A DNA stretch of 64,000 nt from Oleiagrimonas sp. (GTDB taxonomy: Bacteria; Pseudomonadota; Gammaproteobacteria; Xanthomonadales; Rhodanobacteraceae): positions 733 to 64,732 of the forward strand of contig DASSKC010000062.1 of NCBI GenBank assembly GCA_035690885.1, read 5' to 3'. The translations under genes and the position numbers were made by a program. The notes below the pieces were generated by a model that saw only the letters and a list, made by a program, of their open reading frames with translations, did no database searches and had not been told where the DNA came from. Positions 1-64,000 of the stretch are shown one piece after another; the first letter of the stretch is position 1, and each line of letters starts with the position of its first letter.

Positions 1-400
1 CCGCATCGTTGTTTCATCCCAGGACATGGATCGGCTGGAAACCCTTCTGGAATCGCTGCCCGAGGGCGCGTTTCCGGGCGAGGATGCCCTGCGTGCCGAG
101 CTTGACCGTGCCGATATCGTCGAGCCCGGCGAAGTGCCGCCGGACGTGGTGACGATGAACTCGACGGTGCGTTTCAGCATGGTGGACGCCAAGGAGGACT
201 TCAGCCTGACCCTGGTCTACCCGCGCGATGTCGATGGCAGTGCCGGCAAGCTGTCCATCCTGGCACCAGTCGGCAGCGCCTTGCTGGGTCTGGCGGTCGG
301 TGATGCCATCGAATGGCCGCGACCCGGTGGCGGCACCATGCAGCTGACGATCGCCGAGGTCGTGTACCAGCCCGAACGCGCCGGCGAGCTGCATCGTTGA
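1..400 (+). CDS. rnk: Regulator of nucleoside diphosphate kinase (Rnk, GreA/GreB-like C-terminal domain); 5' end cut by the window edge
   Basis: ORF 26..400 stays open in frame to position 2. The upstream codons read R-I-V-V-S-S-Q-D before MDRLETLL, which matches the usual Rnk N-terminus. The C-terminus is Gre-type (KLSILAPVGSALLGLAVGD). Confidence 0.8.
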   Translation, partial: RIVVSSQDMDRLETLLESLPEGAFPGEDALRAELDRADIVEPGEVPPDVVTMNSTVRFSMVDAKEDFSLTLVYPRDVDGSAGKLSILAPVGSALLGLAVGDAIEWPRPGGGTMQLTIAEVVYQPERAGELHR

Positions 401-422
401 TCTCAATTGCAAAGGAGCACCC

Positions 423-899
423 ATGACCGAACGACAACGCGAAGTGACATTCCGCTTTTTGGCCGAACCGGGTGACGTCAATTTCGGCGGCAAGGTCCAC
501 GGCGGCATGGTGATGAAATGGATTGACCAGGCCGGCTACGCCGCGGCCGTGGGCTGGGCCGGTACCTATTGCGTCACGGTGGCCGTGGAGGGCGTGCAAT
601 TCGTGCGCCCGATCCTGATCGGCGATCTGGTCAGCGTGCGCGCGCGTCTGGCGCATACCGGCACGTCCAGCATGCATTTCGCGGTCGACGTGTCGGCGCG
701 CAATCTCGAAACCGGCGACGAGCGCCTGGCCACCAGCTGCGTGATCGTCTTTGTCGCGCTGGATGCGGCCGACGGCAAACCGACCCAAGTCCCCGCGTGG
801 GAGCCGCACGATGAGCTCGACCAGAGCGAACGCGATTACGTGCTCAAGGCCGCCGAACTGTCACGCGCCATGCAGACGCTGGTCCGCGACCGCCAGTAA
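423..899 (+). CDS. Acyl-CoA thioesterase (hotdog fold, YciA-like)
   Basis: 158-aa ORF with GKVHGGMVMKWIDQAGYAAA, typical of hotdog thioesterases. SD 'aaggag' lies 5 nt upstream of the ATG. Confidence 0.85.
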   Translation: MTERQREVTFRFLAEPGDVNFGGKVHGGMVMKWIDQAGYAAAVGWAGTYCVTVAVEGVQFVRPILIGDLVSVRARLAHTGTSSMHFAVDVSARNLETGDERLATSCVIVFVALDAADGKPTQVPAWEPHDELDQSERDYVLKAAELSRAMQTLVRDRQ

Positions 900-906
900 G
901 TACGGG

Positions 907-1089
907 CTAGCCTGCATTATTCACCAGCGATCTACTGCGCCGGCCCAATCGCACGCCCCGAGCGGCTTTCGCTCAATCGCAGTGCTCAACGTAGTGAAAC
1001 TACGCCTGCGCGCTGCTCAATCGTGAAATCCACTCGGGACGCACGCTTGAACCAGCTCGCTACGACCCCTGATGAATAATGCAGGCTAG
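907..1089. repeat. About 183-bp imperfect palindrome / MITE-like element with 21-bp terminal inverted repeats
   Basis: ctagcctgcattattcaccag (907-927) pairs with ctgatgaataatgcaggctag (1069-1089), 20/21 complementary. The interior is also largely self-complementary around a central gtagt-gaa-actac hairpin. It sits at the edge of an AT-rich islet. Confidence 0.5.
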
Positions 1090-1319
1090 GAGCCTGGGCC
1101 GTAGAAATCCGCCGGGCGGCAAAAGCGTCTGTGCGGTCCATATTTCCGCCGCAACGCGGTGTCGCGGTCATTCCATGCTCTCGGGTTTGTACATGCGCAC
1201 ATCGCTCCCGTGTACTTGTGTATACTTCGATCGTGTAGTTGTCGATTTGAGTATGATTCAAATATATGTAATGAATACAGAAACATATATAAATGTCATG
1301 TAAATAACATGGTTCCTTC

Positions 1320-2453
1320 ATGGACTTTCACCTGCGGCTTGTCAGCCCTGACTTCGACTCGCGTCTGACCGATACGTTGATCGAACTGAATCACCTGCGC
1401 CGGCTGCGGCTGGACGGGACGACGGCACCGTGGATGTTTTTTCAGCTCAAAAGCATCTTCCATATGCTGGAAAGCATCGGTTCGGCGCGCATCGAGGGCA
1501 ACCGCACCACGATCTCGGAGTACATCGAGCAAAAAATCGACAACACGGAACGCGCCAGCGAACGCTTCTCGGAGATTGCCAACCTCGAAGAGGCCATGAA
1601 TTTCATCGAGGCGCACATGAGTCCCGGAACGGACGTCACCCATGCCTTCGTGCGCCAGTTGCATCAGCTGGTCGTGGGCGATCTCACGCGCGAGGGCGAC
1701 AAGACGCCCGGCGCCTATCGCACATGGGATGTCGCTATTTCAGGCTCCGATCACGTACCGCCGGAGCATTTCAAGGTACGCGGCTACATGGATGAGCTGC
1801 TGGCGTTCATCAACCAGCCGCGGGCGGACAAGTACGACCTGCTCAAGACGGCGATCGCGCATCACCGCATGGCCTGGATTCACCCGTTCGGCAATGGCAA
1901 TGGCCGCACGGTGCGTCTGCTGACCTATGCGTTGATGATCAAGTACGGCTTCAACGTCAAGGATGGCAAAATTCTCAATCCGACCGCCGTGTTCTGCAAT
2001 GACCGGGACGTGTATTACCGCAAGCTCGCGGCGGCCGATACGGGCGACGACGATGCGTTGCTGGGTTGGTGCGACTATGTGCTGACCGGCATTCTCGAGG
2101 AGGTGGAAAAGATCAACCAGCTCCTGGACTTCGATTTCCTGCACGAGAAGATCCTCAATCCGACATTGAGCCTGGCCATTGACCGCGGCTACATCAACCG
2201 CGACGAGGCACGGGTATTGCGCGTCGGCATACGTCAACAGCATTTCAGGGCAGGCGACCTGGACAAGGCCCTGGACGAGATCACGCCGCGCCAACGCACG
2301 CATTTGATACACAAAATGAAGACGGCGAACTTCATCCGACCGCTCAAGGAAAACGGACGCACCTACTGCGTCAGCTTCGAGAACAACTTCCTGATGCGGT
2401 GCTTGATGCAGGTGCTGGAACACACGGGCTTTGTGCCGCCGCTGGACAAATGA
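1320..2453 (+). CDS. Fic family protein (AMPylase-type Fido domain, class II with N-terminal inhibitory helix)
   Basis: HPFGNGNGRTVR matches the Fic motif HxFx(D/E)GNGRxxR. N-terminal S-ARI-E-G fits the (S/T)xxxE(G/N) auto-inhibition motif. GC is visibly lower than the flanks, and a very AT-rich stretch lies upstream at 1200-1319. Confidence 0.9.
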   Translation: MDFHLRLVSPDFDSRLTDTLIELNHLRRLRLDGTTAPWMFFQLKSIFHMLESIGSARIEGNRTTISEYIEQKIDNTERASERFSEIANLEEAMNFIEAHMSPGTDVTHAFVRQLHQLVVGDLTREGDKTPGAYRTWDVAISGSDHVPPEHFKVRGYMDELLAFINQPRADKYDLLKTAIAHHRMAWIHPFGNGNGRTVRLLTYALMIKYGFNVKDGKILNPTAVFCNDRDVYYRKLAAADTGDDDALLGWCDYVLTGILEEVEKINQLLDFDFLHEKILNPTLSLAIDRGYINRDEARVLRVGIRQQHFRAGDLDKALDEITPRQRTHLIHKMKTANFIRPLKENGRTYCVSFENNFLMRCLMQVLEHTGFVPPLDK

Positions 2454-2462
2454 GTACCCGGC

Positions 2463-2811
2463 GTGGGCGCCAGCCCGGTGACCCAACGCGACGCGCTCGC
2501 GACCGATCGGGGTGAGCGTTTCAATGTTGTGTTGACCAATCCGCCGTTCGGCAAAAAATCCAGCTACAAGATGGTCGGCGAGGACGATTCGGTGACCACC
2601 GAGCGCGAAAGCTGCGAGCGGATCGATTTCAAGTTCACCACTTCCAACAAGCAGTTCAATTTTTTGCAGCCGTCCGGCTGCGCGCGGAGCGCAGACCAGG
2701 GCGCTGTGGGTGTACGACTACCGCACCAATGTACACAAGACGCTCAAGACCCGGCCGCTGACCTGTGTCGATCTGGAGGACTTCGTGCCGTGCGTTCGAG
2801 CTGGACAATGA
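2463..2811 (+). pseudogene. hsdM: Decayed remnant of a type I restriction-modification methyltransferase (HsdM)
   Basis: Frame 1 reads FNVVLTNPPFGKKSS...TTSNKQFNFLQ (motif IV, NPPF). After about 2690 a +1 frame reads ALWVYDYRTNVHKTLKTRPLT..DLEDFV, an HsdM C-terminal block. The N-terminal half and the middle are missing and the two pieces are out of frame. Confidence 0.75.
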
Positions 2812-2855
2812 AGGCTGAGGCGTAGCCGCCGATAGTTGCCGTGCGATCGTGGTGT

Positions 2856-3278
2856 TCAGTCGCGGTCGAGCAGGGCGTTTTGCAGCTGCAGCGACAAGGC
2901 TTCCAGCACCTCGGCGGCATAGGGCTGCGTGGTGCCGGCGCCCCATACCGGGCCCGGCCAGGCGGCATCGTTTTCGCGCCGCGCCACGACGTGGACATGC
3001 AGCTGGCGCACGATGTTGCCAAGCGCGCCGACATTGAGCTTGTCGCAGGGTGCGACACGTCGCAGCGCCTGCATGGCTTGTGTCACCTCCGACCAGAGGG
3101 TGCTCTGCTCGGAGCTTGTGAGTTGGTCGATTTCGGCCATGTCCGGGCGTCGCGGAACCAGGATCAGCCACGCAAAGCGGGCGTCTTTCATGAGGCACAC
3201 GCGGCACAGTGCCAACTCGGTGATGACGGTGGTGTCAGCGGCCAGACGCGGGTCGAGTTCGAAGTTGGTTGTGTTCAT
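2856..3278 (-). CDS. HIT family protein (histidine triad hydrolase)
   Basis: RQLHVHVVARR contains the HxHxHxx triad. I start at MNTTNF (ATG at 3278) rather than at the longer ORF start at 3344. Confidence 0.85.
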   Translation of the reverse strand: MNTTNFELDPRLAADTTVITELALCRVCLMKDARFAWLILVPRRPDMAEIDQLTSSEQSTLWSEVTQAMQALRRVAPCDKLNVGALGNIVRQLHVHVVARRENDAAWPGPVWGAGTTQPYAAEVLEALSLQLQNALLDRD

Positions 3279-3723
3279 GACGGATCGGGGCGGGTGGGCG
3301 GTGTGACCGCGGTTGTTGCCATCGTTGCATGCGCGTTCACGCATGGCGAGATGTTCGGGTGCCGGAAACCTGAACGCCTGATTGCTGCCGATGCGAATTT
3401 GGCGGGCGCTTGCCTGATGGCTTCATCTGCCATACACGGACGCCTGCCTAGCCTTCATGTGTACATATGCACGTCCACGCCGCGCCAAGGGAGGTTGCGA
3501 TCATGAAGGCTCACCACACACTTCGGGCACAGCGTCCCTGATGCGTTTTCCTGCGTCACGGAAACCCCAACCGCGTGCACCGAGGGGTGCAAGACATCGT
3601 TCCCGCAACACGCTGCACGCTCATCCACGGATGACATCGAGAACGTAATCGCCCTTTGCGGGCGCAACACGTACGTCATGACTTTGTGGTGATGACGACT
3701 TGAATCCTCAATGGAGGTAGACA

Positions 3724-4449
3724 ATGAACAAACTCAGCCATCAACCCAAGGCCCTGGTCATCGGTACCGCGCTCGCGCTCGGATTTGCCGTGCTCGGCGC
3801 AGGCTGCACCCAGGGCAATGACAATGCCGGCAAAACCTCATCCATGGCGAATGCGGGCACGAGCAGCCAGGGTGCCGGCATGAACGGCATGAGCGACAAC
3901 CATGCGGGTTCGAGTGGCAACATGTCGGCCGGCAGCGGCAACTCGACCCAGCCGGTCAGCGACACGTGGATCACGACCAAGGTCAAGACCGCCCTGGCCA
4001 CCATGGAAGGCGTGGACAACACCGACATCGATGTCGAAACCAACAACGGCGTGGTCACGTTGACCGGTATGGTTGCGTCGCAGGACTCGATCCAGTCCAT
4101 GGCTTCGGCCGCCAGGCAAGTCAAGGGCGTCACCCAGGTGAACACCAGCGGCTTGCAGGTCGGTTCCGCTTCTGCCGATGACGAGCACACCAGCGCCGGT
4201 GTCGGCAATTCCCACAGCCCGGTGAAGGACACCTGGATCACGACCAAGGTATCGGCCGCATTGCATACCGTGGATGGTCTGGACAACAGCGATATCCAGG
4301 TGGAAACCAACAATGGCGTCGTCGTGTTGATGGGCCACGTCGGTTCGCAGAAAACCGTCGACGCGGCCGTTGCGGAAGCCAAGACCATCGAGGGCGTGAA
4401 GAGCGTTGATACGTCACGACTCGAAGTCGGTGGCGGAAGCAATCAATGA
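3724..4449 (+). CDS. BON-domain lipoprotein (OsmY-like, two BON repeats)
   Basis: Lipobox LGAGC. Two repeats of DTWITTKV..AL....VDN.DI.VETNNGVV.L.G. SD 'ggagg' lies upstream. Confidence 0.9.
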   Translation: MNKLSHQPKALVIGTALALGFAVLGAGCTQGNDNAGKTSSMANAGTSSQGAGMNGMSDNHAGSSGNMSAGSGNSTQPVSDTWITTKVKTALATMEGVDNTDIDVETNNGVVTLTGMVASQDSIQSMASAARQVKGVTQVNTSGLQVGSASADDEHTSAGVGNSHSPVKDTWITTKVSAALHTVDGLDNSDIQVETNNGVVVLMGHVGSQKTVDAAVAEAKTIEGVKSVDTSRLEVGGGSNQ

Positions 4450-4493
4450 CAGCCTCCGGCTAGCCGGACTGGCATGGTGATGCCAACGTGACT

Positions 4494-4533
4494 GGCGCGC
4501 ATGATCCGCTCGGGTCATGCGCGCCTTTTGTTT
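4494..4533 (+). terminator. Rho-independent terminator after the BON gene
   Basis: Perfect 11-bp stem ggcgcgcatga (4494-4504) / tcatgcgcgcc (4515-4525) with a 10-nt loop, followed by ttttgttt. Confidence 0.8.
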
Positions 4534-5645
4534 CAATCGCGCGGCAATGGACGACGTGTCGCGAAAATTCGCGACACGGTGCCCTGGCCCAGCGACAGCA
4601 CCGCTGCGAGCAGGCGTTTGACGTCGCGCTTGCGCCACTCGGTCACCATCCCCAACAGCACCACCGACACCAGCGTGGCCGCGACCATCAACGTCCAGGC
4701 GGTAAACGAGTCGGGATCGGTGCCGAATGCCGTGCGGTAGAACTTGAGCAGGGGCATGTGGAACAGATACAGGCTGAAGGTGAATGACGCAGCCAGTCGC
4801 ACGGGGCGTGCGCGGCCGGCAAACAGGTGGAAATCGCAATGGCGCAGCGCGTAAATGTTGGTGATGGCAAGAATGCCGATCAGGTAATCGCTCAGGAAAA
4901 ACTGCGAGTAACGTAGATACTGCTCCGGAAAACCGCCAAGCAACTCGTTGACGACGGCGTCGATCGCATCGAATCCGTGAACGACCTTGAGTGCCGCGTA
5001 CACCACGATCGAGCCGAAGAACAGGCAGCGGGCGGTGGCTCGCGGCACTGGCCAGCGCTCATGCTGATGGTACAGCGCGCAACCAGCCAGCCAGATCGGA
5101 AACAGCAGCCATTGGCGCGGCCCGACGATGACCAGTGCAAGCGCCACGCATGCCCAGCGTTTCCAGCCGCGCAGATAGAACCACGCCCCGAAAATGACGT
5201 AGTACCAGACCTCGTAGGAAAGCGACCAGAACGGGCCATTGGAGAGCATGGTCTCGTTCAAGAACCACCAGTCGGTACCGAACGCCAGCCAATAGGGAAT
5301 GTACAAGCCGATATCGTCGAACTGGTAGATGTGCAGCGAGGGCACCATGGATGCACGGGCCGCGTCCAGCATGATGGTCAGCGCAATGGCGGGGATGGCC
5401 ACCGAGTAGATGCGCGCGGCGCGCGACAGACCGAAATCCCGCAGCGTGCGTTCCTTGTGTGCGGACACATAGGCAATCACGAATCCGGAAAGCACGAAGA
5501 AAATGATCACCCCGTCGTGACCGAAGTCGCTCAGCATGGAGGGCATCAACGCGGTGTACGGCGTGTCGCTGGCGTGACTGAGAAAGACCCCCGCCGCGGC
5601 AATGAAGCGCAGCAAATCGAGGTAGACCGACATTCGTCTGTCCAT
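4533..5645 (-). CDS. Acyltransferase family 3 membrane protein (OafA/NolL-like O-acyltransferase)
   Basis: 370-aa polytopic ORF. The N-terminus, YLDLLRFIAAAGVFLSHASD...GHDGVIIFFVLSGFVI, is typical of acyltransferase_3. Confidence 0.85.
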   Translation of the reverse strand: MDRRMSVYLDLLRFIAAAGVFLSHASDTPYTALMPSMLSDFGHDGVIIFFVLSGFVIAYVSAHKERTLRDFGLSRAARIYSVAIPAIALTIMLDAARASMVPSLHIYQFDDIGLYIPYWLAFGTDWWFLNETMLSNGPFWSLSYEVWYYVIFGAWFYLRGWKRWACVALALVIVGPRQWLLFPIWLAGCALYHQHERWPVPRATARCLFFGSIVVYAALKVVHGFDAIDAVVNELLGGFPEQYLRYSQFFLSDYLIGILAITNIYALRHCDFHLFAGRARPVRLAASFTFSLYLFHMPLLKFYRTAFGTDPDSFTAWTLMVAATLVSVVLLGMVTEWRKRDVKRLLAAVLSLGQGTVSRIFATRRPLPRD

Positions 5646-5880
5646 GGTGCACCCAACCCGAAGCGTGGGACGCAGCGCATTGCGCAGTACTGGAATAGCA
5701 ACATGCGTGCCATCGGTTCAGGTCGTTGTTTTTGCGGGGAGCGTCGCAACGCGGGTCGGTGAAATCGCGAAATTTTGTAATCTTTTCCGACATGGCCAGC
5801 GAGCCGCTCGATGGTGACAGTTGCTCGATGCGGAGCCGGCGTTAATCTGGTAGTCCCCGATCACGTGAGGTAGCGGAGTC

Positions 5881-7608
5881 ATGGCCAAGAGAACGATTGC
5901 CGATGTGCTGGTCGAATTGCTGGTGCACGCCGGCGTCAAACAGGTCTGGGGTTTGCCGGGCGACTCGCTCAACGGATTCACCGAAGCCTTGTGCAAGCGC
6001 GACGGCATCCGCTGGATCGGCGTGCGCCATGAAGAGGTGGCGGCGATCGCGGCAGCGGGAGAAGCCGACGCCCATGGCGGCCTGACCGTGTGTGCCGGTT
6101 CGTGCGGTCCCGGCAACCTGCACCTCATCAACGGTTTGTTCGAGGCGCAGCGCGCCAAGGTGCCGATGGTGGCCATTGCCGCGCAGATTCCTTCCTCGGA
6201 AATCGGCCTGGGATACTTCCAGGAAACCCATCCGCAGAACCTGTTCCGCGAATGCAGCGATTTTTGCGAACTGGTGGCGCATCCCGCCCAGGTACCGCAG
6301 GTGTTCGGGGCGGCCGTCAGCAGCGCCGTGGTCAACCGCTCGGTGTCGGTCCTCGTGTTGCCGGGGGATATCGCGCTGGCCGAGGCTTCGTCGCGCTCGC
6401 TGCACTGGCAACCACCGGTCCAGCCCGTCGTGGTGCCGCCGGATGCGGCACTGGACGAGCTGGCCGGACACATCAAGAAGGCGTCGAAGATCACCATCCT
6501 CGGCGGTTATGGCTGCCAGGAGTGTCACGACGAAGTCGTGCAGCTGGCCGGAAAGATCAAGGCTCCCGTCGTGCACGCGCTGCGCGGCAAGCAGTCGCTG
6601 GAATACGACAACCCGTATGACGTCGGCATGACCGGCCTGATCGGATTTTCCTCCGGCTACAAAGCCATGCGCGAGTGCGAATTGTTGCTGATGCTGGGCA
6701 CCAATTTCCCGTATCGCGACTTCTATCCCGAACACGGGCACATCGTGCAGGTGGACATCCGCGGCCACCACCTGGGGCGGCGTTCATCGCTGACCATGGG
6801 TCTGCTGGGTGATGTCGGCGCGACGCTGCGCGCACTGTTGCCACGGCTGGAGGAGAAAACCGACAAGACGTTTCTCGAGGCCAGTCAGAACGATTACCGC
6901 AAGGCACGTGAAGGGCTGGATGACCTGGCCACGCCGCGCAAGGAAGGCAAGCCGTTGCATCCGCAATACCTGACGGCGCGGGTTTCGGAACTGGCCGACG
7001 AGGACGCGATTTTCACTGCCGATGTGGGCACGCCGACCGTATGGGCGGCGCGCTACATCCACATGACGCGCGAGCGACGTCTGACCGGGTCGTTCATGCA
7101 CGGTTCGATGGCCGATGCCGTGCCGCTGGCCATGGGGTGGCAGGTCGCGCATCCCGAGCGTCAGGTGGTGGCACTGGCCGGTGATGGCGGCGTGACCATG
7201 CTCATGGGTGACCTGGTCACGCTGGTGGCCGAGAAGCTGCCGGTGAAAGTCATCGTCTACAACAACGAGACGCTCGGCTTCGTGGCCATGGAGATGAAGG
7301 CGGCCGGCTACATCGACGAAACCACCGACAACCCGCCCGTGGACTTCGCGGCGCTGGCCGAATCGCTGGGCATGCGCGGCTTCAAGGTCACCTCATCCGA
7401 ACAACTCGATGAAACGCTGAAAAAAGCGCTGGCCCATGACGGCCCGGCGCTGGTCGATGTGCACACGGCCAAGCAGGAGTTGTCGATGCCGCCCAAGATC
7501 GAGGCCAAACAGGCGCGCGGCTTTTCGCTGTACATGTTGCGCGCGGTCATGAACGGACGCGGTGACCAGGTCATTGACCTGGGCAAGACCAACTGGTGGC
7601 GGCGCTGA
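5881..7608 (+). CDS. poxB: Pyruvate dehydrogenase (quinone) / pyruvate oxidase, TPP-dependent
   Basis: 575 aa. N-terminus IADVLVELLVHAGVKQVWGLPGDSLNG. TPP motif GDGG...(about 25 aa)...NN. The C-terminal tail is PoxB-like. Confidence 0.9.
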   Translation: MAKRTIADVLVELLVHAGVKQVWGLPGDSLNGFTEALCKRDGIRWIGVRHEEVAAIAAAGEADAHGGLTVCAGSCGPGNLHLINGLFEAQRAKVPMVAIAAQIPSSEIGLGYFQETHPQNLFRECSDFCELVAHPAQVPQVFGAAVSSAVVNRSVSVLVLPGDIALAEASSRSLHWQPPVQPVVVPPDAALDELAGHIKKASKITILGGYGCQECHDEVVQLAGKIKAPVVHALRGKQSLEYDNPYDVGMTGLIGFSSGYKAMRECELLLMLGTNFPYRDFYPEHGHIVQVDIRGHHLGRRSSLTMGLLGDVGATLRALLPRLEEKTDKTFLEASQNDYRKAREGLDDLATPRKEGKPLHPQYLTARVSELADEDAIFTADVGTPTVWAARYIHMTRERRLTGSFMHGSMADAVPLAMGWQVAHPERQVVALAGDGGVTMLMGDLVTLVAEKLPVKVIVYNNETLGFVAMEMKAAGYIDETTDNPPVDFAALAESLGMRGFKVTSSEQLDETLKKALAHDGPALVDVHTAKQELSMPPKIEAKQARGFSLYMLRAVMNGRGDQVIDLGKTNWWRR

Positions 7609-7716
7609 AACACGATGCAAAACTGAACCCGAGGGGAGGCGACCGAACGGTCGGACCTTGCCAAAGCATGGTTCGGCCCAAGCTCGTGGATACATGCGAG
7701 TGAAGAGGTAGCGGAT

Positions 7717-8424
7717 ATGGCGGACAACAAACGTGTCGTGATTCTGGGTGGCCACGGCAAGGTCGGGTTGCTGGCGGCGGCCAAGCTGAATGCCGCCGGC
7801 CATGCGGTGGATTCGGTGATACGCGATCCCGGTCAGGCCGACGACGTCGAGCAGGCCGGCGGGCGACCGGTCGAGCTGGACATCCAGTCGGCCAGCGTGG
7901 ACGATCTGATCGGCTTGTTCACCGGCGCCGAGGCCATCGTGTTTACCGCCGGTGCCGGCGGAAAAGGCCCGGCGGAGCGCACGCGTGCGGTCGACCATGA
8001 CGCGGCCGTGCGCACCATGCAGGCGGCCGAACGCTCTGGCGTGCAGCGCTACGTGATGGTTTCCTACGCCCATGCACTGGATCAGTACCGGGAGTTGGGA
8101 CCGGAACACAGCTTCTATCCCTATGCCAAGGCCAAGCATGATGCCGACGCGCATCTGCGTGAGACGGCGCTTGACTACACCATCCTCGGCCCCGGGTTGC
8201 TTACCCTGGAGTCGGCCACGGGCAAGCTTCAGCTTGCCGACGAACACGGCAAAGTGGATGGCGACTGGCCGGACGACAAGAACGTCACCTCGCGCGAGAA
8301 CGTGGCGGCCGTCATCACCCATGTGATCGCCGCACACGCGGCAGTGCGTCAAACCGTGAATTTCTATGATGGCGACGTGGCGATTTCCGATGCGCTCGCA
8401 CCTGGTTCGAGGGTATCGGCATGA
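7717..8424 (+). CDS. NAD(P)H-binding atypical SDR family oxidoreductase
   Basis: Rossmann motif VVILGGHGKVG. YxxxK-like YAKAK. Confidence 0.8.
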   Translation: MADNKRVVILGGHGKVGLLAAAKLNAAGHAVDSVIRDPGQADDVEQAGGRPVELDIQSASVDDLIGLFTGAEAIVFTAGAGGKGPAERTRAVDHDAAVRTMQAAERSGVQRYVMVSYAHALDQYRELGPEHSFYPYAKAKHDADAHLRETALDYTILGPGLLTLESATGKLQLADEHGKVDGDWPDDKNVTSRENVAAVITHVIAAHAAVRQTVNFYDGDVAISDALAPGSRVSA

Positions 8425-8711
8425 ACACCATGAGCATGAGGCTGACGGGTTCGGCGGCATCGATCGACGCGATGCTGGACGTGTTGCGCGGATCGGCCGG
8501 TGTCGAAAGTATCGTGGAGTTGGGTGTCAGCGAGATGCCGCACATGTCCGAAGACTCCAGTTCGGCGGAACTCCCGAGCGACACGCATACCGGCGCCCGT
8601 GACGTCGAAGTGCACGTCATCGACGAGGCGATGCTCGACAACGTGCGCACGCGCATCGAGGCGGCTGCGCACGATGCGGGAGTGGTGGTGGAGTGGCTCG
8701 AATCGATGTGA
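8421..8711 (+). CDS. Hypothetical small acidic protein (96 aa)
   Basis: ATGA start/stop overlap with the upstream SDR gene suggests translational coupling. Codon third positions look host-like. No family recognised. Confidence 0.45.
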   Translation: MNTMSMRLTGSAASIDAMLDVLRGSAGVESIVELGVSEMPHMSEDSSSAELPSDTHTGARDVEVHVIDEAMLDNVRTRIEAAAHDAGVVVEWLESM

Positions 8712-8839
8712 TGCGGATGTGGTCCATGCGCACGGTCTGCAGGTACGTCTTCATCATCGTAAATGGCGTGATGGCTCCGGGCTTACATCGCGCAGGGGCG
8801 TCCCCAGATGAGTAGTGTCCCCAACCACCGGAGCTCGTC

Positions 8840-10225
8840 ATGTCAGCAACCAACCAGACCATCAACCCGGCCACCGAAGAGGTCATCGAGACCTACGACA
8901 TGGCCACCGATGCCGAGGCGCGGGACATCGTGGAAGCCTCGCACGAGGCATTTCTGGCATGGCGTACCACGGCACTGGCGGAGCGCGCGCATATTCTGCG
9001 CGCAATCGCCAAAGCCCTGCGTGAACGCAAGGATGACTTGGTCAAACTGATGACACGCGAGATGGGCAAGCCGATCTCGCAAGGCGGTGCGGAGGTGGAG
9101 TTGTGCGCTGCCATCTGCGAATACACCGCCAAGAACGGTCCGGAATTTCTGGCCGGCGAGAAGCGACCGCTTGAAGGCGGCCGCGCGCTGATCACCTATC
9201 AGCCGGTCGGCATCATCCTCGGTATCCAGCCGTGGAATTTTCCGTTGTACCAGGTGGTGCGTTACAGCATCGCCAACCTCATGGCGGGCAACAGCGTGCT
9301 GCTCAAGCACGCGCCCAATGTGTGGGGCTGCGCGCTCGAACTGGAGTCGCTGTACCGCGAAGCCGGCTTGCCCGAAAACGTGTTCCGCGTGCTGCTGATC
9401 GACGCGGAACAGACCGATGCGCTGATCGAGCACAAGCACGTGCGCGGCGTCACCCTGACCGGCAGCCCCGTGGCCGGCAGCAAGGTGGCGGCCAAAGCCG
9501 GCCAATGCCTGAAGAAGTCGGTACTGGAGCTGGGCAGCAACGATGCTTATCTGGTGCTTGATGACGCCGATATCGACAACGCGGTGGCCACCTGCGTGCA
9601 GGGACGCATCAACAACAACGGACAAACCTGCGTGGCGGCCAAGCGTTTCATCGTGGTCGAATCGGTCTACAAGCCGTTCCGCGATGCCTTCGTGGCGAAG
9701 ATGAAGCAGATCCAGTACGGCGATCCGGCAAAACCGGATACGCAGCTCGGACCGATTGCGCGCGCAGACCTGCGCGAGAAACTGCACAAAGCGGTCAGCG
9801 AGTCGGTGGACAAGGGCGCCACCTGCCTCTTTGGCGGCAAAGTGCCCGACGGGGCCGGCTATTTCTATCCGGCCACCGTGCTTGAAGACGTCAAGCCGGG
9901 CATGCCGGCCTACGACGAGGAACTGTTCGGTCCGGTCGCGGCCTTGATCAAGGTGGCCGACGAAGACGAGGCGATCCGCGTGGCCAACGATTCACGCTAC
10001 GGACTCGGCGGCGGCATTTTCTCCAGCGACGAGGATCGTGCCATCGGCATCGCGCGCGATCTGTTCGATACCGGCATGGTGACCATCAACGGCTACCGGT
10101 TGTCGCAACCGCAGCTGCCCTTCGGCGGGGTCAAGGATTCAGGCTACGGTCGCGAGCACGGTGGCTTCGGCATCAAGGAATTCGTCAATGCCAAGACCGT
10201 CATGATCGTCGATCAAGATGACTGA
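8840..10225 (+). CDS. NAD(P)-dependent aldehyde dehydrogenase (succinate-semialdehyde dehydrogenase-like)
   Basis: 461 aa. Contains LELGSNDA and NNGQTCVAAKR (catalytic Glu and Cys regions). SD 'ggag' lies 6 nt upstream. Confidence 0.9.
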   Translation: MSATNQTINPATEEVIETYDMATDAEARDIVEASHEAFLAWRTTALAERAHILRAIAKALRERKDDLVKLMTREMGKPISQGGAEVELCAAICEYTAKNGPEFLAGEKRPLEGGRALITYQPVGIILGIQPWNFPLYQVVRYSIANLMAGNSVLLKHAPNVWGCALELESLYREAGLPENVFRVLLIDAEQTDALIEHKHVRGVTLTGSPVAGSKVAAKAGQCLKKSVLELGSNDAYLVLDDADIDNAVATCVQGRINNNGQTCVAAKRFIVVESVYKPFRDAFVAKMKQIQYGDPAKPDTQLGPIARADLREKLHKAVSESVDKGATCLFGGKVPDGAGYFYPATVLEDVKPGMPAYDEELFGPVAALIKVADEDEAIRVANDSRYGLGGGIFSSDEDRAIGIARDLFDTGMVTINGYRLSQPQLPFGGVKDSGYGREHGGFGIKEFVNAKTVMIVDQDD

Positions 10226-10305
10226 GCCGATGGCGCGACCTGCCGTGTGAACGGACACTGACATCGGCGCCGAACGCCGTCGCTGATCCGTGTCAGACTG
10301 CGTGC

Positions 10306-11220
10306 ATGGGCGGACCCGGCACATGCCCGCACCACGGTGCCGACCGTGGTGCGGGAACGCGGTATCCGTGGCGGATTCCGCTGCGCGTGTGGCTGGACAT
10401 TGCATGGCGTATCGGTCGCGAGACCTTTCGCGATCATGTGTTCATCGCCTCGTCGGGCGTGGCGTTTCTGGCGTTGTTCGCGTTGCTGCCGACGTTGATC
10501 GCGCTGGTTTCCGCGTATGGACTGGTCACGTCGCCCGAGCAGCTTTCGCGGCAAATGCAACTGGTGTCTTCGATGGCGCCGCACAACGTGGTCACGGTGC
10601 TTCACAACGGCATGCACGCGGTCGTGCATGCCTCCCGACTCAAGTTGGGATTCAGCATCGTGCTCAGCATCATCGCCGCCGTGTGGGTGTCGGTGCGCGC
10701 CGTGCTCGGCATCATCAGCGCGCTCAATATCGTGTACGACGAGAAGGAGAGGCGCGGCTGGTCGGCTCTGTTTGGCACGGCCATCGCGCTGGCGCTCGGT
10801 GCACTGGTTTTCTGGGTGCTGGCGTTGGCGATGATTGTCGGTGCGCCGTTGCTCATCGGTCGGATAAGCGTGGATTCCACCGTGGTGCAGGTATTGATCG
10901 GGGTTGCGCGCTGGCTGGTCATCGCCGCCACTGCCCTGGTCAGCATGACGGTGCTGTATCGCTTCGGCCCCAGCCACGCGCAGCCACGCTGGAGGTGGCT
11001 GAGTGTCGGTTCGTTTGTCGGGACCGCGTTGTGGCTGGCCGGATCGGCCTGCATGTCGGCTTTCATCGAGCACATGGGCCAGTTCAGCAACGTTTACGGG
11101 CCGCTCGGCATGGTCATGGTGGTGATGACGTGGTTCTTTCTCACGGCGTTCGTGTTCCTGCTTGGCGCCGAGCTCAATGTCGAGGTGGAGCGTCATGTCG
11201 CGGCGGGCGGGAGCGACTGA
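10306..11220 (+). CDS. YihY/virulence factor BrkB family membrane protein
   Basis: IASSGVAFLALFALLPTLIALVS and a polytopic profile are typical of the YihY family. The start codon is uncertain. Confidence 0.8.
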   Translation: MGGPGTCPHHGADRGAGTRYPWRIPLRVWLDIAWRIGRETFRDHVFIASSGVAFLALFALLPTLIALVSAYGLVTSPEQLSRQMQLVSSMAPHNVVTVLHNGMHAVVHASRLKLGFSIVLSIIAAVWVSVRAVLGIISALNIVYDEKERRGWSALFGTAIALALGALVFWVLALAMIVGAPLLIGRISVDSTVVQVLIGVARWLVIAATALVSMTVLYRFGPSHAQPRWRWLSVGSFVGTALWLAGSACMSAFIEHMGQFSNVYGPLGMVMVVMTWFFLTAFVFLLGAELNVEVERHVAAGGSD

Positions 11221-11332
11221 GCTGCGCATCCGGTCGGCGCAATCGCGTCAACCCGCGATTTCATTCCCTTGCATCATGTCGAGTTCAGTGCGCGGTCGTC
11301 AGCCTGATATATGCCAGCAACGGGAAGTTTTC

Positions 11333-11491
11333 ATGGACATCATCCGCATCATCCTTTCGGTCATCATTCCGCCGGTCGGCGTGTTTCTTCAGGTCGGTTT
11401 CGGCTTGCAGTTCTGGCTCAACGTGTTGCTCACCATTCTGGGATATTTCCCCGGCCTGATTCATGCGCTCTACATCATCCTGACTCGGTAA
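11333..11491 (+). CDS. YqaE/Pmp3 family small membrane protein (52 aa)
   Basis: MDIIRIILSVIIPPVGVFLQVG...NVLLTILGYFPGLIHALYII is the conserved Pmp3/UPF0057 pattern. I start at the internal ATG of ORF 11162..11491. Confidence 0.85.
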   Translation: MDIIRIILSVIIPPVGVFLQVGFGLQFWLNVLLTILGYFPGLIHALYIILTR

Positions 11492-11669
11492 GGCCCCCTG
11501 TCTGAATGGCGCTGTGCAGCGGACGCCTGCATGGCGTCATTTCACTTGCGATACATCGGCGCGCGCCTAGCCTGAGAACGTGCTCGCGCAACATTCAAGC
11601 CGTGATGTGATCGGCTGACGCGATGTTGCCATTAACGGCCTTGCACGTTCGGCCGCCCCGAAGGAGACA

Positions 11670-12008
11670 GTGATCATGTGGACACATAAAAACGTTCTTG
11701 GCGCGGGTGCGTTCGCGCTTGTCATGGGTGTCGCGGCCATGGGTGCGGGATGCGCGTCGATGGACGAACAAACCACGAACTCCGAGCAACCGGTGCAGGA
11801 CACCTGGATCACTACCAAGGTGACCACCGCGCTCATGACCATCAAGGGAACCGACAATCGCGATATCGGCGTCGAGACGAGCAATGGCGTGGTCACGCTC
11901 AGTGGTCGGGTTGAATCGCAAGACAAACTCGATGCGCTCGTCACTGCCGCCAAGAACGTGCAGGGCGTGAAGGCCGTGCATACCGATCTGGTCCAGATAG
12001 TGCACTGA
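11670..12008 (+). CDS. BON-domain lipoprotein (single BON)
   Basis: Lipobox MGAGC. DTWITTKVTTAL...IGVETSNGVVTLSGRV. Confidence 0.85.
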   Translation: MIMWTHKNVLGAGAFALVMGVAAMGAGCASMDEQTTNSEQPVQDTWITTKVTTALMTIKGTDNRDIGVETSNGVVTLSGRVESQDKLDALVTAAKNVQGVKAVHTDLVQIVH

Positions 12009-12134
12009 TCGTTTGATCCGCGGCTTGCCGCGGCGGCAGGCAGGTGCTTCGTCGCTCCGGAAATGGGCATGGCGCACATTTGACTCAGCATGAGTAAACC
12101 TCGAGCATGACGCGGATCGCTTTCCCGTCTGCTT

Positions 12135-12962
12135 GTGGATCCGCTCATGCCGCACCTCGTCACCCACCGCCCGCGTCTCATGAACTTGCGTTCCGACGAC
12201 GAGGCGGACGACTCGCACAAGGCCTGGGAGACGTTCAGCGCCATCAGTTACGAGGTCGGCGGTGTCATGTTCGTGATTGGCAGCGTGTGCTTCTTTCCGG
12301 CGTTGTCGCGGTATCTGGCGGTGGGCGACTGGTTGTTCATCGTCGGCTCGGGCCTGTACTTGCTGGTGACCGGCCACGAGTTGCTCGAAGTGCGAAAGTA
12401 CTGGCGAGTACACGGCACGAAGTCCTTTGCCGACCGCATCGAGTTTGTCGCGGCCTGGTCGTATGTGCTCGGGTCGGTGTTGTTCATCGTCGGCAGCGTG
12501 TTCTTTCTGCCGAATGTGGACGCGACCGAGCCGGGTGCGTGGATGTTCATCGTCGGTTCGGTGCTGTTCCTGATTGGCGGACTGGTCAATATCCTGCAGG
12601 TCGTGGAGGCGCCATCGCTGATCTACATGCAGTTGTTCAACTTCACGATTGCGCTGTTCGTGATCGGCTCGGCGTTGTTTGCCGAGGCCTCGATTCCGTA
12701 TCTCTGGCATCTGGCCGATCCTGCCCGCTCCAGCATCTCGACATTCGATGCTGCACAATTCGTGGTTGGCAGCGTGCTGTTCCTGGCCGGCGGCATGGCC
12801 ATCTATTACCGCAAACTGGTGCGTGGAAGGCTTGAGGCCTTTTGTCGCGTCCGCGAGCTGGGCACCGTGTTCATCAGCGCCCTGCAAAGCGAGATCCGCG
12901 ACAAGGCTCAGCTCGGCAAGTGGGGCACGCGTGATGATGACGCGAACGTCGAACGACGGTAG
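12135..12962 (+). CDS. Multi-pass membrane protein with internal repeats (possibly YrhK-like)
   Basis: Seven copies of an (F/Y)(I/V)(I/V/L)GS(V/A/G)(L/C)(F/Y) motif sit in hydrophobic segments. An alternative start is ATG 12180 (MNLRSDDE). Confidence 0.65.
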   Translation: MDPLMPHLVTHRPRLMNLRSDDEADDSHKAWETFSAISYEVGGVMFVIGSVCFFPALSRYLAVGDWLFIVGSGLYLLVTGHELLEVRKYWRVHGTKSFADRIEFVAAWSYVLGSVLFIVGSVFFLPNVDATEPGAWMFIVGSVLFLIGGLVNILQVVEAPSLIYMQLFNFTIALFVIGSALFAEASIPYLWHLADPARSSISTFDAAQFVVGSVLFLAGGMAIYYRKLVRGRLEAFCRVRELGTVFISALQSEIRDKAQLGKWGTRDDDANVERR

Positions 12963-13028
12963 CGTGCGGTTCATTTGTTGGCGCCCGATGGGACTACGCT
13001 GACTGCAGGTCCGCCTTGATGCACGCAT

Positions 13029-14204
13029 ATGGCGCCAAACTCCGCAGCAGCCTCGAATGACGACACGTCCCGCGCCGATGCGGGACAGACGCGATATGGG
13101 CCGCTTGGCGGTTTGGCGTGGCTGCATTTCACCAATGACGGAGCCGCCAATTTTCTCCCTGGCGTGTTGCCGGCGGTGCTGCTTTCACTGGGTCGCTCGC
13201 CGGCGCTGGCCGGCACGCTCATGTTCGTGTTGATGGTCGGGCAGGGTTTGCAGCCGGTCGCCGGCTTGCTGGGCCGTCCGCTCGGCGGACGTCGCGTGAT
13301 GTGGGCCGGTGTGGTTGGCGCGACCATCGGTGCGGCGTTGGTCGGTTTTGCCGGGAGTCTGTTCTGGCTGGTGGTGGTGTTGATCCTGATCGGCGTGGCC
13401 AACGCCTGTTTTCATCCGCAGGCGCTGGCGGCGGCGCGCGCGTACGCGGGACGACGGGGACATTTCGGCGTCTCGCTGATGCTGATCGGGGGCGAAGCAG
13501 GGCGCGGCCTGTGGCCATTGATCGCGGGCATCGTGGTGGCGTGGGGTTCGCTGTCGCGTCTGTGGATACCGGCATTGATCGTGTTGGCGACCTTGCCGTT
13601 GGTATACAAGCTGCTGCCGGCGGCGAGGCCGCCGACGACCGAGTGGCGTGTGCGCCTGCGCGGACGGCTCATGGCCACCGGCCGACTGCTGGCCTATGTC
13701 ACCTTGCGTGGTCTGGTGGTGATCGGCGCGACCGCCTATTTGCCGATCCTGTGGAAAAGTCTTGGTGGCGGGCTGGTGGTTGGCGCCGCGTTGGTGACGA
13801 CGATGTTGATCGTGGGCTTGATCGGAACACTTTCCGGAGGTCAGCTGGCCGACCGCGGCGGACGTCGCCCGGTGCTGGCGGCGGCAGGCGTGTTGATGGC
13901 GACGGGCCTGGCCCTGGTCGCGTCGGGAAATCCGACGGCGTTGTGGTTGGGTGCCGGCGTCACCGGCGTCGCGGCTTTTGCCACGTATCCGGTGACCACG
14001 CTGGAAGGTCAGGACCTGTTTCCCGAGAACCAACCGTTCGGCTCCGGCATCGCGGTGGGCCTGGGCAATGCGCTGGGCGCCGGCCTGGTGGCGCTGGTTG
14101 GCTTGCTGGCTGCGGTCTGGCCGTTGTCGTGGCTGTTCTGGCTGTTTTCGGGCGTGGCGTTGGTGACGACACTGCTCGGATTGTTCGCCCATCCGGGGAA
14201 ATAG
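13029..14204 (+). CDS. MFS transporter
   Basis: 391 aa with a roughly 12-TM profile and a G-x-L-x-D-R-x-G-R-R-type loop (GGQLADRGGRRPV). Confidence 0.85.
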   Translation: MAPNSAAASNDDTSRADAGQTRYGPLGGLAWLHFTNDGAANFLPGVLPAVLLSLGRSPALAGTLMFVLMVGQGLQPVAGLLGRPLGGRRVMWAGVVGATIGAALVGFAGSLFWLVVVLILIGVANACFHPQALAAARAYAGRRGHFGVSLMLIGGEAGRGLWPLIAGIVVAWGSLSRLWIPALIVLATLPLVYKLLPAARPPTTEWRVRLRGRLMATGRLLAYVTLRGLVVIGATAYLPILWKSLGGGLVVGAALVTTMLIVGLIGTLSGGQLADRGGRRPVLAAAGVLMATGLALVASGNPTALWLGAGVTGVAAFATYPVTTLEGQDLFPENQPFGSGIAVGLGNALGAGLVALVGLLAAVWPLSWLFWLFSGVALVTTLLGLFAHPGK

Positions 14205-14510
14205 GAAACCGGTCGGGCGAACGCGCATGCAACACTGCGCGCAAGCGCCCGGGTTCAAGCGCAGATGCAGCGGTAGTACTACCCCGACAATCGCGAGTGA
14301 ACATTTCCAGGGGGCGTGGTCCGACGCCGGATGCATCGACCAATGGCATGGCGTGCAAGATGCGTGAACGCTGAATGCGTGATGCCGACAGTCACGTGGA
14401 CCCCAGGATTGCGCGATGAGCGAATCAGGAGCGCTTGTACACACGGAGCGCGGCCGCTCAGGCGTTCCACACAGGACCTGTCTGCGTGTACGCCTGAACC
14501 TGGCAGCGCA

Positions 14511-15848
14511 TCACGGTTGGCGCGCGTTGCGCCTTGAGCGCGATCCGCCATTGCCGCGCTTGGGCGCGTGCGCATGACCGCCGCTGCGACCACGCGGATC
14601 CTGCTTGGCATGCGGGCGCCGCTTGCCGCGCGCGTTCGCATTGCTCTTGGGGCGGGGCGTGCGTGCCTTTTGCTTGGGGCGCGCATTGCTGTCCAGACGC
14701 AACGGTTGTGCGGGTTCGTAGCCGGCGACGGGAGTCATCTCCAGCGGATCCTTGAGGATTTTCTGGATGTCGCGCAGCAGTCCGGTCTCGTCATGGCAGA
14801 CCAGCGAGATCGCCAGACCGGTAGCGCCGGCGCGTCCGGTGCGGCCGATGCGGTGCACGTAGTCCTCGGCCACCATCGGCAGGTCGTGGTTGATGACCAG
14901 CGGCAGCTGTTCGATGTCCAGCCCGCGCGCGGCGATATCGGTAGCGACCAGCACCGTCACCTTGCGCTCCTTGAAGTTTTTCAGGGCACGCGTGCGCTGG
15001 TTCTGGCTCTTGTTGCCGTGGATGGCGGCAGCACGCAGTCCGGACTTTTCCAGAAAACGCACCAGCTTGTCGGCGCCGTGTTTGGTGCGGCCGAAGACCA
15101 GGGTCTGGCGACGGCTGTCCTCGGCCAGGATGTGCAGCAGCAGGTCGCGTTTGCGCTCGGCATCGACCGGGTGGATGCGATGGCTGACGGTGGCGGTCAC
15201 GGTGTTGGGCGGGGTCACCTGCACCTTTACCGGATCACGCAGGAACTGTTCGGCCAGGGCCTTGATCGGGCCGGCGAACGTGGCCGAGAACAGCAAGGTC
15301 TGGCGCTTGCGCGGCAGTTGCGCGACGAGCTTGCGCAACGCCGGCTGAAAGCCCATGTCGAGCATGCGGTCGGCTTCATCCAGTACCAGGATTTCCACGC
15401 CGCGCAGATCGACCGAACCCTGGTCGAGATGGTCGATCAGCCGCCCGGGCGTGGCGACCAGTACGTCCAGACCTTGCTGCAGTGCCTTGAGCTGATTGCG
15501 CATGCTCACGCCGCCGAAAATGGTGGTGCTGCGCAGCGGCAAGCCCTTGCCGCAGTCGCGCACGCTGGCATGCACCTGGGCGGCCAGTTCGCGGGTGGGG
15601 GTGAGGATGAGCGCGCGCGGACGTTTGACGCGCGGGCCTTCGGCCTTTCCATTCGGAAACAGGCGCTCCAGCAGGGGCAGGGCGAATGCGGCGGTCTTGC
15701 CGGTGCCGGTGGGCGCGCTGGCCATGACGTCGCGCTTTTGCAGGACCGGCGGAATGGCTTCGGCCTGGATCGGCGTGGTGGAGGTGTAGCCCTGGGCCTT
15801 GAGCGCGCGCAGCAGCACGGGCGAAAGCCCGAGGTCTTGGAATTGCAT
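14511..15848 (-). CDS. rhlE: DEAD-box ATP-dependent RNA helicase (RhlE-like) with basic C-terminal tail
   Basis: Q-motif [32 protein letters not shown] start at MQFQDLGL (ATG at 15848) rather than at the 538-aa ORF start. Confidence 0.9.
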
Positions 15849-16121
15849 GTTATTTGCTCCAGAAACAGATGCCGCGACGCAAGCGCCGAAACATCGGAAA
15901 TACCCGGAGCGTTCCCTGGGAACCGCGCTGCGAGCGAAAAGGGGAAAGTGGAGACGACACCGCGTCGCCTCGTACATGGGCCTGGTGCCGAGCGGGCAGC
16001 GGGCGCGCGCCACAAGCGTGGCAATCAGCGCGTCCCGCAAAGGGAAATGCGGCAAACAGGTCCAGTGAACCCCGCCATTGTACAGCGTATTGTCGGTGTG
16101 GTGTTGCTTGCGTTGATCAAG

Positions 16122-16159
16122 CGTCATGGAGCGGCCGACGCCGTGGGCGCTCCATGACG
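16122..16159 (-). terminator. Strong hairpin just downstream of the TerC gene (no clear U-tract)
   Basis: Perfect 12-bp stem cgtcatggagcg (16122-16133) / cgctccatgacg (16148-16159) with a 14-nt loop, beginning 8 nt past the TerC stop codon. Confidence 0.4.
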
Positions 16160-16166
16160 GATCAAC

Positions 16167-17156
16167 TCAACCGTTGGATGCTGCAGCCTGGTCGCGGCGG
16201 CTCTTGAGCAGGCTGGCGATTGTGGTGATGGTCAGTATCGACAGGATGATCACCAGCGACAGCCAGGTCGGGATGGCCGGCAGCAGATGAATCGGCTCGC
16301 CGCCGTTGAGGAACGGCAGGGTGTTGGTATGCATCGCCTCGATCACCAGCTTGACGCCGATGAAGGCCAGTACCAACGCCAGGCCGAAGCTCAGGTACAC
16401 CAGCCGTTTTAGCAATCCGCCGATGAGAAAGTACAACTCGATCAGGCCGAGCAGGGCGAACGCGTTGGCCGTGAACACGATGTACGGCACATCGGTCAGC
16501 CCGTAGATGGCGGGGATCGAGTCCAGCGCAAACAGGATGTCGGTCATGCCGATGGCCAGCATCACGATCATCATCGGCGTCATGTAGCGCTTGCCGTCGA
16601 TCACCGTGGAAACCTTTGCCCCGTCGTACTCGTCGGTGGTGGGCAGCACTTTTTGCGCCAGACGCACCATGAAGTTCGGTTCGTAGGCTTCGTCGTCGTC
16701 GTGTTTTTCCAGCCCCAGCTTGATGCCGGTCAATATGAGGAACAGGCCGAAGATGTAGAACACCCAGCTGTAGCGCGCAATGGCGGCAGCGCCGACCAGA
16801 ATGAAGATCGTACGCAGGATCAGCGCCACGATGATGCCGACCAGCAGCACTTTTTGCTGGTACGCGCGTGGCACCGCGAAGCTCGACATGATGATCACGA
16901 ACACGAACAGGTTGTCGATCGACAAGCTGTATTCGGTGATGTAACCGGCGAAATACTCGATGCCGTGGTCCCACCCCCATACCGCTGTCAGGCCGGCGCC
17001 GAACACCAGCGACAGCGACACGAAGAAGGCGGTCCACGCGCCGGCTTCCTTGATGGACGGTTCGTGGGCGTCGCGGATGTGCGTGAAAAAGCTCAGCGCC
17101 AGCAGCGCGACGACGCCGGCCACGGTTACCAGCCAGATCCAGAGAGGTACTTGCAC
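16167..17156 (-). CDS. TerC family integral membrane protein (Alx-like)
   Basis: 329 aa. EYSLSIDNLFVFVII and a second DS(I)PA(I) region are typical of TerC. GTG start. Confidence 0.9.
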   Translation of the reverse strand: MQVPLWIWLVTVAGVVALLALSFFTHIRDAHEPSIKEAGAWTAFFVSLSLVFGAGLTAVWGWDHGIEYFAGYITEYSLSIDNLFVFVIIMSSFAVPRAYQQKVLLVGIIVALILRTIFILVGAAAIARYSWVFYIFGLFLILTGIKLGLEKHDDDEAYEPNFMVRLAQKVLPTTDEYDGAKVSTVIDGKRYMTPMMIVMLAIGMTDILFALDSIPAIYGLTDVPYIVFTANAFALLGLIELYFLIGGLLKRLVYLSFGLALVLAFIGVKLVIEAMHTNTLPFLNGGEPIHLLPAIPTWLSLVIILSILTITTIASLLKSRRDQAAASNG

Positions 17157-17276
17157 GTTGGAGCCTCCAAAATGGGGGGACAGCGTTGGGGGTGTGAGCT
17201 TACTACGTCCGCATGTGGTCTCTGGACATGCATCCGGCGCTTTGTTGGCTACACTTGAGACCGGATTTCGGCATGG

Positions 17277-18653
17277 ATGGTTCCCTTGCGCAACCTGACT
17301 TTACTGCTTGACTTCGACGAGCAGTACCACCGCGACCAGCAACAGGATGAGGAATTTCTGCATCGTCGGGACCGGCAGCTTGCCGTCGAGCGCGGCATCG
17401 ACGGCAGTCGTCGCTCGTTGACGGCCTGGCTCGGTGCGGTGCGCGGTCGCGATTGCGCGCATGTGTCCGGCGATCCGCGCTTGCGCGTGTGGGGCTGGTT
17501 GCGTGCGTTGTTCATCGCGGCGGGCGTGATTTTCGGCGCGGCCGCGATGCTGGGGCTGCTCTACTATGACGGCGGGCGTCGCATCAGCGTTACGCTGATC
17601 ATGGCCGTGGCGCTGCTGCAGTTGCTGCTGGCGCTGATCACCGCCGCACAGTCCTGGATCGGCTGGCAGCCGTGGCGGGGCGTGTTCCGCGATGTTCTGG
17701 CGCGCGCATCGAACGAGCCGCGTTCGATGTTGCGGGCGCTTGCGGTGCCGTTGGCGGCGCGCGTGGCACAAAGCGGCGGGCTGGCATTCGGCCTCGCCGC
17801 GTTTGTGGTGCTGTTGGGGCAGGTCGTGGTTCATGATCTGGTTTTCGGCTGGAGCACCACGTTGCAGGCTTCGGCGCCGGCCTATCACCAGTTGACCACT
17901 GCCGTGGCCTGGCCGTGGCGAAGCTGGCTTCCCGAAGCCGTGCCGTCGCTGCACCTGGTCGAACAGTCACGCTATTTCAGCGTCGGGACGCACGTGGTTT
18001 CCGACCCCGAAATGCTCGGCATCTGGTGGCGTTTTCTGGCCATGTTGTGGCTGAGCTACGTCGTGGTTCCGCGCATCGTGCTGCTGGGCTTGGCGCGCCT
18101 GCAGCTGGTGATGCGCGTGCGCCGGTTGTTGGCCGATCATCCGGGACGTGCCGCATTGCACGCGCGTTGCACGACACCCTGGGTCGACAGTGGCGAGGGT
18201 GCCGGCAGTGGCAGGTTGCCAGCCAGTAGCGCCGGCCCTTCGGTACCGCCGGCGGCAACACCGGGTCGGGTATTGATCCGCTGGGCCGATGCGGGCGACG
18301 CACGGCTTGCGCACGACTGGCTCGGCGCCGATGCGGTGACGCTGTCTGCCGGTGGTGCCGCCACGCTTGATCAAGACCAGGCAAGCCTGGACAAGGCGCG
18401 CACCATGGGCGGGCCGGTGATCATCGTGGCGCGGGGCTGGGAGCCGCCGACTGGCGAGTTGGCCGACTTCATCGAGCGCGCCGGTACGCTGCCGGGCAAC
18501 GAGACCATCCAGTTGTTGCCACTTGCTGCGGGCAGTCCGCCAAGCATGATCGGGGAGCCGGCACTGGCGCCGTGGCGACGGTTTGTCGAGCGCTTGCAAG
18601 CATCCGCCGCCGTCGTGGTCGTGGATGTGCCCGGCAAGGAGATTCACCCATGA
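17277..18653 (+). CDS. Membrane protein, DUF2868-like (partner of the downstream GTPase)
   Basis: 458 aa. It has a charged N-terminus, then several TM segments, then a soluble C-terminal region. The stop overlaps the next gene's start (ATGA). The family call comes from remembered architecture and pairing, not from a search. Confidence 0.6.
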   Translation: MVPLRNLTLLLDFDEQYHRDQQQDEEFLHRRDRQLAVERGIDGSRRSLTAWLGAVRGRDCAHVSGDPRLRVWGWLRALFIAAGVIFGAAAMLGLLYYDGGRRISVTLIMAVALLQLLLALITAAQSWIGWQPWRGVFRDVLARASNEPRSMLRALAVPLAARVAQSGGLAFGLAAFVVLLGQVVVHDLVFGWSTTLQASAPAYHQLTTAVAWPWRSWLPEAVPSLHLVEQSRYFSVGTHVVSDPEMLGIWWRFLAMLWLSYVVVPRIVLLGLARLQLVMRVRRLLADHPGRAALHARCTTPWVDSGEGAGSGRLPASSAGPSVPPAATPGRVLIRWADAGDARLAHDWLGADAVTLSAGGAATLDQDQASLDKARTMGGPVIIVARGWEPPTGELADFIERAGTLPGNETIQLLPLAAGSPPSMIGEPALAPWRRFVERLQASAAVVVVDVPGKEIHP

Positions 18654-20083
18654 GCGGGTTGCCGCGTTTTGCCGTCGTCGGCCATCCCAACAAGGGCAAG
18701 TCGAGCATTGTCGCCACGTTGGCACAAAACGACGGTATTGCCATTGCGCTGGAGCCGGGGACCACGCGCGACAGCGACGTTTATCCGCTGCGTGTGGATG
18801 GCGACACGCTGTACGAGTTGATCGATACACCGGGTTTTCAGCGACCGCGCCAGGCGCTGGGATGGATGCGCGAGCACAGCCGCAGCGCGTCAGATCGCCC
18901 GGACACGGTGCGCGCCTTCGTCATCCAGCATCGTGGCGATGCGCGTTTCCACGATGAGTGCGAATTGCTGCAACCGATCATCGACGGTGCCGGCATCTTG
19001 TACGTGGTCGATGGCTCGGTGCCGTATTCCAGCGAAAACGAAGCGGAGATGGATATCCTGCGCTGGACCGGACGACCCAGCCTGGCGTTGATCAACCACA
19101 TCGGCGATCACGACTGCAGCGCGTCCTGGGAGGCAGCGCTCGGCCAGTATTTTCGCATCGTGCGCCATTTCGACGCCGTGCGCGCGCCATTCGAGGAACA
19201 CCTGGGCCTGTTGCGCGGTTTCGGCGAACTGGCATCGGGTTGGCGCGAACCGCTGGAACGTGCGGTTCATCACCTGCGCGAGCAACGCAAGCGGCGCGAC
19301 ACGCAGGCCGTCACCCTGATCGCCGCGGCACTCGGTGACATGTTGAGGCACACGGAAACCAGAACCCTGCGCGAAGGTGCCGATCGCGGCGAGGCGGAGT
19401 CCACGTTGCGCCAGCGCTGGCGCGACTGGGAACGTCAGCGCGAGAAACAGCTCCGCCAGGACATCGAGAAGCTGTACCGGCATCGGCGCCTGGAACGCCA
19501 GGAGCGCGATCTCGCATGGGATGCCGACGACGACCTGTTCAGCGAACGCACGCGACATGCGTGGGGCGTCAGTCGCGCCTATCTTGCCGCTGCGGGCTTC
19601 GGTGCCGGTGCCTTGGGCGGTGCCGGTATTGATGCATTGGCTGTCGGCCACACGCTGGGCGCCGGCACCGTGATCGGCGGGGTGCTGGGCGCCGCCGGCA
19701 GCATCTATTACGGCGGCAGGCTCGACCGACTCAAGTTGGGTCCGCTGTCATCCGGCGGTCAACAGGCGCGTTTCGGACCCGTGCGCGACCCGCAATTCGG
19801 CTACGTGGTGCTCGGTCGCGCGCTGGAACATGCATGGTGCGTGGCGCGCCGCAATCATGCCGGCCGTGACCCGCTGGCACTGGGCGACAGTGGCGACCGC
19901 TGGCTGCAACACCTGGGCAAGCGGCAACGGATGTCATTGCAGAAGGCGCTGCTGGCGCCGCCGCGCGATGCGGGTGATGCGCGGCGGCGCGAAGCCATGG
20001 AGGCGGCAATCGATGACGCGATGACCGCGTTTGATGCCTGGCGCGCTGGGAAGGATGTCCCGATCAGCCGCGCACCTCGGTGA
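18650..20083 (+). CDS. Membrane-associated P-loop GTPase (MMR_HSR1-type G domain plus DUF3482-like C-terminal region)
   Basis: G1 [10 protein letters not shown]3 DTPGF, and a Gly-zipper hydrophobic stretch [38 protein letters not shown] start at MSGLPRF (ATG 18650). Confidence 0.8.
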
Positions 20084-21254
20084 TCAGCGCATCCAGCCAC
20101 GCCAGCATCGTGTCGATTTCGTCGGCCGATACATTCAGTGCCGGCATGAAGCGCAACAGATTGCCGCGCGGCGCATTCAGCAACAAGCCTTCAGGTGCGC
20201 GATTGCGCGCGGCCTCGACCAGTGCCGGACCATCGTCGCGGTCCATTTCCAGCGCGCGCAACAAGCCCTGTCCGCGTTCGCCGTGCATGCCCCATTTGTC
20301 CGACAGCGCATTCAAGCCGGCGGACAGCTGCTCGGCACGCGCGTTGACGTCGTCCATGAACCCGGGTGCGGTCAGCGCATCGAAAACGGCGACGCCGACC
20401 GCGGTCATCAACGGATTGCCGTTGTAGGTGCCGCCCTGATCGCCGGGCTCGAAGCAGCTGACGGCTTCGCGTGAACACAGGGCCGCCAGCGGTACGCCGC
20501 CGCCGATGCCCTTGCCGAGAGTCATGATGTCCGGCTCGATGTCCGCATGCTGATGCGCATACAGCTTGCCGGTGCGGCCCATGCCTGTTTGCACTTCATC
20601 CACGATCAGCAGCATGTCGTGTTCGCGTGTCAGCGCACGCAACTCACGCAGGAACTCGCCAGTGGCGGGGAGCACGCCGGCCTCGCCCTGGATGGGCTCG
20701 AGCATGACGGCGACGGTGTCGCTGTCGATCAGCGCGCGTACCGATTCAAGATCATTCAGGTCGGCCTTGGGAAAGCCGTCCACCTGCGGTGCGAACTTGC
20801 GGTCCCAGCCGGGCTTGCCGGAGGCCGACATCGTCGCCAGGGTACGGCCATGAAAGGCATGGTCGAAAGTGATGATCTTGTACGCGCCGTTCTTGTGCAG
20901 CTGGCCCCATTTGCGCGCCAGCTTGATGGCGCCTTCGTTGGCTTCGGCGCCGCTGTTGGCAAAAAACACGCGGTCAAAACATGATGAGGATACGATGCGC
21001 AGTGCCAGGTCGATGGACGGCTGGTTGTACAGCGCCGGGGACGGGTTGATCAGTGCCCGCGACTGCAGTGCCAGCGCCTCGACCACGGCCGGGGGGTTGT
21101 GTCCCAGACAGTTGACCGCCCAGCCCTGAATGAAATCCAGATAGCGCTTGCCGGTGTCGTCTTCCAGCCAGGCACCGTCGCCGCGGACGAAGATCTGGTC
21201 GGGGCGCGAGGTGATTTCCATCAGGGCGTTCAGCCCGGCACGGTCGGTGGTCAT
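20064..21254 (-). CDS. argD: Acetylornithine/succinylornithine-type class III aminotransferase
   Basis: [39 protein letters not shown] (PLP-binding Lys). Only the C-terminal 396 aa of the 759-aa ORF are used (ATG at 21254). Confidence 0.85.
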
Positions 21255-21365
21255 GGAGCGGGTCCGGCAAATGAGTGTGGGGACCGATACTGTAAGGCGA
21301 TTGACCGCCGCTGTGTCAGGACGGGTCGTGATGAGGGCGCGAATCGGCGACAATGGGCGGTTTGA

Positions 21366-22562
21366 TTGACGCGGAAACATGACGTCGTGAAGTTCGATGT
21401 ACTGGTCATCGGCGGCGGTGCCGCCGGCTTGATGTGCGCGCGGGTCGCCGGCCAGCGCGGTCGACGCGTGTGCGTGATCGAGCACGCCAACCGGGTCGGC
21501 AAGAAGATCCTGATGTCCGGTGGCGGACGCTGCAACTTCACCAATCTTGGCGTAACGCCGGAGAATTATCTCTCCGCCAACCCGCATTTTGCCAAGTCCG
21601 CGCTGGCACGCTACACGCCGTATCACTTCATCGACATGGTCGATCGTCACGGCATCGCCTGGCACGAAAAAGAGTTGGGCCAGCTGTTTTGTGACGACTC
21701 GTCCAAGCAGATCGTGCGCATGCTGCTGGACGAGTGCGCGGCCGCCGGAGTGCAGATCGAGACATCGTGTGATGTTGATGCGGTGCGTCATGCCGACGGG
21801 TGTTTCTCGGTGCGCACATCCCGTGGCGTCGTACAGGCCGACGCGCTGGTGGTGGCCTGCGGTGGCCTGTCGATTCCGCGCATGGGCGCCACGGGGCTCG
21901 GCTACGAACTGGCGCGCCAGTTCGGGCATGTCGTGTTGCCGACGCGCGCCGCGTTGGTGCCCCTGACCATGAGCGGCAAACACCTGGAACGCCATCATGA
22001 TCTGGCTGGCGTCAGCCTGCCGCTGGCGGAAGCGCGTGCGGGCGGACAGGCGTTTCGCGCCGGCATGCTGTTTACCCATCGCGGCATCAGCGGGCCGGCC
22101 ATCCTGCAGATTTCGTCGTACTGGCAGCCGGGTGACGAGCTGCGCGTGGACTTGTTGCCGGCGTTCCGGGGTGGTTGGTTGTTCGAGCAGCGCCATGCAC
22201 GTCCCGACGCCAATCTGGCCACCGTGCTCACCGAAGCGGTGCCCAAGCGGCTGGCCCATCGACTGTGCGAAACCTGGTTCGACAACCATCCGATGCGCCA
22301 ATACGCCGAAGCGCAATTGCGCGACATCGAGAATCAGCTGCACGATTGGCCGATCGTCGCCAGCGGTACCGAGGGCTACCGCACCGCCGAGGTCACGCTC
22401 GGTGGCGTGGACACCCGTGGACTGTCATCGCGCACCATGGAGTCCAGACACGTGCCGGGCTTGTATTTTGTCGGCGAAGTGGTCGACGTCACCGGCTGGC
22501 TGGGCGGCTACAACTTCCAGTGGGCGTGGGCTTCCGGACAGGCGGCCGGCGAGGTGGCGTGA
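21366..22562 (+). CDS. NAD(P)/FAD-dependent oxidoreductase, YhiN/HI0933 (BaiN-like) family
   Basis: [16 protein letters not shown] and [13 protein letters not shown] are hallmarks of this family. The start may instead be GTG 21387. Confidence 0.85.
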
Positions 22563-23501
22563 TCAGCGCTGTGCACCCTGCGGGAACTGGACCTTGTCCG
22601 GTTCGCTGTTCAGGGCGGGCAGGGCCCGACGCAGGATGCGATTGCGGCGTCCGGTCGTGTCCAGGGGCTTGACCGGATAAGACACCACGGCCTCCAGCCA
22701 GGCGTAGCTGTTGACCCGGAAGTAGACCGCGGAAGCGGTTTCCTGGTCGCCTTCGTGATCGGCGTGTTGCTCGGCGAAGTCGTCGTCGGCAGCCTTGCGC
22801 AGGCACGCCTCGACAAAATCCAGGTCACTGGTATAGGCAATCTGTACCGGCGTCTCGTTCCATATGTACGGCTTGAACGGGCCCGAATAATTGATCGCCT
22901 CGGACTTCAGCACCGTGGCATTGGGGAAGCGGATGATGCGTCCACTGGCGCGGTCATTGCCCAGATACACGCCGTTGCATTCGCGTAGTGTGGTGTCCAG
23001 GTAGCCGATCTCGATCACGTCGCCGCGCATGCCGTCGATCTGGATGCGGTCGCCGACGTGGTAGGGGCGCCGGAACACGATGTACAGCCAGCCGATGAAC
23101 GAGGTGATCGGTGCCTGCAGGGCAAAACCCAGCACCAGCGATATCAAGCCGAAACTGACGGCCGCGGCGTACAGGTTCTGGAACGCGAACGCGATGATGA
23201 CGATGGCGATCAGCACGTATTTGGTCAGCCGTGTCACTCGTACCAGGTTGTAACGCACGCCATGGCTGTCGCCGGCGCGATCGATCAAGCGTTCCATGAG
23301 GCGACCGGCCAGCACGATGACCATGATCGAGAACAGCGCCAGGCTCAGGCGTTTGACCCATGGTGCGTAGTGTTGCCATTGCGCGGCGAAGTCCGGCTGC
23401 AGGCGCGCCACAAGGCCCAGCTCCAGCACGTAGTAGATCACCAGAAAGAGCAGGGCCAGCAGGGCGCCCTCCCAGATGCGGTACTTCTTTGATCGCGTCA
23501 T
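22563..23501 (-). CDS. Mechanosensitive ion channel family protein (MscS-like)
   Basis: TM segments followed by PYHVGDRIQIDGMRGDVIEIGYLDTTL (MscS beta-domain). I start at MTRSKKY (ATG 23501). Confidence 0.85.
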   Translation of the reverse strand: MTRSKKYRIWEGALLALLFLVIYYVLELGLVARLQPDFAAQWQHYAPWVKRLSLALFSIMVIVLAGRLMERLIDRAGDSHGVRYNLVRVTRLTKYVLIAIVIIAFAFQNLYAAAVSFGLISLVLGFALQAPITSFIGWLYIVFRRPYHVGDRIQIDGMRGDVIEIGYLDTTLRECNGVYLGNDRASGRIIRFPNATVLKSEAINYSGPFKPYIWNETPVQIAYTSDLDFVEACLRKAADDDFAEQHADHEGDQETASAVYFRVNSYAWLEAVVSYPVKPLDTTGRRNRILRRALPALNSEPDKVQFPQGAQR

Positions 23502-23657
23502 GATCCGGCCACTTTGTCCCGTGTGGATGAAAACCGTGTATGCCTCACGGTAGCGAAAATCGGACGCAAAGTGCACGTCACGTCGTTTGCAGTCGCTCGC
23601 GCAATGGCGTGGGATACGATAAGGACTTTCGCCATGTTCGATTGCGGGAGTGAGCCC

Positions 23658-24491
23658 ATGAGCAGTTCGTATGTTCCACCCAAGGTCTGGCAATGGGAGC
23701 CGAAAGACGACAACCGTTTTGCCAGCGTCAACCAGCCGACGGCGGGCGCGCGGTTCGAGCGCGAACTGCCGGTCGGCAAGCATCCGTTGCAGTTGTATTC
23801 ACTGGCCACGCCGAACGGGCAGAAGATCGGCATCATGCTGGAAGAACTGCTGGAGCAGGGCATCGCCGGGGCCGAATACGATGCCTGGCTGATCGACATC
23901 GGCGAGGGCGACCAATTCGGCAGCGGCTTCGTCGCGGTCAATCCCAATTCCAAGATCCCGGCGTTGGTGGATCGTGGCGTGGAACCCGCGCAGCCGGTGT
24001 TCGAGTCCGGTGCGATCTTGCTGTATCTGGCGGAGAAGTTCGGGGCATTCGTGCCCACTCGATCCGCGGCGCGCACGGCTTGCCTGTCGTGGTTGTTCTG
24101 GCAGGTGGGTTCGGCGCCTTACGTGGGGGGCGGTTTTGGCCATTTTTACGCCTATGCCAACGAAAAGTACCGCTACCCGATCGACCGTTTCACGCTGGAA
24201 ACCAAGCGCCAGCTGGACCTGCTGGATCAGCATCTGGCGGTGAACGAATACATGGTCGGTGCCGAGTATTCGATCGCCGACATGGCCGTGTGGCCCTGGT
24301 ACGGCGCACTGGTGACCGATCAGGTGTATGACGCGGCCGAATTTCTCGACGCCGGCTCATACACCCATTTGTTGCGCTGGCAAAAGCAACTGGCGGAGCG
24401 TCCCGCGGTCAAGCGCGGGCGACTGGTCAACAAGAGCAGCGGCGGCTTGCGCGAGCGTCACGCCGCCAGCGATTTCGACGGGCTGCTGTAA
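23658..24491 (+). CDS. yghU: Nu-class glutathione S-transferase (YghU-like)
   Basis: LQLYSLATPNGQKIGIMLEEL...KIPALVD...ESGAILLYLAEKFG. I start at MSSSYVPP (ATG 23658). Confidence 0.85.
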   Translation: MSSSYVPPKVWQWEPKDDNRFASVNQPTAGARFERELPVGKHPLQLYSLATPNGQKIGIMLEELLEQGIAGAEYDAWLIDIGEGDQFGSGFVAVNPNSKIPALVDRGVEPAQPVFESGAILLYLAEKFGAFVPTRSAARTACLSWLFWQVGSAPYVGGGFGHFYAYANEKYRYPIDRFTLETKRQLDLLDQHLAVNEYMVGAEYSIADMAVWPWYGALVTDQVYDAAEFLDAGSYTHLLRWQKQLAERPAVKRGRLVNKSSGGLRERHAASDFDGLL

Positions 24492-24544
24492 ATCATCTCG
24501 TCATACCCCGGTAGGAGCGTTTTGAACGAACATGCTGTCGTCAA

Positions 24545-25300
24545 TCACGGCGCGGGCGAGTCGCCGTAGTATTCGCGCAGCAGCGCGGCAACCCCCGGCT
24601 CGGCCTCGGCCAGTTTCCCGGGCGCGGAAAAGTACATCTCGCTGACGACCGCGAAATATTCGCTCGGGTTGGTGGTGGCGTAGGTGTCGATGCCGGTGTA
24701 CTCGCCGTTGCGGGTCGCTTCGATCAGTCGTTCGTAGGCCCGCTGGAAGGTGTCGATCCATGCGTTTTGCTTGATCTCGCGCGGCAGCACCGGCAAGCCG
24801 TCCGGTGGACCGTTGCGCATGTCCAGCTTGTGCGCGATCTCGTGGATCACCACGTTGAAGCCATCCCAGGGGTGCGACAGGCTTTGTTCGACGGCGGCCC
24901 ACGACAGCACCAGAGGGCCGGCCGGCCAGGCCTCGCCGGCGCGGATCTCGGCTTGCTCGGAGACCAGTCCGGTATATGGGTCGGGACGGTCGTTGCGTAC
25001 GCGAAATTCGCCCGGGTACACGATGACGCTGCGCCAGCCGCGCAATACATGCGAGTCCATGTGCAGCACGGGAATGGACGCCTGCATGGCGATCAGCAGG
25101 CGCTGCGTGACGTCCAGATGCGTATCGACGGGATGGAAGCGCTTGTGATGCAGGAAATCAGTGGCCAGCTGGCGCAGTCGTGCCTGTTCGTCGGCAGGCA
25201 GCCGTTGTGCGATCGGACAGTGCGCCAGCCCCTGGTGCCACAGGATGTCATCAATGGGAGGTGGAGCGCGCAGCGCAGCCAGCCGGTCAAGCCATTTCAT
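24545..25300 (-). CDS. mtfA: Zinc-dependent peptidase MtfA (M90 family, Mlc titration factor-like)
   Basis: 251 aa. HEIAHKLD metallopeptidase motif and NPSEYFAVVSEMYF. Confidence 0.85.
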   Translation of the reverse strand: MKWLDRLAALRAPPPIDDILWHQGLAHCPIAQRLPADEQARLRQLATDFLHHKRFHPVDTHLDVTQRLLIAMQASIPVLHMDSHVLRGWRSVIVYPGEFRVRNDRPDPYTGLVSEQAEIRAGEAWPAGPLVLSWAAVEQSLSHPWDGFNVVIHEIAHKLDMRNGPPDGLPVLPREIKQNAWIDTFQRAYERLIEATRNGEYTGIDTYATTNPSEYFAVVSEMYFSAPGKLAEAEPGVAALLREYYGDSPAP

Positions 25301-25442
25301 GCTTTTGCCACCGCGTCATCGGTTGATGACAATCAGATGCTTCCATGTGGCAGTGGTTTCAAGATGCCCGTGCTCGTCTGCCGTCACGGCATGAAGCCGG
25401 TAGACTTCCGCTTTCAGTCCTTGATCGAGGAGATGGTTGCGC

Positions 25443-25982
25443 ATGACCGAGCTGGTTTATTTCGCCTACGGGTCCAACATGCTGCGCGAACGGCTGGATG
25501 CGCGCTGCCCGAACGTGCGTCCGGCGGGCAATGCGGTATTGCACGAGCATCGTCTGACGTTCGATCAGTTCAGTCATGTCGATGCCTCCGGCAAGGGCGG
25601 CATCGTGCCGGCGCCGGGTTCGCGCGTGCCCGGCGTGTTGTGGATCTTGCCCGTGAGCGACCTGCCGGCGCTGGATGCGGCCGAGAGTGCCGGGCGTGGT
25701 TACCAGCGTGTCAGCGTGCCGGTCACGCGCGAGCAAGGTGATGTTTGCGAAGTCATCACATATCGACCCATCGATCTGCGTTCCGGTCTGAAGCCATGGG
25801 ACTGGTATCTGGCACTGGTCGTGGCCGGTGCCGAGCAACACGAGTTGCCTGATGCGTACGTGCAGCGATTGCGTGAGACACCATCCGCGGCAGATCCGGA
25901 AGCCGAGCGTCCAGGACGGCTGGCGGCGCTTGATGCGTTGCGGCGTGCGGATGCGCAGATGCTTGACGCGCGATCGGCGTGA
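25443..25982 (+). CDS. Gamma-glutamylcyclotransferase-fold protein (AIG2/GGACT-like)
   Basis: YFAYGSNM N-terminal signature. SD 'gaggag' lies about 10 nt upstream of ATG 25443. Confidence 0.8.
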   Translation: MTELVYFAYGSNMLRERLDARCPNVRPAGNAVLHEHRLTFDQFSHVDASGKGGIVPAPGSRVPGVLWILPVSDLPALDAAESAGRGYQRVSVPVTREQGDVCEVITYRPIDLRSGLKPWDWYLALVVAGAEQHELPDAYVQRLRETPSAADPEAERPGRLAALDALRRADAQMLDARSA

Positions 25983-25988
25983 TTTGCA

Positions 25989-26063
25989 GGTCGGGTTGGC
26001 TTCATCAACCCGACATCCGTATCGTCGTTTGACACGTCGGGTTGATGAAGCCAACCCGACCTA
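25989..26063. repeat. REP-like palindromic element, copy 1
   Basis: Perfect 27-bp inverted repeat aggtcgggttggcttcatcaacccgac / gtcgggttgatgaagccaacccgacct around a 21-nt spacer. It is intergenic. Confidence 0.85.
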
Positions 26064-26128
26064 CGCGATGGTTGTGCCATGTAAAATGTTGCGTGTCTGA
26101 TGTTTGTTGTTCGTTGGAGTCGACCGTA

Positions 26129-27094
26129 GTGACAGCGCAACACGATTCGCAGGGCCAGTCGCTGCAGCTTCCCGGTGTGAAAGTGTTGCCGCGTCCGTTG
26201 CGTCGTCGCCTGCAAAAGCAGGTGCTGGCCGTATTGAGCCATGATGGCACCGCCCCGGATTACGATGCGCCGATCGGCGATCCGGGCCTGTTCGGGCCCG
26301 ACAGCATGACCTGGAAGCTGCATGCCGATTTTCCCAGCATGATGGCTGGCGGACTGGCCGCGTTGATGCTGCAGATGCTGCATCCGCTGGCGTTGGCGGC
26401 GGTGTGGGATTACTCCAGTTTTCGTGACGACATCCTGGGGCGTTTGCGCAGCACCACCGCCTTTGTCGGGCGTACTACCTACGCACCGCGCGTTCCGGCC
26501 GAAGAAGCGATCACGAAAGTGCGCCGCATTCATCGCCACGTGGTCGGTACCGCCGCCGACGGGCGAGCCTACCGTGCCGACGACCCGCATCTGCTCAACT
26601 GGGTCCATTGCGCGGAGTGCTGGTGTTTCTTGCGCGCCTACGAAACCTACTGCCGGGGGCCGCTGCCCACGGTGATGCAGGATCGTTACCTGCGCGAGAT
26701 GGCTTGGGTGGCCGAGGAGCTGGGTGCGCGCGACGTGCCGGCTACGGTCGACGAACTGGATGCTTTTTTTGCCGGGGTTCGTTCCGAGCTGGTGTGCGAT
26801 GCGCGTACCCGTGAAGTGCTCCGCATCCTGGGCGAGATCCGTTTGCCGATTCCGATGGCCGGTTTGAGTCGCAACGTGTTCCTCGGCGCTGCCGCCGCCT
26901 TGTTGCCCGATTGGGCGTTGGCGTTGTTCGGCAGAACCCGGCTTGCCCGTGTGCGTGACCATGCGGCGGCGCAGTCCTTGAAGGTCGTTGCACCGAGCAT
27001 TCGTGATGCCATGGCCGAAGGTGGCCTGGCGTGGCGTGCCTGCGCGCGCACCGGCACCGATTACGAGCGGCTGTTCGATTTGCATAATGGTTGA
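26129..27094 (+). CDS. Oxygenase MpaB family protein (DUF2236)
   Basis: MTWKLHADFPSMMAGGLAALMLQMLHP...RRIHRHV pattern. I use GTG 26129 with 'ggag' 9 nt upstream, because the longer ORF start lies inside the REP element. Confidence 0.75.
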   Translation: MTAQHDSQGQSLQLPGVKVLPRPLRRRLQKQVLAVLSHDGTAPDYDAPIGDPGLFGPDSMTWKLHADFPSMMAGGLAALMLQMLHPLALAAVWDYSSFRDDILGRLRSTTAFVGRTTYAPRVPAEEAITKVRRIHRHVVGTAADGRAYRADDPHLLNWVHCAECWCFLRAYETYCRGPLPTVMQDRYLREMAWVAEELGARDVPATVDELDAFFAGVRSELVCDARTREVLRILGEIRLPIPMAGLSRNVFLGAAAALLPDWALALFGRTRLARVRDHAAAQSLKVVAPSIRDAMAEGGLAWRACARTGTDYERLFDLHNG

Positions 27095-27168
27095 ACTCGC
27101 TCATTGGACACGTGTGGCCACTTGATTGCATGATCGGTGCGTTGCCGTTGCACGCCTGAGGGGGCTGT

Positions 27169-27366
27169 ATGCGCACGTTGTCGCGCTGGTTGCCAATCAT
27201 CCTGTTGCTGCCATGCATCGCCTTGTTGTGGGTGCCGTTCTACAACCGCATTGAACCGCAGATCGGCGGGTTCCCGTTCTTTTACGTGTGGCTGGTCGGC
27301 TGGACCGTGATTACCGCGGCGCTGACCTGGCTGGTCTGGCGCGTGCAGAAAAGGGCGCGGTCATGA
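27169..27366 (+). CDS. DUF3311-like small membrane protein (accessory to solute:sodium symporter)
   Basis: 65-aa protein with 2 TM segments. ATGA overlap with the downstream SSS transporter is the usual arrangement for this family. Confidence 0.7.
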   Translation: MRTLSRWLPIILLLPCIALLWVPFYNRIEPQIGGFPFFYVWLVGWTVITAALTWLVWRVQKRARS

Positions 27367-28898
27367 GCGGCATCCGTTTCGATGGCGTCACCGTGGGCGT
27401 GTTCGTGTTCTTTTTCGCGCTGGTGACGGTGCTTGGTTTCGTCGCTTCGCGCTGGCGACGCGGTGATCTGTCGCAATTGTCCGAATGGGGGCTGGGCGGG
27501 CGTCGTTTCGGTGGCTTCGTGACCTGGTTCCTGCTCGGTGGCGACTTGTACACGGCCTACACGCTGGTGGCGGTGCCGGCGCTGGTTTACGCGGTGGGCG
27601 CGTACGGCTTTTTCGCCATGCCCTATGTGATCCTGGTGTATCCGTTCGTGTTCATGACCATGCCGCGGCTGTGGAACGTGTGCCGCAAGCATGGCTGGGT
27701 GACGTCGGCGGATTTCGTCGCGGGCCGCTTCGGCAGCCGCGGTCTGGCACTTGCCGTAGCGGTGACCGGCATTCTGGCGACCATGCCGTACATTGCCTTG
27801 CAGCTGGTGGGGCTGGATGTGGTGTTCAAGGCCATGGGTTTCGGTACGCTGGGCATCGGGCGCGAGACGCCGCTTATCATCGCCTTCGTGGTGCTCGCCG
27901 TGTACACCTATTCGAGCGGCTTGCGCGCGCCGGCGCTGATCGCGTTCGTCAAGGACGCGATGCTGTATATCGCCGTGATCGCGGCGATCATCATCATCCC
28001 CATGCAGTTGGGCGGTTACGGTGCCGTGTTCGATGCCGCCAGGGATGCGTTTGCGGCCAAGGGCGGGGCGACGGGTCTGGTGCTCAAGCCCGAGCAGTTC
28101 ACGGCGTTCGCCACGCTGGCGCTGGGTTCGGCGTTCGCACTGTTCCTGTACCCGCAGGCGACCACGGCCACCTTGAGTGCCAAAAGCGCCGAGACCATCC
28201 GCCGCAACGCGATCTGGCTGCCGGCGTACAGCATCATGCTGTTGCTGGTCAGTCTGCTCGGTTACATGGCGATCGCGGCCAACATCCACGTGTCGGACAA
28301 CTCGATGGTGGCACCGGCGCTGATCAATGTCAGCTTTCCGCCGTGGTTTGCCGGCTTCTGTTTTGCCGCCTTCGCGCTTGGCGCGCTGGTGCCGGCGGCG
28401 ATCATGGCCATCGGCGCCGCCAACCTGTTCACGCGCAACATCTGGCGTCCTTATGTAAACCGCGACATGAGCGACGCCAGCGAATCACGCATGGCCAAGA
28501 ACATCTCGCTGCTGGTGAAGTTCGGCGCGCTGGCCGCCGTGTTGTTCCTGCCGACGAAGTTCGCGATCGACCTGCAACTGCTGGGCGGTATCTGGGTTCT
28601 GCAGATTTTCCCGGCGGTGATCTGCGGCCTGTTCACGCGCTGGTTGCGTCCCGGACCGTTGCTGCTTGGCTGGGCGGTCGGCATGGTCGTGGGTACGACG
28701 CAGCCGGTGCTGCATGGGTTGGCACCGGTTTACACGTTCACGGCCGGTGGTTCGCATATCGGCATCTACACGGGTTTGCTGGCGCTGGCCATCAATCTGG
28801 TGGTGGCGGCGCTGGCGACCCTGGTTGCCGCCGCGATGGGCCGTGGCACGCAGGTTGATCGTACTCGGCCGGCCGATTACGAGGATGCGGTCGAATGA
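27363..28898 (+). CDS. Sodium:solute symporter (SSS) family transporter
   Basis: 511-aa polytopic protein. EWGLGGRRFG..TWFLLGGDLYTAYT is typical of SSS. I start at MSGIRF (ATG 27363). Confidence 0.85.
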   Translation: MSGIRFDGVTVGVFVFFFALVTVLGFVASRWRRGDLSQLSEWGLGGRRFGGFVTWFLLGGDLYTAYTLVAVPALVYAVGAYGFFAMPYVILVYPFVFMTMPRLWNVCRKHGWVTSADFVAGRFGSRGLALAVAVTGILATMPYIALQLVGLDVVFKAMGFGTLGIGRETPLIIAFVVLAVYTYSSGLRAPALIAFVKDAMLYIAVIAAIIIIPMQLGGYGAVFDAARDAFAAKGGATGLVLKPEQFTAFATLALGSAFALFLYPQATTATLSAKSAETIRRNAIWLPAYSIMLLLVSLLGYMAIAANIHVSDNSMVAPALINVSFPPWFAGFCFAAFALGALVPAAIMAIGAANLFTRNIWRPYVNRDMSDASESRMAKNISLLVKFGALAAVLFLPTKFAIDLQLLGGIWVLQIFPAVICGLFTRWLRPGPLLLGWAVGMVVGTTQPVLHGLAPVYTFTAGGSHIGIYTGLLALAINLVVAALATLVAAAMGRGTQVDRTRPADYEDAVE

Positions 28899-29053
28899 AG
28901 GAGCGTTGGCGGGTGCCGGGCCGAGCGCACGGGCCTGATTTGCCGTCGCGTTATGGCCATCGGTAGGATGCGCCCCGACGGCAGGTCCAAACGATTAAAC
29001 TATGCGTTCTACGTCCATTGTCGGCGCCATCCACATCCGTTGCAGGAAGTCCC

Positions 29054-30250
29054 ATGTTCGAGTCGGTCGCACGCGTCCCCGGTGACGCCATTCTGGGTTT
29101 GATCCAGCAGTTCAACAACGATCCCAATCCCGCCAAGGTGGATCTGGGCGTTGGCGTGTACAAGGACGTGCAAGGCAATACGCCGATCCTGCGCGCGGTC
29201 AAGGCGGCCGAACAGACGCTGGTCGATGGCGAGAAGACCAAGTCGTACATCGGCTCGCATGGCGACCCTCGTTATGGCGAACATGTCCTGAGCATGGTGT
29301 TCGGCGCCGACAGCAAGATCCTGGTCGACCGTCGCGCTTCGGCGACCCAGGCGCCGGGTGGCACCGGCGCGCTGCGTCTGGCTGCCGATTTCGTTGCCGC
29401 CCAGCTGCCGGGCAAGTCACTGTGGTTGCCGGAGCCGACCTGGCCGAACCACATCGCCATCGCGCATGCCGCCGGCCTCGACATCCAGCGTTACCCGTAC
29501 GTGGATGCCGACAACCGGCTTGATTTCGACGCCATGCTGGCGTGCCTGAAGTCGGTCCCGGAAGGTGACGTCGTGTTGCTGCACGCGTGCTGCCACAACC
29601 CCAGCGGTTTCGATCCCAGTCGCGAGCAGTGGCAACTCATCCTGCAGGCGATCAAGGAGCGCAAGCTGTTGCCGTTGGTCGACTTCGCCTATCAGGGCTT
29701 TGGCGACGGTCTGGACGACGATGCCTATGCCGTGCGTCTGCTGGCCGAGAACCTCGACGAGATGCTGATCACGCAGTCGTGCTCGAAGAATTTCGGCCTG
29801 TACCGCGAACGCACGGGTTGCTTCATCGCCGTGGCAAAAAATGCCGAGAGCATGGCCGATGTGCGTTCGCAGCTGGCGGTCACCGCGCGTGCCAACTATT
29901 CCAACCCGCCGGCACATGGTGCCGCCGTGGTCACGGCGATCCTCGATTCGGACGAATTGCGGGTCATGTGGGAGCGCGAGCTCGACGAGATGCGCGACCG
30001 CATAAACGGCATGCGCCGCAAGCTGGTCGATGGCATGGAACCGCATGGCCTGCGCGAGCGCTTCGCGTTCGTGGCCGCGCAACGCGGCATGTTTTCCTAC
30101 ACCGGCTTGAGCTCCGAGCAGGTGACGGTGCTGCGTGACAAGCACAGCATCTACATGGTCGGTTCGGGTCGTGCCAATGTAGCCGGCTTGAGCGATGCCA
30201 ACATCGGCTACGTGTGCCAGGCCATTGCCGACGTGACCGGCAACGGCTGA
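29054..30250 (+). CDS. Aromatic-amino-acid / aspartate aminotransferase (class I, AspC/TyrB type)
   Basis: MFE..V...GDAILGL, LHACCHNPSG, SCSKNFGLYRERTG (PLP-binding Lys). SD 'aggaag' lies upstream of ATG 29054. Confidence 0.9.
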   Translation: MFESVARVPGDAILGLIQQFNNDPNPAKVDLGVGVYKDVQGNTPILRAVKAAEQTLVDGEKTKSYIGSHGDPRYGEHVLSMVFGADSKILVDRRASATQAPGGTGALRLAADFVAAQLPGKSLWLPEPTWPNHIAIAHAAGLDIQRYPYVDADNRLDFDAMLACLKSVPEGDVVLLHACCHNPSGFDPSREQWQLILQAIKERKLLPLVDFAYQGFGDGLDDDAYAVRLLAENLDEMLITQSCSKNFGLYRERTGCFIAVAKNAESMADVRSQLAVTARANYSNPPAHGAAVVTAILDSDELRVMWERELDEMRDRINGMRRKLVDGMEPHGLRERFAFVAAQRGMFSYTGLSSEQVTVLRDKHSIYMVGSGRANVAGLSDANIGYVCQAIADVTGNG

Positions 30251-30468
30251 CGCGCTCCGGCGACACCCGGCGCGAAGCCGGGGTGAACATGCCTTCGTGT
30301 TTCTGCAATACTCGGGATGCGCGACGAGGGAGGCTGGGTGGTCCCGGGTGCCACGTGTTTGCTCGCGCGCATCTCACCCAATTTGTTGATGACGCGGACG
30401 GAACTGCAGCAAGTGAGCGGTCCTGTCCGTGTCTTGTGATGTCCGTCCGCCGTTTGCGCGGAGTAGTC

Positions 30469-31443
30469 ATGATGCGTTTGCGTAGCTTGTGGATTCCTTT
30501 CATGGCGGTCTTGCTGGCCGCCTGCAGTCCGTCCCCCGGCTCCAAGGCGGCGCCGGACGCCAAGGCACCTGTTCCCGACATGACGGCCCTGTCGGCCGCA
30601 TTGCATGCACGCATCGAGCGTGCTCCGGGCACCATTGCCGTCGACTTGATCGACCTCGGCAGCGGCGCGCATCTGGCGATCAACCAGGACGTGATGATGC
30701 ATGCGGCCAGCACCATGAAGGTGCCGGTGATGCTGGAGCTGTTCCGCCAGGCCGACGCCGGGCGTTTTTCGCTGGATGACAAGATCCGGGTCAAGAACAC
30801 CTTCACCAGTCTTGCCGATGGCAGCACCTATTCGCTGCCGCCATCGTCGGACAGCGAGACCAAGCTTTACGCCAGGGTCGGCGACAAGTTGACGATACGC
30901 AACCTGCTGCAGCGCATGATCACGCGCTCGTCGAACCTGGCCACCAACAACCTGATCGAGCTGGTCGGTCCGAAGAACGTCGAGAAGACCATGCGTGCGA
31001 TCGGCGCCGACGGCATGCACGTGCGACGCGGCGTGGAAGACCTGAAGGCGTATCGCGCAGGCATCAACAACCGGACCACGGCGGCAGCGCTGGCGCGGAT
31101 CATGGATGTGATCGCGCGTTGCGCCAACCCGGAGTCGGGTTTCAAGTTCACCGGTCGCCTTGCGCCACTGGATACGAAGTCCTGCAAGGGCATGCTGGAC
31201 ATCCTGCTGGCACAGAAGCTCAATTCGTTGATACCCGCGGGCCTTCCCGAGGGCGTGCCGGTGGCGCACAAGACCGGCTCGATCACCAAAATCCATCATG
31301 ATGCGGCGATCGTCTATCCGAACGACCGAGCGCCCTATGTGCTCGTCGTCATGACGCACGGCATCGCCGACCCGGACCAGAGTGCCGCGATCGCCGCGGA
31401 CATTTCGCACCTGGTGTGGCAGGCACTGGTCGGCAAGCCATAG
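30469..31443 (+). CDS. Class A beta-lactamase-related serine hydrolase, lipoprotein
   Basis: Lipobox LLAAC. SxxK = STMK; SDN-loop analogue [12 protein letters not shown] = HKTGS. The substrate is unknown. Confidence 0.8.
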
Positions 31444-31475
31444 GTGCGCGGTCGCAAAACAAGGGACTTTCGACC

Positions 31476-32639
31476 ATGATCATTTCCGCATCCACCGACT
31501 ACCGTGCGGCGGCGAAACGCCGCTTGCCGCCGTTCCTGTTCCACTACATCGACGGCGGCGCTTACGCCGAGCACACCCTGCGACGCAACGTCGACGATCT
31601 TGCCGACATCGCCTTGCGTCAGCGCGTGTTGAACGACATGTCGCAGCTGGATCTGGGCGTCCGCTTGTTCGACCGCGACTTGTCGATGCCGGTGGCGCTG
31701 GGACCGGTGGGTCTGACCGGCATGTACGCGCGTCGCGGCGAGGTGCAGGCGGCGCGCGCCGCCGATGCGCAGGGCGTACCGTTCACCTTGTCCACGGTGT
31801 CGGTGTGTCCGATCGAAGAGGTCGCGCCGGCGATCAAGCAGCCGATGTGGTTTCAGCTGTACGTGCTCAAGGACCGCGGCTTCATGCGCAGCGTCCTGGA
31901 GCGGGCACGTGCCGCCGGCGTCACGACCCTCGTGTTCACCGTGGACATGCCGGTGCCGGGCGCCCGCTATCGTGACGCGCATTCGGGCATGAGCGGGCCG
32001 CACGCGGCCATGCGTCGTTATCTGCAGGCGGTCATGCACCCGCGTTGGGCCTGGGATGTCGGCTTGCGCGGCCGGCCGCATGATCTGGGCAACGTGTCGC
32101 GCTATCTGGGCAAGCCGACCGGACTGGAGGATTACATCGGCTGGCTGGGCGCCAACTTCGATCCGTCGATCTCGTGGCAGGACCTGGAGTGGATACGCGA
32201 GTTCTGGGACGGTCCGATGATCATCAAGGGCATCCTCGATCCGGACGACGCGCGTGACGCCGTGCGCTTCGGGGCCGATGGCGTGATCGTGTCCAATCAT
32301 GGCGGTCGCCAGCTGGACGGAACGTTGTCGACGGCGCGAGCCTTGCCGCCCATCGTCGATGCGGTGAAGGGCGAGCTGGCGATCCTGTCCGACTCCGGCG
32401 TGCGTACCGGTCTGGATGTCGTGCGCATGCTGGCGCTGGGTGCCGACACGGTGCTGCTGGGCCGCGCTTGGGTGTATGCACTGGCCACGCACGGTGAGGC
32501 GGGCGTAGCCAATCTGCTGTCGCTGATCGAGAGCGAGATGCGCGTGGCCATGACCTTGACCGGTGCGCGCCGTATTGCCGATATCTCGCCCGCGCTGCTC
32601 GCCGAGCACCGGCACGCCGGGACGAGCACAGCCGGTTGA
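31476..32639 (+). CDS. lldD: FMN-dependent L-lactate dehydrogenase
   Basis: [28 protein letters not shown]..., SNHGGRQLD. 387 aa from ATG 31476. Confidence 0.9.
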
Positions 32640-32730
32640 ATCGGGCTACGATGCCGTGTGCGCGGACGTGGCAGCCGATATCGGCTTCCGCGTCCGTTTG
32701 TTGATACGCTCCCAGGGAGTTCTGCCCACC

Positions 32731-34077
32731 ATGCAAGGCTCGAAGGCCCCGGTACTGGCGCGTCGCCTGAAGAACCGTCACATCCAGTTGATCGCGCTGG
32801 GCGGAGCCATTGGCACGGGGCTGTTCTATGGCGTGGCCGAGTCGATCGCGCTGGCCGGTCCGGCCATCGTGCTGGCCTACCTGATCGGCGGCGGCATCAT
32901 TTACCTGATCATGCGCATGCTCGGCGAGATGAGCACGCAGGAGCCGGTCGCCGGCGCATTCAGCGATTTCGCCTACCGTTACTGGGGTGGGTTTGCCGGT
33001 TTTCTGTCGGGCTGGAATTACTGGCTCATGTACGTGCTGGTCAGCATGGCCGAGTTGACGGTGGTGGGCATGTACGTCGCGCACTGGTTTCCGGATTTTC
33101 CCGGCTGGATCGCGGCGCTCCTGGTCTGGGCGTTGGTGACCGGGATCAACCTGACCCACGTGAAGTTCTTCGGCGAGTTCGAGTTCTGGCTGGCGCTGAT
33201 CAAGATCGTCGCCGTGATCGGCATGATCGTGCTGGGCGTGGTGTTGATCGCCACGCATGCATCCAGACCCACGACGGGAATCTCCAACTTCTGGAGCTAC
33301 GGCGGCTTTCTGCCCAACGGCATGCATGGCTTGCTGCTGTCGCTGGTGTTGGTGATGTTTTCCTTCGGTGGCACCGAGCTGATCGGCATCACCGCGGGTG
33401 AAACCAGCGACCCGACACGCAGCATTCCCAAGGCCATCAACCAGGTGTTGTGGCGCGTGCTGCTGTTTTACATCGGCTCGGTCGGCATGCTCGTGATGCT
33501 GTATCCGTGGAACGCGATCGGCACCGCCGGCAGCCCGTTCGTGCTGGTGTTCCAGGACCTGGGCATTCCGGCTGCGCCGGACATCATCAATCTGGTGGTG
33601 CTGATCGCGTCGATTTCGGTCTACAACAGCGGCATGTACAGCAACGGTCGCATGCTCTACAGCCTGGCCGAGCAGGGCAATGCGCCGCGCATGTTCATGC
33701 GTCTGGGCCGCCGTCAGGTGCCGTGGATCGGCGTGCTGTTTTCCTCGGCCTGCACCTTCGTGGTGGTGGTCATCAACTATCTGGTGCCCGATGGCGCGTT
33801 CATGCGGGTGATGGCGTTGGCCACGGCGGCGGCGGCCTTGACGTGGATGATGATCGTCCTGGTGCACCTGAAATTCCGCAAGGCGCACAGGCGCGCCGAT
33901 CTTCACTTTGCCTCGCCCTGGTACCCCTTGGCCAATTACCTGTGCGTGGCGTTCCTGTTGCTGGTGGTCGGCATGATGACCCAGCTCGACTCGATGCGAC
34001 CAGCGGTGTGGGTGCTGCCGATCTGGCTGCTGGTGTTGTATGGCGGATATCGCCTGCGGCAGTGGCGGGCCGCCTGA
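32731..34077 (+). CDS. Amino acid permease (APC superfamily, AroP/CycA-like)
   Basis: LKNRHIQLIALGGAIGTGLF signature. 448 aa from ATG 32731, with 'gggag' upstream. Confidence 0.9.
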   Translation: MQGSKAPVLARRLKNRHIQLIALGGAIGTGLFYGVAESIALAGPAIVLAYLIGGGIIYLIMRMLGEMSTQEPVAGAFSDFAYRYWGGFAGFLSGWNYWLMYVLVSMAELTVVGMYVAHWFPDFPGWIAALLVWALVTGINLTHVKFFGEFEFWLALIKIVAVIGMIVLGVVLIATHASRPTTGISNFWSYGGFLPNGMHGLLLSLVLVMFSFGGTELIGITAGETSDPTRSIPKAINQVLWRVLLFYIGSVGMLVMLYPWNAIGTAGSPFVLVFQDLGIPAAPDIINLVVLIASISVYNSGMYSNGRMLYSLAEQGNAPRMFMRLGRRQVPWIGVLFSSACTFVVVVINYLVPDGAFMRVMALATAAAALTWMMIVLVHLKFRKAHRRADLHFASPWYPLANYLCVAFLLLVVGMMTQLDSMRPAVWVLPIWLLVLYGGYRLRQWRAA

Positions 34078-34131
34078 CGTCGACGATCCGTATCATGATT
34101 TTATTGCATCCCGATACAGGCGGGCACGTGC

Positions 34132-34206
34132 AGGTCGCGTTGGCCTCATCAACCCGACACGGCGTGAGGCGATACGGATGTCGGGTTGATAAAGCCAACC
34201 CGACCT
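34132..34206. repeat. REP-like palindromic element, copy 2 (opposite orientation, diverged)
   Basis: aggtcgcgttggcctcatcaacccgac ... gtcgggttgataaagccaacccgacct. The spacer ends in cgatacggat, which is the reverse complement of the copy-1 spacer start. Confidence 0.8.
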
Positions 34207-34401
34207 ACACAACTTTCACGGCGGGTACAGGCGGCGACTTGTAGAGTGCGCGCCTCGTGCCGGGAGTGAAACCGGCACTCCCGTCGATTTGATCCGTCGT
34301 GTCCCGTGCTCGTGCACACCGAAAGGCCTTCCGCTTGCGGAGGGCCGGTCGTCGTGGCTGCACGGGTGTGCGCGACATGCCACTGACTGCATACTGTGAA
34401 C

Positions 34402-35589
34402 ATGGAACACCAGACATCTACCGACGCTTACGCGCCACGCTCGCGCCGTGCCATGGTGGCGCTGGCTGTCGGCAGCTTCGCCATCGGCACCGGCGAGTTC
34501 GTCATCATGGGTCTGTTGCCCAATGTGGCCCATGACATCGGCGTGAGCATCCCGGATGCCGGTGACCTGATCAGTGCCTATGCACTCGGCGTCGTGATCG
34601 GTGCCCCGGTGCTTGCGGTGTTGGCGGCGCGCTGGCCGCGGCGCACGCTGTTGATCGCGCTGGCGGCATTTTACGGAGCGGCGAATATCGTCGTGGCATG
34701 CATGCCCGGGTACTGGTCGCTGGCGGCGGCGCGGTTTGCGTCGGGGTTCCCGCACGGCACCTATTTCGGCGTGGCCTCGCTGGTGGCCGCGACACTGGCA
34801 CCGCCTGGACGGCGCAGCCAGGCGGTTGGCTACGTGATGCTGGGCTTGAGCATCGCGATACTGGCCGGGGCACCGCTGGCAACCTGGATGGGGCAGCAGT
34901 TCGGGTGGCGTTCGGCGTACGTGTTCGTCGGCGTGTGCGCGCTGGTCGCCGCGGCCTCGATACGTGGTTGCGTGCCGTACTTTCCGCCGATCGCCAACGC
35001 CAGTCCGATGCGCGAAATCGGCGCATTGCGGAACCCGCAGGTGTGGCTGACGCTGGGCATCGCGGGGATCGGGTTCGGCGGCATGTTCTGTGTGTTCAGC
35101 TATATCAAGCCGACGCTGTTGCAGGTCACGCATCTGGACGTGTCCTGGATTCCGTGGGCCATGGCCGTGTTCGGTCTCGGTTGCGTGACCGGCAATCTCG
35201 TTGGCCCGCGTCTGGCCGACCGTGCGTTGATGAAGACCATTGGCGGGATACTGGTATATGCCGCGTTGTTGCTGGTGATTTTCGGATGGCTGGTGCACTA
35301 CATGCCGACGGCTCTGCTCGGTCTGTTCCTGCTCGGCGGTGTCGGCGCGCTGGGGCCGGCGTTGCAGGTTCGCCTGATGGACGTGGCCGGCGACGCGCAG
35401 ACATTGGCCGCCGCGCTCAACCATTCGGCGTTCAACTTTGCCAATGCCCTGGGCGCCTGGCTGGGTGGCGTGGTCATCATCATGGGGCTGGGTTGGACGT
35501 CGCTCGGGTGGGTCGGTGCATTGCTGTCCGTCGGCGGCTTGTTGATGCTGGTCGCCTCGCTTGCACACCAGCGCAGGGCGGCCGCATAG
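34402..35589 (+). CDS. MFS transporter (YdhP/NepI-like efflux type)
   Basis: GTGEFVIMGLLPNVAHDIGVSIPDAGDLISAYALGVVIGAP is typical of this MFS subgroup. A GTG at 34396 is an alternative start. Confidence 0.85.
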   Translation: MEHQTSTDAYAPRSRRAMVALAVGSFAIGTGEFVIMGLLPNVAHDIGVSIPDAGDLISAYALGVVIGAPVLAVLAARWPRRTLLIALAAFYGAANIVVACMPGYWSLAAARFASGFPHGTYFGVASLVAATLAPPGRRSQAVGYVMLGLSIAILAGAPLATWMGQQFGWRSAYVFVGVCALVAAASIRGCVPYFPPIANASPMREIGALRNPQVWLTLGIAGIGFGGMFCVFSYIKPTLLQVTHLDVSWIPWAMAVFGLGCVTGNLVGPRLADRALMKTIGGILVYAALLLVIFGWLVHYMPTALLGLFLLGGVGALGPALQVRLMDVAGDAQTLAAALNHSAFNFANALGAWLGGVVIIMGLGWTSLGWVGALLSVGGLLMLVASLAHQRRAAA

Positions 35590-35624
35590 CCTGTTCGGAT
35601 CGGGCCGTTGCGAGGAAGCCGTGA

Positions 35625-37322
35625 TTATCTGAAATCGGTATCGAAGTATTCGCCGTCGAGCCGTTCGTCCGGGGTGCGTTGCATTTCGGCGCGGCGCAGC
35701 TCGACGCGGCGGATCTTGCCGGACATGGTCTTGGGCAGGTCGTGGAACTCCAGCCGCCGGATGCGCTTGTACGGCGCCAGTCGCTCGCGGATGAACATGA
35801 GTATCTCGCCGGCCAGTTCGGTGCTCGCCTCGCGCCCGACGACCAGGGTGACGAACGCCTTGGGGACCGACATGCGCACCGGGTCCGGGCTGGGGATGAC
35901 GGCGGCTTCGGCCACTGCCGGATGCTCGATCAGCGCGCTTTCCAGTTCGAATGGGCTGATGCGGTAGTCCGACGACTTGAACACGTCGTCGGCACGACCG
36001 ACGTAGGTGATGTAGCCGTCGGCATCGCGTGAACCGACGTCGCCGGTTCGGTAGTAGCCGTCGGAGCCGATGTGACGCGTGTGCTCGGGATCGTCCGCGT
36101 ATCCCAGCATCAGGCCCAGCGGGCGCGGGTCCGGAGCCAGCGAGATCTCGCCTTCGTCGGCCCGGTTGCCGTCAATGTCCAGCAGTTCGATGCGATAGCC
36201 GGGCGCCGGCCGCCCCATCGAACCCGGAACCAGCTTCTGACCGGGGCCGTTGCAGGCGATGGCCGTGGTTTCGGTCTGGCCGTAGCCGTCGCGGATGCTC
36301 AGCCCCCAGGCCTTTTCCACTTGCGAGATCACCTCGCTGTTGAGCGGCTCGCCGGCGCTGGCCAGCTCACGCAGCTTGACCTTGCGCGCCGCCAGATCCT
36401 GCTGGATGAGCATGCGCCAGACGGTCGGCGGCGCGCACATCGTGGTGACCTCGTGATCGACCATCGTGTCGAGCAGGCCGGCGGCGTCAAAACGCGGGCT
36501 GTTGTAGATGAACACGGTGGCGGCGGCATTCCAGGGCGCGAACAGGCAGCTCCAGGCATGCTTGGCCCAACCCGGCGAGCTGACGTTGAGGTGGATGTCG
36601 CCGGGCTGGATGCCGACCCAGTACATCGTCGACAAATGCCCGACCGGGTAGCTCTGGTGCGAATGCATGACCAGCTTCGGTTTGGAGGTGGTGCCCGAGG
36701 TGAAGTACAGCAGCATCGGGTCGTCCGCGTGCGTCGGCGCGTCCGGACTGAAGCTGTCGGGCGCGTTGGCCGATTCGTTGAAGTCGTGCCAGCCGGCGAC
36801 AGCGTCACCCACCGCGATGCGTGTGAAGCTGCGGTCGATATCGTCGAATGCACCGGTCTGGTTGGCATCCACGATGGCATGACTGACTTGGCCGCGTTGC
36901 ATGCGGTCGGCCAGATCGTTGCCGTGCGCCAGCATGGTGGTCGGCACTACCACGGCACCCAGTTTCATCACCGCCAGGGTGGCTTCCCACAGCGGCACCA
37001 CGTTGCCCAGCATCAGCAATACGCGCTCGCCGCGCCTGACGCCCAGCGAGCGCAGGTGATTGGCAACCTGATTGGAACGTGCCGACAGCTCGCCGAAAGT
37101 GCGACGCTGCTCGCTGCCGTCGGCATCGACCAGCCACAACGCCGTGCGCGTGGCGGTATCACCTTGTGCCAGGCTGTCGAAGTAGTCCAGCGCCCAGTTG
37201 AACCGGTCCAGTTGCGGCCAGCGAAAGTCGCGGCAGGCGCGGGCCTGGTCGGTGCGGTGTTCGAGGAGAAAGTCGCGTGCGGCAATGAATCGCTGCAAGG
37301 ATGTGCTGGATTCGGGCATCAT
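35625..37322 (-). CDS. AMP-forming acyl-CoA synthetase / AMP-binding enzyme
   Basis: AMP-binding motif YFTSGTTSKPK, GYGQTET, YRTGD, and C-terminal PKTMSGKIRR. The start is uncertain (ATG at 37322 or 37319). Confidence 0.85.
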   Translation of the reverse strand: MMPESSTSLQRFIAARDFLLEHRTDQARACRDFRWPQLDRFNWALDYFDSLAQGDTATRTALWLVDADGSEQRRTFGELSARSNQVANHLRSLGVRRGERVLLMLGNVVPLWEATLAVMKLGAVVVPTTMLAHGNDLADRMQRGQVSHAIVDANQTGAFDDIDRSFTRIAVGDAVAGWHDFNESANAPDSFSPDAPTHADDPMLLYFTSGTTSKPKLVMHSHQSYPVGHLSTMYWVGIQPGDIHLNVSSPGWAKHAWSCLFAPWNAAATVFIYNSPRFDAAGLLDTMVDHEVTTMCAPPTVWRMLIQQDLAARKVKLRELASAGEPLNSEVISQVEKAWGLSIRDGYGQTETTAIACNGPGQKLVPGSMGRPAPGYRIELLDIDGNRADEGEISLAPDPRPLGLMLGYADDPEHTRHIGSDGYYRTGDVGSRDADGYITYVGRADDVFKSSDYRISPFELESALIEHPAVAEAAVIPSPDPVRMSVPKAFVTLVVGREASTELAGEILMFIRERLAPYKRIRRLEFHDLPKTMSGKIRRVELRRAEMQRTPDERLDGEYFDTDFR

Positions 37323-37432
37323 TTTCTCTGCTGATGAATACCGTTTCATTAGAGCACTCGGAACGTGGTCCGACAATCGACCGGGTGCGGGCCATCGTGG
37401 CATGGTTTTTTGCGTTCAACTGGAGAGGCGTC

Positions 37433-37936
37433 GTGGCAATAGATTCCAGCGGCAAGAAGAATGCGGCATCGGCGGCACGTTTGACCACGTGCCTGCCGTT
37501 TGTCGTACTCGGCATTGTCGCGATTGTCAGCGGTGGCGTGATCGCGGCGGCCATCGCGCATCAGCCATCCCGGTCACTGGTATGGATGGTTGCCTACTTG
37601 GTGCTGGTCGTGGGTGTCGTGCAGATCGTCTTCGGAGCGGGCCAGGCATGGCTTGCCGCGCGTGTTCCGACACGGAGCACGACGTGGGGTCAGTGGCTGG
37701 TGTTCAACGTCGCCAATGCCTGCGTGATTGTCGGGACACTGTGCAACAGCACGGACCTGGTGGCTCTCGGCACGGTGGCGTTCGTGCTCGCGCTGGCGTG
37801 GTTCTTGTGGGGCGTGCATCGCTGTCGTCATGGCGGATGGGGCATCGCGTACCGCGTGCTGCTGGCACTGATGCTGGTCAGTGCCAATGTCGGCCTGGTG
37901 CTGTCGGTGGTTTCCCATGCGGGCTATGCGGGCTGA
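37433..37936 (+). CDS. Hypothetical membrane protein (about 5 TM)
   Basis: Hydrophobic 167-aa product from GTG 37433, with 'ggagagg' 7 nt upstream. No family recognised. Confidence 0.5.
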   Translation: MAIDSSGKKNAASAARLTTCLPFVVLGIVAIVSGGVIAAAIAHQPSRSLVWMVAYLVLVVGVVQIVFGAGQAWLAARVPTRSTTWGQWLVFNVANACVIVGTLCNSTDLVALGTVAFVLALAWFLWGVHRCRHGGWGIAYRVLLALMLVSANVGLVLSVVSHAGYAG

Positions 37937-38045
37937 GCGAGCGCCATGATCGGCAAGGGCATGAACAAACAGCGATGGATCATGTTTCAACGACGGGGCA
38001 GTGCGATAGCATGATTGCGTGTCAGTTCAGTGTTCGTTGACGTCC

Positions 38046-38771
38046 ATGCGCTCAGAGGCCCTTGCCAATCCGTTCAATGCCTTTCCCCGTCCGGCATCGC
38101 ATGCCGCGGGAACGTCTTCGCGGATGCGCGGAGCGTGGCTGGGTGCCGGCGCAACTTGTCTGGTCGCGCGCGCGGGCGACGACGCCATCGCGATGCCTGC
38201 GGGGCTGGACACCACGGCCGTCAATCGTGCCCGGCATGATATTGCCGGTCTGGACAGCGTGTGGCTGTTCGGCTACGGCTCGCTGATCTACAAGGTGGAT
38301 TTCCCTTATATCGAGCGTCGGCCGGCCGCCATTCACGGCTGGTCACGGCGCTTGTGGCAGGGCTCGCACGATCACCGCGGCACGCCCGAACATCCCGGGC
38401 GCGTGGCGACGCTGATTGCCGATCGCGACGCGACCTGCGTGGGCATGGCCTACCGCGTCGCGCCGTCCACCTTCGAACAGCTTGATCACCGCGAAAAAAA
38501 TGGCTATCTGCGTTTTGCCACGGAAATGGATTTTGCGGACGGCGCTCGCGCCGAAGGTCTGGTCTATGTCGCGGCCGAAGACAATGAGGCATGGTCGGGA
38601 CCGGCCAGCGAGCGCGACATCGCGCGTCAGGTGGCCGCGTCAACCGGTCCCAGTGGGCCGAACCGCGATTATGTCCTGTTGCTGGCCGATGCATTGCGTG
38701 ATCTGGACACCGAAGACGAGCACATTTTTGCCATCGAGTCCCACCTGCGCGCACTGATCGCGGCGAACTGA
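38046..38771 (+). CDS. chaC: Glutathione-specific gamma-glutamylcyclotransferase (ChaC family)
   Basis: WLFGYGSLIYK...HRGTPEHPGRVATL...REKNGY. The start is uncertain (GTG 38019 or ATG 38046). Confidence 0.8.
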   Translation: MRSEALANPFNAFPRPASHAAGTSSRMRGAWLGAGATCLVARAGDDAIAMPAGLDTTAVNRARHDIAGLDSVWLFGYGSLIYKVDFPYIERRPAAIHGWSRRLWQGSHDHRGTPEHPGRVATLIADRDATCVGMAYRVAPSTFEQLDHREKNGYLRFATEMDFADGARAEGLVYVAAEDNEAWSGPASERDIARQVAASTGPSGPNRDYVLLLADALRDLDTEDEHIFAIESHLRALIAAN

Positions 38772-38870
38772 CGTCCTTCAGCGGGCGGCGGGTATCGGGT
38801 TGCATCGACGTGATATGTTGCCTTTTACACGTTTGGCGGGGCCAGGGGGTTTCGCGGACCATGCAAGGAC

Positions 38871-40154
38871 ATGTCGATGGCGTTTCGCTGGTTGCCTGAT
38901 TCCGAGCAGTATGTGCACCCGCGCTTGTCATGGTTGCTGCAATACGCATTTGATGTGGTGTTGCATCGCATGTTCCGCGTCGATCACGACCTGCCCGCGG
39001 ATTTCAAGTTGCGACCGGGCACGATGATCATCTCCAACCACTTGCGTGACTCGGATGCGCCGCTGCTGGGTGCGCAGCTGTTTGCGCGCGATGGCGTGTA
39101 TTTTCGCGGAGCGTTGCCGTACTTCGCCATGCGCGAGGACCTGTTCCAGCACGGCGCCCTGGCCAACCTGCTCTACGCTTGCCCGCGGCCGTGGATCCAC
39201 CTGTTGCGCCTGGTGTCGTTGAACTGGCTGTTCGGCAGCGTGCGTACGTTGCCGATGCGTCGGCTGCGGGAGTTTACCTGGCACGACACGTTGCGCGAGC
39301 TCGAACGCGTCGGTCTTGGATCGAGTCACCCCGAGGCGGTCTTCAATGCCCGAGGCCTGCGCGAGTTGCGCCGGCAGCTGCACGAGTTGCCGCAGCGCGT
39401 GGATGCGATCAACCCCTGGCGGCTGGGCGTGTTGCGCGTGGGCAAGTGGGGGCTGCGGCGGCTGACGCGGCAGGCGCGCGAAAAGCTGGCGCCGGATTTT
39501 CGCGCCACCGTTGCAGACCAACTGGACGATCTGGCACGGCGACTGGATGCCGGCCATTGCCTGTATTTTTCTCCCGAGGGTCATGTGTCGCTTGATGGCC
39601 GCTTCGGCCGCATTCGTGCCGGGACGTGGCGGTTGGGCCGGATGACCGCACGGCCCTTGAACATGTTGCCGTTGACGCTGAGCTACGACCCGCTCGGGCC
39701 GGGGCGTACGCGGGCCATCGTGCGCATGGGCGACATGCTCGAGGATCTGGATCCGGGTGATCCGCGAACGCTCTCGCGGACGGTGCGGCAGACACTGGTC
39801 GCCCGTCGCGTGGTCACGCCCAGCCACCTGCTGGCGCAGTTTCTTTGTGTGCGTGAAACGCCGTTCAGTACGCGCGACCTCGTCGATTGGCTGGAGCAGG
39901 CCAAGCGTGCAACGGCGCAAACCGAACGCGAACTCGACCCGTTGTTTGGACGCATGCACACCGACGCGCTGGTTGACGAGCGCCTGCGCTGGTTGCGCCG
40001 CAAGCATCTGGTCAGGCTCGAGGGCGGGCGCTGGCACAATGATTGGGACCGCGAAGCGCCACCGGGCTGGCTGCAGGTGCACGGCATCGTGCGCTACCTT
40101 GCCAATGCGCTCAAGGACGTGGAGCCGGAGTTGGCGAGAGCGTTGTCATCATGA
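38871..40154 (+). CDS. Lysophospholipid/glycerolipid acyltransferase (PlsC/LPLAT) family protein with an extra C-terminal domain
   Basis: HX4D motif in ISNHLRDSD, and an FSPEG block (YFSPEGHVS). The roughly 150-aa C-terminal extension has no family I recognise. Confidence 0.7.
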   Translation: MSMAFRWLPDSEQYVHPRLSWLLQYAFDVVLHRMFRVDHDLPADFKLRPGTMIISNHLRDSDAPLLGAQLFARDGVYFRGALPYFAMREDLFQHGALANLLYACPRPWIHLLRLVSLNWLFGSVRTLPMRRLREFTWHDTLRELERVGLGSSHPEAVFNARGLRELRRQLHELPQRVDAINPWRLGVLRVGKWGLRRLTRQAREKLAPDFRATVADQLDDLARRLDAGHCLYFSPEGHVSLDGRFGRIRAGTWRLGRMTARPLNMLPLTLSYDPLGPGRTRAIVRMGDMLEDLDPGDPRTLSRTVRQTLVARRVVTPSHLLAQFLCVRETPFSTRDLVDWLEQAKRATAQTERELDPLFGRMHTDALVDERLRWLRRKHLVRLEGGRWHNDWDREAPPGWLQVHGIVRYLANALKDVEPELARALSS

Positions 40155-41122
40155 GTCTCGCATCGACATGGCGCGCGTTGTCCCGTCCGCGCGTCGTACT
40201 GCCCTTGCTGCTGGCGGCGGCATTGTTCCTGGTGGCCGTGAGCCTGGGTGACCTCGGCCAGGTGGTCAGTCGCGTCAAGGTGGTACCCACCTCGACCATG
40301 CTGCTGGCGCTGGGCTGCGCGGCGGTGTATCTGCTTTTCAAGGGTTTGCAGTTGCACTTGTTGCTCAACGACCTGGACGCGCATCCGGGCTGGCGCCGCT
40401 TTGCGCTGGCGTTTGCCGTGGGCGAGCTGGCGTTGACGTTTCCACTGGGCGTGTTTGCGCAAAATTGGGTGCTGGCCGGCAAGAAGGACATGCACTTCGG
40501 CCGCAGTTCGGCGGCAACCATCGTGATGCTGTTGATGGAGGTGGTGGTCGCGTTGTTGTGGCTGGCGATCGTCGGCATTCCCGGCTGGCCACCGGTGCAA
40601 GCGACGGCGGCGGCCATTCTCGCGTTGATGGCGGTGCTGGCTTTTGCCTTGTTGCGTTACAACCTGCTTGGACGTATGGCCGACCGGATCAGTCATCGCC
40701 ACGTGCATCGGTTGTTGTCCGAGGGTGTCGGTCTGCTGGACGGCTTGAGGCGGCTGGGCAAGTGGCGCGTGTTCGGCATCAATCTGCTGATCACGCCGGT
40801 CTATCTGGCGGCGCTGACCGCGGCGTTCTGGGTCATGGGGCACGGCATGGGTCTGCCTCGACTCGGCTACGCGGAAGCGACCACGATTTATGCCTTTGCA
40901 CTGGCCTCGGTGCTGGTCAGTGGCGGTGTGTTCGGGCAAATCGGACTGGTCGAGGTCATCGGCATGAGCACGGCGCATGCCTGGGGCATGAGCTACACCG
41001 AGGGGCTGGCGTTGATGCTGGGTTTCCGTTTGGCGTGGACCGGCGCGATGTGGCTTCTGAACGGTACCGTGGTGGTGGCGTTGTGGCGTTCGGTGCGGCT
41101 CGATCCGGGGCACACCGAGTGA
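40151..41122 (+). CDS. UPF0104 / lysyl-PG-synthase-TM ('flippase-like') membrane protein, HpnL-like by context
   Basis: 323-aa polytopic protein. ATGA overlap with the upstream acyltransferase. The UPF0104 family includes the hopanoid-associated HpnL. This call rests on architecture and context. Confidence 0.6.
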   Translation: MSLASTWRALSRPRVVLPLLLAAALFLVAVSLGDLGQVVSRVKVVPTSTMLLALGCAAVYLLFKGLQLHLLLNDLDAHPGWRRFALAFAVGELALTFPLGVFAQNWVLAGKKDMHFGRSSAATIVMLLMEVVVALLWLAIVGIPGWPPVQATAAAILALMAVLAFALLRYNLLGRMADRISHRHVHRLLSEGVGLLDGLRRLGKWRVFGINLLITPVYLAALTAAFWVMGHGMGLPRLGYAEATTIYAFALASVLVSGGVFGQIGLVEVIGMSTAHAWGMSYTEGLALMLGFRLAWTGAMWLLNGTVVVALWRSVRLDPGHTE

Positions 41123-41123
41123 T

Positions 41124-42206
41124 TCAGCCCTCGATCGCGGCCATGAAACGTGTCACGGACTGATCGCAGCTCATGTGCGGCACGCCCGGGCGCGCCAGTG
41201 CGCGCGGGATGTCGGTCGACAGATTCAGGTCTTTTTGCGTGGTCGACCAGACGTGGCCTTTGTCGTGATGGAACCGGGCCAGGTATTCCTGTTCGCTTTG
41301 CCCCGGCGTGGGCACGAACAAGGCCTGCTTGCCCAGCCCGGCCAGTTCCATGAGCGTGGTGTAACCGGAGCGGGTCATGACCAATCGCGCGCGCGCCAGC
41401 ATTTCGCTTTGCGCCTGGCGATCAAGGTAGCCGTAAACGGTGGCGTTGCCGATGTGGCGGCAATCATCCGCCCGTGAGGGTTGGCCCAGCGCGACCACGA
41501 TGCGGCCTTCCAGATGGGGCAACGCCTCGAGCACTTTTTGTGCCATCAGCGTGCGTTGCGGCTCGATGCCGGAAATCGAGAAAAAACAGTCGATGTCCGG
41601 CTCGGCGCTGGTCGGCGTGATGCTCGACAACGGTCCGATGTAGGCAAGTCGGTCGTCACCCCAGTCCAGGGCAGGGTCGTGGCCAAGGTCGCCGGACAGG
41701 CCGCGGTCGGTCTCCACATCGGGAATCAGGATGCGTTTGAAGTGACGGGTCAGGTTGCGTTGGCCGAATTCGACCAGGCGCTCGAGATGGCGCGGACGAC
41801 CGGGAATGATCTGTCGCAACGAGTGCAGCATGCAGTAGCTGGGAATGTCGTGCGACCACATGCCGAAGCGGCTGTCGGACACGATGCGATCATAACGATC
41901 ACGTGCGACGAGCTTCTCGACAAACCGATGCTCCTGCTTGAAACGGGTCATCACCACCGGCGTGGCCAGGCTCATGCGCACGTAGAACATCGCCGGCCAG
42001 CGGCTGAATGGTTTGGGGATGTCGTGGAAGCTGATGAAACGGCAGCTGGTTCCGAGCTCGGCCCGCAACAGCTGCAAGCCGTTGCCCTCGGCGCTGACGA
42101 CGGTGACCTCGTCACCCGCGTCGAGCAGGGCGCGGATCAGCACCAGAGAGCGTGTCGCGTGTCCCAATCCCCAGTCGTGTACGGCAAACAGCGTGCGGCG
42201 GGACAT
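41124..42206 (-). CDS. GT-B glycosyltransferase (GT28-N / MJ1255-like, COG1819-type)
   Basis: The N-terminus FAVHDWGLGHATRSLVLIRAL is typical of the MurG/UGT-like GT-B N-domain. The C-terminal region is GYTTLMELAGLGKQALFVPTPGQSEQ. Confidence 0.75.
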   Translation of the reverse strand: MSRRTLFAVHDWGLGHATRSLVLIRALLDAGDEVTVVSAEGNGLQLLRAELGTSCRFISFHDIPKPFSRWPAMFYVRMSLATPVVMTRFKQEHRFVEKLVARDRYDRIVSDSRFGMWSHDIPSYCMLHSLRQIIPGRPRHLERLVEFGQRNLTRHFKRILIPDVETDRGLSGDLGHDPALDWGDDRLAYIGPLSSITPTSAEPDIDCFFSISGIEPQRTLMAQKVLEALPHLEGRIVVALGQPSRADDCRHIGNATVYGYLDRQAQSEMLARARLVMTRSGYTTLMELAGLGKQALFVPTPGQSEQEYLARFHHDKGHVWSTTQKDLNLSTDIPRALARPGVPHMSCDQSVTRFMAAIEG

Positions 42207-42260
42207 GCGGATTCCTTTGATTGCGGGCGGACGATGCGGCGTGATTCCGGCGACACGTGC

Positions 42261-43145
42261 TCAGTGGTTGCGCTGGACGATGTACTCGGCCATCCAGCGC
42301 AGTGGGTCGGCACTGTCTCCCAGTGGCTGCAGCGCCTGCATGGCGTCGGAGTAGGCGCTGTCCGCGCGTTGCCGCGCCGCGTCCAGGCCCAGCAGCCCCG
42401 GCCATGTCGACTTGCCGTGCGCGGCGTCGGCGCCGCCGGCCTTGCCGGTCAGGTTTTCATCGCCTTCGACGTCGAGCAGATCGTCGCGGATCTGGAAGGC
42501 CAGGCCGATGCTGTCGGCGAAATCGCCCAGCCGGCGACGCACGCCGGCATCCAGGCCGGGCAGGGCATCGCAAGCGAGCGCGACGGCGGCACGGATGAGG
42601 CAGCCGGTCTTGCGGCGATTGAGTTCTTCCAGTTCCGCCAGTTCGACATGTCGCGATTCGGCTTCCAGATCCATGGTCTGGCCGCCGGTCATGCCCAACG
42701 ACCCCGTGGCTTGCGCCAGTGTGCGGACCATGCCGATGCGACTGGCCGACGCGCTCTTGCCATCGGCCAGTACTGCGAACGCCAGCGTTTGCAGGGCGTC
42801 GCCGGCGAGAATGGCGGCTGCCGTGCCGTAGGCCTTGTGCACGGTGGGACGGCCACGCCGAAGCGCGTCGTCATCCATCGAGGGCAAGTCGTCGTGTACC
42901 AGCGAAAAACCGTGGATCATCTCGACCGCACACGCCGGATCGTCCAGCCGGTCCGGATCGATGCCGAGAACTTCGCCGGTGGCATAGCACAGCAAGGGAC
43001 GTACGCGTTTGCCACCACCGAGAATGGCGTAGCGCATGGCCTCGTGGAGCGATGACGGTGCCGTGGCGGCGGCGGGGAGACGGGCGTCCAGTGCGCGCTC
43101 GGCGCGGTCGACGTAATCGGGTACCCGGCTCTCGAAACTGGTCAT
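42261..43145 (-). CDS. ispA: (2E,6E)-farnesyl diphosphate synthase (polyprenyl synthetase)
   Basis: FARM LVHDDLPSMDDDALRRG and SARM FQIRDDLLD. I start at MTSFES (ATG 43145). Confidence 0.9.
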   Translation of the reverse strand: MTSFESRVPDYVDRAERALDARLPAAATAPSSLHEAMRYAILGGGKRVRPLLCYATGEVLGIDPDRLDDPACAVEMIHGFSLVHDDLPSMDDDALRRGRPTVHKAYGTAAAILAGDALQTLAFAVLADGKSASASRIGMVRTLAQATGSLGMTGGQTMDLEAESRHVELAELEELNRRKTGCLIRAAVALACDALPGLDAGVRRRLGDFADSIGLAFQIRDDLLDVEGDENLTGKAGGADAAHGKSTWPGLLGLDAARQRADSAYSDAMQALQPLGDSADPLRWMAEYIVQRNH

Positions 43146-43342
43146 GCTGTCCACTGGTGGCCCTTTGCAAATGGCGATGCGGGTCATGGTGCAATGCGTC
43201 GTGGCGGATGTCCACTGGCCGGCATGCGGCGTATTCATTCAGTTGGTGTCCAGCGCCTGAAGCCGTTTGCTTGGTACCGTTTTTTTGTCGCAAGCGTTAT
43301 CGTATATCAGCGATACGTCAGCACACATGAGGAGTCAGCGTC

Positions 43343-44425
43343 ATGCGCATGTCCGTTGCCCTCGCTCCTTCTGCCAAGTATCTGCATGACTATCAGGACG
43401 ATATCCTGAAGAAGGTGTCGAGGACATTTGCCCTGACCATCCCGCAACTGCCCAAGCCGTTGCGACGGGTGGTCACCAATGCCTATCTGTTGTGCCGCAT
43501 TGCCGACACCATCGAGGACGAGTCGGCATTGTCGGTCGAGCAGAAGCAGCATTTCCACGAGCTGTTTTTGAGTGTGGCCGCTGGCGATGCCGATGCGGCG
43601 GCTTTCGCCGACACGCTGACACCGCTGCTGGCCAATGACGCACTGGAGGCGGAAAAGGACCTCATTGGCCACACCGATGCGGTGGTCGCGGTCACGCGTG
43701 GTTTCAACGACAACCAGCAGGCCGCCCTCAATCGATGCCTGACCGTGATGTGCCGCGGCATGCCGCGCTACGAACGTCACGCCAGCATCGAGGGGTTGAG
43801 CAACCAGGCGTCACTGGATCGTTATTGCTACTACGTCGCCGGTGTGGTTGGCGAGACGCTCACGGCGCTGTTCTGCGATTACTCCGAGTCCATCAATCGT
43901 CACCGCGAACGCATGATGCAGCTGGGTCTTTCCTTTGGCCAGGGACTGCAGATGGTCAACATCCTCAAGGACTTCTGGGAGGACCATGGGCGTGGCGTGT
44001 GCTGGTTGCCGCAGAATCTGTTTGCGCGGATGGGCGTCAATCTCGGCCAAGTCGACCGCAACCATTACCAGCCAGGCTTCGGCGAAGCCTACGCCAACCT
44101 GATCGGCGTTGCCTACACGCACCTGCGCAACGGGTTCGAGTACACGCTGATGATTCCCGAAAAGGAATCGGGCATTCGTCGCTTCTGCCTGGTCGCATTG
44201 GCGCTGGCCGTGCAGACGCTGCAGCGCATCCATGAGAATCCGGATTTCCGTTGCGGCAGCGATGTGAAAGTATCGCATCGCGTGGTGACCAATACGCTCA
44301 TCATGACGCGTCTGTTCGCCGGCTATGATCGTGTCCTGCGACGCTGGTTCGGGCGTCTCGGTCGCGGGCTGCCAATGCAGACGCTGGTGGCTGACTGGTC
44401 GGAGAAGTTGCGCCAGATACGTTGA
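43343..44425 (+). CDS. sqs: Squalene synthase (single-enzyme SQS type; squalene/phytoene synthase family)
   Basis: SRTFALTIPQLP, Asp-rich CRIADTIEDE and NILKDFWED. The gene lies immediately upstream of shc. Confidence 0.85.
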   Translation: MRMSVALAPSAKYLHDYQDDILKKVSRTFALTIPQLPKPLRRVVTNAYLLCRIADTIEDESALSVEQKQHFHELFLSVAAGDADAAAFADTLTPLLANDALEAEKDLIGHTDAVVAVTRGFNDNQQAALNRCLTVMCRGMPRYERHASIEGLSNQASLDRYCYYVAGVVGETLTALFCDYSESINRHRERMMQLGLSFGQGLQMVNILKDFWEDHGRGVCWLPQNLFARMGVNLGQVDRNHYQPGFGEAYANLIGVAYTHLRNGFEYTLMIPEKESGIRRFCLVALALAVQTLQRIHENPDFRCGSDVKVSHRVVTNTLIMTRLFAGYDRVLRRWFGRLGRGLPMQTLVADWSEKLRQIR

Positions 44426-44483
44426 CCGGCGCGCCCGGCGATCCATTGCAACATGTTCAACATGTGTCGGAGGAGGAAGCTTG

Positions 44484-46454
44484 ATGCGTGATGTCTCCGT
44501 GGAACCGTCCATGGCCACGGGCGGCGGGGCAGGGGAAGGTCTAGTGGACCGCCATCGTCTTGATGCCGCCATCGCCGCGACCCGCAACGCATTGCTGCAA
44601 AGTCAGCACGACAATGGCCATTGGTGCCACGAGCTGGAGGCCGATTGCACCATCCCGGCTGAGTACGTGTTGATGCTGCATTATTTCGGCGAGCGCGAAC
44701 CCGAACTGGAAGCGAAGATCGGCAACTACCTGCGGGCACGCCAGGGCAAGGACCATGGCTGGCCCTTGTACGAGTCGGGCGCGATGGACGTCAGTTGCAG
44801 CGTCAAGAGTTATTATGCGCTCAAGCTGATCGGCGACGATCCGGATGCCGAGCACATGCAACGGGCGCGCCAGGCGATTCGCGCGCGTGGCGGCGCGGCT
44901 CGGGCCAACGTGTTCACGCGCATGACGCTGGCGTTGTTCGGCGAGTTGCCCTGGCGCGGCGTTCCGGTGGTGCCGGTGGAGCTGGTGTTGCTGCCGCGCT
45001 GGTTTCCCGTCCATCTGCTGAAGATTTCCTATTGGTCGCGCACCGTGGTCACGCCCCTGGCTGTTTTGTGCAGCCTCAAGCCGCGGGCGGCCAATCCACT
45101 TGGCGTCGGCATCCGTGAACTGTTCATCACGGCGCCCGAAGACGAGCGTCATTACTTCGATCCGCCGCGCACGCTGCTGGCGCGGTTGTTCCTGTGGCTG
45201 GACCGTTTTGCACACGTACTGGATGCGCATCCGCCCAAGTGGTTGCGTCGGCGCGCGGTCAAGCGTGCCATGGACTGGATGCTGCCGCGGTTGAATGGCG
45301 AGGACGGGCTCGGGGCCATTTTCCCGGCCATGGTCAATGCCTGCGAGGTGCTGGCGCTGCTGGGTTACGACCAGAACGAATCGCCCTTGCGCGAAGCGCG
45401 TCAGTCGGTGCGCAAGCTGTTGATCGAGAAGGACACCGAAGCATATTGCCAGCCCTGCGTGTCACCCGTGTGGGACACGGGTCTGGGCTGTCTGGCCATG
45501 CAGGAGGATGCGCGCTCGCATCCGCTGCCCGAGCTGCAGCAGTCCGTGACTCGGGCACTTGATTGGTTGCACGAGAAACAATTGACCGACGAGGACGGCG
45601 ACTGGACGCTGACCCATCCCCGGCTGCCCGGCGGCAGCTGGGCGTTCCAGTACAACAACGCGGCGTATCCCGATCTGGACGACACCGCGGTCATGGCCTG
45701 GACCATGCTTCGCGGAGGTGCCGACGGAGCCGACACCAGATACGCCGAGTCCATCCAGCGCGCGGCCGATTGGCTGATCGGCATGCAGTCGCGCAACGGC
45801 GGTTTTGCCGCGTTCGATTCGGACAACACGCATTACTGGCTCAACCAGATCCCCTTTGCCGATCATGGCGCACTGCTCGACCCGCCGACCAGCGATGTCA
45901 GCGCACGCGTGCTGACTTTTCTGTCTGCCCTGGCCAGACCCGGGGACAAGCGCGCCCGTACTCGGGTCCTCGCGTACTTGCGCAACAGCCAGACCGACGC
46001 GGGTTGCTGGTTCGGGCGCTGGGGTACCAACTACATCTACGGCACCTGGTCGGCTTTGATGGCGCTGGAGGCCGCTGGCGTCGATCACGGTGATGCCGCG
46101 GTGCGGCGCGGGGTGGCGTGGCTGAAGCAGTGCCAGCGTGCCGATGGCGGCTGGGGCGAGACCAACGATACCTACATGGATCCGGGCCTCGCCGGCACCG
46201 ATTCGCGCAGCAATGCCGCACAGACCGCGTGGGCGCTGCTGGGTCTGATGGCAAGCGGCGAGGGCGGCAGCGAGGCGGTCGCGCGCGGCGTACAGTGGCT
46301 CGTGCAGACGCAGGACCAAGACGGCCGCTGGCACGACAAGGGTTTCAACGCACCGGGCTTTCCGCGCGTGTTCTATCTCAAGTATCACGGTTACAGCCAT
46401 TATTTTCCGTACTGGGCGCTGGCACGTTATCGCCGGTGCACGGTCGATGGCTGA
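44484..46454 (+). CDS. shc: Squalene-hopene cyclase
   Basis: Catalytic DxDDTA (PDLDDTAV) and several QW repeats (QRADGGWGE, QSRNGGFA, QDQDGRWHD). SD 'ggaggagga' lies before ATG 44484. Confidence 0.95.
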   Translation: MRDVSVEPSMATGGGAGEGLVDRHRLDAAIAATRNALLQSQHDNGHWCHELEADCTIPAEYVLMLHYFGEREPELEAKIGNYLRARQGKDHGWPLYESGAMDVSCSVKSYYALKLIGDDPDAEHMQRARQAIRARGGAARANVFTRMTLALFGELPWRGVPVVPVELVLLPRWFPVHLLKISYWSRTVVTPLAVLCSLKPRAANPLGVGIRELFITAPEDERHYFDPPRTLLARLFLWLDRFAHVLDAHPPKWLRRRAVKRAMDWMLPRLNGEDGLGAIFPAMVNACEVLALLGYDQNESPLREARQSVRKLLIEKDTEAYCQPCVSPVWDTGLGCLAMQEDARSHPLPELQQSVTRALDWLHEKQLTDEDGDWTLTHPRLPGGSWAFQYNNAAYPDLDDTAVMAWTMLRGGADGADTRYAESIQRAADWLIGMQSRNGGFAAFDSDNTHYWLNQIPFADHGALLDPPTSDVSARVLTFLSALARPGDKRARTRVLAYLRNSQTDAGCWFGRWGTNYIYGTWSALMALEAAGVDHGDAAVRRGVAWLKQCQRADGGWGETNDTYMDPGLAGTDSRSNAAQTAWALLGLMASGEGGSEAVARGVQWLVQTQDQDGRWHDKGFNAPGFPRVFYLKYHGYSHYFPYWALARYRRCTVDG

Positions 46455-47118
46455 TATCGGCGTGGTGGCGGCCTTGCCGGCGGAAGCCGCGACATGGCCG
46501 GCGGACAGCGGATTTCAGGTCGTCGTGGCCGGTCCGGGCATGCAACGCGCCACGGCTGCCGCGCGAGGCCTGTTGGCGGCGGGAGCCACGAGGTTGATCA
46601 GCTGGGGCGTGGCCGGTGGCCTGACGGCTCGACTGCGGCCGGGTGATCTGGTGCTCGCCGATCGGGTGGCATCCGCCGACGGCGTGCAGATACCCGATCG
46701 AGACTGGTGCAGCGAGATGGTCGCGAGGCTGCAACCGCTGGAATGTCCGCTCACGGTCGGAAGCGTCTGGACGCATGCGCATGCGGTCACATCACTCGCG
46801 GAAAAACAACGGCTGGCGGCCAATGGCCATGCCATCGTCGACATGGAGGCCGCCGCCGTGGCGTCCGTGGCGCGTGCTGCCGGCGTGCCGTTCGTGGTCA
46901 TCAAGGCGGTGTGCGACCCGGCCGGTCGCGCGCTTCCGGCTTGCGCGCCACGGTTGTTGCACGCCGATGGTCGCGTGCGGGTCAGCGCCGTGGCCATGAC
47001 CCTGGCAAGTGGTCCGCGCATGTGGCGCCATCTGCGGCAAATGCACCGCGATTTCGATGCTGCTTGCGGCGGTTTGCGCAAAGCGGCCGCATGCTTGTCG
47101 GTATCATGTCCGCCATGA
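46447..47118 (+). CDS. hpnG: Hopanoid-associated phosphorylase/nucleosidase HpnG (PNP_UDP family)
   Basis: DMEAAAVA nucleosidase motif. 8-nt overlap with shc. The position between shc and hpnA is the canonical one. Confidence 0.85.
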   Translation: MADIGVVAALPAEAATWPADSGFQVVVAGPGMQRATAAARGLLAAGATRLISWGVAGGLTARLRPGDLVLADRVASADGVQIPDRDWCSEMVARLQPLECPLTVGSVWTHAHAVTSLAEKQRLAANGHAIVDMEAAAVASVARAAGVPFVVIKAVCDPAGRALPACAPRLLHADGRVRVSAVAMTLASGPRMWRHLRQMHRDFDAACGGLRKAAACLSVSCPP

Positions 47119-48116
47119 GCGACTTGGTACTGGTCACCGGCGCCAACGGTTTTGTCGGTTCGGCCGTGGTGCGCAACCTGCTTGAGGCGGGTTATCGGGT
47201 GCGTGCGCTGGTACGTGCCAGCAGCCGCATGGACAACCTTGCCGGTGTGGATGCCGAGCCGGTGATCGGCGATTTGCGTGACCCCGATTCGCTGGCCGAC
47301 GCCATGCGCGGTTGTCGGGGCGCGTTCCATGTGGCGGCCGACTATCGCCTGTGGACGCCCGATGCCGCGGCCACCGAAGCCATGTACGCCAGCAATGTCG
47401 AGGGCAGCCGCAACGTCCTGCGTGCGGCGTCGCGGGCCGGCGTCGCGCGCATCGTCTATACCAGCAGCGTGGCCACGCTGGGTCTGCATGCCGACGGGTC
47501 CCCGGCGGACGAAACCACGCCGGTCACGTTGGACGCCATGATCGGAGATTACAAGCGCTCCAAGTATCTGGCCGAACAGGCAGTCGAGGAGTTGGCCGAG
47601 TCCGAACATCTCGACGTGGTCACCGTGCATCCGGCGGCACCGGTCGGTCCGCGCGACATCAAGCCGACACCGACCGGGCGCATGGTGCTGGACGCCGCGC
47701 GCCGGCGCATGCCGGTGTACGTCGATACCGGCCTGGACATCGTGCATGTCGACGATGTGGCCGAAGGTCACCGCCTGGCATACGAGCGCGGCACCGGCGG
47801 CCGGCACTACATCCTCGGCGGCGACAATCTCAGTCTGCGCGAGATTTTGATCGAGGTGGCCGTGATCACCGGTCGGCATGCCCCCTGGATGCGCATTCCG
47901 CATGCGCTGGTACTGCCGCCGGCGCATCTCGCCGAGCTCCTGGCCCGGTTCAGCAAGCGTGAACCGGCGGTGACCGTGGCTGGCGCCCGGTTGGCCCGAA
48001 AGCACATGTATTTTTCGCATCAGCGCGCCGCATTCGAGCTCGGATATGCCCCCGGACCGGCCCGCGAGGCGCTTGCCGATGCGGTGAAATGGTATGCCGA
48101 GAACGGCCGGTTATGA
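47115..48116 (+). CDS. hpnA: Hopanoid-associated NAD-dependent sugar epimerase/dehydratase HpnA
   Basis: VLVTGANGFVGSAV Rossmann motif and YKRSK (YxxxK). ATGA overlap with hpnG. Confidence 0.85.
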   Translation: MSDLVLVTGANGFVGSAVVRNLLEAGYRVRALVRASSRMDNLAGVDAEPVIGDLRDPDSLADAMRGCRGAFHVAADYRLWTPDAAATEAMYASNVEGSRNVLRAASRAGVARIVYTSSVATLGLHADGSPADETTPVTLDAMIGDYKRSKYLAEQAVEELAESEHLDVVTVHPAAPVGPRDIKPTPTGRMVLDAARRRMPVYVDTGLDIVHVDDVAEGHRLAYERGTGGRHYILGGDNLSLREILIEVAVITGRHAPWMRIPHALVLPPAHLAELLARFSKREPAVTVAGARLARKHMYFSHQRAAFELGYAPGPAREALADAVKWYAENGRL

Positions 48117-48270
48117 GCACGTTTAGGCGTAAAAGCGTAGAATAGGGCAAGTCGGGCACTGGTTTTACACCCATCCTCCGGAGCGAGGCCACGACCACTC
48201 GGTCAAGCATGACAGGCTCTCCGGATCCGACGCCGGCGGGCCGACACCGTTTGGATGCGAAGGAGTCCAG

Positions 48271-49263
48271 ATGACAGCGATTGCGCAAGCGCAACCCAAT
48301 ATCGCGCTGGTCAAATACTGGGGCAAGCGGGATACGGCACTCAACCTGCCTGCGGCCGACTCGCTGTCCATCACCCTGGCGTCCCTGTCCACGCGGACCG
48401 AAGTCACTTTCGACCCGACGCTTGAACACGATGTGCTGCTGCTCAATGGCGCGCCCGATGCGCGGACGCTGGCGCGTGCCAGTGCGTGTCTGGACGTGCT
48501 GCGCGAGCGCGCCGGCAATCCGTGCCGTGCGCATGTGGATACGCGCAACAACTTTCCCACCGCTGCGGGACTGGCCTCATCGGCGTCGGGCTTTGCCGCG
48601 CTGGTGATGGCGGCCAACGCGGCGCTTGGCTTGCCGGAAGATCGACCATGGCTGTCCACGATCGCCCGTCAGGGATCGGGGTCGGCGGCGCGTTCGCTGT
48701 ATGGCGGCTTCGTGCACATGCATGCCGGAAGCCGCGAAGATGGTGCCGACGCGCATGCCGAGCCGTTGCTGGAAGCCGGGGCCTGGCCGCTCGAAGTCGT
48801 GGTCGCCGTGACCACGCGCAAGGCCAAGGCCGTGGGCTCCGGTGAAGGCATGGAGCGGACGCGACGTACCTCGCCGTTCTACGGCCAATGGGCCGGAACG
48901 GTCGCCGACGACATCGTGCTGGCGCGCGCGGCGGTTGCGGCACGCGACTTCGAGGCACTGGCCGCTGTCAGCGAGCACAGCTGCTTGAAAATGCATGCGT
49001 TGATGTTGTCCAGCCAGCCGCCGTTGATGTACTGGTCGCCGGCAACGCTGGCCTGCATGCAGATGGTTCGCCAATTGCGCGAGCGTGATGGTCTGGGCGT
49101 GTTTTTCACCGTCGATGCCGGTCCCCAGGTCAAGGCCGTTTGCCTGCCGGCCGATGCCGCGAAAGTCGCGGCCGCGTTGCGCGAGGTGTCCGGCGTGGAA
49201 GCGATTCTGCGCAGCGCATTGGGCAAGGGGGCGCGCAACGTTCCCATGGCCGAGGTGGCCTGA
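48271..49263 (+). CDS. mvaD: Diphosphomevalonate decarboxylase
   Basis: NIALVKYWGKRD, GLASSASGFAAL (GHMP motif), FTVDAGPQV. SD 'aaggag' lies upstream. Confidence 0.9.
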   Translation: MTAIAQAQPNIALVKYWGKRDTALNLPAADSLSITLASLSTRTEVTFDPTLEHDVLLLNGAPDARTLARASACLDVLRERAGNPCRAHVDTRNNFPTAAGLASSASGFAALVMAANAALGLPEDRPWLSTIARQGSGSAARSLYGGFVHMHAGSREDGADAHAEPLLEAGAWPLEVVVAVTTRKAKAVGSGEGMERTRRTSPFYGQWAGTVADDIVLARAAVAARDFEALAAVSEHSCLKMHALMLSSQPPLMYWSPATLACMQMVRQLRERDGLGVFFTVDAGPQVKAVCLPADAAKVAAALREVSGVEAILRSALGKGARNVPMAEVA

Positions 49264-50324
49264 TGCACGCGGTGCATGCCAGCGCCCCGGCCAAGCTGGT
49301 TGTCGCCGGCGACTACGCGGTGCTCGAAGGCGCCCCGGCAGTCGTCATCGCGCTGGATCGGCGCGCGCATGTCGAAGTCGAGTCTTTGGCGGACACGGAT
49401 GCCGCGTTCTGCATTGACGCCCCGGACCTCGACATTCGTGGTGCGCAAGGCCGGCTGGAGGGCGAGCGCATCACCTGGTCGTCCGACGCCGATCGTTTGA
49501 CGCTGGTGACCGCGGTGCTGCAATACCTGGCGCAGCACGGCGCGGCGCCGCGTTCCGCGCACGTCACGCTGGACACGCAAGCGTTCTTTGCCGGCGACGG
49601 CGCCAAGCTCGGCCTGGGTTCCAGCGCGGCCCTGACCGTCGCGTTGACGGCCGCCGTGAACACGGCCAACGATGCAGAGGCGGGCGATCTTGCGGCCATG
49701 ATCGGCATGCATCGGCGCATGCAGGGCGGTCGTGGCAGTGGCCTGGATATTGCCGCCGCCTTGATGGGGGGCACGTTGATTTACCGCTTGAGCGATGGAC
49801 AAGCGCAAACCGAGCGTGCCCGCTGGCCGCACGAGCTGGGCCTGTGCTGCGTCTGGTCCGGACGCTCGGCTTCGACGGGCTCGGCATTGGCGCAACTGGC
49901 CGATTGGCGGTCGCGGCATACGGCTGCTTACGCCACCCACATGCAGGCCTTGTCGGATGCTGCCGCCGAGGTGGCTGTGGCCCTGCGTGCAGGCAGCGGC
50001 GCCGACATGGCCACGGGCATGTCCGAGTATGCCGATATGCTGGCGCGCTTCGGCGAAACCGTCGGCATCGACATCGTGTCGGCTGAACACCGCGCACTGG
50101 CCGCCATGGCCAATGACTGCGGCGTGGTGTACAAAAGTTGCGGTGCCGGCGGTGGCGACGTCGGCATGGCCGTGGCCGTGGATGATGATCGACTTTCCCA
50201 TTTCGCACGGCAGGCTGCGAGCGCCGGTTTCCGCATCGTGGAAACCGGTATCGACGAGCGCGGCCTGTCGGTGCAAACAGCAAACACGAGTCACAGGAGA
50301 CAACCATGGACAACGTACGCGTGA
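49263..50324 (+). CDS. mvaK2: Phosphomevalonate kinase (GHMP kinase)
   Basis: APAKLVVAGDYAVLEG, GLGSSAALTVAL, KSCGAGGGD. TGATG overlap with mvaD. Confidence 0.8.
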   Translation: MHAVHASAPAKLVVAGDYAVLEGAPAVVIALDRRAHVEVESLADTDAAFCIDAPDLDIRGAQGRLEGERITWSSDADRLTLVTAVLQYLAQHGAAPRSAHVTLDTQAFFAGDGAKLGLGSSAALTVALTAAVNTANDAEAGDLAAMIGMHRRMQGGRGSGLDIAAALMGGTLIYRLSDGQAQTERARWPHELGLCCVWSGRSASTGSALAQLADWRSRHTAAYATHMQALSDAAAEVAVALRAGSGADMATGMSEYADMLARFGETVGIDIVSAEHRALAAMANDCGVVYKSCGAGGGDVGMAVAVDDDRLSHFARQAASAGFRIVETGIDERGLSVQTANTSHRRQPWTTYA

Positions 50325-52615
50325 ATGATGGCGAACGCGATCCCGGAGCCAGGACATCGACATCGCGCTCGGCACGCTTTCCGGGCTTCTACAAGCTGTC
50401 GGTTGCCGAGCGGGTCAGGCTGCTGAGCGGGCGCGGACTGCTGTGCCGCGACGATTTTCGTGCGCTGGCCAGTGGGCGCCACAAGCTGACGGTGGACAAG
50501 GCCGACAAGATGATCGAGAACGTCATCGGCGTACTCGGCATGCCGGTCGGACTGGGCCTGAACTTCCTCATCAACGACAAGGACTACGTGATACCGCTCG
50601 CCGTCGAGGAGCCCTCCATCGTTGCGGCCCTCAGTTCGGCGGCCAAGCTGGCGCGCAAGGGTGGCGGGTTTCGCACCCGCAGCACCAAGCCGATCCTGAT
50701 CGGGCAGGTGCAGGTGGTGGACGTGGCGCACGCGAGCAAGGCGCAGGCCGCGCTGCTGCGGCGCAAGGACGAGCTCATCAACCTCGCCAACAGCCTGCAT
50801 CCGAACATGGTCGCACGTGGCGGCGGCGTCGAGGACGTCGAGGTCATGGTCCATTCCGCGCCCGACGGCAAGCGTGACATGGTCGTCGTGCATCTGCTGG
50901 TCAACACCTGTGACGCCATGGGCGCCAACCTGGTCAATACCATGTGCGAGGGCGTGGCGCCGCTGGTGGAAACCATTACCGGCGGCAAGGTGTTCCTGCG
51001 CATCCTGTCCAATCTGACCGACCGTGCGCTGGTGTGGGCCGAGGCCGTGATTCCGGTCGAGGCGCTGGCCGGCAAGGGCCGCGACGGTGCCGAAGTGCGC
51101 GACGGCATCATCCTGGCCAACGACCTGGCCATCGTCGATCCGTACCGTGCGGCAACCCACAACAAAGGCGTGATGAATGGCGTCGATGCCGTGGCCTTGG
51201 CCACCGGCAACGATTGGCGCGCGCTGGAAGCGGCCGCGCATGCGTATGCCGCGCGCGGCAAGAGCTACACGTCGCTGACGCGCTGGTACAAGAACGACAA
51301 CGGCGATCTGGTCGGCAGCATCGAAATGCCGATGAAGGTCGGTACCGTGGGCGGCAACCTGCAGTCCAACCCGACTGTCGGCATCAACCACCGCCTGCTC
51401 GGCATCGACAGCGGCCGCGAGTTGGCCGAGGTGATGGGCGCCGTGGGTCTGGCGCAGAATTTCTCGGCCCTGCGTGCGCTGGTCACCGACGGCATCCAGC
51501 AGGGCCACATGACCTTGCACGCGCGCAGCGTGGCAATGGCGGCCGAGGCGACACCGGAGATGTTCGATACCGTGGTCGAGCGGCTGCTCGAAGACGGTGA
51601 GATCAAGATCTGGAAGGCGCGCGAAATCATCGCCGAACTGGGTGGCAAGGCGCGTCCGCGCCTGGTCGCCGGCAAGGACAAGCGCGAGGACGAGGCGTCC
51701 TGGTCGGCCGGTCACGGCAAGATCATCCTGCTTGGCGAACATGCCGTGGTACATGGCCGCCATGCCATCGCCGCGCCGGTGCCGCTGGCGATCAAGGCGC
51801 GCGTCGATGATGCGGACGAAGGCGTCACCTTGATGATCCCGCGCTGGGGCGTCGAGCAGCGCCTGCAACAGCACCTCAACCATCCGGGATCGTTCCTGCA
51901 GTCGCTGGCCATGTTGATCGACAAGCTCGAGCTGGGCGATCGGGCGATGGAAGTGCGCGTGTATCCCAATGTGCCGCGTGCCATGGGGCTGGGTGGTTCG
52001 GCGGCGTTGGCCGTGGCCGTGATCCGTGCGCTGAACCGGCATTTCAGTCTGTCGTTGAGCGAGGCGGATATTTGCCAGCTGGCTTTCGAGTGCGAAAAGA
52101 TCGCGCATGGCACGCCATCGGGTATCGACAACACCGTCGCCACGTACGGCAAGCCGTTGCTGTACCGCAGTGGCAATCCGGCGGAAGTGGAAACCCTGCA
52201 TCTGACCGAGTCGTTGCCACTGGTCATCGGCCTGTCCGGTACCGAAAGCCTGACCGCCAAGATGGTGGCGCGCGTTCGCCGCGCGTGGGAAAACAACAAG
52301 CCGCTTTACGAGCGCATCTTCGACGAAATCGACACTTTGACCATGCATGCGCTGGATGCGCTCAAGGCACACGATCTGGCCCAACTGGGCGAGTTGATGA
52401 ATGTCTGCCAGGGCCAGCTCAATGCGCTGCAAGTGTCCAGCTGGGAGCTTGAGGAATTGATGCAGATTGCACGCGACAACGGCGCCACCGGCGCCAAGCT
52501 GACCGGTGGCGGCGGTGGCGGTTCGATGATCGCGCTGTGCCCCGATGGCACGCAACAAGTAGTGCAGGCGATGCACAACGCGGGCTACCAGGCGATGGAG
52601 GTGCGCTTTGGCTGA
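50306..52615 (+). CDS. Apparent bifunctional class II HMG-CoA reductase (about aa 1-445) fused to mevalonate kinase (about aa 468-769)
   Basis: The HMGR part has EEPSIVAA, DAMGANLVNTMCE, THNKGVMNG, GTVGG, QQGHMTLHAR. A charged linker GGKARPRLVAGKDKREDEASWSA follows. The MK part has GHGKIILLGEHAVVHG, PRAMGLGGSAALAVAV, KLTGGGGGGSMIAL. It is a single uninterrupted 769-aa ORF. Confidence 0.85.
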   Translation: MDNVRVNDGERDPGARTSTSRSARFPGFYKLSVAERVRLLSGRGLLCRDDFRALASGRHKLTVDKADKMIENVIGVLGMPVGLGLNFLINDKDYVIPLAVEEPSIVAALSSAAKLARKGGGFRTRSTKPILIGQVQVVDVAHASKAQAALLRRKDELINLANSLHPNMVARGGGVEDVEVMVHSAPDGKRDMVVVHLLVNTCDAMGANLVNTMCEGVAPLVETITGGKVFLRILSNLTDRALVWAEAVIPVEALAGKGRDGAEVRDGIILANDLAIVDPYRAATHNKGVMNGVDAVALATGNDWRALEAAAHAYAARGKSYTSLTRWYKNDNGDLVGSIEMPMKVGTVGGNLQSNPTVGINHRLLGIDSGRELAEVMGAVGLAQNFSALRALVTDGIQQGHMTLHARSVAMAAEATPEMFDTVVERLLEDGEIKIWKAREIIAELGGKARPRLVAGKDKREDEASWSAGHGKIILLGEHAVVHGRHAIAAPVPLAIKARVDDADEGVTLMIPRWGVEQRLQQHLNHPGSFLQSLAMLIDKLELGDRAMEVRVYPNVPRAMGLGGSAALAVAVIRALNRHFSLSLSEADICQLAFECEKIAHGTPSGIDNTVATYGKPLLYRSGNPAEVETLHLTESLPLVIGLSGTESLTAKMVARVRRAWENNKPLYERIFDEIDTLTMHALDALKAHDLAQLGELMNVCQGQLNALQVSSWELEELMQIARDNGATGAKLTGGGGGGSMIALCPDGTQQVVQAMHNAGYQAMEVRFG

Positions 52616-53189
52616 GGCATTGACGCAAACCGATCCGGTGGTCTCGTTTGATTCGGAACAATTGATCCTGGTCAATTCGGACGACCACGAAATAGGGTAC
52701 AAGGACAAAGGTGCCTGTCATGACGGTCACGGCATCCTGCATCGCGCCTTTTCGTTGTTCGTGTTCAATCGAAACGGCGAGTTGCTGTTGCAGCAGCGCG
52801 CGAAGGACAAGCGCCTGTGGCCCGGTTACTGGGCCAATACGTGCTGCAGCCACCCGCGCCGCGGCGAAAGCATGGACGATGCCACGGCCAGGCGTCTGGC
52901 CGAGGAAATGGGCATGCGCTGCGACCTGCGCTACCTGTACAAGTTCGAATACCAGGCCGATTATGGTGATCTGGGTGCCGAACACGAGTTGTGCCGGGTT
53001 TACGTGGGCCAGTCCGACAGCCCCGTATCGGTCAACGTCAACGAGGTCGAAGCCTGGCGCTTCGTCTCGGCGGCAGAGCTGGACGAGGAAATCGAGGCCC
53101 ATCCGGAGCGTTTCACGCCATGGCTGAAAATGGAATGGCAACGATTGCGCAATGAGTTCAATGCAGTTTTGCCACTGAGTAGTGGCTGA
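52608..53189 (+). CDS. idi: Isopentenyl-diphosphate delta-isomerase, type 1 (Nudix)
   Basis: HRAFSLFVFN..GELLLQQRA..K..WPGYWANTCCSHP..GE. TTG start with 'ggag' 7 nt upstream. 8-nt overlap with the fusion ORF. Confidence 0.85.
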   Translation: MAEALTQTDPVVSFDSEQLILVNSDDHEIGYKDKGACHDGHGILHRAFSLFVFNRNGELLLQQRAKDKRLWPGYWANTCCSHPRRGESMDDATARRLAEEMGMRCDLRYLYKFEYQADYGDLGAEHELCRVYVGQSDSPVSVNVNEVEAWRFVSAAELDEEIEAHPERFTPWLKMEWQRLRNEFNAVLPLSSG

Positions 53190-53291
53190 ACCCGTTGATA
53201 CGGTTGTTTTGACTACACCCTGGTATGCGCCTAGGCTGAAAACCGGACGAGAGAAAAAACATTTTCGAATATCGCATTGAAGGAGGTCATC

Positions 53292-54410
53292 ATGAGCATA
53301 CCCCTCGTGCAAAAGTACCGCGTGGCTCGCTACGTGGTCGGCAAGAAACTCGCGGGTGTCAAACGATACCCGCTGACGTTGATGCTGGAACCGCTGTTCC
53401 AATGCAACCTGGCCTGTCCCGGTTGCGGCAAGATCGACTACGAAGATGACATCCTGCGCCGACGCATGAGCGTCGAGGATGCCTTGCATGCGGTCGATGA
53501 ATGCGGTGCGCCCATGGTGTCGCTGCCCGGTGGCGAGCCCTTGATCCACAAGGAAATCGACCAGATCGTCGAGGGCATCATCGCGCGCAAGAAGTTCGTC
53601 TATCTTTGCACCAATGCGATTCTGCTGAAGAAAAAACTCGACCTGTTCAAGCCGTCACCGTATCTCACGTTTTCCGTGCATCTGGACGGCCTGCGTGAGG
53701 AGCACGACAAGTCGGTCGATCGCGAAGGTGTTTTCGACACGGTCGTGGAGGCAATTTCCGAAGCGTTGAAACGCGGCTTTCGTGTCACCGTCAATTGCAC
53801 GCTGTTCACGGGCGAAGATCCGGCCCGGGTGGCGCAGTTCTTCGATTACGTGACCGAGCTGGGCGTGGAGGGCATCACCGTCTCGCCGGGCTACAGCTAC
53901 CAGCACGCCGCGCGTCAGGATGTGTTCCTGCCACGCAATGCCAGCAAGGATCTGTTCCGCGACATCTTCCGCCATGGCAAGCAGCGCAAGGACAAATGGC
54001 GCTTCAACCAGTCCGGCCTGTTCCTGGACTTTCTCGCCGGCAACCAGACCTACCAGTGCACGCCGTGGTCAATGCCTTGCTACAACATGTTCGGCTGGCA
54101 AAAGCCGTGCTATCTGCTGGTGGACGAGGGCTACGTGCCCACCTTTGATCAATTGATCAACGACACCGACTGGGATCATTACGGCTTCGGCCACAATCCC
54201 AAGTGCGACAACTGCATGGCCCATTGCGGCTACGAAGGCACGGCCGTCGACGACACCTTCAATCATCCGTTGAAGGCCTTGTTCGAGTCCATGCGCGGAC
54301 CGCGCACCGAAGGCCCGATGGCGCCGGAGCTGCCGGTTCTGTACAGCACTCGTGAGAGTGACCCGGCCGACATGCGGGTGGCGGTCACCGGTCCCGAAGA
54401 CCACCACTGA
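53292..54410 (+). CDS. hpnH: Adenosyl-hopene transferase HpnH (radical SAM)
   Basis: CNLACPGC is a CX3CX2C cluster. The C-terminal Cys-rich region (CTPW...CYLL...KCDNCMAHCGYE) is conserved in HpnH. SD 'aggagg' lies 5 nt before ATG 53292. Confidence 0.9.
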   Translation: MSIPLVQKYRVARYVVGKKLAGVKRYPLTLMLEPLFQCNLACPGCGKIDYEDDILRRRMSVEDALHAVDECGAPMVSLPGGEPLIHKEIDQIVEGIIARKKFVYLCTNAILLKKKLDLFKPSPYLTFSVHLDGLREEHDKSVDREGVFDTVVEAISEALKRGFRVTVNCTLFTGEDPARVAQFFDYVTELGVEGITVSPGYSYQHAARQDVFLPRNASKDLFRDIFRHGKQRKDKWRFNQSGLFLDFLAGNQTYQCTPWSMPCYNMFGWQKPCYLLVDEGYVPTFDQLINDTDWDHYGFGHNPKCDNCMAHCGYEGTAVDDTFNHPLKALFESMRGPRTEGPMAPELPVLYSTRESDPADMRVAVTGPEDHH

Positions 54411-54470
54411 CACGTAGCTGGCGTCCTGTACCCTGACACCCTCGCGTTTCAAGATCGCGAAGGTGGTGTT

Positions 54471-54544
54471 GTAGGTCGGGCATCGCCCGACGACCAGCCC
54501 GCATGCGCTCGTGACGGTTTGTCGGCGGGCAGTGCCCGCCCTAC
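54471..54544. repeat. REP-like element, second subtype (two hairpin arms in inverted orientation)
   Basis: gtaggtcgggcatcgcccgacg ... tgtcggcgggcagtgcccgccctac. Each arm is itself a 7-bp hairpin. It shares the GTAGGTCGGG terminus with the elements at 25989 and 34132. Confidence 0.7.
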
Positions 54545-54615
54545 GATGTCAGGCAAGTAGAGCAGGCACTCGCGGCGGCCGTCCCTGGCCATGCGTCGTC
54601 ATGGTCTGCCCATCA

Positions 54616-57600
54616 TCACGGCGTGCGATCGCTTCGACCCATCGGCGTGCCTTCGTCTCCTTCGCTTTCGAACGGCTGCGCTTCGATGGCTCCGGCATGC
54701 GTGTCGAGCTTGTCTCCCAGCAGGCGCCGGATGACCACGTAGAACACCGGAACGAACAGCACGCCGAGCACCGTGGCGAACAGCATGCCGCCAATCACGC
54801 CCGTGCCGATGGCGTGGCGGGCATTGGCGCCGGCACCCGTGGAGATGGCCAGCGGCAACACGCCGAGGATGAACGCCAGTGACGTCATCAGGATGGGACG
54901 GAAGCGCAAGCGTGCCGCTTCGACCACCGCTTCGCGCAGCGAGCGCCCGGCAGCTTGTTCGGCCACCGCGTATTCGATGATCAGGATGGCGTTCTTCGCC
55001 GCCAGGCCGATGATCGTGATCAATCCGATCTTGAAGTAGATGTCGTTGGGCAGGCCACGCAGCATCGTGAATGCCACCGAGCCCAGGACACCCAACGGCA
55101 CGATCAACAATACCGAGATCGGGATCGACCAGCTTTCGTACAGCGCGGCCAGACACAGGAAGGCCACGATCAACGACAAGCCGAACAGCAGCGGCGCGGT
55201 ATTGCCGGACATCACTTCCTGGTAGGACTGTCCGGTCCAGTCGATGGCAAAGCCCTCCGGCAAGTCCTCGTTGACGATCTTCTGCATCGCCGCCATGGCC
55301 TGACCGGAACTGTAGCCTTCGGCGGCCGATCCGTTGATCTGGATGGCCGAGTAGCCGTTGTAACGGGTGCGGTCCGGTGGCGCGACTTCCCACTCGGGAT
55401 GGACCACATTGGAGATCGGGACCATGTTGCTGCCGTCGTGATCCGGATCGGCAATCAGGCTGCTTGGCGTGTAGAAGTGGGTCAGTGCCTCCGGCCCCAT
55501 GCGATACGGTGCCTGGGCCTGCATGATCACGCGTTTGGTGCGTCCCTCGGCGCTGAAGTCGTTGATGTACACCGGTGCCAGCATCAGGCGCACGGCGTTG
55601 TAGACATCGGTGACCGACAAGCCCATGGATTGGGCCTGGGTGCGGTCCACATTGAGTTTGAGCTGCGGCGCATCGGGCAGGGCATTGGGACGCACTTGTG
55701 TCAGCACGGGGTTTTTCCGGGCCGCGGCCAGGAGGGTGTGCTCGGCCTTGGTCAGTGCGGCAAAGCCCTTGCCGGAGCGGTCCTCCAGGTACATGGCGAA
55801 ACCACCGAACTGGCCCAGTCCCTGCACGGTCGGCACGTTGAGCATGAAGACGGTGGCGTCATGGATGCCCATGAACAGCTTGCCGTTGTTGCGTGCAATG
55901 TATTGTTGCGCCGTGACCGAGCGTTCGTCCCAGTCTTTCAGTTGCACGAAGGCCATGCCGACGTTTTCACCGGAGCCGACGAAACTGAAACCGCTGACCT
56001 GGAAAACGTTGGCCGTAGCCGGGTCCTTGTCGAGGATTTTCCGGATCTTCGCCATCACGTCTTCGGTACGGTGCAGCGTTGCGCCGGGCGGGAGCTGCAC
56101 GATGATCATCGCGTAGCCCTGGTCTTCCTCGGGCAGGAAACTGGTCGGCATCTTGACGAACAGGAAGCCGCAAAGCACTGCCAGCAACACGAACGCGATC
56201 ATCCAGCGCGGCGCGTGGCCGGCGGCCTTGTGCACGCGGTGCGCATAGTTGTTCGTGGTCCAGTCGAAGAACTGGTTGAACTTGCGGAACACGATGTTCT
56301 TTTTCTTGTCGTGATCGTGTTTGATCAGCTGCACGCACAGGGCCGGCGTGAACGACAAGGCCAGGAACGCCGAGAACACCATCGACAGGGCAATGGTCAG
56401 CGCGAACTGCTGGTAGATGGCACCGACGCTGCCGCCTTGCAGCGCACTGGGAATGAACACGGCGGCCAACACCACCGTGATCGCCACGACGGCGCCGGTA
56501 ATCTGCCCCATCGCCTTGCGCGTGGCCTGCTTGATCGGCAGTTTGTCTTCGCGCATCACGCGCTCGACGTTCTCGATCACCACGATGGCGTCATCGACCA
56601 GGATGCCGATCGCCAGCACCATGCCGAACATCGTCAGCTGGTTGATGGTGAATCCCATGGCCGTCATGCCCAGGAACGTGCCCAGCAGGGCGACCGGAAT
56701 GACCAGGGTCGGGATGATGGTCGCGCGGATGTTCTGCAGGAACAGCAGCATCACCAGGAACACCAGCACGATGGCCTCGGCCAGCGTCATGATCACTTCT
56801 TCGATGGCGATGTTGACGAAGGTGGTCGAGTCGTACGGCACCAGCCAGGACAGTCCGGCCGGGAACGAGCTGGACAGCTCGTTCATCTTGTTCTTGACCT
56901 CTTCGGCCACGGTCAGGGCATTCGCGCCGCTTTGCAGCTGGATCGCGAAGGCTCCGGTAGGTGCGCCGTTGTAGGTGGAATTGAAGCCGTAATGTTGCGC
57001 GCCGAACCCGATCTTGGCCACATCCTTGAGGCGCACGGTGGTGCCGTCGGCATTGGCGCGCAAGATGATGTTGCCGAACTGCTCGGGCGTGTTGAATCGT
57101 GACTCGGTGGTCACGTTGGCGGTGAAGCCCTGGCTGTCGGGGGATGGCATGGCGCCGATCGAGCCGGCCGCAAACTGCACGTTCTGCGATTGCACGGCGT
57201 TGAGCACCTGGGTCGCGGACAAGCCGTAACCGTGCAGCTTGTCCGGATTGAGCCAGATGCGCATGGCGTAACCGGAGCCGAACTGGTTCACGTTGCCGAC
57301 GCCGGGCAGGCGCGAGATCTGGTCGATGATGTGTACGGCGACGTAATCGTTGATCGCCTTCTGGTCCATCGTGCCGTCTTCAGAGCGCAATGCCACCAGC
57401 ATCAGGAAGCCGGCGCTGGCCTTTTGCACGGTCACGCCTTGTTGCGTCACTTCCTTGGGCAGGCGCGGTGCAGCCAGCGAGACCTTGTTTTGTACCTGCA
57501 CCTGGGCGATGTCGGCGTCGGTCCCGGCGGCGAACGTCAGGTTGATCTGGACGCGTCCGGTCGAGCTCGACGAGGAGCTGAAGTACAGCAGGTTGTCGAT

Positions 57601-57813
57601 GCCGGTCAGTTGCTGCTCGATCACCTGGGTGACCGTTTTCTCGAGCGTTTCGGCACTGGCACCGGGGTAGCTGGCGCTCACATTGACCTGTACCGGCGCG
57701 ATGCTCGGGTACGACTCCACACCGAGGTTGAGAATGGAGATGACGCCGCCAAGCGATATGAGGATCGCGACGACCCAGGCAAAGACCGGCCTGTCGATGA
57801 AAAACTTGGGCAT
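54616..57813 (-). CDS. RND efflux transporter permease (HAE1, AcrB/MexB-like)
   Basis: 1065 aa. N-terminus MPKFFIDRPVFAWVVAILISLGG and a typical 12-TM, two-large-loop organisation. Confidence 0.95.
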   Translation of the reverse strand: MPKFFIDRPVFAWVVAILISLGGVISILNLGVESYPSIAPVQVNVSASYPGASAETLEKTVTQVIEQQLTGIDNLLYFSSSSSSTGRVQINLTFAAGTDADIAQVQVQNKVSLAAPRLPKEVTQQGVTVQKASAGFLMLVALRSEDGTMDQKAINDYVAVHIIDQISRLPGVGNVNQFGSGYAMRIWLNPDKLHGYGLSATQVLNAVQSQNVQFAAGSIGAMPSPDSQGFTANVTTESRFNTPEQFGNIILRANADGTTVRLKDVAKIGFGAQHYGFNSTYNGAPTGAFAIQLQSGANALTVAEEVKNKMNELSSSFPAGLSWLVPYDSTTFVNIAIEEVIMTLAEAIVLVFLVMLLFLQNIRATIIPTLVIPVALLGTFLGMTAMGFTINQLTMFGMVLAIGILVDDAIVVIENVERVMREDKLPIKQATRKAMGQITGAVVAITVVLAAVFIPSALQGGSVGAIYQQFALTIALSMVFSAFLALSFTPALCVQLIKHDHDKKKNIVFRKFNQFFDWTTNNYAHRVHKAAGHAPRWMIAFVLLAVLCGFLFVKMPTSFLPEEDQGYAMIIVQLPPGATLHRTEDVMAKIRKILDKDPATANVFQVSGFSFVGSGENVGMAFVQLKDWDERSVTAQQYIARNNGKLFMGIHDATVFMLNVPTVQGLGQFGGFAMYLEDRSGKGFAALTKAEHTLLAAARKNPVLTQVRPNALPDAPQLKLNVDRTQAQSMGLSVTDVYNAVRLMLAPVYINDFSAEGRTKRVIMQAQAPYRMGPEALTHFYTPSSLIADPDHDGSNMVPISNVVHPEWEVAPPDRTRYNGYSAIQINGSAAEGYSSGQAMAAMQKIVNEDLPEGFAIDWTGQSYQEVMSGNTAPLLFGLSLIVAFLCLAALYESWSIPISVLLIVPLGVLGSVAFTMLRGLPNDIYFKIGLITIIGLAAKNAILIIEYAVAEQAAGRSLREAVVEAARLRFRPILMTSLAFILGVLPLAISTGAGANARHAIGTGVIGGMLFATVLGVLFVPVFYVVIRRLLGDKLDTHAGAIEAQPFESEGDEGTPMGRSDRTP

Positions 57814-57822
57814 GATCGATCC

Positions 57823-59091
57823 TCAGGATTTGGTCGACGGCTTGCCGGCGGCTTCGGATGATGCCGCAGCGGCAGGCGGGGTTGACGCGGCCGCAGCCGG
57901 GGTGACGACGGTCTTGCCCTGGGCCGTTTTTTGACCCGCGGGTTTGGCATTGCCACTGACGGGTTTGACCACCGCGCCGACATGCGCCTTGGGAATGCCG
58001 CCCACGATCACGCGGTCGCCGGCGGCCAGACCCTTGGTGACGACCCAGTTCGGTCCCTGCATGCCATCAAGCGTGACGTTCTTGCGCACGACCTTGTTGT
58101 CCTTGCCGACGGTGAGTACATAGGCGCTGGAGGTATCGCGCTGGACCGCATTCTGCGGTATCAGGAACGCCTGATTGAGCGAACCCATGTCCACTTCGAG
58201 CGTGGCGTACATGCCGGGCAGCAGCACATGTTCGGGGTTGGGGACCAATGCACGCAGCGTGACACCACCCGTGGCCGGGTCCACCGAAGCGGCGGCGAAG
58301 TCCAGCGTGCCGGTATGCGGGTAGGTGGTGCCACCGGGCAGTTTCAGCGTGACGGAAGCTTTGCTGGTGCCTTTCAACGTGGCCTGGCCGCTGACCTGCT
58401 TGGCGCGCAATTGCTGCAGCTCGCCGACCGGCATCGAGAACGTGACGTAGATCGGATCGATCTGTCGCACCGTGGTCAGCAAGGTGGCCGTACCCTGGCC
58501 AACCAGCGCGCCCTCGGTCACCTGTTGTTTGCCGGCGCGACCGGCGATGGGTGCGCGGACCGTGGCATAACCGAGCTTGATGCGGGCATTGTCGACCTGG
58601 GCCTTGGCTGCCGTGACGGCGGCGGCGGCGGTGCGCTTTGCGGCCAGCGCGTTGTCCATCTCCGACTTGGAGATGTAGCCCTTGGGCACCAGTTTGCTCG
58701 CGCGTTCGGCGTGCATCTTGGCATTGGCGTAGGTCGCCTGCGCCTGGGCCAACTCGGCCTGGGCTGCATTCAAGGTGGCCTGGAACGGTGCCGGGTCGAT
58801 CTTGAACAGGACCTGGCCCTCGTCCACATACGTGCCTTCGTTGTAGGTGCGCTTGAGCAGTACGCCACCGACGCGTGCGCGTACATCCGCGGTGCGAAAC
58901 GCCGACAGACGTCCGGTGGCTTCGCGCACCAGAGGTACCGTCTGCGGTTGCACGCGAGTTACCTGCACACTCGCCGGCGGCATTTGACGTTGCTTGTTCT
59001 GGCCGCCGCAGCCGGCCATCAGGGCCACGGCCGTTGCGACGATGAAAACCCGCGATGCGCGGGACGGAATATGACTGCGAGGGGAGGTCAT
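57823..59091 (-). CDS. RND efflux periplasmic adaptor (AcrA/MexA-like lipoprotein) with Ala/Pro-rich C-terminal tail
   Basis: Lipobox LMAGC. It has the coiled-coil and lipoyl regions typical of the HlyD_D23 family. The gene lies 9 nt upstream of the permease. Confidence 0.9.
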   Translation of the reverse strand: MTSPRSHIPSRASRVFIVATAVALMAGCGGQNKQRQMPPASVQVTRVQPQTVPLVREATGRLSAFRTADVRARVGGVLLKRTYNEGTYVDEGQVLFKIDPAPFQATLNAAQAELAQAQATYANAKMHAERASKLVPKGYISKSEMDNALAAKRTAAAAVTAAKAQVDNARIKLGYATVRAPIAGRAGKQQVTEGALVGQGTATLLTTVRQIDPIYVTFSMPVGELQQLRAKQVSGQATLKGTSKASVTLKLPGGTTYPHTGTLDFAAASVDPATGGVTLRALVPNPEHVLLPGMYATLEVDMGSLNQAFLIPQNAVQRDTSSAYVLTVGKDNKVVRKNVTLDGMQGPNWVVTKGLAAGDRVIVGGIPKAHVGAVVKPVSGNAKPAGQKTAQGKTVVTPAAAASTPPAAAASSEAAGKPSTKS

Positions 59092-59711
59092 GGCGACTTC
59101 CTTGACGTTTTAACGGGAGAGGGGGAATCGGGGCGGTAGGCACGCAGGAACACGTTTACGGCATCGGCAGCCCATTTGTCCTGTGCCTTTTGTCCTCGCT
59201 GGCGCAGTCCGAGCAGGCTGCGTTCGGGATTCATGCCGTTGAGCATGGACAAAAACAGTTCCGCGGCCTGATCGGGGTTCGTCTGCAACAACTCGCCACG
59301 ACGCATGGCATGTTCGATGCGCGCGGACAGGCGTTGCAGCACGGCACCGGAGCCGCATTGGTAGAGCTGTCGCGCCGCGCGCGGAAAACGCGGTGCTTCG
59401 GCCACCAGGATGCGGCTCAATGCTTTCGTCGACGGGTCGCGTGCGCGCTGGCAGTAGACCTCCGCCAATGCACGCAGGCAGCCTTCGATGTCGTCCTGGC
59501 TGCCGTGCAGCGAATCATGCATGGGCTTGACCAATGCCTCGATGGCCGCGGCAAACAGCGCGTCCTTGCTGTGGAAGTGGGTGTACACGGTTTGCTTGGA
59601 CACACCGGCACGCTGCGCCACCGCGTCCATGCTGACGCGGTAACCATTTTCCAGGAACAACCGGCTGGCGGCATCCAGGATACGCGAAGTGGACGATGCG
59701 GAAACAGGCAA
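59088..59711 (-). CDS. TetR/AcrR family transcriptional regulator
   Basis: HTH VAQRAGVSKQTVYTHFHSKDALF. Same strand as the pump genes, with ATGA overlap with the adaptor gene. Confidence 0.9.
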   Translation of the reverse strand: MPVSASSTSRILDAASRLFLENGYRVSMDAVAQRAGVSKQTVYTHFHSKDALFAAAIEALVKPMHDSLHGSQDDIEGCLRALAEVYCQRARDPSTKALSRILVAEAPRFPRAARQLYQCGSGAVLQRLSARIEHAMRRGELLQTNPDQAAELFLSMLNGMNPERSLLGLRQRGQKAQDKWAADAVNVFLRAYRPDSPSPVKTSRKSP

Positions 59712-59729
59712 GATGAGGTAGGGACAGGT

Positions 59730-59743
59730 GGACTGTACCGTCC
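59730..59743. promoter_or_regulatory. Candidate TetR operator (imperfect palindrome)
   Basis: ggactgtaccgtcc is self-complementary at 12 of 14 positions and lies 19 nt upstream of the TetR start codon. Position and symmetry are the only evidence. Confidence 0.2.
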
Positions 59744-59980
59744 AGTTTAGAATTGGTTTGTGCCATCGTCAATGCTTGTCATTGTCGCGTTCTTGTGAGC
59801 AATTTCGTGCACTTTGCGTGAGGACGGGTTTTATCCCGGATGTCATTCGATTCGGTTCGATGACGGATGGTTGAATGAAAGCCGCCGCGTGACCGCGAAA
59901 AACCCGCATATACTGGTTTCGCATGTCGCGCGGGGCTATGCTTGCCATTCCATTTTTCCCCACCCCAAGAAGTATTGATC

Positions 59981-62900
59981 ATGGCTCTTGAACGCGCGTT
60001 TGACGAAGGTCGGTTCGCGGCCGGCGTGAGTGAAGCATTGGAAGCATCGAGCAAGCAGGGCAAGCTGTCCCCAGAGCGCCTCCCGGAGGCGCAAAATTTT
60101 GTCTCCGGCTTTTTTGCGCGAACTACCCCGGGTGATGTCCGATTGCATGAACAAGCGGACTGGGCGGCGTTGCTGGCGGACCTGTTCGATTTCATCGGCC
60201 AGCGCGACGCGGGCACCGCCAATGTGCGGGTCTTCAACCCGACCCGGGCCGACAACGGCTGGGATGCGATGGTGACCGTGGTCGAAGTCAATACCGACGA
60301 CAGCCCGTTCCTGGTCGACTCGGTGAGCATGGCGGTTGCCGCACGCAAGCTCAATGCACACATGATCATCCATCCGGTGTTGCCGGTTGCGCGTGACGAC
60401 AAGGGCCAGCTGACCGGTGTTGCCGCTGCCGATGGCACGGTCGAATCGGTCATGCATCTGGAAATCGACCGCATGAGCGATGCCGCCGCGCGTGAAGCGC
60501 TGCAAAGCGAGTTGCAGTCGATCCTGGCCGACGTCCGTGCCGCCGTGCGCGACTGGCAGGCCATGCGCACCAAAATGCAGGAAATCGCCGACGGTTTGCC
60601 GCAACGCGGTTTGCCGGTCGATGCCGAGGACGTCGCCGAAGCGCAGGATTTCCTGCGTTGGGTGGCGGACGACCATTTCAGTTTCCTCGGCTACCGCGAG
60701 TACGAGGTCGTGGACAACGACGGGGACGAGGTGTTGCGCGCGGTCGCCGGTTCCGGGCTGGGCATCCTGCAAGCCAAGGAACGCTCCACGGCGCCACGCT
60801 CGTTGAGTTCGCTGGGCGCGACCCAGCTGGCCGAGTCGGGTACGGTCGATGCGGTCATCCTGACCAAGACCAATTCGCGCGCGGAGATCCACCGTCCGGG
60901 CTACATGGATTACATCGGCGTGCTCGGTTTCAACGCCGACGGCAAGGCGGTCAGCGAACAGCGCTTTCTGGGTCTGTTCACGTCCGGCGCGTACATGCGC
61001 CGGCCCAAGGACGTGCCGTTGCTCAAGCGCAAGTACCAGGCGGTCATGGAGCGTTCCGGCCTGCGCGGCGACTCGTACTCCGGCAAGGCGTTGCGGCATA
61101 TCCTTGAAACGCTGCCGCGCGACGAGCTGTTCCAGAGCAACGAGAACGAGTTGTTCGAGCTGGCCAGCGGCATCCTGGAGCTCAAGGAACGTCCGCGGCC
61201 ACGCTTGTTCGTGCGTCGCGACAAGTACGATCGCTTCTTCTCCTGCCTGGCGTTCGTGCCGCGCGACCGTTTCAATACCGGGGTGCGCGAGCGCATCGAA
61301 GCGATGTTGCGCGATGCCTTGCACGGCGAGCACATGGATTCGTCGGTGTTGATGGGCGAGTCGGTATTGGCGCGTCTGCATGTCACCGTCCGACCCAAGC
61401 CGGGAGATCATCCCGAGTACGACCTCGAGAAACTCCAGACCGCGCTGGTGCACGTTGCACGTGACTGGCGTGACGACTTGCGCGAACGTCTGGTCGGTGA
61501 CCTTGGCGAAGCCGAAGGCGCCACGCTGGCGCACCGCTTTGGCAGCGCCTTGCCGGCCGGTTACATCGAGGAAGTCACGCCCGAGGTCGCGGCCGATGAC
61601 GTCAAGACCCTGGCGGCGCTGGAGTCCGACGACGCCGCGCGCATGTCGCTGTATCGGCCGGCGCGTCATCCCGACACGTTGCGTTTCAAGGTGTACCGCC
61701 ATGGCGGCGACATCGCCTTGTCCGACGTCCTGCCGCAGCTGGAAAACCTCGGCATGCGCGTGCTCACCGAGCGCGTCTACGAAATGGACGTCGATGGCGA
61801 GCACTTGTCGATCCAGGATCTGGAAGTGCAGCCGACCGGGCAGCTGGCGTTCGAAGTCGATGATGTCAGCGACCACTTCGAGCGTGCATTCGAAAACGTA
61901 TGGCGCGGCAACGCCGAGAGCGACAATTTCAACCGCCTGGTCCTGGGTGCCTTGCTTGATTGGCGCCTGGTGGCGGTGTTGCGAGGCTATTGCAAATACC
62001 TGCAGCAGGTCGGCATCGCGTTTTCGCAAAGCTACATGGAAGAGACGCTCAACCGCTACCCGGCCATCGCCAACCTGCTGGCCGAGTTGTTCAATGCCAA
62101 GTTCGATCCCGAACGCGAGCATCTGTCCGACGATGCACGGCTTGACGCCGGTGCGCAGCTGCGTCGCGAGCTCGATGTGCTGGTTTCCAGCGAAACCATG
62201 GAGGCGCATCCGGATTTCATCGACAATGCCGTGGCTGCGCTGGCCAAGCCGCGCGCGCAGCAGATGGAGCTGTTCCGCGGGGCCATCGAGACCCTGATCG
62301 ACGGCGTTGCCAGCCTCGATGACGAGCGCATCATCCGCAGCTACATGGACATCATCCGCGCGACCACGCGCACCAGCCATTTCCAGCGGGTCGACGGTGC
62401 GCCGCGTCACTTCACCAGCTTCAAGTTCGATTCGCAGCTGGTGCCGGATGCGCCCAAGCCGGTTCCGTTCCGCGAGATCTGGGTGTACGCGCCGCGTGTG
62501 GAAGGCGTGCATCTGCGCTTCGGCATGGTCGCCCGTGGCGGCCTGCGCTGGTCCGACCGCCGCGAGGATTTCCGCACCGAGGTGCTGGGCCTGGTCAAGG
62601 CGCAGATGGTCAAGAACACCGTGATCGTGCCGGTCGGCTCCAAGGGCGGTTTCTTTCCCAAGCAGTTGCCCAATCCGGCGGACGATCGCGACGCCTGGCT
62701 GGAAGAGGGCAAGGCCTGCTATCGCATGTTCATCAACGGCATGCTCGATATCACCGACAACCTCGAGGACGGCAAACTGGTGCCGCCCGAGAACGTGGTG
62801 CGCCACGACGACGACGATCCGTATCTGGTGGTCGCCGCCGACAAGGGCACGGCCAAGTTCTCGGATATCGCCAACGCCTTGTCCACCGAGCACGGCTACT

Positions 62901-64000
62901 GGCTCGATGACGCGTTTGCCTCCGGCGGCTCGCACGGCTACGACCACAAGGGCATGGGCATCACCGCCAAGGGTGCGTGGGAATCGGTCAAGCGCCACTT
63001 CCGTTCGCTCGGACATGACAGCCAGAGCGAGGATTTCACCGCGGTGGGCATCGGCGACATGTCTGGCGACGTGTTCGGCAACGGCATGTTGCTGTCCGAA
63101 CATATCCGCCTGGTCGCGGCGTTCGATCACCGCGACATCTTTGTCGATCCGAACCCGGATTCGGCCGTTGGCTTCAAGGAGCGCAAGCGTCTGTTCGACT
63201 TGCCGCGTTCGAGCTGGAAGGATTACGACACGTCGTTGATCTCCGAAGGCGGTGGCGTCTGGTCGCGTTCGGCCAAGTCGATTCCGGTGTCCGCGCAGAT
63301 GCGCGAGGCGCTCGGACTCAAGGGCGATGTCGAGCAGATCACGCCGATGGAACTGATGAGTGCCGTTCTCAAGGCGCCGGTCGACCTGCTGTGGAACGGC
63401 GGCATCGGCACCTACGTGAAGGCGGCCGACGAGTCGCACGCCGACGCCGGCGACAAGGCGAACGACACGATCCGCGTCGACGGCCGCTCGCTGCGGGTCC
63501 GCTGCATCGGCGAGGGCGGCAACCTCGGCTTCACCCAGCGCGGCCGCATCGAGTACGCCGTGCGCGGCGGCCGGATCAACACCGACTTCATCGACAACTC
63601 CGCCGGCGTCGACACCTCCGACCACGAGGTGAACATCAAGATCCTGCTCGACCGGGTGGTCGCCGACGGCGACCTCACCGCCAAGCAGCGCCACGAGCTG
63701 CTCGCGGCGATGACCGACGAGGTCGCGTCCCTGGTGCTGGCCGACAACTACGAACAGAACCTCGCCCTCGCCAACGCGGCGGCGCACGGTCCCGGCCTGC
63801 TGCACGTCCAGGAGGACTGGATGAAGGCGTTGGAGCGACGCGGCGTGCTGAACCGCGAGCTCGAGGCGCTGCCGACCTCGCGACAGGTGCGGCGCCGGCT
63901 CGACCGGGGCGAGGGGCTCACCGTCCCCGAGCTCTCGGTGTTGCTCGCCTGGACGAAGATCGTGCTGGCCGACGAGCTGCTCGCCTCGGACCTCCCCGAG
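59981..64000 (+). CDS. gdhB: NAD-specific glutamate dehydrogenase, large (about 1600 aa) GdhB type; 3' end runs off the window
   Basis: I translated from ATG 59981: MALERAFDEGRFAAGVSEAL...VVEVNTDDSPFLVDSV...; later LLWNGGIGTYVKA, GDKANDTIRVDG, GEGGNLG, NSAGVDTSDHEVNIKI. The frame is open to position 64000, so this ORF is absent from the supplied track. Confidence 0.9.
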   Translation, partial: MALERAFDEGRFAAGVSEALEASSKQGKLSPERLPEAQNFVSGFFARTTPGDVRLHEQADWAALLADLFDFIGQRDAGTANVRVFNPTRADNGWDAMVTVVEVNTDDSPFLVDSVSMAVAARKLNAHMIIHPVLPVARDDKGQLTGVAAADGTVESVMHLEIDRMSDAAAREALQSELQSILADVRAAVRDWQAMRTKMQEIADGLPQRGLPVDAEDVAEAQDFLRWVADDHFSFLGYREYEVVDNDGDEVLRAVAGSGLGILQAKERSTAPRSLSSLGATQLAESGTVDAVILTKTNSRAEIHRPGYMDYIGVLGFNADGKAVSEQRFLGLFTSGAYMRRPKDVPLLKRKYQAVMERSGLRGDSYSGKALRHILETLPRDELFQSNENELFELASGILELKERPRPRLFVRRDKYDRFFSCLAFVPRDRFNTGVRERIEAMLRDALHGEHMDSSVLMGESVLARLHVTVRPKPGDHPEYDLEKLQTALVHVARDWRDDLRERLVGDLGEAEGATLAHRFGSALPAGYIEEVTPEVAADDVKTLAALESDDAARMSLYRPARHPDTLRFKVYRHGGDIALSDVLPQLENLGMRVLTERVYEMDVDGEHLSIQDLEVQPTGQLAFEVDDVSDHFERAFENVWRGNAESDNFNRLVLGALLDWRLVAVLRGYCKYLQQVGIAFSQSYMEETLNRYPAIANLLAELFNAKFDPEREHLSDDARLDAGAQLRRELDVLVSSETMEAHPDFIDNAVAALAKPRAQQMELFRGAIETLIDGVASLDDERIIRSYMDIIRATTRTSHFQRVDGAPRHFTSFKFDSQLVPDAPKPVPFREIWVYAPRVEGVHLRFGMVARGGLRWSDRREDFRTEVLGLVKAQMVKNTVIVPVGSKGGFFPKQLPNPADDRDAWLEEGKACYRMFINGMLDITDNLEDGKLVPPENVVRHDDDDPYLVVAADKGTAKFSDIANALSTEHGYWLDDAFASGGSHGYDHKGMGITAKGAWESVKRHFRSLGHDSQSEDFTAVGIGDMSGDVFGNGMLLSEHIRLVAAFDHRDIFVDPNPDSAVGFKERKRLFDLPRSSWKDYDTSLISEGGGVWSRSAKSIPVSAQMREALGLKGDVEQITPMELMSAVLKAPVDLLWNGGIGTYVKAADESHADAGDKANDTIRVDGRSLRVRCIGEGGNLGFTQRGRIEYAVRGGRINTDFIDNSAGVDTSDHEVNIKILLDRVVADGDLTAKQRHELLAAMTDEVASLVLADNYEQNLALANAAAHGPGLLHVQEDWMKALERRGVLNRELEALPTSRQVRRRLDRGEGLTVPELSVLLAWTKIVLADELLASDLPE

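Follow-up and report, generated by a model that had tools for sequence, protein, structure and literature searches.

In a stretch of Oleiagrimonas sp. DNA of 64,000 nucleotides, analysed as a whole and called the window below, three genes coding for an acyltransferase (AT), a UPF0104 membrane protein and a GT-B glycosyltransferase stand beside the hopanoid genes, and the same module adjoins hopanoid genes in most of the related loci with enough flanking DNA. We give about an even chance to the reading that the trio is an accessory cassette which tailors and translocates hopanoids. Hopanoids rank among the major membrane lipids of bacteria and serve as geological biomarkers; to our knowledge, the genes for most of their 'composite' side-chain structures are not known. 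The cluster-linked set of a glycosyltransferase, an acyltransferase and a flippase-like protein offers three candidate genes that could underlie new hopanoid head groups. It is also a testable model of a UPF0104 protein working with a hopanoid-modifying enzyme and could hint at the role of HpnL.

Gene layout in the window

The coordinates and motifs of the original prediction are all present, base for base, including the HX4D and FSPEG motifs of the AT and the GLGHATRS motif of the GT-B (Table 1). The TGA stop of the AT gene (40152–40154) shares bases with the ATG of the UPF0104 gene (40151–40153), which gives an ATGA overlap of 4 bp. The UPF0104 and GT-B genes are convergent, with their stops 1 bp apart. 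The GT-B start at 42206 lies 54 bp 3' of the ispA stop at 42261 on the same strand; the ispA ORF has a possible start as far upstream as 43238. This adjacency is retained in all loci sharing the architecture of the window, and ispA and the GT-B gene are probably co-transcribed. A sigma-70 consensus scan of positions 38500–43500 revealed no promoter. Terminator-like sites in the same region exceeded shuffled controls by no more than about 1.5 sd and were assigned to the + strand in every listing, and no such site was found at the 1-bp convergent junction.

All three ORFs have a GC3 of 0.79–0.80 and a GC2 of 0.46–0.48. At E ≤ 0.001, homologues numbered 114 for the AT, 139 for the UPF0104 protein and 3359 for the GT-B. 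Codon-position GC, Pfam matches, homologues and AlphaFold models show that the ORFs are genes rather than GC-rich artefacts. The hopanoid genes flanking the trio are also real genes. The hopanoid core operon (43343–48116, + strand) is divergent from ispA, and its gene string is extended by the + strand genes at 48271–54410. A search throughout the window revealed no hpnI homologue, and hpnK is absent from the window.

Table 1. The trio and its hopanoid and isoprenoid neighbours in the window
Feature	Position	Strand	Remarks
Acyltransferase (AT)	38871–40154	+	427 aa; ORF confirmed in sequence
UPF0104 / LPG_synthase_TM membrane protein (PF03706)	40151–41122	+	323 aa
GT-B glycosyltransferase	41124–42206	-	360 aa
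ispA, farnesyl diphosphate synthase	42261–43145	-	NF045485 FPPsyn, 332.7 bits (cut-off 275)
Squalene synthase, single enzyme	43343–44425	+	SQS_PSY, 177.8 bits
shc	about 44484–46454	+	TIGR01507, 780 bits
hpnG-like	46447–47118	+	TIGR03468, 150 bits (below cut-off 187)
hpnA	47106–48116	+	TIGR03466, 466 bits
MVD	48271–49263	+	Pfam
GHMP kinase, PMK-like	within 49140–50324	+	Pfam
HMG-CoA reductase/GHMP-kinase gene	50306–52615	+	Pfam
NUDIX, idi-like	52608–53189	+	Pfam
hpnH	53277–54410	+	Radical_SAM + DUF3463

Linkage of the module to hopanoid genes

At 90% GT-B identity, 129 related loci fell into 62 clusters, 52 of which had enough flanking DNA to be informative. The module adjoins hopanoid genes in 45 of these 52 clusters (87%), with many loci coming from one family and the cluster counts not being phylogenetically independent. 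There are at least 10 hopanoid-adjacent gene orders: the module abuts ispA-sqs-shc, hpnH-hpnI, hpnH alone or sqs directly, or stands inverted. Thus, the linkage has outlasted many rearrangements, and the abutment on hopanoid genes that had been predicted turned out to be far stronger than a single window reveals. In the commonest order, the hpnI stop lies 1 nt upstream of the AT start, and the AT gene overlaps the UPF0104 gene. Among the 57 GTDB loci found via the AT, the trio, as far as the contig reaches, adjoins hopanoid genes where the flanks suffice; the exception is L058, which has a truncated AT. Most of the 80 metagenome loci found via the GT-B alone are likewise hopanoid-adjacent. Only 1.7% of 1087 Xanthomonadales genomes have SHC (Table S5, bioRxiv 10.1101/2025.07.29.667474). 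Rhodanobacteraceae loci with an AT and enough flank have the AT beside the hopanoid cluster, save L058.

The AT and UPF0104 genes overlap by 4 bp in 46 of 108 loci and by 7 bp in another 46 (92 together), and the 3' ends of the UPF0104 and GT-B genes overlap in 98 of 118 loci (median 33 bp). In a distant lineage, the gene order runs GT-B, UPF0104, type-2 IDI, DUF116, shc, hpnA, hpnG, hpnH, ispA, dxs. Its shc is only 36–38% identical, its isoprenoid route is the DXP pathway and the AT is absent. The GT-B is the best-conserved member of the module, and the UPF0104 protein is always its partner, even without the AT. The GT-B/UPF0104 pair is the core of the module, from which the AT is missing in this distant hopanoid-linked lineage.

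This pattern bears on the possibility that the AT and the UPF0104 protein form a pair of the LplT-Aas kind. In that case, the UPF0104 protein would return a lyso- or de-acylated envelope lipid to the cytoplasmic leaflet, the AT would re-acylate it, and the GT-B would serve some other purpose. MFS-acyltransferase arrangements are known from LplT/Aas-type systems, and remote relatives of the AT carry an MFS transporter as an N-terminal fusion (P0462, 812 aa; P0473, 762 aa). The translational coupling of the AT and UPF0104 genes is also conserved. However, these fused proteins are only remotely related to the AT (E about 1e-25), and their fusion partner is an MFS protein rather than PF03706; a search for Rosetta-stone fusions of the AT with the GT-B found none, only these MFS-AT fusions. 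Since the most conserved member, the GT-B, is always paired with the UPF0104 protein, also where the AT is absent, the function of the UPF0104 protein tracks the glycosyltransferase and not the acyltransferase. We consider such a pair improbable.

In the remaining seven of the 52 informative clusters, an orthologous trio is present and the flanks, of about 2.5–10 kb per side, contain no hopanoid gene. These stand-alone trios include Salinisphaera, Nevskiaceae and Casimicrobiaceae MAGs, and their AT is 41–44% identical to that of the window, on par with hopanoid-linked type-2 copies. The hopanoid link is therefore strong, not universal. The proposed comparison with genomes lacking shc was made by gene neighbourhood, where these seven clusters are the ones with no hopanoid gene nearby. 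Should the stand-alone copies prove to come from genomes that lack shc, the module would instead stand for a new pathway of glycolipid synthesis.

All carriers are MAGs or metagenome contigs; neither a cultured carrier nor lipid data for the module were found. A tblastn search of 72,556 plasmids with the GT-B and the UPF0104 protein gave no match. In one MAG locus (L006), the GT-B and UPF0104 genes are separated by an inserted lipid A Ara4N (arn) operon. The idea that this locus is an AT–UPF0104 pair without a GT-B was rejected, because the GT-B gene lies on the same contig beside ispA-sqs-shc, past the arn operon. At another locus (L133), a gene for a PF04185 phosphoesterase (phospholipase C/acid phosphatase family) is divergent from the AT gene; this is a single occurrence. 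Two other products were considered and rejected. C30-carotenoid glycoside esters made from squalene were dismissed since no desaturase or CrtN-like gene occurs in the neighbourhoods listed, and hopanoid attachment to lipid A (HoLA) since the acyl-CoA synthetase gene at 35625–37403 is not conserved beside the module.

Folds and families of the three proteins

The AT has motif I (HX4D) as NHLRDSD at aa 56–62 and motif III as YFSPEG at about aa 231–237. In an alignment of 52 AT sequences, the HX4D residues N54, H55, R57 and D60 are invariant, and the family alignment gives N-H-x-R-x-x-D, R-E-D, WGLRR and E-G-x-x-S as invariants. This is a small family, with 589 representatives among 1.84 billion. 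The PF01553 score of the window AT is 19.9 bits, under the Pfam gathering cut-off of 23 bits, and many orthologues have a precomputed PF01553 match, with 44 bits for the L133 copy. At E ≤ 10 the AT had no match in NCBIfam, and sequence searches of the PDB gave marginal matches only. In a Foldseek search with the AlphaFold model (pLDDT 92.6), the best PDB match was human GPAT1 (8e4y; E 3.9e-7, TMq 0.52; 487 aligned columns for a 425-aa query), and PlsC (5kym) ranked next. Judging by this model, the AT has a GPAT1/PlsB-like fold over its full length and is not a plain PlsC. The motifs of the PlsC-type enzyme originally predicted are there, but PF01553 stays below its cut-off and the fold points to GPAT1/PlsB. 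The C-terminal region of about 150 aa, which had been taken as unassigned, is covered by the full-length GPAT1 match. An odder feature of the AT is an Arg-rich insertion of ~140 aa between motifs II and III, in which PMRRxREF and WGLRRL are invariant.

The motif III consensus of the AT is PEG-x-[I/V]-S, as compared to EGTRS in PlsC, and in a HMMER alignment the EGTRS Arg of PlsC 5kym faces I in the AT. This Arg is the residue that binds the acceptor phosphate. Motif III without Arg fits a neutral hydroxyl acceptor.

The UPF0104 protein matches PF03706 with 58 bits (cut-off 33.4) over residues 16–295 and profile positions 2–293 of 302. This is the sole domain of its 323 aa, with no aminoacyl-phosphatidylglycerol synthase domain, and hydropathy gives about 8 hydrophobic segments. 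No NCBIfam model matched at E ≤ 10, TIGR03476 (HpnL) included. None of 120 orthologues is labelled HpnL by its source; the only name they carry is 'lysylphosphatidylglycerol synthase domain-containing protein'. By its profile matches, the protein belongs to PF03706 but is not HpnL. Of the predicted flippase-like protein from a family that includes HpnL, the family membership is borne out by the PF03706 match, while TIGR03476 gives none.

It is very improbable that the UPF0104 gene is hpnL and that the cassette amounts to the hpnI/J/K/L system as previously annotated, with nothing new in it. The Pfam family is the same and the neighbourhood is similar, and HpnL has been reported to be enriched near shc (bioRxiv 10.1101/2025.07.29.667474). 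However, besides the missing NCBIfam match and the orthologue names, hpnJ and hpnK occur in none of the locus neighbourhoods listed, and the hpnA-P nomenclature (PMC12583986) has no entry that corresponds to the GT-B or the AT.

The GT-B carries the N-terminal motif WGLGHATRS at aa 12–20. It matches PF04101, the GT28 C-terminal domain, with 37.8 bits (cut-off 22) and PF13528 with 32.5 bits. The TIGR00661 (MJ1255/VC2487) match of 35 bits (cut-off 195.9) is confined to the C-terminal third, and TIGR01133 (MurG) gave 29.7 bits (cut-off 250). Ranks 1–28 of the Foldseek list for the AlphaFold model (pLDDT 89.5) are GT1 enzymes acting on small molecules, triterpenoids and macrolides (TMq about 0.6, 11–18% identity). 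MurG (7d1i) is 29th and the sterol glucosyltransferase UGT51 (5gl5) 47th (11% identity), and no MGDG synthase is in the list. Pfam and model agree on the GT-B glycosyltransferase that had been predicted, and the modelled fold comes closest to that of GT1 glycosyltransferases for triterpenoids, macrolides and sterols. Over the best 120 matches, the family shows 59–100% identity. H16 and D111 are invariant in 33 sequences and may form the catalytic dyad of an N-terminal His with a partner Asp.

Some of these matches would also suit a general membrane-glycolipid module, a reading that we regard as unlikely. The GT-B would then act on diacyl- or monoacylglycerol, the AT would acylate the glycerol or the sugar and the UPF0104 protein would flip the product, and the hopanoid adjacency would reflect a shared envelope-remodelling island. 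GT28 MGDG synthases glycosylate a glycerolipid acceptor, and the GT-B matches the GT28 C-terminal domain. The GPAT1 and PlsC fold matches of the AT and the seven stand-alone clusters point the same way, as do the L133 phosphoesterase and the arn insertion in one MAG, which suggests that the region gathers envelope-lipid genes. Nevertheless, hopanoid adjacency of this frequency, kept through so many arrangements and in the distant lineage, would be difficult to account for if the module and the hopanoid genes did not share a function. The AT lacks the motif III Arg that would serve glycerol-phosphate acceptors, the phosphoesterase neighbour was seen only once, and GT1 enzymes for small molecules and triterpenoids head the GT-B fold list, from which MGDG synthases are absent and in which MurG ranks only 29th.

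Proposed function and comparison with known systems

The hopanoid-tailoring reading builds on what has been shown: the ORFs are genes, their folds and families are assigned, the coupling is conserved, and the trio stays strongly linked to hopanoid genes through repeated rearrangements. First, the GT-B, as a soluble or peripheral enzyme on the cytoplasmic face of the inner membrane, would use a nucleotide sugar to glycosylate an extended hopanoid on its polyol side chain. Its acceptor may be bacteriohopanetetrol (BHT), or N-acetylglucosaminyl-BHT made by HpnI where the genome carries hpnI. With acyl-ACP or acyl-CoA as donor, the GPAT1-fold AT would then put a fatty acyl group on a free hydroxyl of the glycoside or side chain. 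Finally, the translationally coupled UPF0104 protein would transfer the finished lipid into the periplasmic leaflet, in the way that the homologous MprF domain handles lysyl-phosphatidylglycerol. No TM segment is predicted in the AT or the GT-B, and the UPF0104 protein has several, which fits cytoplasmic synthesis followed by flipping. We infer the acceptor, sugar, acyl donor, order of steps and direction of flipping, and likewise a product that would be an acylated and/or glycosylated hopanoid. The observations that count against a hopanoid product include the stand-alone trios, a glycerol-3-phosphate acyltransferase as the nearest structural relative of the AT, and a window without hpnI and hpnK.

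Literature searches for acylated or glycosylated bacteriohopanepolyol (BHP) genes and for Rhodanobacter hopanoids found no description of the module. Rather tentatively, we suggest that the GT-B/UPF0104 pair, joined by the AT in the loci that have it, is an undescribed BHP branch making O-acylated hopanoid glycosides with its own dedicated flippase. Such a branch would be a bacterial counterpart of acylated steryl glycosides, widespread in uncultured Gammaproteobacteria of acid soil and mine drainage, and a source of composite BHPs without known genes.

The AT resembles GPAT1/PlsB and PlsC in its HX4D and EG motifs and in its overall fold, including regions outside the core. It differs from them in its ~10–12% identity, in its insertion, in having I or V in place of the motif III Arg, and in lacking a TM segment. 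In MprF, a PF03706-homologous domain translocates lysyl-phosphatidylglycerol. There, too, a PF03706 membrane domain is joined to a cytoplasmic lipid-modifying enzyme, so that synthesis inside precedes flipping; in contrast, the UPF0104 protein lacks the synthase domain, its partner enzymes are encoded separately and the lipid is probably a different one. HpnL is likewise a multi-pass membrane protein of the PF03706 superfamily found within hopanoid clusters, whereas the UPF0104 protein misses the HpnL model, and its gene is always tail-to-tail with that of the GT-B and usually coupled to the AT gene.

In recent surveys, hpnA, hpnB and hpnL still appear as unassigned genes (bioRxiv 10.1101/2025.07.29.667474; PMC12583986). 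The HpnI/HpnK/HpnJ pathway converts BHT to BHT-GlcNAc, BHT-glucosamine and BHT cyclitol ether (PMC12583986). As proposed for the trio, its cluster-encoded enzymes put a sugar on the BHT polyol chain, and in most related loci hpnI is directly upstream of the AT gene. However, HpnI is a GT2 enzyme (Pfam Glycos_transf_2, Glyco_transf_21), whereas the glycosyltransferase of the trio has a GT-B fold. The trio loci have no hpnK or hpnJ nearby and add an AT, and in the window hpnI is also missing. Sterols are glucosylated by GT1 enzymes such as UGT51, and Helicobacter acylates cholesteryl glucoside. These steryl glycoside and acylated steryl glycoside systems likewise start from a polycyclic triterpenoid alcohol, with GT-B glycosylation and then O-acylation. 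In the trio, the acceptor would be the side-chain polyol and not the 3-beta-OH, and the acyltransferase is predicted to be an enzyme of the GPAT/PlsC fold.

Gene models and hopanoid surroundings

The three open reading frames lie in the window exactly where the original prediction had placed them. The ATGA coupling, the 1-bp convergence and the 54-bp spacing that it had described are all present: the gene of the GT-B glycosyltransferase ends 1 bp from the stop of the gene of UPF0104, a flippase-like membrane protein, and starts 54 bp past the ispA stop. Since the codon-position GC of the acyltransferase (AT), UPF0104 and GT-B genes is that of the window's other genes, each has many homologues, and AlphaFold gave confident models of AT (pLDDT 92.6) and GT-B (89.5), the three are genuine genes.

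Features of the window and of related loci
Locus	Feature	Position	Strand	Description
Window	AT	38871-40154	+	427 aa; NHLRDSD (HX4D) and YFSPEG motifs
Window	UPF0104	40151-41122	+	323 aa; start within the AT stop codon (ATGA)
Window	GT-B	41124-42206	-	360 aa; WGLGHATRS close to the N-terminus
Window	Squalene synthase	43343-44425		single 360-aa SQS_PSY enzyme
Window	Mevalonate block	48271-53189		MVD, GHMP kinase, HMG-CoA reductase/GHMP-kinase gene, NUDIX/idi-like
Window	DUF2868 protein, then GTPase	17277-20083		GTPase with DUF3482 (MMR_HSR1 domain)
Window	Aminotransferase ORF	20067-22343	-	759 aa; class-III aminotransferase domain confined to residues 384-751
L133	Phosphoesterase	13547-14410		PF04185 (phospholipase C / acid phosphatase family)
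L143	DUF116 and FMN_dh-type proteins	8808-10469		DUF116 protein of 204 aa
L149	arn operon and 364-aa gene	11150-20134		ArnT, ArnE/F, ArnB, ArnC, ArnA parts, ArnD

Divergent from ispA and the GT-B gene runs a long string of genes in the order single-enzyme squalene synthase, shc, hpnG-like gene, hpnA, mevalonate block and hpnH, followed by an AcrAB-TetR unit. In the window, one SQS_PSY enzyme makes squalene in place of the three-gene HpnC/D/E route; it scores 114 bits against TIGR01559, under the cut-off, and still lower against the models of HpnC and HpnD. Because the longest shc frame (from 44325) would overlap squalene synthase by about 100 nt, shc probably starts in reality near 44484. The mevalonate block lies inside the hopanoid cluster of an apparent Rhodanobacteraceae gammaproteobacterium; orthologues of its 769-aa gene combine HMG-CoA reductase with GHMP-kinase domains, and in related lineages (locus L148) ispH (LytB) occupies the equivalent place. 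The hpnI gene is absent from the whole window, and neither hpnJ nor hpnK was found among the window genes scanned. The genes on the 5' side of AT, one ChaC-like and one for an acyl-CoA synthetase, are not kept beside the module in other genomes. The DUF2868-GTPase pair is unrelated to the trio. The aminotransferase ORF is located 16 kb away from the hopanoid cluster, and its N-terminal half may be no more than an extension of the frame through GC-rich sequence; HpnO, too, belongs to the class-III aminotransferases.

Protein families of the trio

With 19.9 bits, AT fell short of the 23-bit PF01553 threshold, and it matched no NCBIfam model. Its family is small: a search of 1.84 billion sequence representatives found 589 at E ≤ 0.001. 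The HX4D and E-G motifs are invariant in the family. The AT model aligned with human GPAT1 along nearly its full length (E 3.9e-7, TMq 0.52), with PlsC as the next match. The C-terminal region, called an unassigned domain in the original prediction, falls within this match and therefore belongs to a GPAT/PlsB-like architecture. An insertion of about 140 residues with invariant PMRRxREF and WGLRRL separates motifs II and III. Motif III reads PEG-x-[I/V]-S versus EGTRS in PlsC and lacks the Arg, which we take to be a phosphate-binding residue. Two remote relatives, P0462 (812 aa) and P0473 (762 aa), carry a fused N-terminal MFS transporter domain, a transporter-acyltransferase layout reminiscent of lysolipid retrieval systems. 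These fusions hint that AT and UPF0104 could be an LplT/Aas-like retrieval and re-acylation pair, which we consider improbable.

UPF0104 is a clear PF03706 member (58 bits, about 8 hydrophobic segments), and its orthologues are named only generically. It matched neither the model of the hopanoid-associated protein HpnL nor any other NCBIfam model. The idea that the trio is simply hpnL with the known hpnIJK system fails this HMM test and is very hard to credit.

GT-B passes PF04101 and PF13528 and is far under the MurG and MJ1255 cut-offs. Its fold is nearest to GT1 enzymes whose substrates are triterpenoids, macrolides and further hydrophobic aglycones (UGT109A1, YojK, YjiC, OleD-type, CalG); lower in the ranking come MurG and UGT51, a sterol glucosyltransferase. 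All sequences in the family alignment share H16 and D111. The family is broader than that of AT, with 3359 matches at E ≤ 0.001, the best 120 of which are at least 59% identical.

Linkage to hopanoid genes across loci

With AT as seed, a scan of GTDB species genomes yielded 57 loci, every one in a MAG and nearly all from Rhodanobacteraceae. Wherever the sequence suffices, the trio adjoins hopanoid genes; the sole exception is L058, where a truncated AT adjoins an hpnH fragment. A GT-B-seeded metagenome scan added 80 loci, and the pooled 129 GT-B copies formed 62 clusters at 90% identity. The carriers are all uncultured, and because many come from one family, the cluster counts are not independent events: 45 of the 62 are adjacent to shc, hpnH, hpnI, hpnG, hpnA or sqs, 7 lack any of these neighbours although the total flank is at least 8 kb, and 10 are too short to judge. 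This linkage, which is shown, as are the folds, motifs, topology and coupling of the trio, occurs in at least 10 gene orders. Of 1087 Xanthomonadales genomes, only 1.7% have SHC (Table S5, bioRxiv 10.1101/2025.07.29.667474).

Gene orders of the module and adjoining hopanoid genes (UPF, UPF0104; GTB, GT-B; >, forward gene; <, reverse gene)
Gene order	Remark
AT> UPF> <GTB <ispA sqs> shc>	window's own
hpnH> hpnI> AT> UPF> <GTB	commonest; 1 nt from hpnI end to AT
hpnH> AT> UPF> <GTB	
AT> UPF> <GTB sqs> shc>	
<shc <sqs AT> UPF> <GTB	
AT> UPF> <GTB <hpnI <hpnH	
Variants	ispH replacing mevalonate genes

The packing of the trio is conserved. In 98 of 118 loci the 3' ends of UPF0104 and GT-B, which are 1 bp apart in the window, overlap by up to 90 bp, with a median of 33 bp; of 108 loci, 92 have a 4- or 7-bp overlap between AT and UPF0104. 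L006 was rejected as an exception to linkage; its trio, interrupted by the insertion of an arn operon, continues to adjoin ispA-sqs-shc. In L149, a Rhodanobacteraceae MAG locus on a contig shared with L006, the inserted arn operon (lipid A aminoarabinose) and a 364-aa gene divide the trio, keeping GT-B about 10.8 kb from UPF0104. The same junction holds insertions of 1-2 kb in L014, L050 and L076.

In a distant lineage, with shc just 36-38% identical and dxs in the cluster, GT-B and UPF0104 (GT-B> <UPF0104) stand beside type-2 IDI, DUF116, shc, hpnA, hpnG, hpnH and ispA without AT. Therefore, the GT-B and UPF0104 pair is the core, and AT is accessory. In L143, of this lineage, the genes that separate UPF0104 from shc encode the FMN_dh-type protein, probably the type-2 IDI, and the DUF116 protein; DUF116 may be a further gene that goes with hopanoid clusters.

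The hopanoid link is not universal. In 7 clusters an orthologous trio stands alone, with no hopanoid gene in the flanks available; among the carriers are MAGs named as Salinisphaera sp., Nevskiaceae and Casimicrobiaceae. At 41-44% identity, their AT is as close to that of the window as hopanoid-linked copies are. As 21.9% of Nevskiales and 35.8% of Burkholderiales are SHC-positive (Table S5, bioRxiv 10.1101/2025.07.29.667474), these genomes may or may not carry shc elsewhere. The phosphoesterase gene of L133 is divergent from AT of a stand-alone trio; L135, a related locus, does not show it. A general glycoglycerolipid module, an explanation that we find rather unlikely, is supported by the stand-alone loci, by the GPAT1 fold of AT and by this single neighbour.

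Proposed pathway and known systems

We prefer, at about even chances, a pathway acting on an extended hopanoid. GT-B would glycosylate it in the cytoplasm, AT would O-acylate the glycosylated product, and UPF0104 would translocate the result outward, after the model of MprF, the lysyl-phosphatidylglycerol synthase with a flippase domain. Here we infer the identity of acceptor, sugar and acyl donor, the sequence in which the steps follow, and which way the product is flipped. Our literature search found no description of a GT-B/AT/UPF0104 module. In recent surveys, hpnA, hpnB and hpnL are still of unknown function, and no GT-B or acyltransferase partner is named (PMC12583986; bioRxiv 10.1101/2025.07.29.667474). 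The trio offers concrete candidate genes for unexplained composite hopanoids, with a predicted chemistry. Hopanoid side-chain tailoring is known, and we rate as undescribed the combination of these known enzyme superfamilies.

Follow-up and report, generated by a model that had tools for sequence, protein, structure and literature searches.

Clusters of hopanoid biosynthesis (hpn) genes have been described from Zymomonas, Rhodopseudomonas, Burkholderia and Acidobacteria (PMC5462960), with the acidobacterial 'cluster B' consisting of ispA-shc-hpnH and 'cluster C' of hpnA-hpnG, and the hopanoid producers surveyed in the papers on these canonical clusters all carry MEP genes. The Acidobacterium SD22 MAG 'Mor1' is reported to combine shc, hpnH and a squalene-synthase-like gene with the mevalonate pathway and to lack MEP genes (PMC5462960), and Wenzhouxiangella genomes are reported to encode a squalene synthase together with the mevalonate pathway (PMC7691419). 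The locus studied here lies in a 64,000-nucleotide stretch of DNA (the window) from an Oleiagrimonas-like MAG (its HMGR::MK protein is 100% identical to one from an 'Oleiagrimonas sp.' MAG) and shares shc, hpnG, hpnH and hpnA with the canonical clusters, with ispA nearby as in those clusters. We propose that positions 38871-54410 form a supercluster of isoprenoid-lipid genes on the chromosome of an uncultured soil bacterium of the Rhodanobacteraceae; to this reading, taken jointly with the pathway, the history and the role as main IPP source set out below, we assign a probability of about 0.7. The features of the locus are as follows.

38871..40154, + strand, acyltransferase-like 427-aa protein
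40043..41122, + strand, LPG_synthase_TM membrane protein
41124-42206, - strand, GT-B glycosyltransferase, divergent from sqs
42261-43238, - strand, ispA, divergent from sqs
43343-44425, + strand, sqs
44484-46454, + strand, shc
46447-47118, + strand, hpnG
47115-48116, + strand, hpnA
48117..48270, no strand, hpnA-mvaD spacer (154 bp)
48271-49263, + strand, mvaD
49263-50324, + strand, mvaK2 (probable)
50306-52615, + strand, HMGR::MK fusion
52608-53189, + strand, idi
53208..53238, + strand, promoter-like element before hpnH (TTGACT-N17-TAGGCT)
53292-54410, + strand, hpnH

All nine + strand genes from sqs to hpnH are present at the coordinates listed earlier by the first-pass annotation, with the same overlaps and gaps: the junctions are +58 (sqs/shc), -8 (shc/hpnG), -4 (hpnG/hpnA), +154 (hpnA/mvaD), -1 (mvaD/mvaK2), -19 (mvaK2/HMGR::MK), -8 (HMGR::MK/idi) and +102 nt (idi/hpnH). 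Every gene and junction behind its description of a tightly packed sqs-shc-hpnG-hpnA group, an overlapping mevalonate group and a divergent ispA and glycosyltransferase was thus reproduced; its gene calls are correct, as is the nested position of the mevalonate genes, with hpnA on one side and hpnH on the other. The adjacency of these genes is not due to chance, since the gene order repeats in about 25 independent genomes or contigs.

Families were assigned by Pfam and NCBIfam profiles and judged against the curated NCBIfam cut-offs. The product of sqs matches Pfam SQS_PSY (E 4.5e-52) and has TIGR01559 as its top NCBIfam match (114 bits, under the cut-off of 287); it carries two Asp-rich motifs, and among PDB sequences eukaryotic squalene synthases rank first, before CrtM and phytoene synthase. 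By these matches, it is a squalene synthase of the eukaryote type, in which one enzyme does the work of HpnCDE. Shc (TIGR01507, 780 bits vs a cut-off of 431; DLDDTA at residue 397; QW repeats intact) is, by profile and motifs, a squalene-hopene cyclase. HpnH (TIGR03470, 537 bits vs 225; CxxxCxxC at residue 38) is predicted to be the radical-SAM adenosylhopane synthase, and HpnA (TIGR03466, 464 bits vs 368) a hopanoid-associated SDR 'sugar epimerase'. HpnG has TIGR03468 (HpnG) as its top NCBIfam match (E 4.6e-44; 150 bits, under the cut-off of 187) and is a putative hpnG-like nucleosidase/phosphorylase, which would convert adenosylhopane into ribosylhopane. IspA, with DDxxD motifs (FARM and SARM) at residues 116 and 252, is by homology a farnesyl diphosphate synthase; its match to NCBIfam NF045485 (332 bits vs 275) starts at residue 44, and the true start may lie about 35-40 codons into the ORF.

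Among the mevalonate genes, mvaD (TIGR01240, 283 bits vs 171) and idi (NF002995, 171 bits vs 127) are, as judged by their profiles, genes for diphosphomevalonate decarboxylase and type-1 IPP isomerase. With 29-59% identity to relatives, mvaK2 is less conserved than any other gene in the block; it encodes a GHMP kinase, probably a phosphomevalonate kinase: its top NCBIfam match is TIGR01220 (108 bits, under the cut-off of 166), and its closest PDB entries are Listeria Lin0012 and the S. pneumoniae PMK. The HMGR::MK fusion combines a class II HMG-CoA reductase (residues ~23-448; TIGR00532, 410 bits) with a mevalonate kinase (residues ~466-762; TIGR00549, 250 bits), and both scores exceed the curated cut-offs. 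Both halves align over their full length to known structures (1QAX/6DIO and mevalonate kinases, respectively), the motifs holding E83, K267, D283 and H381 (Pseudomonas mevalonii numbering) are conserved, and the same three Pfam domains are found in all of the 120 best matches listed out of 8000 scored. The title of the best HMGR model, TIGR00532 ('HMG-CoA reductase, degradative'), and the score of 392 bits against the catabolic enzyme of P. mevalonii (vs 404 bits for the best PDB match) would suit a block that breaks down mevalonate instead of making IPP. We give this catabolic reading almost no weight: the fused mevalonate kinase, the phosphomevalonate-kinase-like gene, the decarboxylase and idi point in the biosynthetic direction, no HMG-CoA lyase gene (mvaB) is adjacent, and Gram-positive biosynthetic class II enzymes also match TIGR00532 (e.g. 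the Enterococcus 'degradative' enzyme encoded beside HMG-CoA synthase).

With the block read as biosynthetic, homology suggests that HMGR::MK would convert HMG-CoA into mevalonate and then mevalonate-5-phosphate, that the MvaK2-like kinase would yield mevalonate diphosphate, and that MvaD would give IPP, which the type-1 IDI would convert into DMAPP. IspA would then make FPP, the one-enzyme Sqs squalene and Shc hopene, and HpnH and HpnG would lead through adenosylhopane and ribosylhopane onward to bacteriohopanepolyols. The cassette had been described as self-contained from HMG-CoA to functionalised hopanoid; the start at HMG-CoA holds, and no HMG-CoA synthase or thiolase gene was found within the 64 kb window. 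HMG-CoA would be supplied by genes elsewhere (HMG-CoA synthase or leucine catabolism).

HpnA, the GT-B glycosyltransferase and the two membrane/acyltransferase-like proteins are putative accessory members. The glycosyltransferase matches PF04101 (Glyco_tran_28_C / MurG-like; E 2.5e-9) and has no PDB relative by sequence; its gene is kept beside ispA in 7 Rhodanobacteraceae loci (L001-L004, L010, L015, L016), and the Wenzhouxiangellaceae versions of the cluster lack it. The 38871..40154 protein has only a sub-threshold Pfam Acyltransferase match (a weak PlsC-type signal) and no NCBIfam match; its gene is also kept next to the cluster in L003, and a full-length homologue (41% identity, E 1e-90) lies directly 3' of hpnH in L093. 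There, it is followed by a homologue (44% identity) of the 40043..41122 protein, which matches LPG_synthase_TM (PF03706, E 1.5e-15) and no NCBIfam model at E up to 1, which probably starts at a site downstream of 40043, and whose gene is kept as a neighbour of the glycosyltransferase gene in L001-L003 and L015. From these neighbourhoods, we propose the acyltransferase-like and LPG_synthase_TM genes as extra cluster members.

The order sqs-shc-hpnG-hpnA / mvaD-mvaK2-HMGR::MK-idi / hpnH was found in 13 further genomes or contigs (Rhodanobacteraceae, gammaproteobacterial or 'Casimicrobiaceae'-labelled), with the full order seen in Rhodanobacteraceae MAGs (L001-L004, L007, L010-L012, L015, L016, L081/L082, L095), in the gammaproteobacterial L096 and in L093. 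Ten Wenzhouxiangellaceae-type MAGs carry a version without hpnA (sqs-shc-hpnG-mvaD-mvaK2-HMGR::MK-idi, then hpnH; hpnG-mvaD gaps of 7-54 nt). Rhodanobacter, Wenzhouxiangella, Marinobacter, Woeseiaceae and some Actinobacteria also have the mvaD-mvaK2-HMGR::MK-idi operon, but with no hpn gene less than 8-10 kb away. In MVA-type loci, ispA adjoins mevalonate or sqs genes, never dxs.

These distributions bear on the role of the block. Most or all of the cell's IPP probably comes from it (the least certain part of our scheme), so that quinones and undecaprenol would be fed too. The first-pass annotation had seen a dedicated precursor supply, an idea under which the MEP pathway serves housekeeping and the nested block only raises hopanoid IPP flux. 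In about 25 genomes hopanoid genes enclose the mevalonate genes, which fits this idea, as does the precedent of Streptomyces, where mevalonate clusters adjoin those for terpenoids (PMC5509993). A 2026 survey lists both pathways for its sole Rhodanobacter species and MEP alone for other Rhodanobacteraceae (PMC13001223 Table S1), which makes MEP plausible in the family; the host may carry the MEP pathway beyond the window, and if so the block could be auxiliary. However, the identical operon stands hpn-free in the many relatives named above, which points to a hopanoid-independent role, and the same survey assigns only the mevalonate pathway to Wenzhouxiangella, Woeseia and Dyella caseinilytica (PMC13001223 Table S1; see also PMC7691419); because of these two observations, the block more likely supplies IPP generally than for hopanoids alone. 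The cluster also includes ispA, usually a single housekeeping gene, and unlike the self-sufficient Streptomyces cassettes the block lacks an HMG-CoA synthase gene. We therefore regard dedicated supply as doubtful, and prefer the block as main IPP source.

Two sister clusters show the same scaffold with a different precursor module. L097 has the order dxs / sqs-shc-hpnG-hpnA-idi-hpnH-ispA, with dxs beside sqs, and L094 (bacterium BMS3Bbin12) has ispG ... GT2-hpnH-ispH / dxs-sqs-shc-hpnG. Like the window, both have a Sqs-type scaffold, the same gene order and embedded precursor-pathway genes (identity to the window: Sqs 52% in L094, Shc 59-62%, HpnH about 69%), and L097 retains the idi-hpnH adjacency, but their module is MEP (dxs, ispH, ispG) whereas that of the window is mevalonate. 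At the site where the window holds mvaD-mvaK2-HMGR::MK, L097 has an 18-nt hpnA-idi gap; since the sister cluster is closed there, the mevalonate genes sit exactly at the hpnA/idi junction. Set against L097, in which hpnA runs straight into idi-hpnH and dxs is beside sqs, the mevalonate block reads as an insert; as to direction, the MVA genes may have been inserted, or deleted from MEP-type clusters, and the trees (NJ, midpoint-rooted) fit both.

Sqs, Shc, MvaD, the fusion and Idi have correlated pairwise distances (r = 0.86-0.97), and hpnH has a discordant history partly separate from the rest of the cluster. In the fusion tree, hpn-flanked loci are interspersed with loci that lack such flanks, which points to repeated loss. 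The layout would be old, inherited and repeatedly lost rather than newly acquired. For the window genome, the proposal that the block was acquired as a unit is not supported. A recent transfer of the whole block as an island might draw on its variable flanks around a constant internal order (RND efflux genes in the window, tig-clpP-clpX-lon in L081 and L095) and on two further occurrences: MAGs of Actinobacteria, Myxococcales and Thermoanaerobaculia have the fusion, and a 'Casimicrobiaceae'-labelled contig has the full cluster; these indicate transfers at some time. A recent transfer is nevertheless very unlikely: cluster GC (0.59-0.68) and GC3 (0.73-0.83) agree with values elsewhere in the window, the cluster showed neither a tRNA nor an integrase, transposase or flanking repeat, no plasmid copy of the fusion was found, and the nearest relatives are all of the same family with graded identity.

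Co-localisation of the genes probably supports co-ordinated expression from about three predicted promoters: one in the divergent ispA/sqs region, one in the spacer between hpnA and mvaD, and one at the element before hpnH. Scans of the cluster gave neither a terminator nor an Rfam match. The hpnA-mvaD spacer, which showed no terminator and no strong sigma-70 match when scanned, is 92-673 nt long in all Rhodanobacteraceae loci and shares with relatives only a TAGAAT-like box after the hpnA stop and its last ~25 nt; it is a possible internal promoter. TTGACT-N17-TAGGCT is invariant with fixed spacing in 8 genomes (the spacer sequence varies), has a single occurrence in the window, against 0.02 expected by chance, and one in each of L001-L004, L006, L016 and L068; every copy lies in the idi-hpnH gap, with no further occurrence in the 97 loci, a pattern consistent with a promoter-like site for hpnH. 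Because of the Rhodanobacteraceae spacer and this element, hpn and mevalonate expression may be uncoupled. In L093, hpnA and mvaD overlap and idi and hpnH are 4 nt apart, and therefore form one compact operon; hpnH and idi overlap by 4 nt in L007, L011 and L015.

Compared with the canonical hpn clusters, the window has a single eukaryote-type Sqs for squalene in place of HpnC/D/E, holds a four-gene lower mevalonate operon inside the cluster, and lacks hpnI/J/K/O/N/P/R. The nested operon is described in neither PMC5462960 nor PMC7691419, and nor are the HMGR::MK fusion and its distribution; PMC7691419 takes the Wenzhouxiangella genes to serve squalene production, with no mention of hopanoids. 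The first-pass annotation knew of no described hpn cluster with this organisation, and we likewise found no published account of one in the literature searched; the possibility it raised, that the layout is already common and described, holds for the first half (about 25 genomes or contigs) and apparently not for the second. The Streptomyces naphterpin, terpentecin, furaquinocin and napyradiomycin clusters resemble the window in that a mevalonate operon adjoins the genes for a terpenoid end product (PMC5509993). Those cassettes carry HMG-CoA synthase, NphT7, a type-2 IDI and separate HMGR and MK, and serve secondary metabolites in MEP-bearing hosts (PMC5509993), whereas the window has no synthase, a type 1 IDI, fused HMGR and MK, and a predicted membrane-lipid product. 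Hopanoid clusters with embedded precursor genes are known, and the mevalonate-nested layout is a conserved and apparently undescribed form of them; by comparison, the window cluster is the mevalonate version within a family of Sqs-type hopanoid operons that carry idi-hpnH and embedded precursor genes.

The genes named by the first-pass annotation were recovered with all starts, stops and junctions exactly reproduced (ORF list and codon-level check). The features of the cluster and its surroundings, in window coordinates, are:

38871-40154, gene of an acyltransferase-like 427-aa protein, upstream of the glycosyltransferase gene; proposed extra cluster member
40043-41122, gene of an LPG_synthase_TM membrane protein, upstream of the glycosyltransferase gene; proposed extra cluster member
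41124-42206, minus strand, GT-B glycosyltransferase gene, divergent from sqs
42261-43238, minus strand, ispA, divergent from sqs
43343-44425, plus strand, sqs, 58-nt gap before shc
44484-46454, plus strand, shc, 8-nt overlap with hpnG
46447-47118, plus strand, hpnG, 4-nt overlap with hpnA
47115-48116, plus strand, hpnA, 154-nt gap before mvaD
48271-49263, plus strand, mvaD, 1-nt overlap with mvaK2
49263-50324, plus strand, mvaK2, 19-nt overlap with HMGR::MK
50306-52615, plus strand, HMGR::MK (class II HMG-CoA reductase fused to mevalonate kinase), 8-nt overlap with idi
52608-53189, plus strand, idi, 102-nt gap before hpnH
53208-53238, bipartite element TTGACT-N17-TAGGCT in the idi-hpnH gap
53292-54410, plus strand, hpnH, last gene of the cluster

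Gene names were checked against Pfam and NCBIfam, which concur for every gene. Shc, HpnA, HpnH, MvaD, class II HMGR, MK, type-1 IDI and FPP synthase score above their curated NCBIfam cut-offs; for HpnG, Sqs and the MvaK2-like kinase the named family is the best NCBIfam match, yet under the cut-off. The remainder of the window holds ordinary chromosomal genes. A 1289-aa ORF (59936-63805, minus strand) was rejected as a gene: it has no Pfam match and is an antisense shadow of the true gene at 59879-64000, a plus-strand ORF opening at 59879, at least 1374 codons long and cut off by the end of the window.

The hopanoid genes include what defines an hpn cluster, i.e., shc with its motifs, an adjoining squalene-forming enzyme, and the side-chain genes hpnH and hpnG. 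Shc scores 780 bits with TIGR01507 (cut-off 431) and has the DLDDTA motif at residue 397 and three full QW motifs. HpnH (TIGR03470, 537 bits, cut-off 225; CxxxCxxC motif present) lies above its cut-off and HpnG (best match TIGR03468, 150 bits, cut-off 187) below, so the HpnH assignment is firm and that of HpnG probable. The squalene-forming step beside shc is a single Sqs type, not HpnCDE. Sqs matches Pfam SQS_PSY (E 4.5e-52) and has two Asp-rich motifs, and among solved structures (PDB) eukaryotic squalene synthases match it best, better than CrtM and phytoene synthase; because it scores 114 bits with TIGR01559, under the cut-off of 287, we only infer its product specificity. Both DDxxD motifs are present in IspA. 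Lipid data for Oleiagrimonas or Rhodanobacteraceae were not found in the open-access literature. As a side observation, the best match of the window Shc in the protein collection is 85% identical and none is identical, and HMGR::MK of the same contig has an identical entry; since the shc ORF is intact in the window, the source annotation may have missed shc or flagged it as a pseudogene.

Among the mevalonate genes, HMGR is of class II (TIGR00532, 410 bits), and alignment to the Pseudomonas mevalonii enzyme (1QAX) shows conservation of the motifs holding E83, K267, D283 and H381. A catabolic HMGR was considered and rejected. MK scores 250 bits (cut-off 163) and MDD 283 bits (cut-off 171). The third kinase (MvaK2-like) reaches 108 bits with TIGR01220 (cut-off 166) and is PMK-like only; its PDB matches are Lin0012 and the S. 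pneumoniae PMK. The window IDI is type 1 (NUDIX). The HMGR::MK protein is 100% identical to one of an uncultured 'Oleiagrimonas sp.' MAG, by which the window belongs to Rhodanobacteraceae.

The first-pass annotation had the cluster start at HMG-CoA, which agrees with our searches: neither thiolase nor HMG-CoA synthase (queries: Enterococcus gallinarum mvaS, then the L065 protein; L001-L097 denote the homologous loci or contigs from other genomes compared with the window) was found in the 64-kb window or in 80 of the loci, and the Legionella and Listeria plasmid matches had no HMG-CoA synthase. HMG-CoA must be supplied by genes elsewhere or possibly, as a speculation, by leucine catabolism. Only two loci among all have an HMG-CoA synthase adjoining idi, where a 494-aa HMG-CoA-synthase-like gene is convergent to idi (L065:13688-15169, a Woeseiaceae MAG, and L066:12681-14159, an unclassified gammaproteobacterial MAG); in the other loci no linkage of the upper mevalonate pathway to the operon was seen. 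Two variants of the fusion were also observed. One relative, protein P0076, found on a 220-kb contig, has 1131 aa (versus about 760) with 69% identity and may carry a third fused domain. In a Burkholderiaceae MAG (L075:7902-11754) the order is mvaD-mvaK2-MK-idi; where the fusion would be expected, no HMGR domain was detected, and the reductase may be unfused or relocated.

To see how widely the layout occurs, the fusion protein was searched in one genome per GTDB species, which gave 80 loci, and the window proteins were then mapped onto these loci. The full layout (divergent ispA, then sqs-shc-hpnG-hpnA, mvaD-mvaK2-HMGR::MK-idi and hpnH) is found in Rhodanobacteraceae MAGs (L001-L004, L010, L015 and L016), and L007, L011 and L012 show the same layout within the limits of their contigs; two contig fragments (L006 and L068) show the mevalonate genes, idi and hpnH. 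Relatives of Shc revealed further carriers of the full order, namely the Rhodanobacteraceae locus L095, the gammaproteobacterial locus L096, and L093. The last is a contig from a JGI metagenome, and its Shc cluster bears the label Casimicrobiaceae; with an hpnA-mvaD overlap and 4 nt separating idi from hpnH, its nine genes make up one compact operon. A version without hpnA (divergent ispA, then sqs-shc-X-mvaD-mvaK2-HMGR::MK-idi followed by hpnH) is found in ten Wenzhouxiangellaceae-type MAGs (L025, L028-L031, L033, L035, L037, L059 and L063; the L033 contig stops before hpnH), in which X is an HpnG-like ORF of 220-250 aa lying 7-54 nt upstream of mvaD. In Nevskiaceae MAGs and a group of unclassified proteobacterial MAGs the mevalonate operon is accompanied by hpnH and no other hpn gene (L027, L051, L040, L041, L045 and L049), and it stands alone or beside ispA in Rhodanobacter species, cultured Wenzhouxiangella, Marinobacter, Woeseiaceae and two actinobacterial MAGs. 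Very probably, at least 20 of the best 120 Shc matches lie on the same contigs as the listed fusion matches.

This synteny comparison shows the gene order recurring across Rhodanobacteraceae and other lineages. Chance adjacency is rejected by this recurrence, the layout is not peculiar to the window, and the cluster is real, conserved and widespread among uncultured lineages. In one Rhodanobacteraceae MAG (L005:5609-16341) a divergent ispA is followed by sqs-mvaD-mvaK2-HMGR::MK-idi and then the gene of the RND pump; this locus has lost shc, hpnG, hpnA and hpnH and is a derived, squalene-only form of the cluster.

Among 16 complete clusters, the pairwise distances correlate with r = 0.86-0.97 between Sqs, Shc, MvaD, the fusion and Idi, as fits a block that is inherited together. 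In the tree of the fusion, loci with and without hpn flanks are intermingled in Rhodanobacteraceae as well as in Wenzhouxiangellaceae; because the gene order is identical wherever hpn genes are present, their repeated loss or separation is more parsimonious than repeated assembly. The 3' gene was apparently replaced at least once, as hpnH is discordant in L001 (12973-14088) and L004 (12990-14108): these two loci are the closest relatives of the window for the other genes, yet their hpnH shares just 67-71% identity with the window hpnH and groups with Nevskiaceae hpnH, whereas hpnH of more distant relatives is about 90% identical. The downstream flank consists of RND efflux genes in the window and L016, and of tig-clpP-clpX-lon in L081 and L095.

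The first-pass annotation also suggested that the cluster may have been acquired as a unit, and here the region carries no island mark. GC is 0.59-0.68 across the cluster versus 0.58-0.67 elsewhere in the window, and GC3 of the genes is ordinary. No tRNA gene, meaningful flanking repeat, Rfam element, integrase, transposase or deviant composition was found in the window, and the fusion was not found on plasmids in PLSDB. On these results a mobile genomic island was rejected.

The mevalonate block was initially read as a dedicated precursor supply for hopanoids. We doubt this part: the same mvaD-mvaK2-HMGR::MK-idi operon also occurs apart from hopanoid genes, including in relatives, and an isoprenoid-pathway survey of 2026 (PMC13001223 Table S1) lists Wenzhouxiangella, Woeseia and Dyella caseinilytica as mevalonate only, one Rhodanobacter species with both pathways, and Frateuria and two other Dyella species with MEP. 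Squalene synthase, together with the mevalonate pathway, is listed as genus-specific in the Wenzhouxiangella genome paper (PMC7691419). In mevalonate-type loci, ispA is always beside mevalonate or sqs genes. In many Gammaproteobacteria, ispA is in an operon with dxs. Because the operon occurs apart from hopanoid genes, some relatives are listed as mevalonate-only and ispA lies with mevalonate or sqs genes, we think that the block more likely serves as the main IPP route of the cell than as a hopanoid-only booster. A tblastn search for MEP genes (E. coli Dxr, IspH, IspG and Dxs) gave no match in the window and about 1.5 Mb of loci, in which only about 1-2 matches would be expected were MEP in every genome.

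Two relatives of the window Shc (59-62% identical) sit in the same scaffold with MEP genes instead:

L097:6850-16333 (2.0-Mb contig), dxs divergent from sqs-shc-hpnG-hpnA-idi-hpnH-ispA
L094:1-12776 (bacterium BMS3Bbin12), ispG ... GT2-hpnH-ispH divergent from dxs-sqs-shc-hpnG

L097 has 18 nt between hpnA and idi, and 4 nt between idi and hpnH. Compared with L097, the window has mvaD-mvaK2-HMGR::MK exactly at the hpnA/idi junction, and the divergent position is taken by ispA in the window and by dxs in L097. What stays constant in this family of clusters is the idi-hpnH junction. Embedded precursor-pathway genes are a general theme of Sqs-type hopanoid operons, of which the window is the mevalonate version. 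In neighbor-joining trees of Shc and Sqs (midpoint rooting), the MEP-type clusters fall between the Rhodanobacteraceae and Wenzhouxiangellaceae groups; unrooted, this is a trifurcation of three groups, and the trees therefore do not distinguish whether the mevalonate genes were inserted or deleted.

A further-reaching reading, to which we give a probability of about 0.45, i.e., slightly less than an even chance, is that a gammaproteobacterial clade (soil Rhodanobacteraceae, saline Wenzhouxiangellaceae and allies) lacking or bypassing MEP would build bacteriohopanepolyols from mevalonate-derived IPP, and that the precursor module in the conserved scaffold sqs-shc-hpnG-(hpnA)-[precursor module]-idi-hpnH would have been swapped in evolution, with MEP genes (dxs, ispH, ispG) as one form and the lower mevalonate pathway as the other.

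As for expression, neither internal gap contains an intrinsic-terminator-like hairpin (terminator scan) or a passing site in a consensus sigma-70 scan. The element TTGACT-N17-TAGGCT occurs once in the window (0.02 expected by chance) and once each in L001-L004, L006, L016 and L068, always at the idi-hpnH junction and nowhere else in the 97 loci. It is invariant in these eight genomes of the sub-clade of the window while the spacer sequence varies, and we regard it as a putative hpnH promoter. In the other sub-clade (L007, L011 and L015) hpnH and idi overlap by 4 nt, and hpnH is therefore translationally coupled to the mevalonate operon. The hpnA-mvaD spacer (92-673 nt) is always present in Rhodanobacteraceae, with little conservation; L093 lacks it, and the corresponding gap is very short in Wenzhouxiangellaceae. 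Of the window spacer, relatives share just two parts, a TAGAAT-like box following the stop of hpnA and the final ~25 nt. A stretch containing GTATGCTGG upstream of mvaD is common to L001, L003, L004, L010 and L012 and missing from the 154-bp spacer of the window. Judging from sequence, the cluster would most likely be expressed as three co-oriented units with read-through (sqs-hpnA, mvaD-idi and hpnH).

Two further genes are proposed members of the cluster. In L093 (17798-19854), homologues of the acyltransferase-like and LPG_synthase_TM genes (41% and 44% identity) are the next genes after hpnH within its operon, and in L001-L003 and L015 both genes are beside the glycosyltransferase gene as in the window. 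No NCBIfam model matched either protein, so neither is recognised as HpnL, and no close characterised relative of the GT-B glycosyltransferase was found. All three are candidates for hopanoid or membrane-lipid tailoring; the glycosyltransferase and the two uncharacterised genes (membrane or acyltransferase-like) may provide new functions associated with hopanoids.

Labelling work on bacterial hopanoids led to the discovery of the MEP pathway. Certain environmental sources of hopanoids probably rely on mevalonate, which bears on the isotope reading of hopane biomarkers; if the further-reaching reading is true, the carbon and hydrogen isotope signatures of these hopanoids would differ from the MEP-based ones assumed for such biomarkers, and the module swap would be a natural pathway-replacement experiment. 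The paired mevalonate-type and MEP-type versions of one operon can be used to study replacement of a central precursor pathway. The cluster is also a compact natural design of 11-13 genes (including the HMGR::MK fusion) leading from HMG-CoA to a functionalised triterpenoid, which could serve pathway engineering.

The first-pass annotation knew of no described hpn cluster with this organisation, and we likewise found no description of a window-type operon in the open-access literature on hopanoids, mevalonate, the HMGR/MK fusion, Rhodanobacteraceae or Wenzhouxiangella. Canonical hpn clusters have HpnCDE and MEP hosts, and the surveyed hopanoid producers all carry MEP genes (PMC5462960, PMC12583986); the window, in contrast, would carry out the squalene step with a single Sqs. 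An acidobacterial MAG of SD22 is reported to have shc, hpnH, a squalene-synthase-like gene and mevalonate genes, without MEP genes (PMC5462960). In Streptomyces, mevalonate cassettes attached to terpenoid clusters contain HMGS, HMGR, MK, PMK, MDD, type-2 IDI and NphT7, in MEP hosts (PMC5509993). The window does not have this composition: it is without HMGS or NphT7, its IDI is of type 1 (NUDIX) and its HMGR is fused to MK. The cluster implies no new biochemistry and fits best among hopanoid clusters that carry a precursor module within them.

Follow-up and report, generated by a model that had tools for sequence, protein, structure and literature searches.

We report that a single open reading frame in DNA of Oleiagrimonas sp. 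encodes a class II HMG-CoA reductase (HMGR) and a mevalonate kinase (MK) in one polypeptide, and profile matches over both parts confirm that each of them is complete. The product, HMGR-MK, is very probably a true bifunctional enzyme, biosynthetic in role and encoded in a bacterial mevalonate operon, which would feed squalene and hopanoid synthesis here. According to the proposed mechanism, the N-terminal class II HMGR would convert HMG-CoA to mevalonate and the C-terminal GHMP kinase would convert mevalonate and ATP to phosphorylated mevalonate, after which a phosphomevalonate kinase (PMK), diphosphomevalonate decarboxylase (MVD) and type 1 isopentenyl-diphosphate isomerase (IDI) would finish the route to IPP/DMAPP. 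The gene and its parts are laid out as follows, with positions counted in the window, namely the whole 64-kb stretch of DNA that was analysed.

50295-50299, plus strand: Shine-Dalgarno-like AGGAG, read from the sequence, 6 nt 5' of the HMGR-MK ATG
50306-52615, plus strand: fused HMGR-MK gene, 769 codons and a TGA stop (ORF listing, translation, Pfam and NCBIfam matches)
50306-50371, plus strand: non-conserved N-terminal extension, residues 1-22 (pLDDT <50; dN/dS about 0.5-1.1; homologue matches begin near residue 23)
50372-51643, plus strand: class II HMG-CoA reductase domain with its C-terminal flap helices, residues 23-446 (TIGR00532; 6dio and 1qax alignments)
51644-51700, plus strand: inter-domain linker, residues about 447-465, GKARPRLVAGKDKREDEAS (pLDDT trough; variable among orthologues; dN/dS)
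51701-52612, plus strand: mevalonate kinase (GHMP) domain, residues 466-769 (TIGR00549; full-length alignments with 2x7i, 2hfs and 6mde)

The frame begins with ATG, is the longest plus-strand ORF at its position and encodes 769 aa, a protein 100% identical to one from an Oleiagrimonas sp. metagenome-assembled genome (MAG) at NCBI (P0001). For the reductase, the Pfam family HMG-CoA_red (PF00368) matches residues 33-406 with an E-value of 7e-109 and 364.6 bits against a cut-off of 27, spanning positions 2-368 of the 368 in the profile. The NCBIfam class II model TIGR00532 scores 409.7 bits on residues 16-406 (cut-off 259.95), and the class I model TIGR00533 reaches 52.5 bits, far under its cut-off of 441.8. 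For the kinase, the Pfam families GHMP_kinases_N and GHMP_kinases_C match residues 539-614 and 682-760, and the NCBIfam mevalonate kinase model TIGR00549 gives 249.8 bits on residues 470-744 (cut-off 163.05), spanning profile positions 2-276 of 276. A thiolase domain found no match in the protein with either Pfam or NCBIfam. These results bear out the original prediction, made from the DNA alone, of a single 769-aa ORF; the reductase motifs it listed (EEPSIVAA, DAMGAN, THNKG, GTVGG and GHMTLHAR) and its three GHMP motifs are all present in the translation. Its linker of about 20 aa also stands, while the bounds it gave, nt 51641-51710, are shifted to about 51644-51700 by the ends of the PDB alignments and by pLDDT.

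Both halves appear equipped for catalysis. The HMGR half can be aligned from end to end with both 6dio and P. mevalonii 1qax (E 1e-116 to 1e-120), reaching residue 428 of 429 in the former and 422 of 428 in the latter, and its C-terminal flap is present, with helices at 396-412, 420-430 and 435-445 in the AlphaFold2 model. By the 1qax alignment, P. mevalonii E83, K267, D283 and H381 correspond to E102, K287, D303 and H401 of HMGR-MK, none of which varies in 43 aligned orthologues. The kinase half aligns end to end with 2x7i, 2hfs and 6mde (E 1e-36 to 1e-40) and carries the GHMP motifs GHGK472IILLGEH, PRAMGLGGS565AA, PSGID608N and KLTGGGGGG; K472, the GLGGSAA loop with S565, E597, D608 and the KLTGGGGGG glycine loop are invariant in the 43 orthologues. 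Purifying selection acts on both, with a dN/dS of 0.05-0.19 in the HMGR half and of 0.11-0.19 in the MK half, and we predict that both are most likely catalytically active. That one half might instead be catalytically dead and serve regulation or scaffolding, for example as a kinase-like sensor of downstream phosphorylated intermediates that controls the reductase, is a reading to which the second GHMP kinase gene directly upstream lends some appeal, as one of the two folds might seem redundant. It is nevertheless extremely improbable, given the invariant catalytic and nucleotide-binding residues of both halves and their dN/dS below 0.2; besides, the fused kinase exceeds the equivalog cut-off for mevalonate kinase, the upstream one being PMK-like, and the operon holds no further mevalonate kinase candidate.

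Since the window matches a MAG contig and the genes of the operon overlap or abut, so that a single indel could join two of them, it might be supposed that the fusion is an assembly or sequencing artefact in which such an indel merged hmgR and mvk, a worry already raised in the original prediction. However, neither a homopolymer run nor any other feature prone to indels is present in the DNA of the junction, and in all of the 67 species-representative genomes holding both halves the two lie in one frame across a stop-free junction; the possibility, raised at the same time, that orthologues are always two genes is thereby answered too. These independent species-level genomes include four from cultured organisms (Rhodanobacter lindaniclasticus DSM 17932, R. 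thiooxydans LCS2, Wenzhouxiangella sp. XN79A and Marinobacter gelidimuriae), the sequences come from several public collections (NCBI, JGI/IMG, ENA and Logan), and the frame is kept while the length of the linker differs by lineage. On these comparisons the artefact explanation is effectively refuted, and we regard its chance of being right as negligible.

As to its spread, all three Pfam domains recur in each of the 120 best relatives from protein databases, which are about 745-805 aa long, one having 1131 aa, and the HMGR-MK clusters at 50% identity among the best 150 library representatives comprise 18 that are full-length and 11 that are fragmentary. Judged from the collected sequences, the fusion is widespread in Gammaproteobacteria, sporadic elsewhere and under-annotated. 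The original prediction was aware of no characterised HMGR-MK fusion and allowed that the architecture might prove already widespread and characterised; widespread it is, and our search of the searchable full-text literature found no study or description of such a fusion. Hundreds of database entries are named solely "HMG-CoA reductase, degradative", a name which leaves out the kinase and probably points to the wrong catalytic direction.

The direction is best discussed with the neighbouring genes, which are the following.

42261-43238, minus strand: farnesyl diphosphate synthase, divergent (NF045485 FPPsyn, 332 bits, cut-off 275)
43343-44425, plus strand: squalene/phytoene synthase family, single-gene squalene synthase candidate (SQS_PSY, E 4.5e-52; squal_synth, 114 bits, under cut-off)
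44325-46454, plus strand: squalene-hopene cyclase (Pfam SQHop_cyclase_N, E 1e-119; SQHop_cyclase_C, E 1e-128)
46447-47118, plus strand: HpnG-like phosphorylase (Pfam PNP_UDP_1; TIGR03468, 150 bits, under cut-off 187)
47127-48116, plus strand: HpnA, hopanoid-associated sugar epimerase, start approximate (TIGR03466, 465 bits, cut-off 368)
48271-49263, plus strand: MVD, first gene of the mevalonate operon (Pfam MVD-like_N and MDD_C; TIGR01240, 283 bits, cut-off 171)
49263-50324, plus strand: GHMP-type kinase, probable PMK (Pmev_kin_Gr_pos, 107.8 bits, under cut-off 165.7; translation; conserved position)
52620-53189, plus strand: type 1 IDI, NUDIX fold (Pfam NUDIX; NF002995, 171 bits, cut-off 127)
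53277-54410, plus strand: HpnH, adenosyl-hopene transferase, radical SAM (TIGR03470, 537 bits, cut-off 225; Pfam Radical_SAM and DUF3463)

A tight operon, MVD-PMK-[HMGR-MK]-IDI, interrupts a hopanoid cluster between its hpnA and hpnH genes. One base belongs both to the MVD stop and to the ATG of the PMK gene, whose 3' end runs 19 nt into the start of HMGR-MK, and the candidate TTG starts of IDI, at 52608 and 52620, overlap the HMGR-MK stop or lie just after it. The gene order is conserved across related loci, as is the PMK slot between MVD and HMGR-MK; 30 loci have hpnH downstream of the operon and about 20 have squalene-hopene cyclase upstream of it, and the hopanoid linkage is missing at several Rhodanobacter loci. 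The position of the operon inside the hopanoid cluster makes the supply of precursors for squalene and hopanoid synthesis its most likely role. A gene for HMG-CoA synthase or thiolase was found neither in the 64-kb window nor within 10 kb of the fusion in 80 loci, and an HMG-CoA lyase-type domain was not found among the window ORFs scanned.

The residue that discriminates between cofactors bears on the same question. His165, which is unvarying in the 43 orthologues, stands at the position of P. mevalonii D146 and R. pomeroyi D154, and it is followed by Pro166, the corresponding pair being Tyr-Pro in the NADPH-dependent S. pneumoniae enzyme. In class II HMGRs this position is reported as Asp in NADH-dependent and Tyr or His in NADPH-dependent enzymes (PMC12292504), and the closest solved structures, those of P. 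mevalonii, D. acidovorans, B. cenocepacia and probably R. pomeroyi, have Asp there. The same 2025 study classed the first three as NAD(H)-dependent and found that R. pomeroyi prefers NADH (PMC12292504). Because it has His where the NADH-type enzymes have Asp, the HMGR half resembles the NADPH-dependent biosynthetic class II enzymes and is probably NADPH-dependent or able to use both nicotinamide cofactors, a reading whose basis is a small comparative set in one paper (PMC12292504) and not a tested rule. We also considered the assignment to the P. mevalonii MvaA type (NAD-dependent and degradative) and rejected it, as the Asp of that type is replaced by His165. Operons of that type, mvaAB, link the HMGR gene to an HMG-CoA lyase gene; here the HMGR-MK gene is surrounded by MVD, PMK, IDI and hopanoid genes.

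A reductase half that is nonetheless oxidative would make the fusion a branch-point or salvage enzyme, by which imported mevalonate is either oxidised to HMG-CoA for carbon or phosphorylated for isoprenoids. The automatic NCBIfam name of the HMGR half, "HMG-CoA reductase, degradative", agrees with such a role, as do the presence among its best PDB matches of the P. mevalonii, D. acidovorans and B. cenocepacia enzymes, which are classed as NAD(H)-dependent, the absence from every locus of an HMG-CoA synthase gene linked to the operon, and the fact that both domains bind mevalonate. We still hold it to be very unlikely: the NADH-type Asp gives way to an invariant His, the ORFs scanned around HMGR-MK include no HMG-CoA lyase-type domain, and the operon partners PMK, MVD and IDI, followed by the hopanoid genes, are all biosynthetic. 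Moreover, two genera that carry the fusion, Wenzhouxiangella and Woeseia, were scored as mevalonate-only in a 2026 survey, which scored Rhodanobacter with both pathways (PMC13001223 supplement). As genomes lacking HmgS or Pmvk were left out of that survey (PMC13001223), the mevalonate-only carriers are implied to have an HmgS that is not linked to the operon and to require the enzyme in its reductive role.

How the fusion would benefit its carriers is a further question. The original prediction suggested that it could channel mevalonate, and the strong form of this idea is that the fusion was selected for true channelling, in which mevalonate made in the reductase site beneath the flap is handed directly to the site of the tethered kinase, with no equilibration in the cytosol. 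Three facts speak for it, namely that the two steps are consecutive, that the kinase is joined straight to the flap closing over the reductase active site, and that both orders, HMGR-MK and MK-HMGR, arose, which suggests a recurrent advantage. The linker nevertheless leaves the idea unsupported, being predicted to be disordered (pLDDT <50 at residues 448-462 in the AlphaFold2 model), 9-59 aa long across orthologues and varying by lineage, unconserved in sequence and, with a dN/dS of about 0.1-1.3, near-neutral in its evolution. The whole HMGR-MK model has a pTM of 0.48 and predicts no confident domain interface or interdomain arrangement; mevalonate is stable and non-toxic; and unfused relatives exist (L075). 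HMGR is also joined to enzymes of non-adjacent steps (PMK, IDI, FPP synthase, squalene synthase and terpene synthase), a pattern that suits co-expression or co-localisation more than it does a dedicated channel. True channelling therefore seems to us improbable. The bifunctional enzyme that we favour would have two separately folding domains, with a linker of about 20 aa, flexible and little conserved, leaving the C-terminal flap of the reductase, and its likely benefit would be obligatory 1:1 co-expression and co-localisation; the kinase, by consuming mevalonate at the expense of ATP, would also commit the reversible reaction of the reductase to biosynthesis, and none of this would need a structured channel. 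The fusion probably arose by loss of the stop codon between adjacent genes, and the genes of the operon overlap or nearly abut now.

A wider proposal, which we put forward tentatively and consider rather doubtful, is that HMGR-MK is the commonest in a large group of class II HMGR fusions, as yet unstudied, that act as covalent metabolons and would channel or kinetically commit HMG-CoA to a mevalonate route for hopanoids or terpenoids even in bacteria such as Rhodanobacter, where the MEP pathway is kept. If true, MEP would serve housekeeping isoprenoids in Rhodanobacter and a dedicated mevalonate route would serve hopanoids or terpenoids. The lower mevalonate pathway inside a hopanoid cluster, together with the dual routes in Rhodanobacter, does suggest a private supply of hopanoid precursors. 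A natural tether between the rate-limiting reductase and the next enzyme also offers a test case for whether tethering alone speeds or commits flux, and HMGR-MK and its three-domain relatives could be compact parts for engineering of the mevalonate pathway.

Partners of the reductase in this group include MK, PMK and IDI, FPP synthase and squalene synthase, an HpnA-like epimerase, and terpene synthases. The related fusions MK-HMGR (P0142), PMK-HMGR-MK (P0076, 69% identical to the window protein), HMGR-MK-IDI (P0122, P0124) and HMGR-FPPS-SQS (P0177, P0185), all of them predicted proteins from metagenomes or MAGs and seen at the protein level alone, have the class II HMGR core in common and differ in domain order or extra domains; HMGR is found fused to FPP synthase, squalene synthase or terpene synthase as well.

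Among characterised systems, stand-alone class II HMGRs (MvaA 1qax, D. acidovorans 6dio, B. cenocepacia 6p7k and S. pneumoniae 3qae/5wpj) align with the HMGR half over their full length, flap included, and share all four catalytic residues with it, but they are single-domain proteins of 423-458 aa whereas HMGR-MK runs on into the kinase, and the nearest of them by sequence are NADH-type enzymes with Asp where HMGR-MK has His165. Stand-alone GHMP mevalonate kinases (2x7i, Leishmania 2hfs and 6mde/4hac) have the three motifs and the catalytic Lys and Asp in common with HMGR-MK; they are free proteins of about 300-330 aa, whereas in HMGR-MK the reductase flap tethers the N-terminus of the kinase, where the catalytic-lysine motif lies. 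MvaE and IspDF are the only fusions listed in a 2026 review on the diversity of bacterial isoprenoid pathways. IspDF, called common there, is likewise a widespread natural fusion of two isoprenoid-precursor enzymes, but it belongs to the MEP pathway, has other folds and joins the non-consecutive IspD and IspF steps. MvaE of Enterococcus faecalis (acetoacetyl-CoA thiolase and class II HMGR) is, like HMGR-MK, a natural bacterial bifunctional enzyme of the mevalonate pathway, and the HMGR half finds the MvaE chains 7m1z and 7m3h in the PDB with E-values of about 4e-85; in MvaE the HMGR is C-terminal and its partner, the thiolase, a non-adjacent upstream step, whereas in HMGR-MK the HMGR is N-terminal and the partner catalyses the next step. 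HMGR-MK is a real variant among the known bifunctional mevalonate-pathway enzymes.

The HMGR-MK gene is an ORF at 50306-52615 on the plus strand, which starts with ATG and encodes 769 aa, and a Shine-Dalgarno motif AGGAG (50295-50299) lies 6 nt before the ATG. Pfam assigns three domains to the product: HMG-CoA_red at residues 33-406 (E 7e-109), GHMP_kinases_N at residues 539-614 and GHMP_kinases_C at residues 682-760. In NCBIfam the N-terminal part matches TIGR00532, the class II reductase equivalog, with 409.7 bits (cut-off 260), and the C-terminal part matches TIGR00549, the mevalonate kinase equivalog, with 249.8 bits (cut-off 163), while the class I reductase model scores far under its own cut-off. 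Alignment with solved structures gives end-to-end matches for both parts, residues 23-448 with class II reductases (6dio, E 1e-119; Pseudomonas mevalonii 1qax, E 4e-116) and residues 466-762 with mevalonate kinases (2x7i, E 4e-39; also 2hfs and 6mde); no PDB chain spanning both halves was found by this sequence matching. The ORF, Pfam, NCBIfam and structure alignments thus bear out the original prediction of a single ORF joining the two enzymes, and by sequence-based membership criteria each half is an ordinary member of its own family.

The original prediction had also considered that an indel might hide a stop codon at the junction. A protein from an Oleiagrimonas sp. metagenome-assembled genome (MAG; P0001), encoded on a contig of 64,998 bp, is 100% identical to the window protein, Oleiagrimonas belonging to the family Rhodanobacteraceae of the class Gammaproteobacteria. 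In a collection of 5.8 billion proteins, all 120 of the top relatives share this set of three Pfam domains; their identity with the window protein is 67-90% and their length about 745-805 aa, save one of 1131 aa. A species-level scan, with one genome per species, gave 80 loci, 67 of which have both halves; in 67/67 the two halves are in the same frame and no stop codon occurs at the junction. The sole stop counted, in locus L048, lies 5' of the ORF start, and the ORF there covers both halves. Carriers include the cultured strains Rhodanobacter lindaniclasticus DSM 17932, R. thiooxydans LCS2, Wenzhouxiangella sp. XN79A and Marinobacter gelidimuriae BF04_CF-4, together with MAGs of Nevskiaceae, Woeseiaceae, Halomonas, Nakamurella and a second actinobacterium, Myxococcales and Rhodohalobacter. 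An exhaustive HMMER search over 1.84 billion cluster representatives gave, within its best 150 hits, 18 HMGR-MK clusters of full length and 11 fragmentary ones at the 50% identity level. The in-frame, stop-free junctions, cultured strains included, effectively rule out an assembly artefact, and an indel that merges two genes is not borne out. The kinase is unfused in a Burkholderiaceae MAG (L075), where the gene order is MVD-PMK-MK-IDI (decarboxylase, phosphomevalonate kinase, mevalonate kinase, isomerase), so the fusion is common, yet not universal. HMGR-MK is a genuine, conserved and widespread fusion that is under-annotated.

Whether one of the halves might be a dead domain can be judged from catalytic residues and selection. 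The reductase residues E83, K267, D283 and H381 of P. mevalonii correspond to E102, K287, D303 and H401 in the window protein. The kinase half has the motif I lysine K472 within GHGKIILLGEH, the phosphate loop GLGGS565AA, E597, the catalytic base D608 within PSGIDN, and the KLTGGGGGG loop. All these reductase and kinase residues and loops are invariant across 43 aligned orthologues. By the Nei-Gojobori method, comparison of the window gene with seven orthologues gave dN/dS of 0.05-0.19 for the reductase half and 0.11-0.19 for the kinase half, against about 0.1-1.3 for the 20-residue linker and about 0.5-1.1 for the first 22 residues, which indicates purifying selection on both domains, with the tether and the N-terminal tail drifting. 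The invariant catalytic residues and low dN/dS make a dead domain in either half very unlikely, and every in silico test possible says that both would be functional.

The direction of the reductase is another matter, since the label "degradative" was assigned automatically through TIGR00532 and is no statement of function. A 2025 study reported that Asp occupies the ribose 2'-OH position in class II reductases that depend on NADH (P. mevalonii D146, R. pomeroyi D154), that Tyr or His takes its place in those of S. aureus, L. monocytogenes, S. pneumoniae and E. faecalis, which depend on NADPH, and that a D154K change raised NADPH activity 53.7-fold (PMC12292504). In our alignment the window protein has His165 at this position, in the stretch SLHPNMVARGGG; the corresponding stretches are RKDQLLNSLGGG in P. 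mevalonii, AVDPVLVGLGGG in 9v7y (probably R. pomeroyi) and QAYPSIVKRGGG in S. pneumoniae. S163-L164-H165-P166 is invariant in the 43 orthologues, from which we infer that the HMGR-MK reductase may use NADPH or both cofactors; this points to a biosynthetic role. Degradative MvaA-type enzymes are marked by Asp146 and by a linked lyase gene; the window protein shows neither, no lyase-type domain having turned up in the window ORFs scanned. Independent support for the biosynthetic role comes from the pathway scoring of a 2026 survey, in which Wenzhouxiangella and Woeseia are mevalonate-only and Rhodanobacter has both pathways (PMC13001223 supplement). Genomes without HmgS or Pmvk fell below threshold in the same survey (PMC13001223), which implies an unlinked HmgS in these genera.

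In the window, HMGR-MK stands third in a compact block of four genes, arranged among hopanoid genes as follows.

Mevalonate operon and its hopanoid neighbours in the window
48271-49263, plus strand: diphosphomevalonate decarboxylase (MVD; TIGR01240, 283 bits, cut-off 171)
49263-50324, plus strand: GHMP kinase resembling phosphomevalonate kinase (PMK-like), its ATG having one base in common with the MVD stop codon
50306-52615, plus strand: HMGR-MK, overlapping the PMK-like gene by 19 nt
52608 or 52620 (start) to 53189, plus strand: type 1 isopentenyl-diphosphate isomerase (IDI; 171 bits, cut-off 127)
Upstream of the block: FPP synthase (minus strand), squalene synthase-family gene, squalene-hopene cyclase (SHC) and HpnG-like phosphorylase
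Upstream of the mevalonate block: HpnA (465 bits, cut-off 368)
Downstream of the mevalonate block: HpnH (537 bits, cut-off 225)

The order MVD-PMK-[HMGR-MK]-IDI is kept across related loci, 30 of which have HpnH after IDI; SHC precedes the operon in about 20, chiefly of Rhodanobacteraceae and Wenzhouxiangellaceae, while several Rhodanobacter loci are without hopanoid neighbours. The region 42261-54410 holds a full lower mevalonate operon nested between hpnA and hpnH, an arrangement recurring in many Rhodanobacteraceae and Wenzhouxiangellaceae loci. Because Rhodanobacter is reported to have both the MEP and mevalonate routes, the nested operon may serve to provide precursors specifically for hopanoids. 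Pfam scans of 40 window ORFs found neither an HMG-CoA synthase nor a thiolase, and none came to light among the scanned recurrent neighbour clusters of fusion loci, or within 10 kb in the 80 loci by a motif-pair regular expression, a weak test; the gene is probably unlinked to the operon. A scan for promoters and terminators over 42-55 kb gave counts no higher than chance.

Several neighbouring features deserve mention. The sole squalene/phytoene synthase-family gene of the cluster (43343-44425, plus strand) has as its top NCBIfam match the single-enzyme squalene synthase model, not HpnC or HpnD, all being under cut-off; by this ranking the cluster may produce squalene by a one-enzyme route instead of HpnCDE. 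Directly 5' of the hopanoid genes, 38871-42206 holds three ORFs: an LPG_synthase_TM-family membrane protein, which we take to resemble HpnL, a GT28-like glycosyltransferase, and an ORF of 427 aa that matches nothing in Pfam or NCBIfam; the three could be further hopanoid-modifying genes. Directly past hpnH, 54616-59711 (minus strand) encodes an AcrB-type RND pump, a membrane-fusion protein and a TetR regulator, which looks like a drug-efflux set, and an AcrB homologue has the matching place in loci L001, L005 and L016. The 1289-aa ORF at 59936-63805 (minus strand) has no Pfam match at E <= 1e-4 and is absent from the ORFs passing the codon-position GC filter, so that this reading frame may be spurious.

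As to how the two activities would work together, we propose that one polypeptide would reduce HMG-CoA to mevalonate and then phosphorylate it, that PMK, MVD and IDI would complete the route to IPP/DMAPP, and that in this genome the adjoining FPP synthase, squalene synthase, cyclase and Hpn enzymes would draw on this pool for hopanoids. The fusion would ensure equimolar synthesis and proximity of reductase and kinase, and ATP-driven phosphorylation would take away the product of the reversible reductase. The original prediction went further and suggested channelling of mevalonate between the halves. An AlphaFold2 model built from the 43-sequence alignment (mean pLDDT 77) has two well-folded domains, with pLDDT < 50 at residues 448-462; with a pTM of no more than 0.48, the relative domain placement is not confidently predicted. 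Class II HMGR and MK are both dimeric enzymes, so the fused protein may build higher-order assemblies. The C-terminal flap helices of the reductase lie at 396-412, 420-430 and 435-445 in the model, and the kinase begins directly past the linker. In the orthologues the segment from the last flap helix to the kinase GxGK varies in length, is rich in P/A/E/Q/S/G and has no conserved motif, and the gap between the aligned halves is 9 to 59 residues across loci. These features are the signature of a flexible tether and not of an evolved interface; with the linker variable and predicted to be disordered, nothing here supports the channelling idea or a structured channel. The last flap helices are absent from the divergent fusions of loci L064 and L066 (Woeseiaceae and Gammaproteobacteria MAGs) and of protein P0137, in which the kinase begins 9-21 residues past the catalytic-His helix.

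Since neighbouring operon genes overlap or abut, the fusion probably arose through stop-codon loss, and such fusions appear to have occurred repeatedly in HMGR relatives. Among proteins predicted from metagenomes and MAGs, P0076 is a PMK-HMGR-MK protein of 1131 aa with 69% identity to the window protein; P0122 and P0124, encoded in MAGs of Desulfobacterales and Pseudomonadota, are HMGR-MK-IDI; P0142 (Myxococcota) has the reverse order MK-HMGR, its kinase scoring over the equivalog cut-off; and P0152, P0161 and P0175 are PMK-like-HMGR. The HMGR domains give a rough neighbour-joining tree, star-like and unbootstrapped, in which the reversed and PMK-HMGR forms group away from the main HMGR-MK clade; this grouping suggests more than one fusion event; with such a tree, a single origin for all HMGR-MK fusions is not claimed. 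Other predicted fusions have an N-terminal class II HMGR (P0150, P0157, P0167, P0172, P0177, P0179, P0181, P0185 and P0251), with partners that include polyprenyl synthase; FPP synthase plus squalene synthase; squalene synthase plus HpnA-like epimerase; epimerase alone; terpene synthase; or a squalene-hopene-cyclase-like domain. The class II HMGRs P0164, P0195, P0204, P0215 and P0223 carry C-terminal extensions of about 330-370 aa, none of the five with a Pfam match, and those of P0164 and P0195 have no NCBIfam match.

The fusion is widespread and apparently uncharacterised: we found no description of a natural HMGR-MK fusion in the full-text literature, a search mostly outside subscription journals, so that an earlier mention is possible. 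This agrees with the original view that no characterised HMGR-MK fusion is known. It is less surprising than was first held, because fusions of pathway neighbours are common, the architecture is frequent in databases and channelling is unsupported. Nevertheless, HMGR-MK is of use: it offers a natural test case for tethering, is a compact building block for engineered pathways and marks a mevalonate operon embedded in hopanoid clusters. A 2026 review of bacterial isoprenoid diversity names no fusions other than MvaE and IspDF. Among characterised systems the nearest is the Enterococcus protein MvaE, which, like HMGR-MK, includes a class II HMGR; unlike HMGR-MK, it is a thiolase-HMGR in which HMGR is C-terminal and the partner catalyzes a non-adjacent step. 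In the MEP pathway the counterpart is IspDF, and HMGR-MK, apparently uncharacterised, belongs with the fusion enzymes of the mevalonate pathway.
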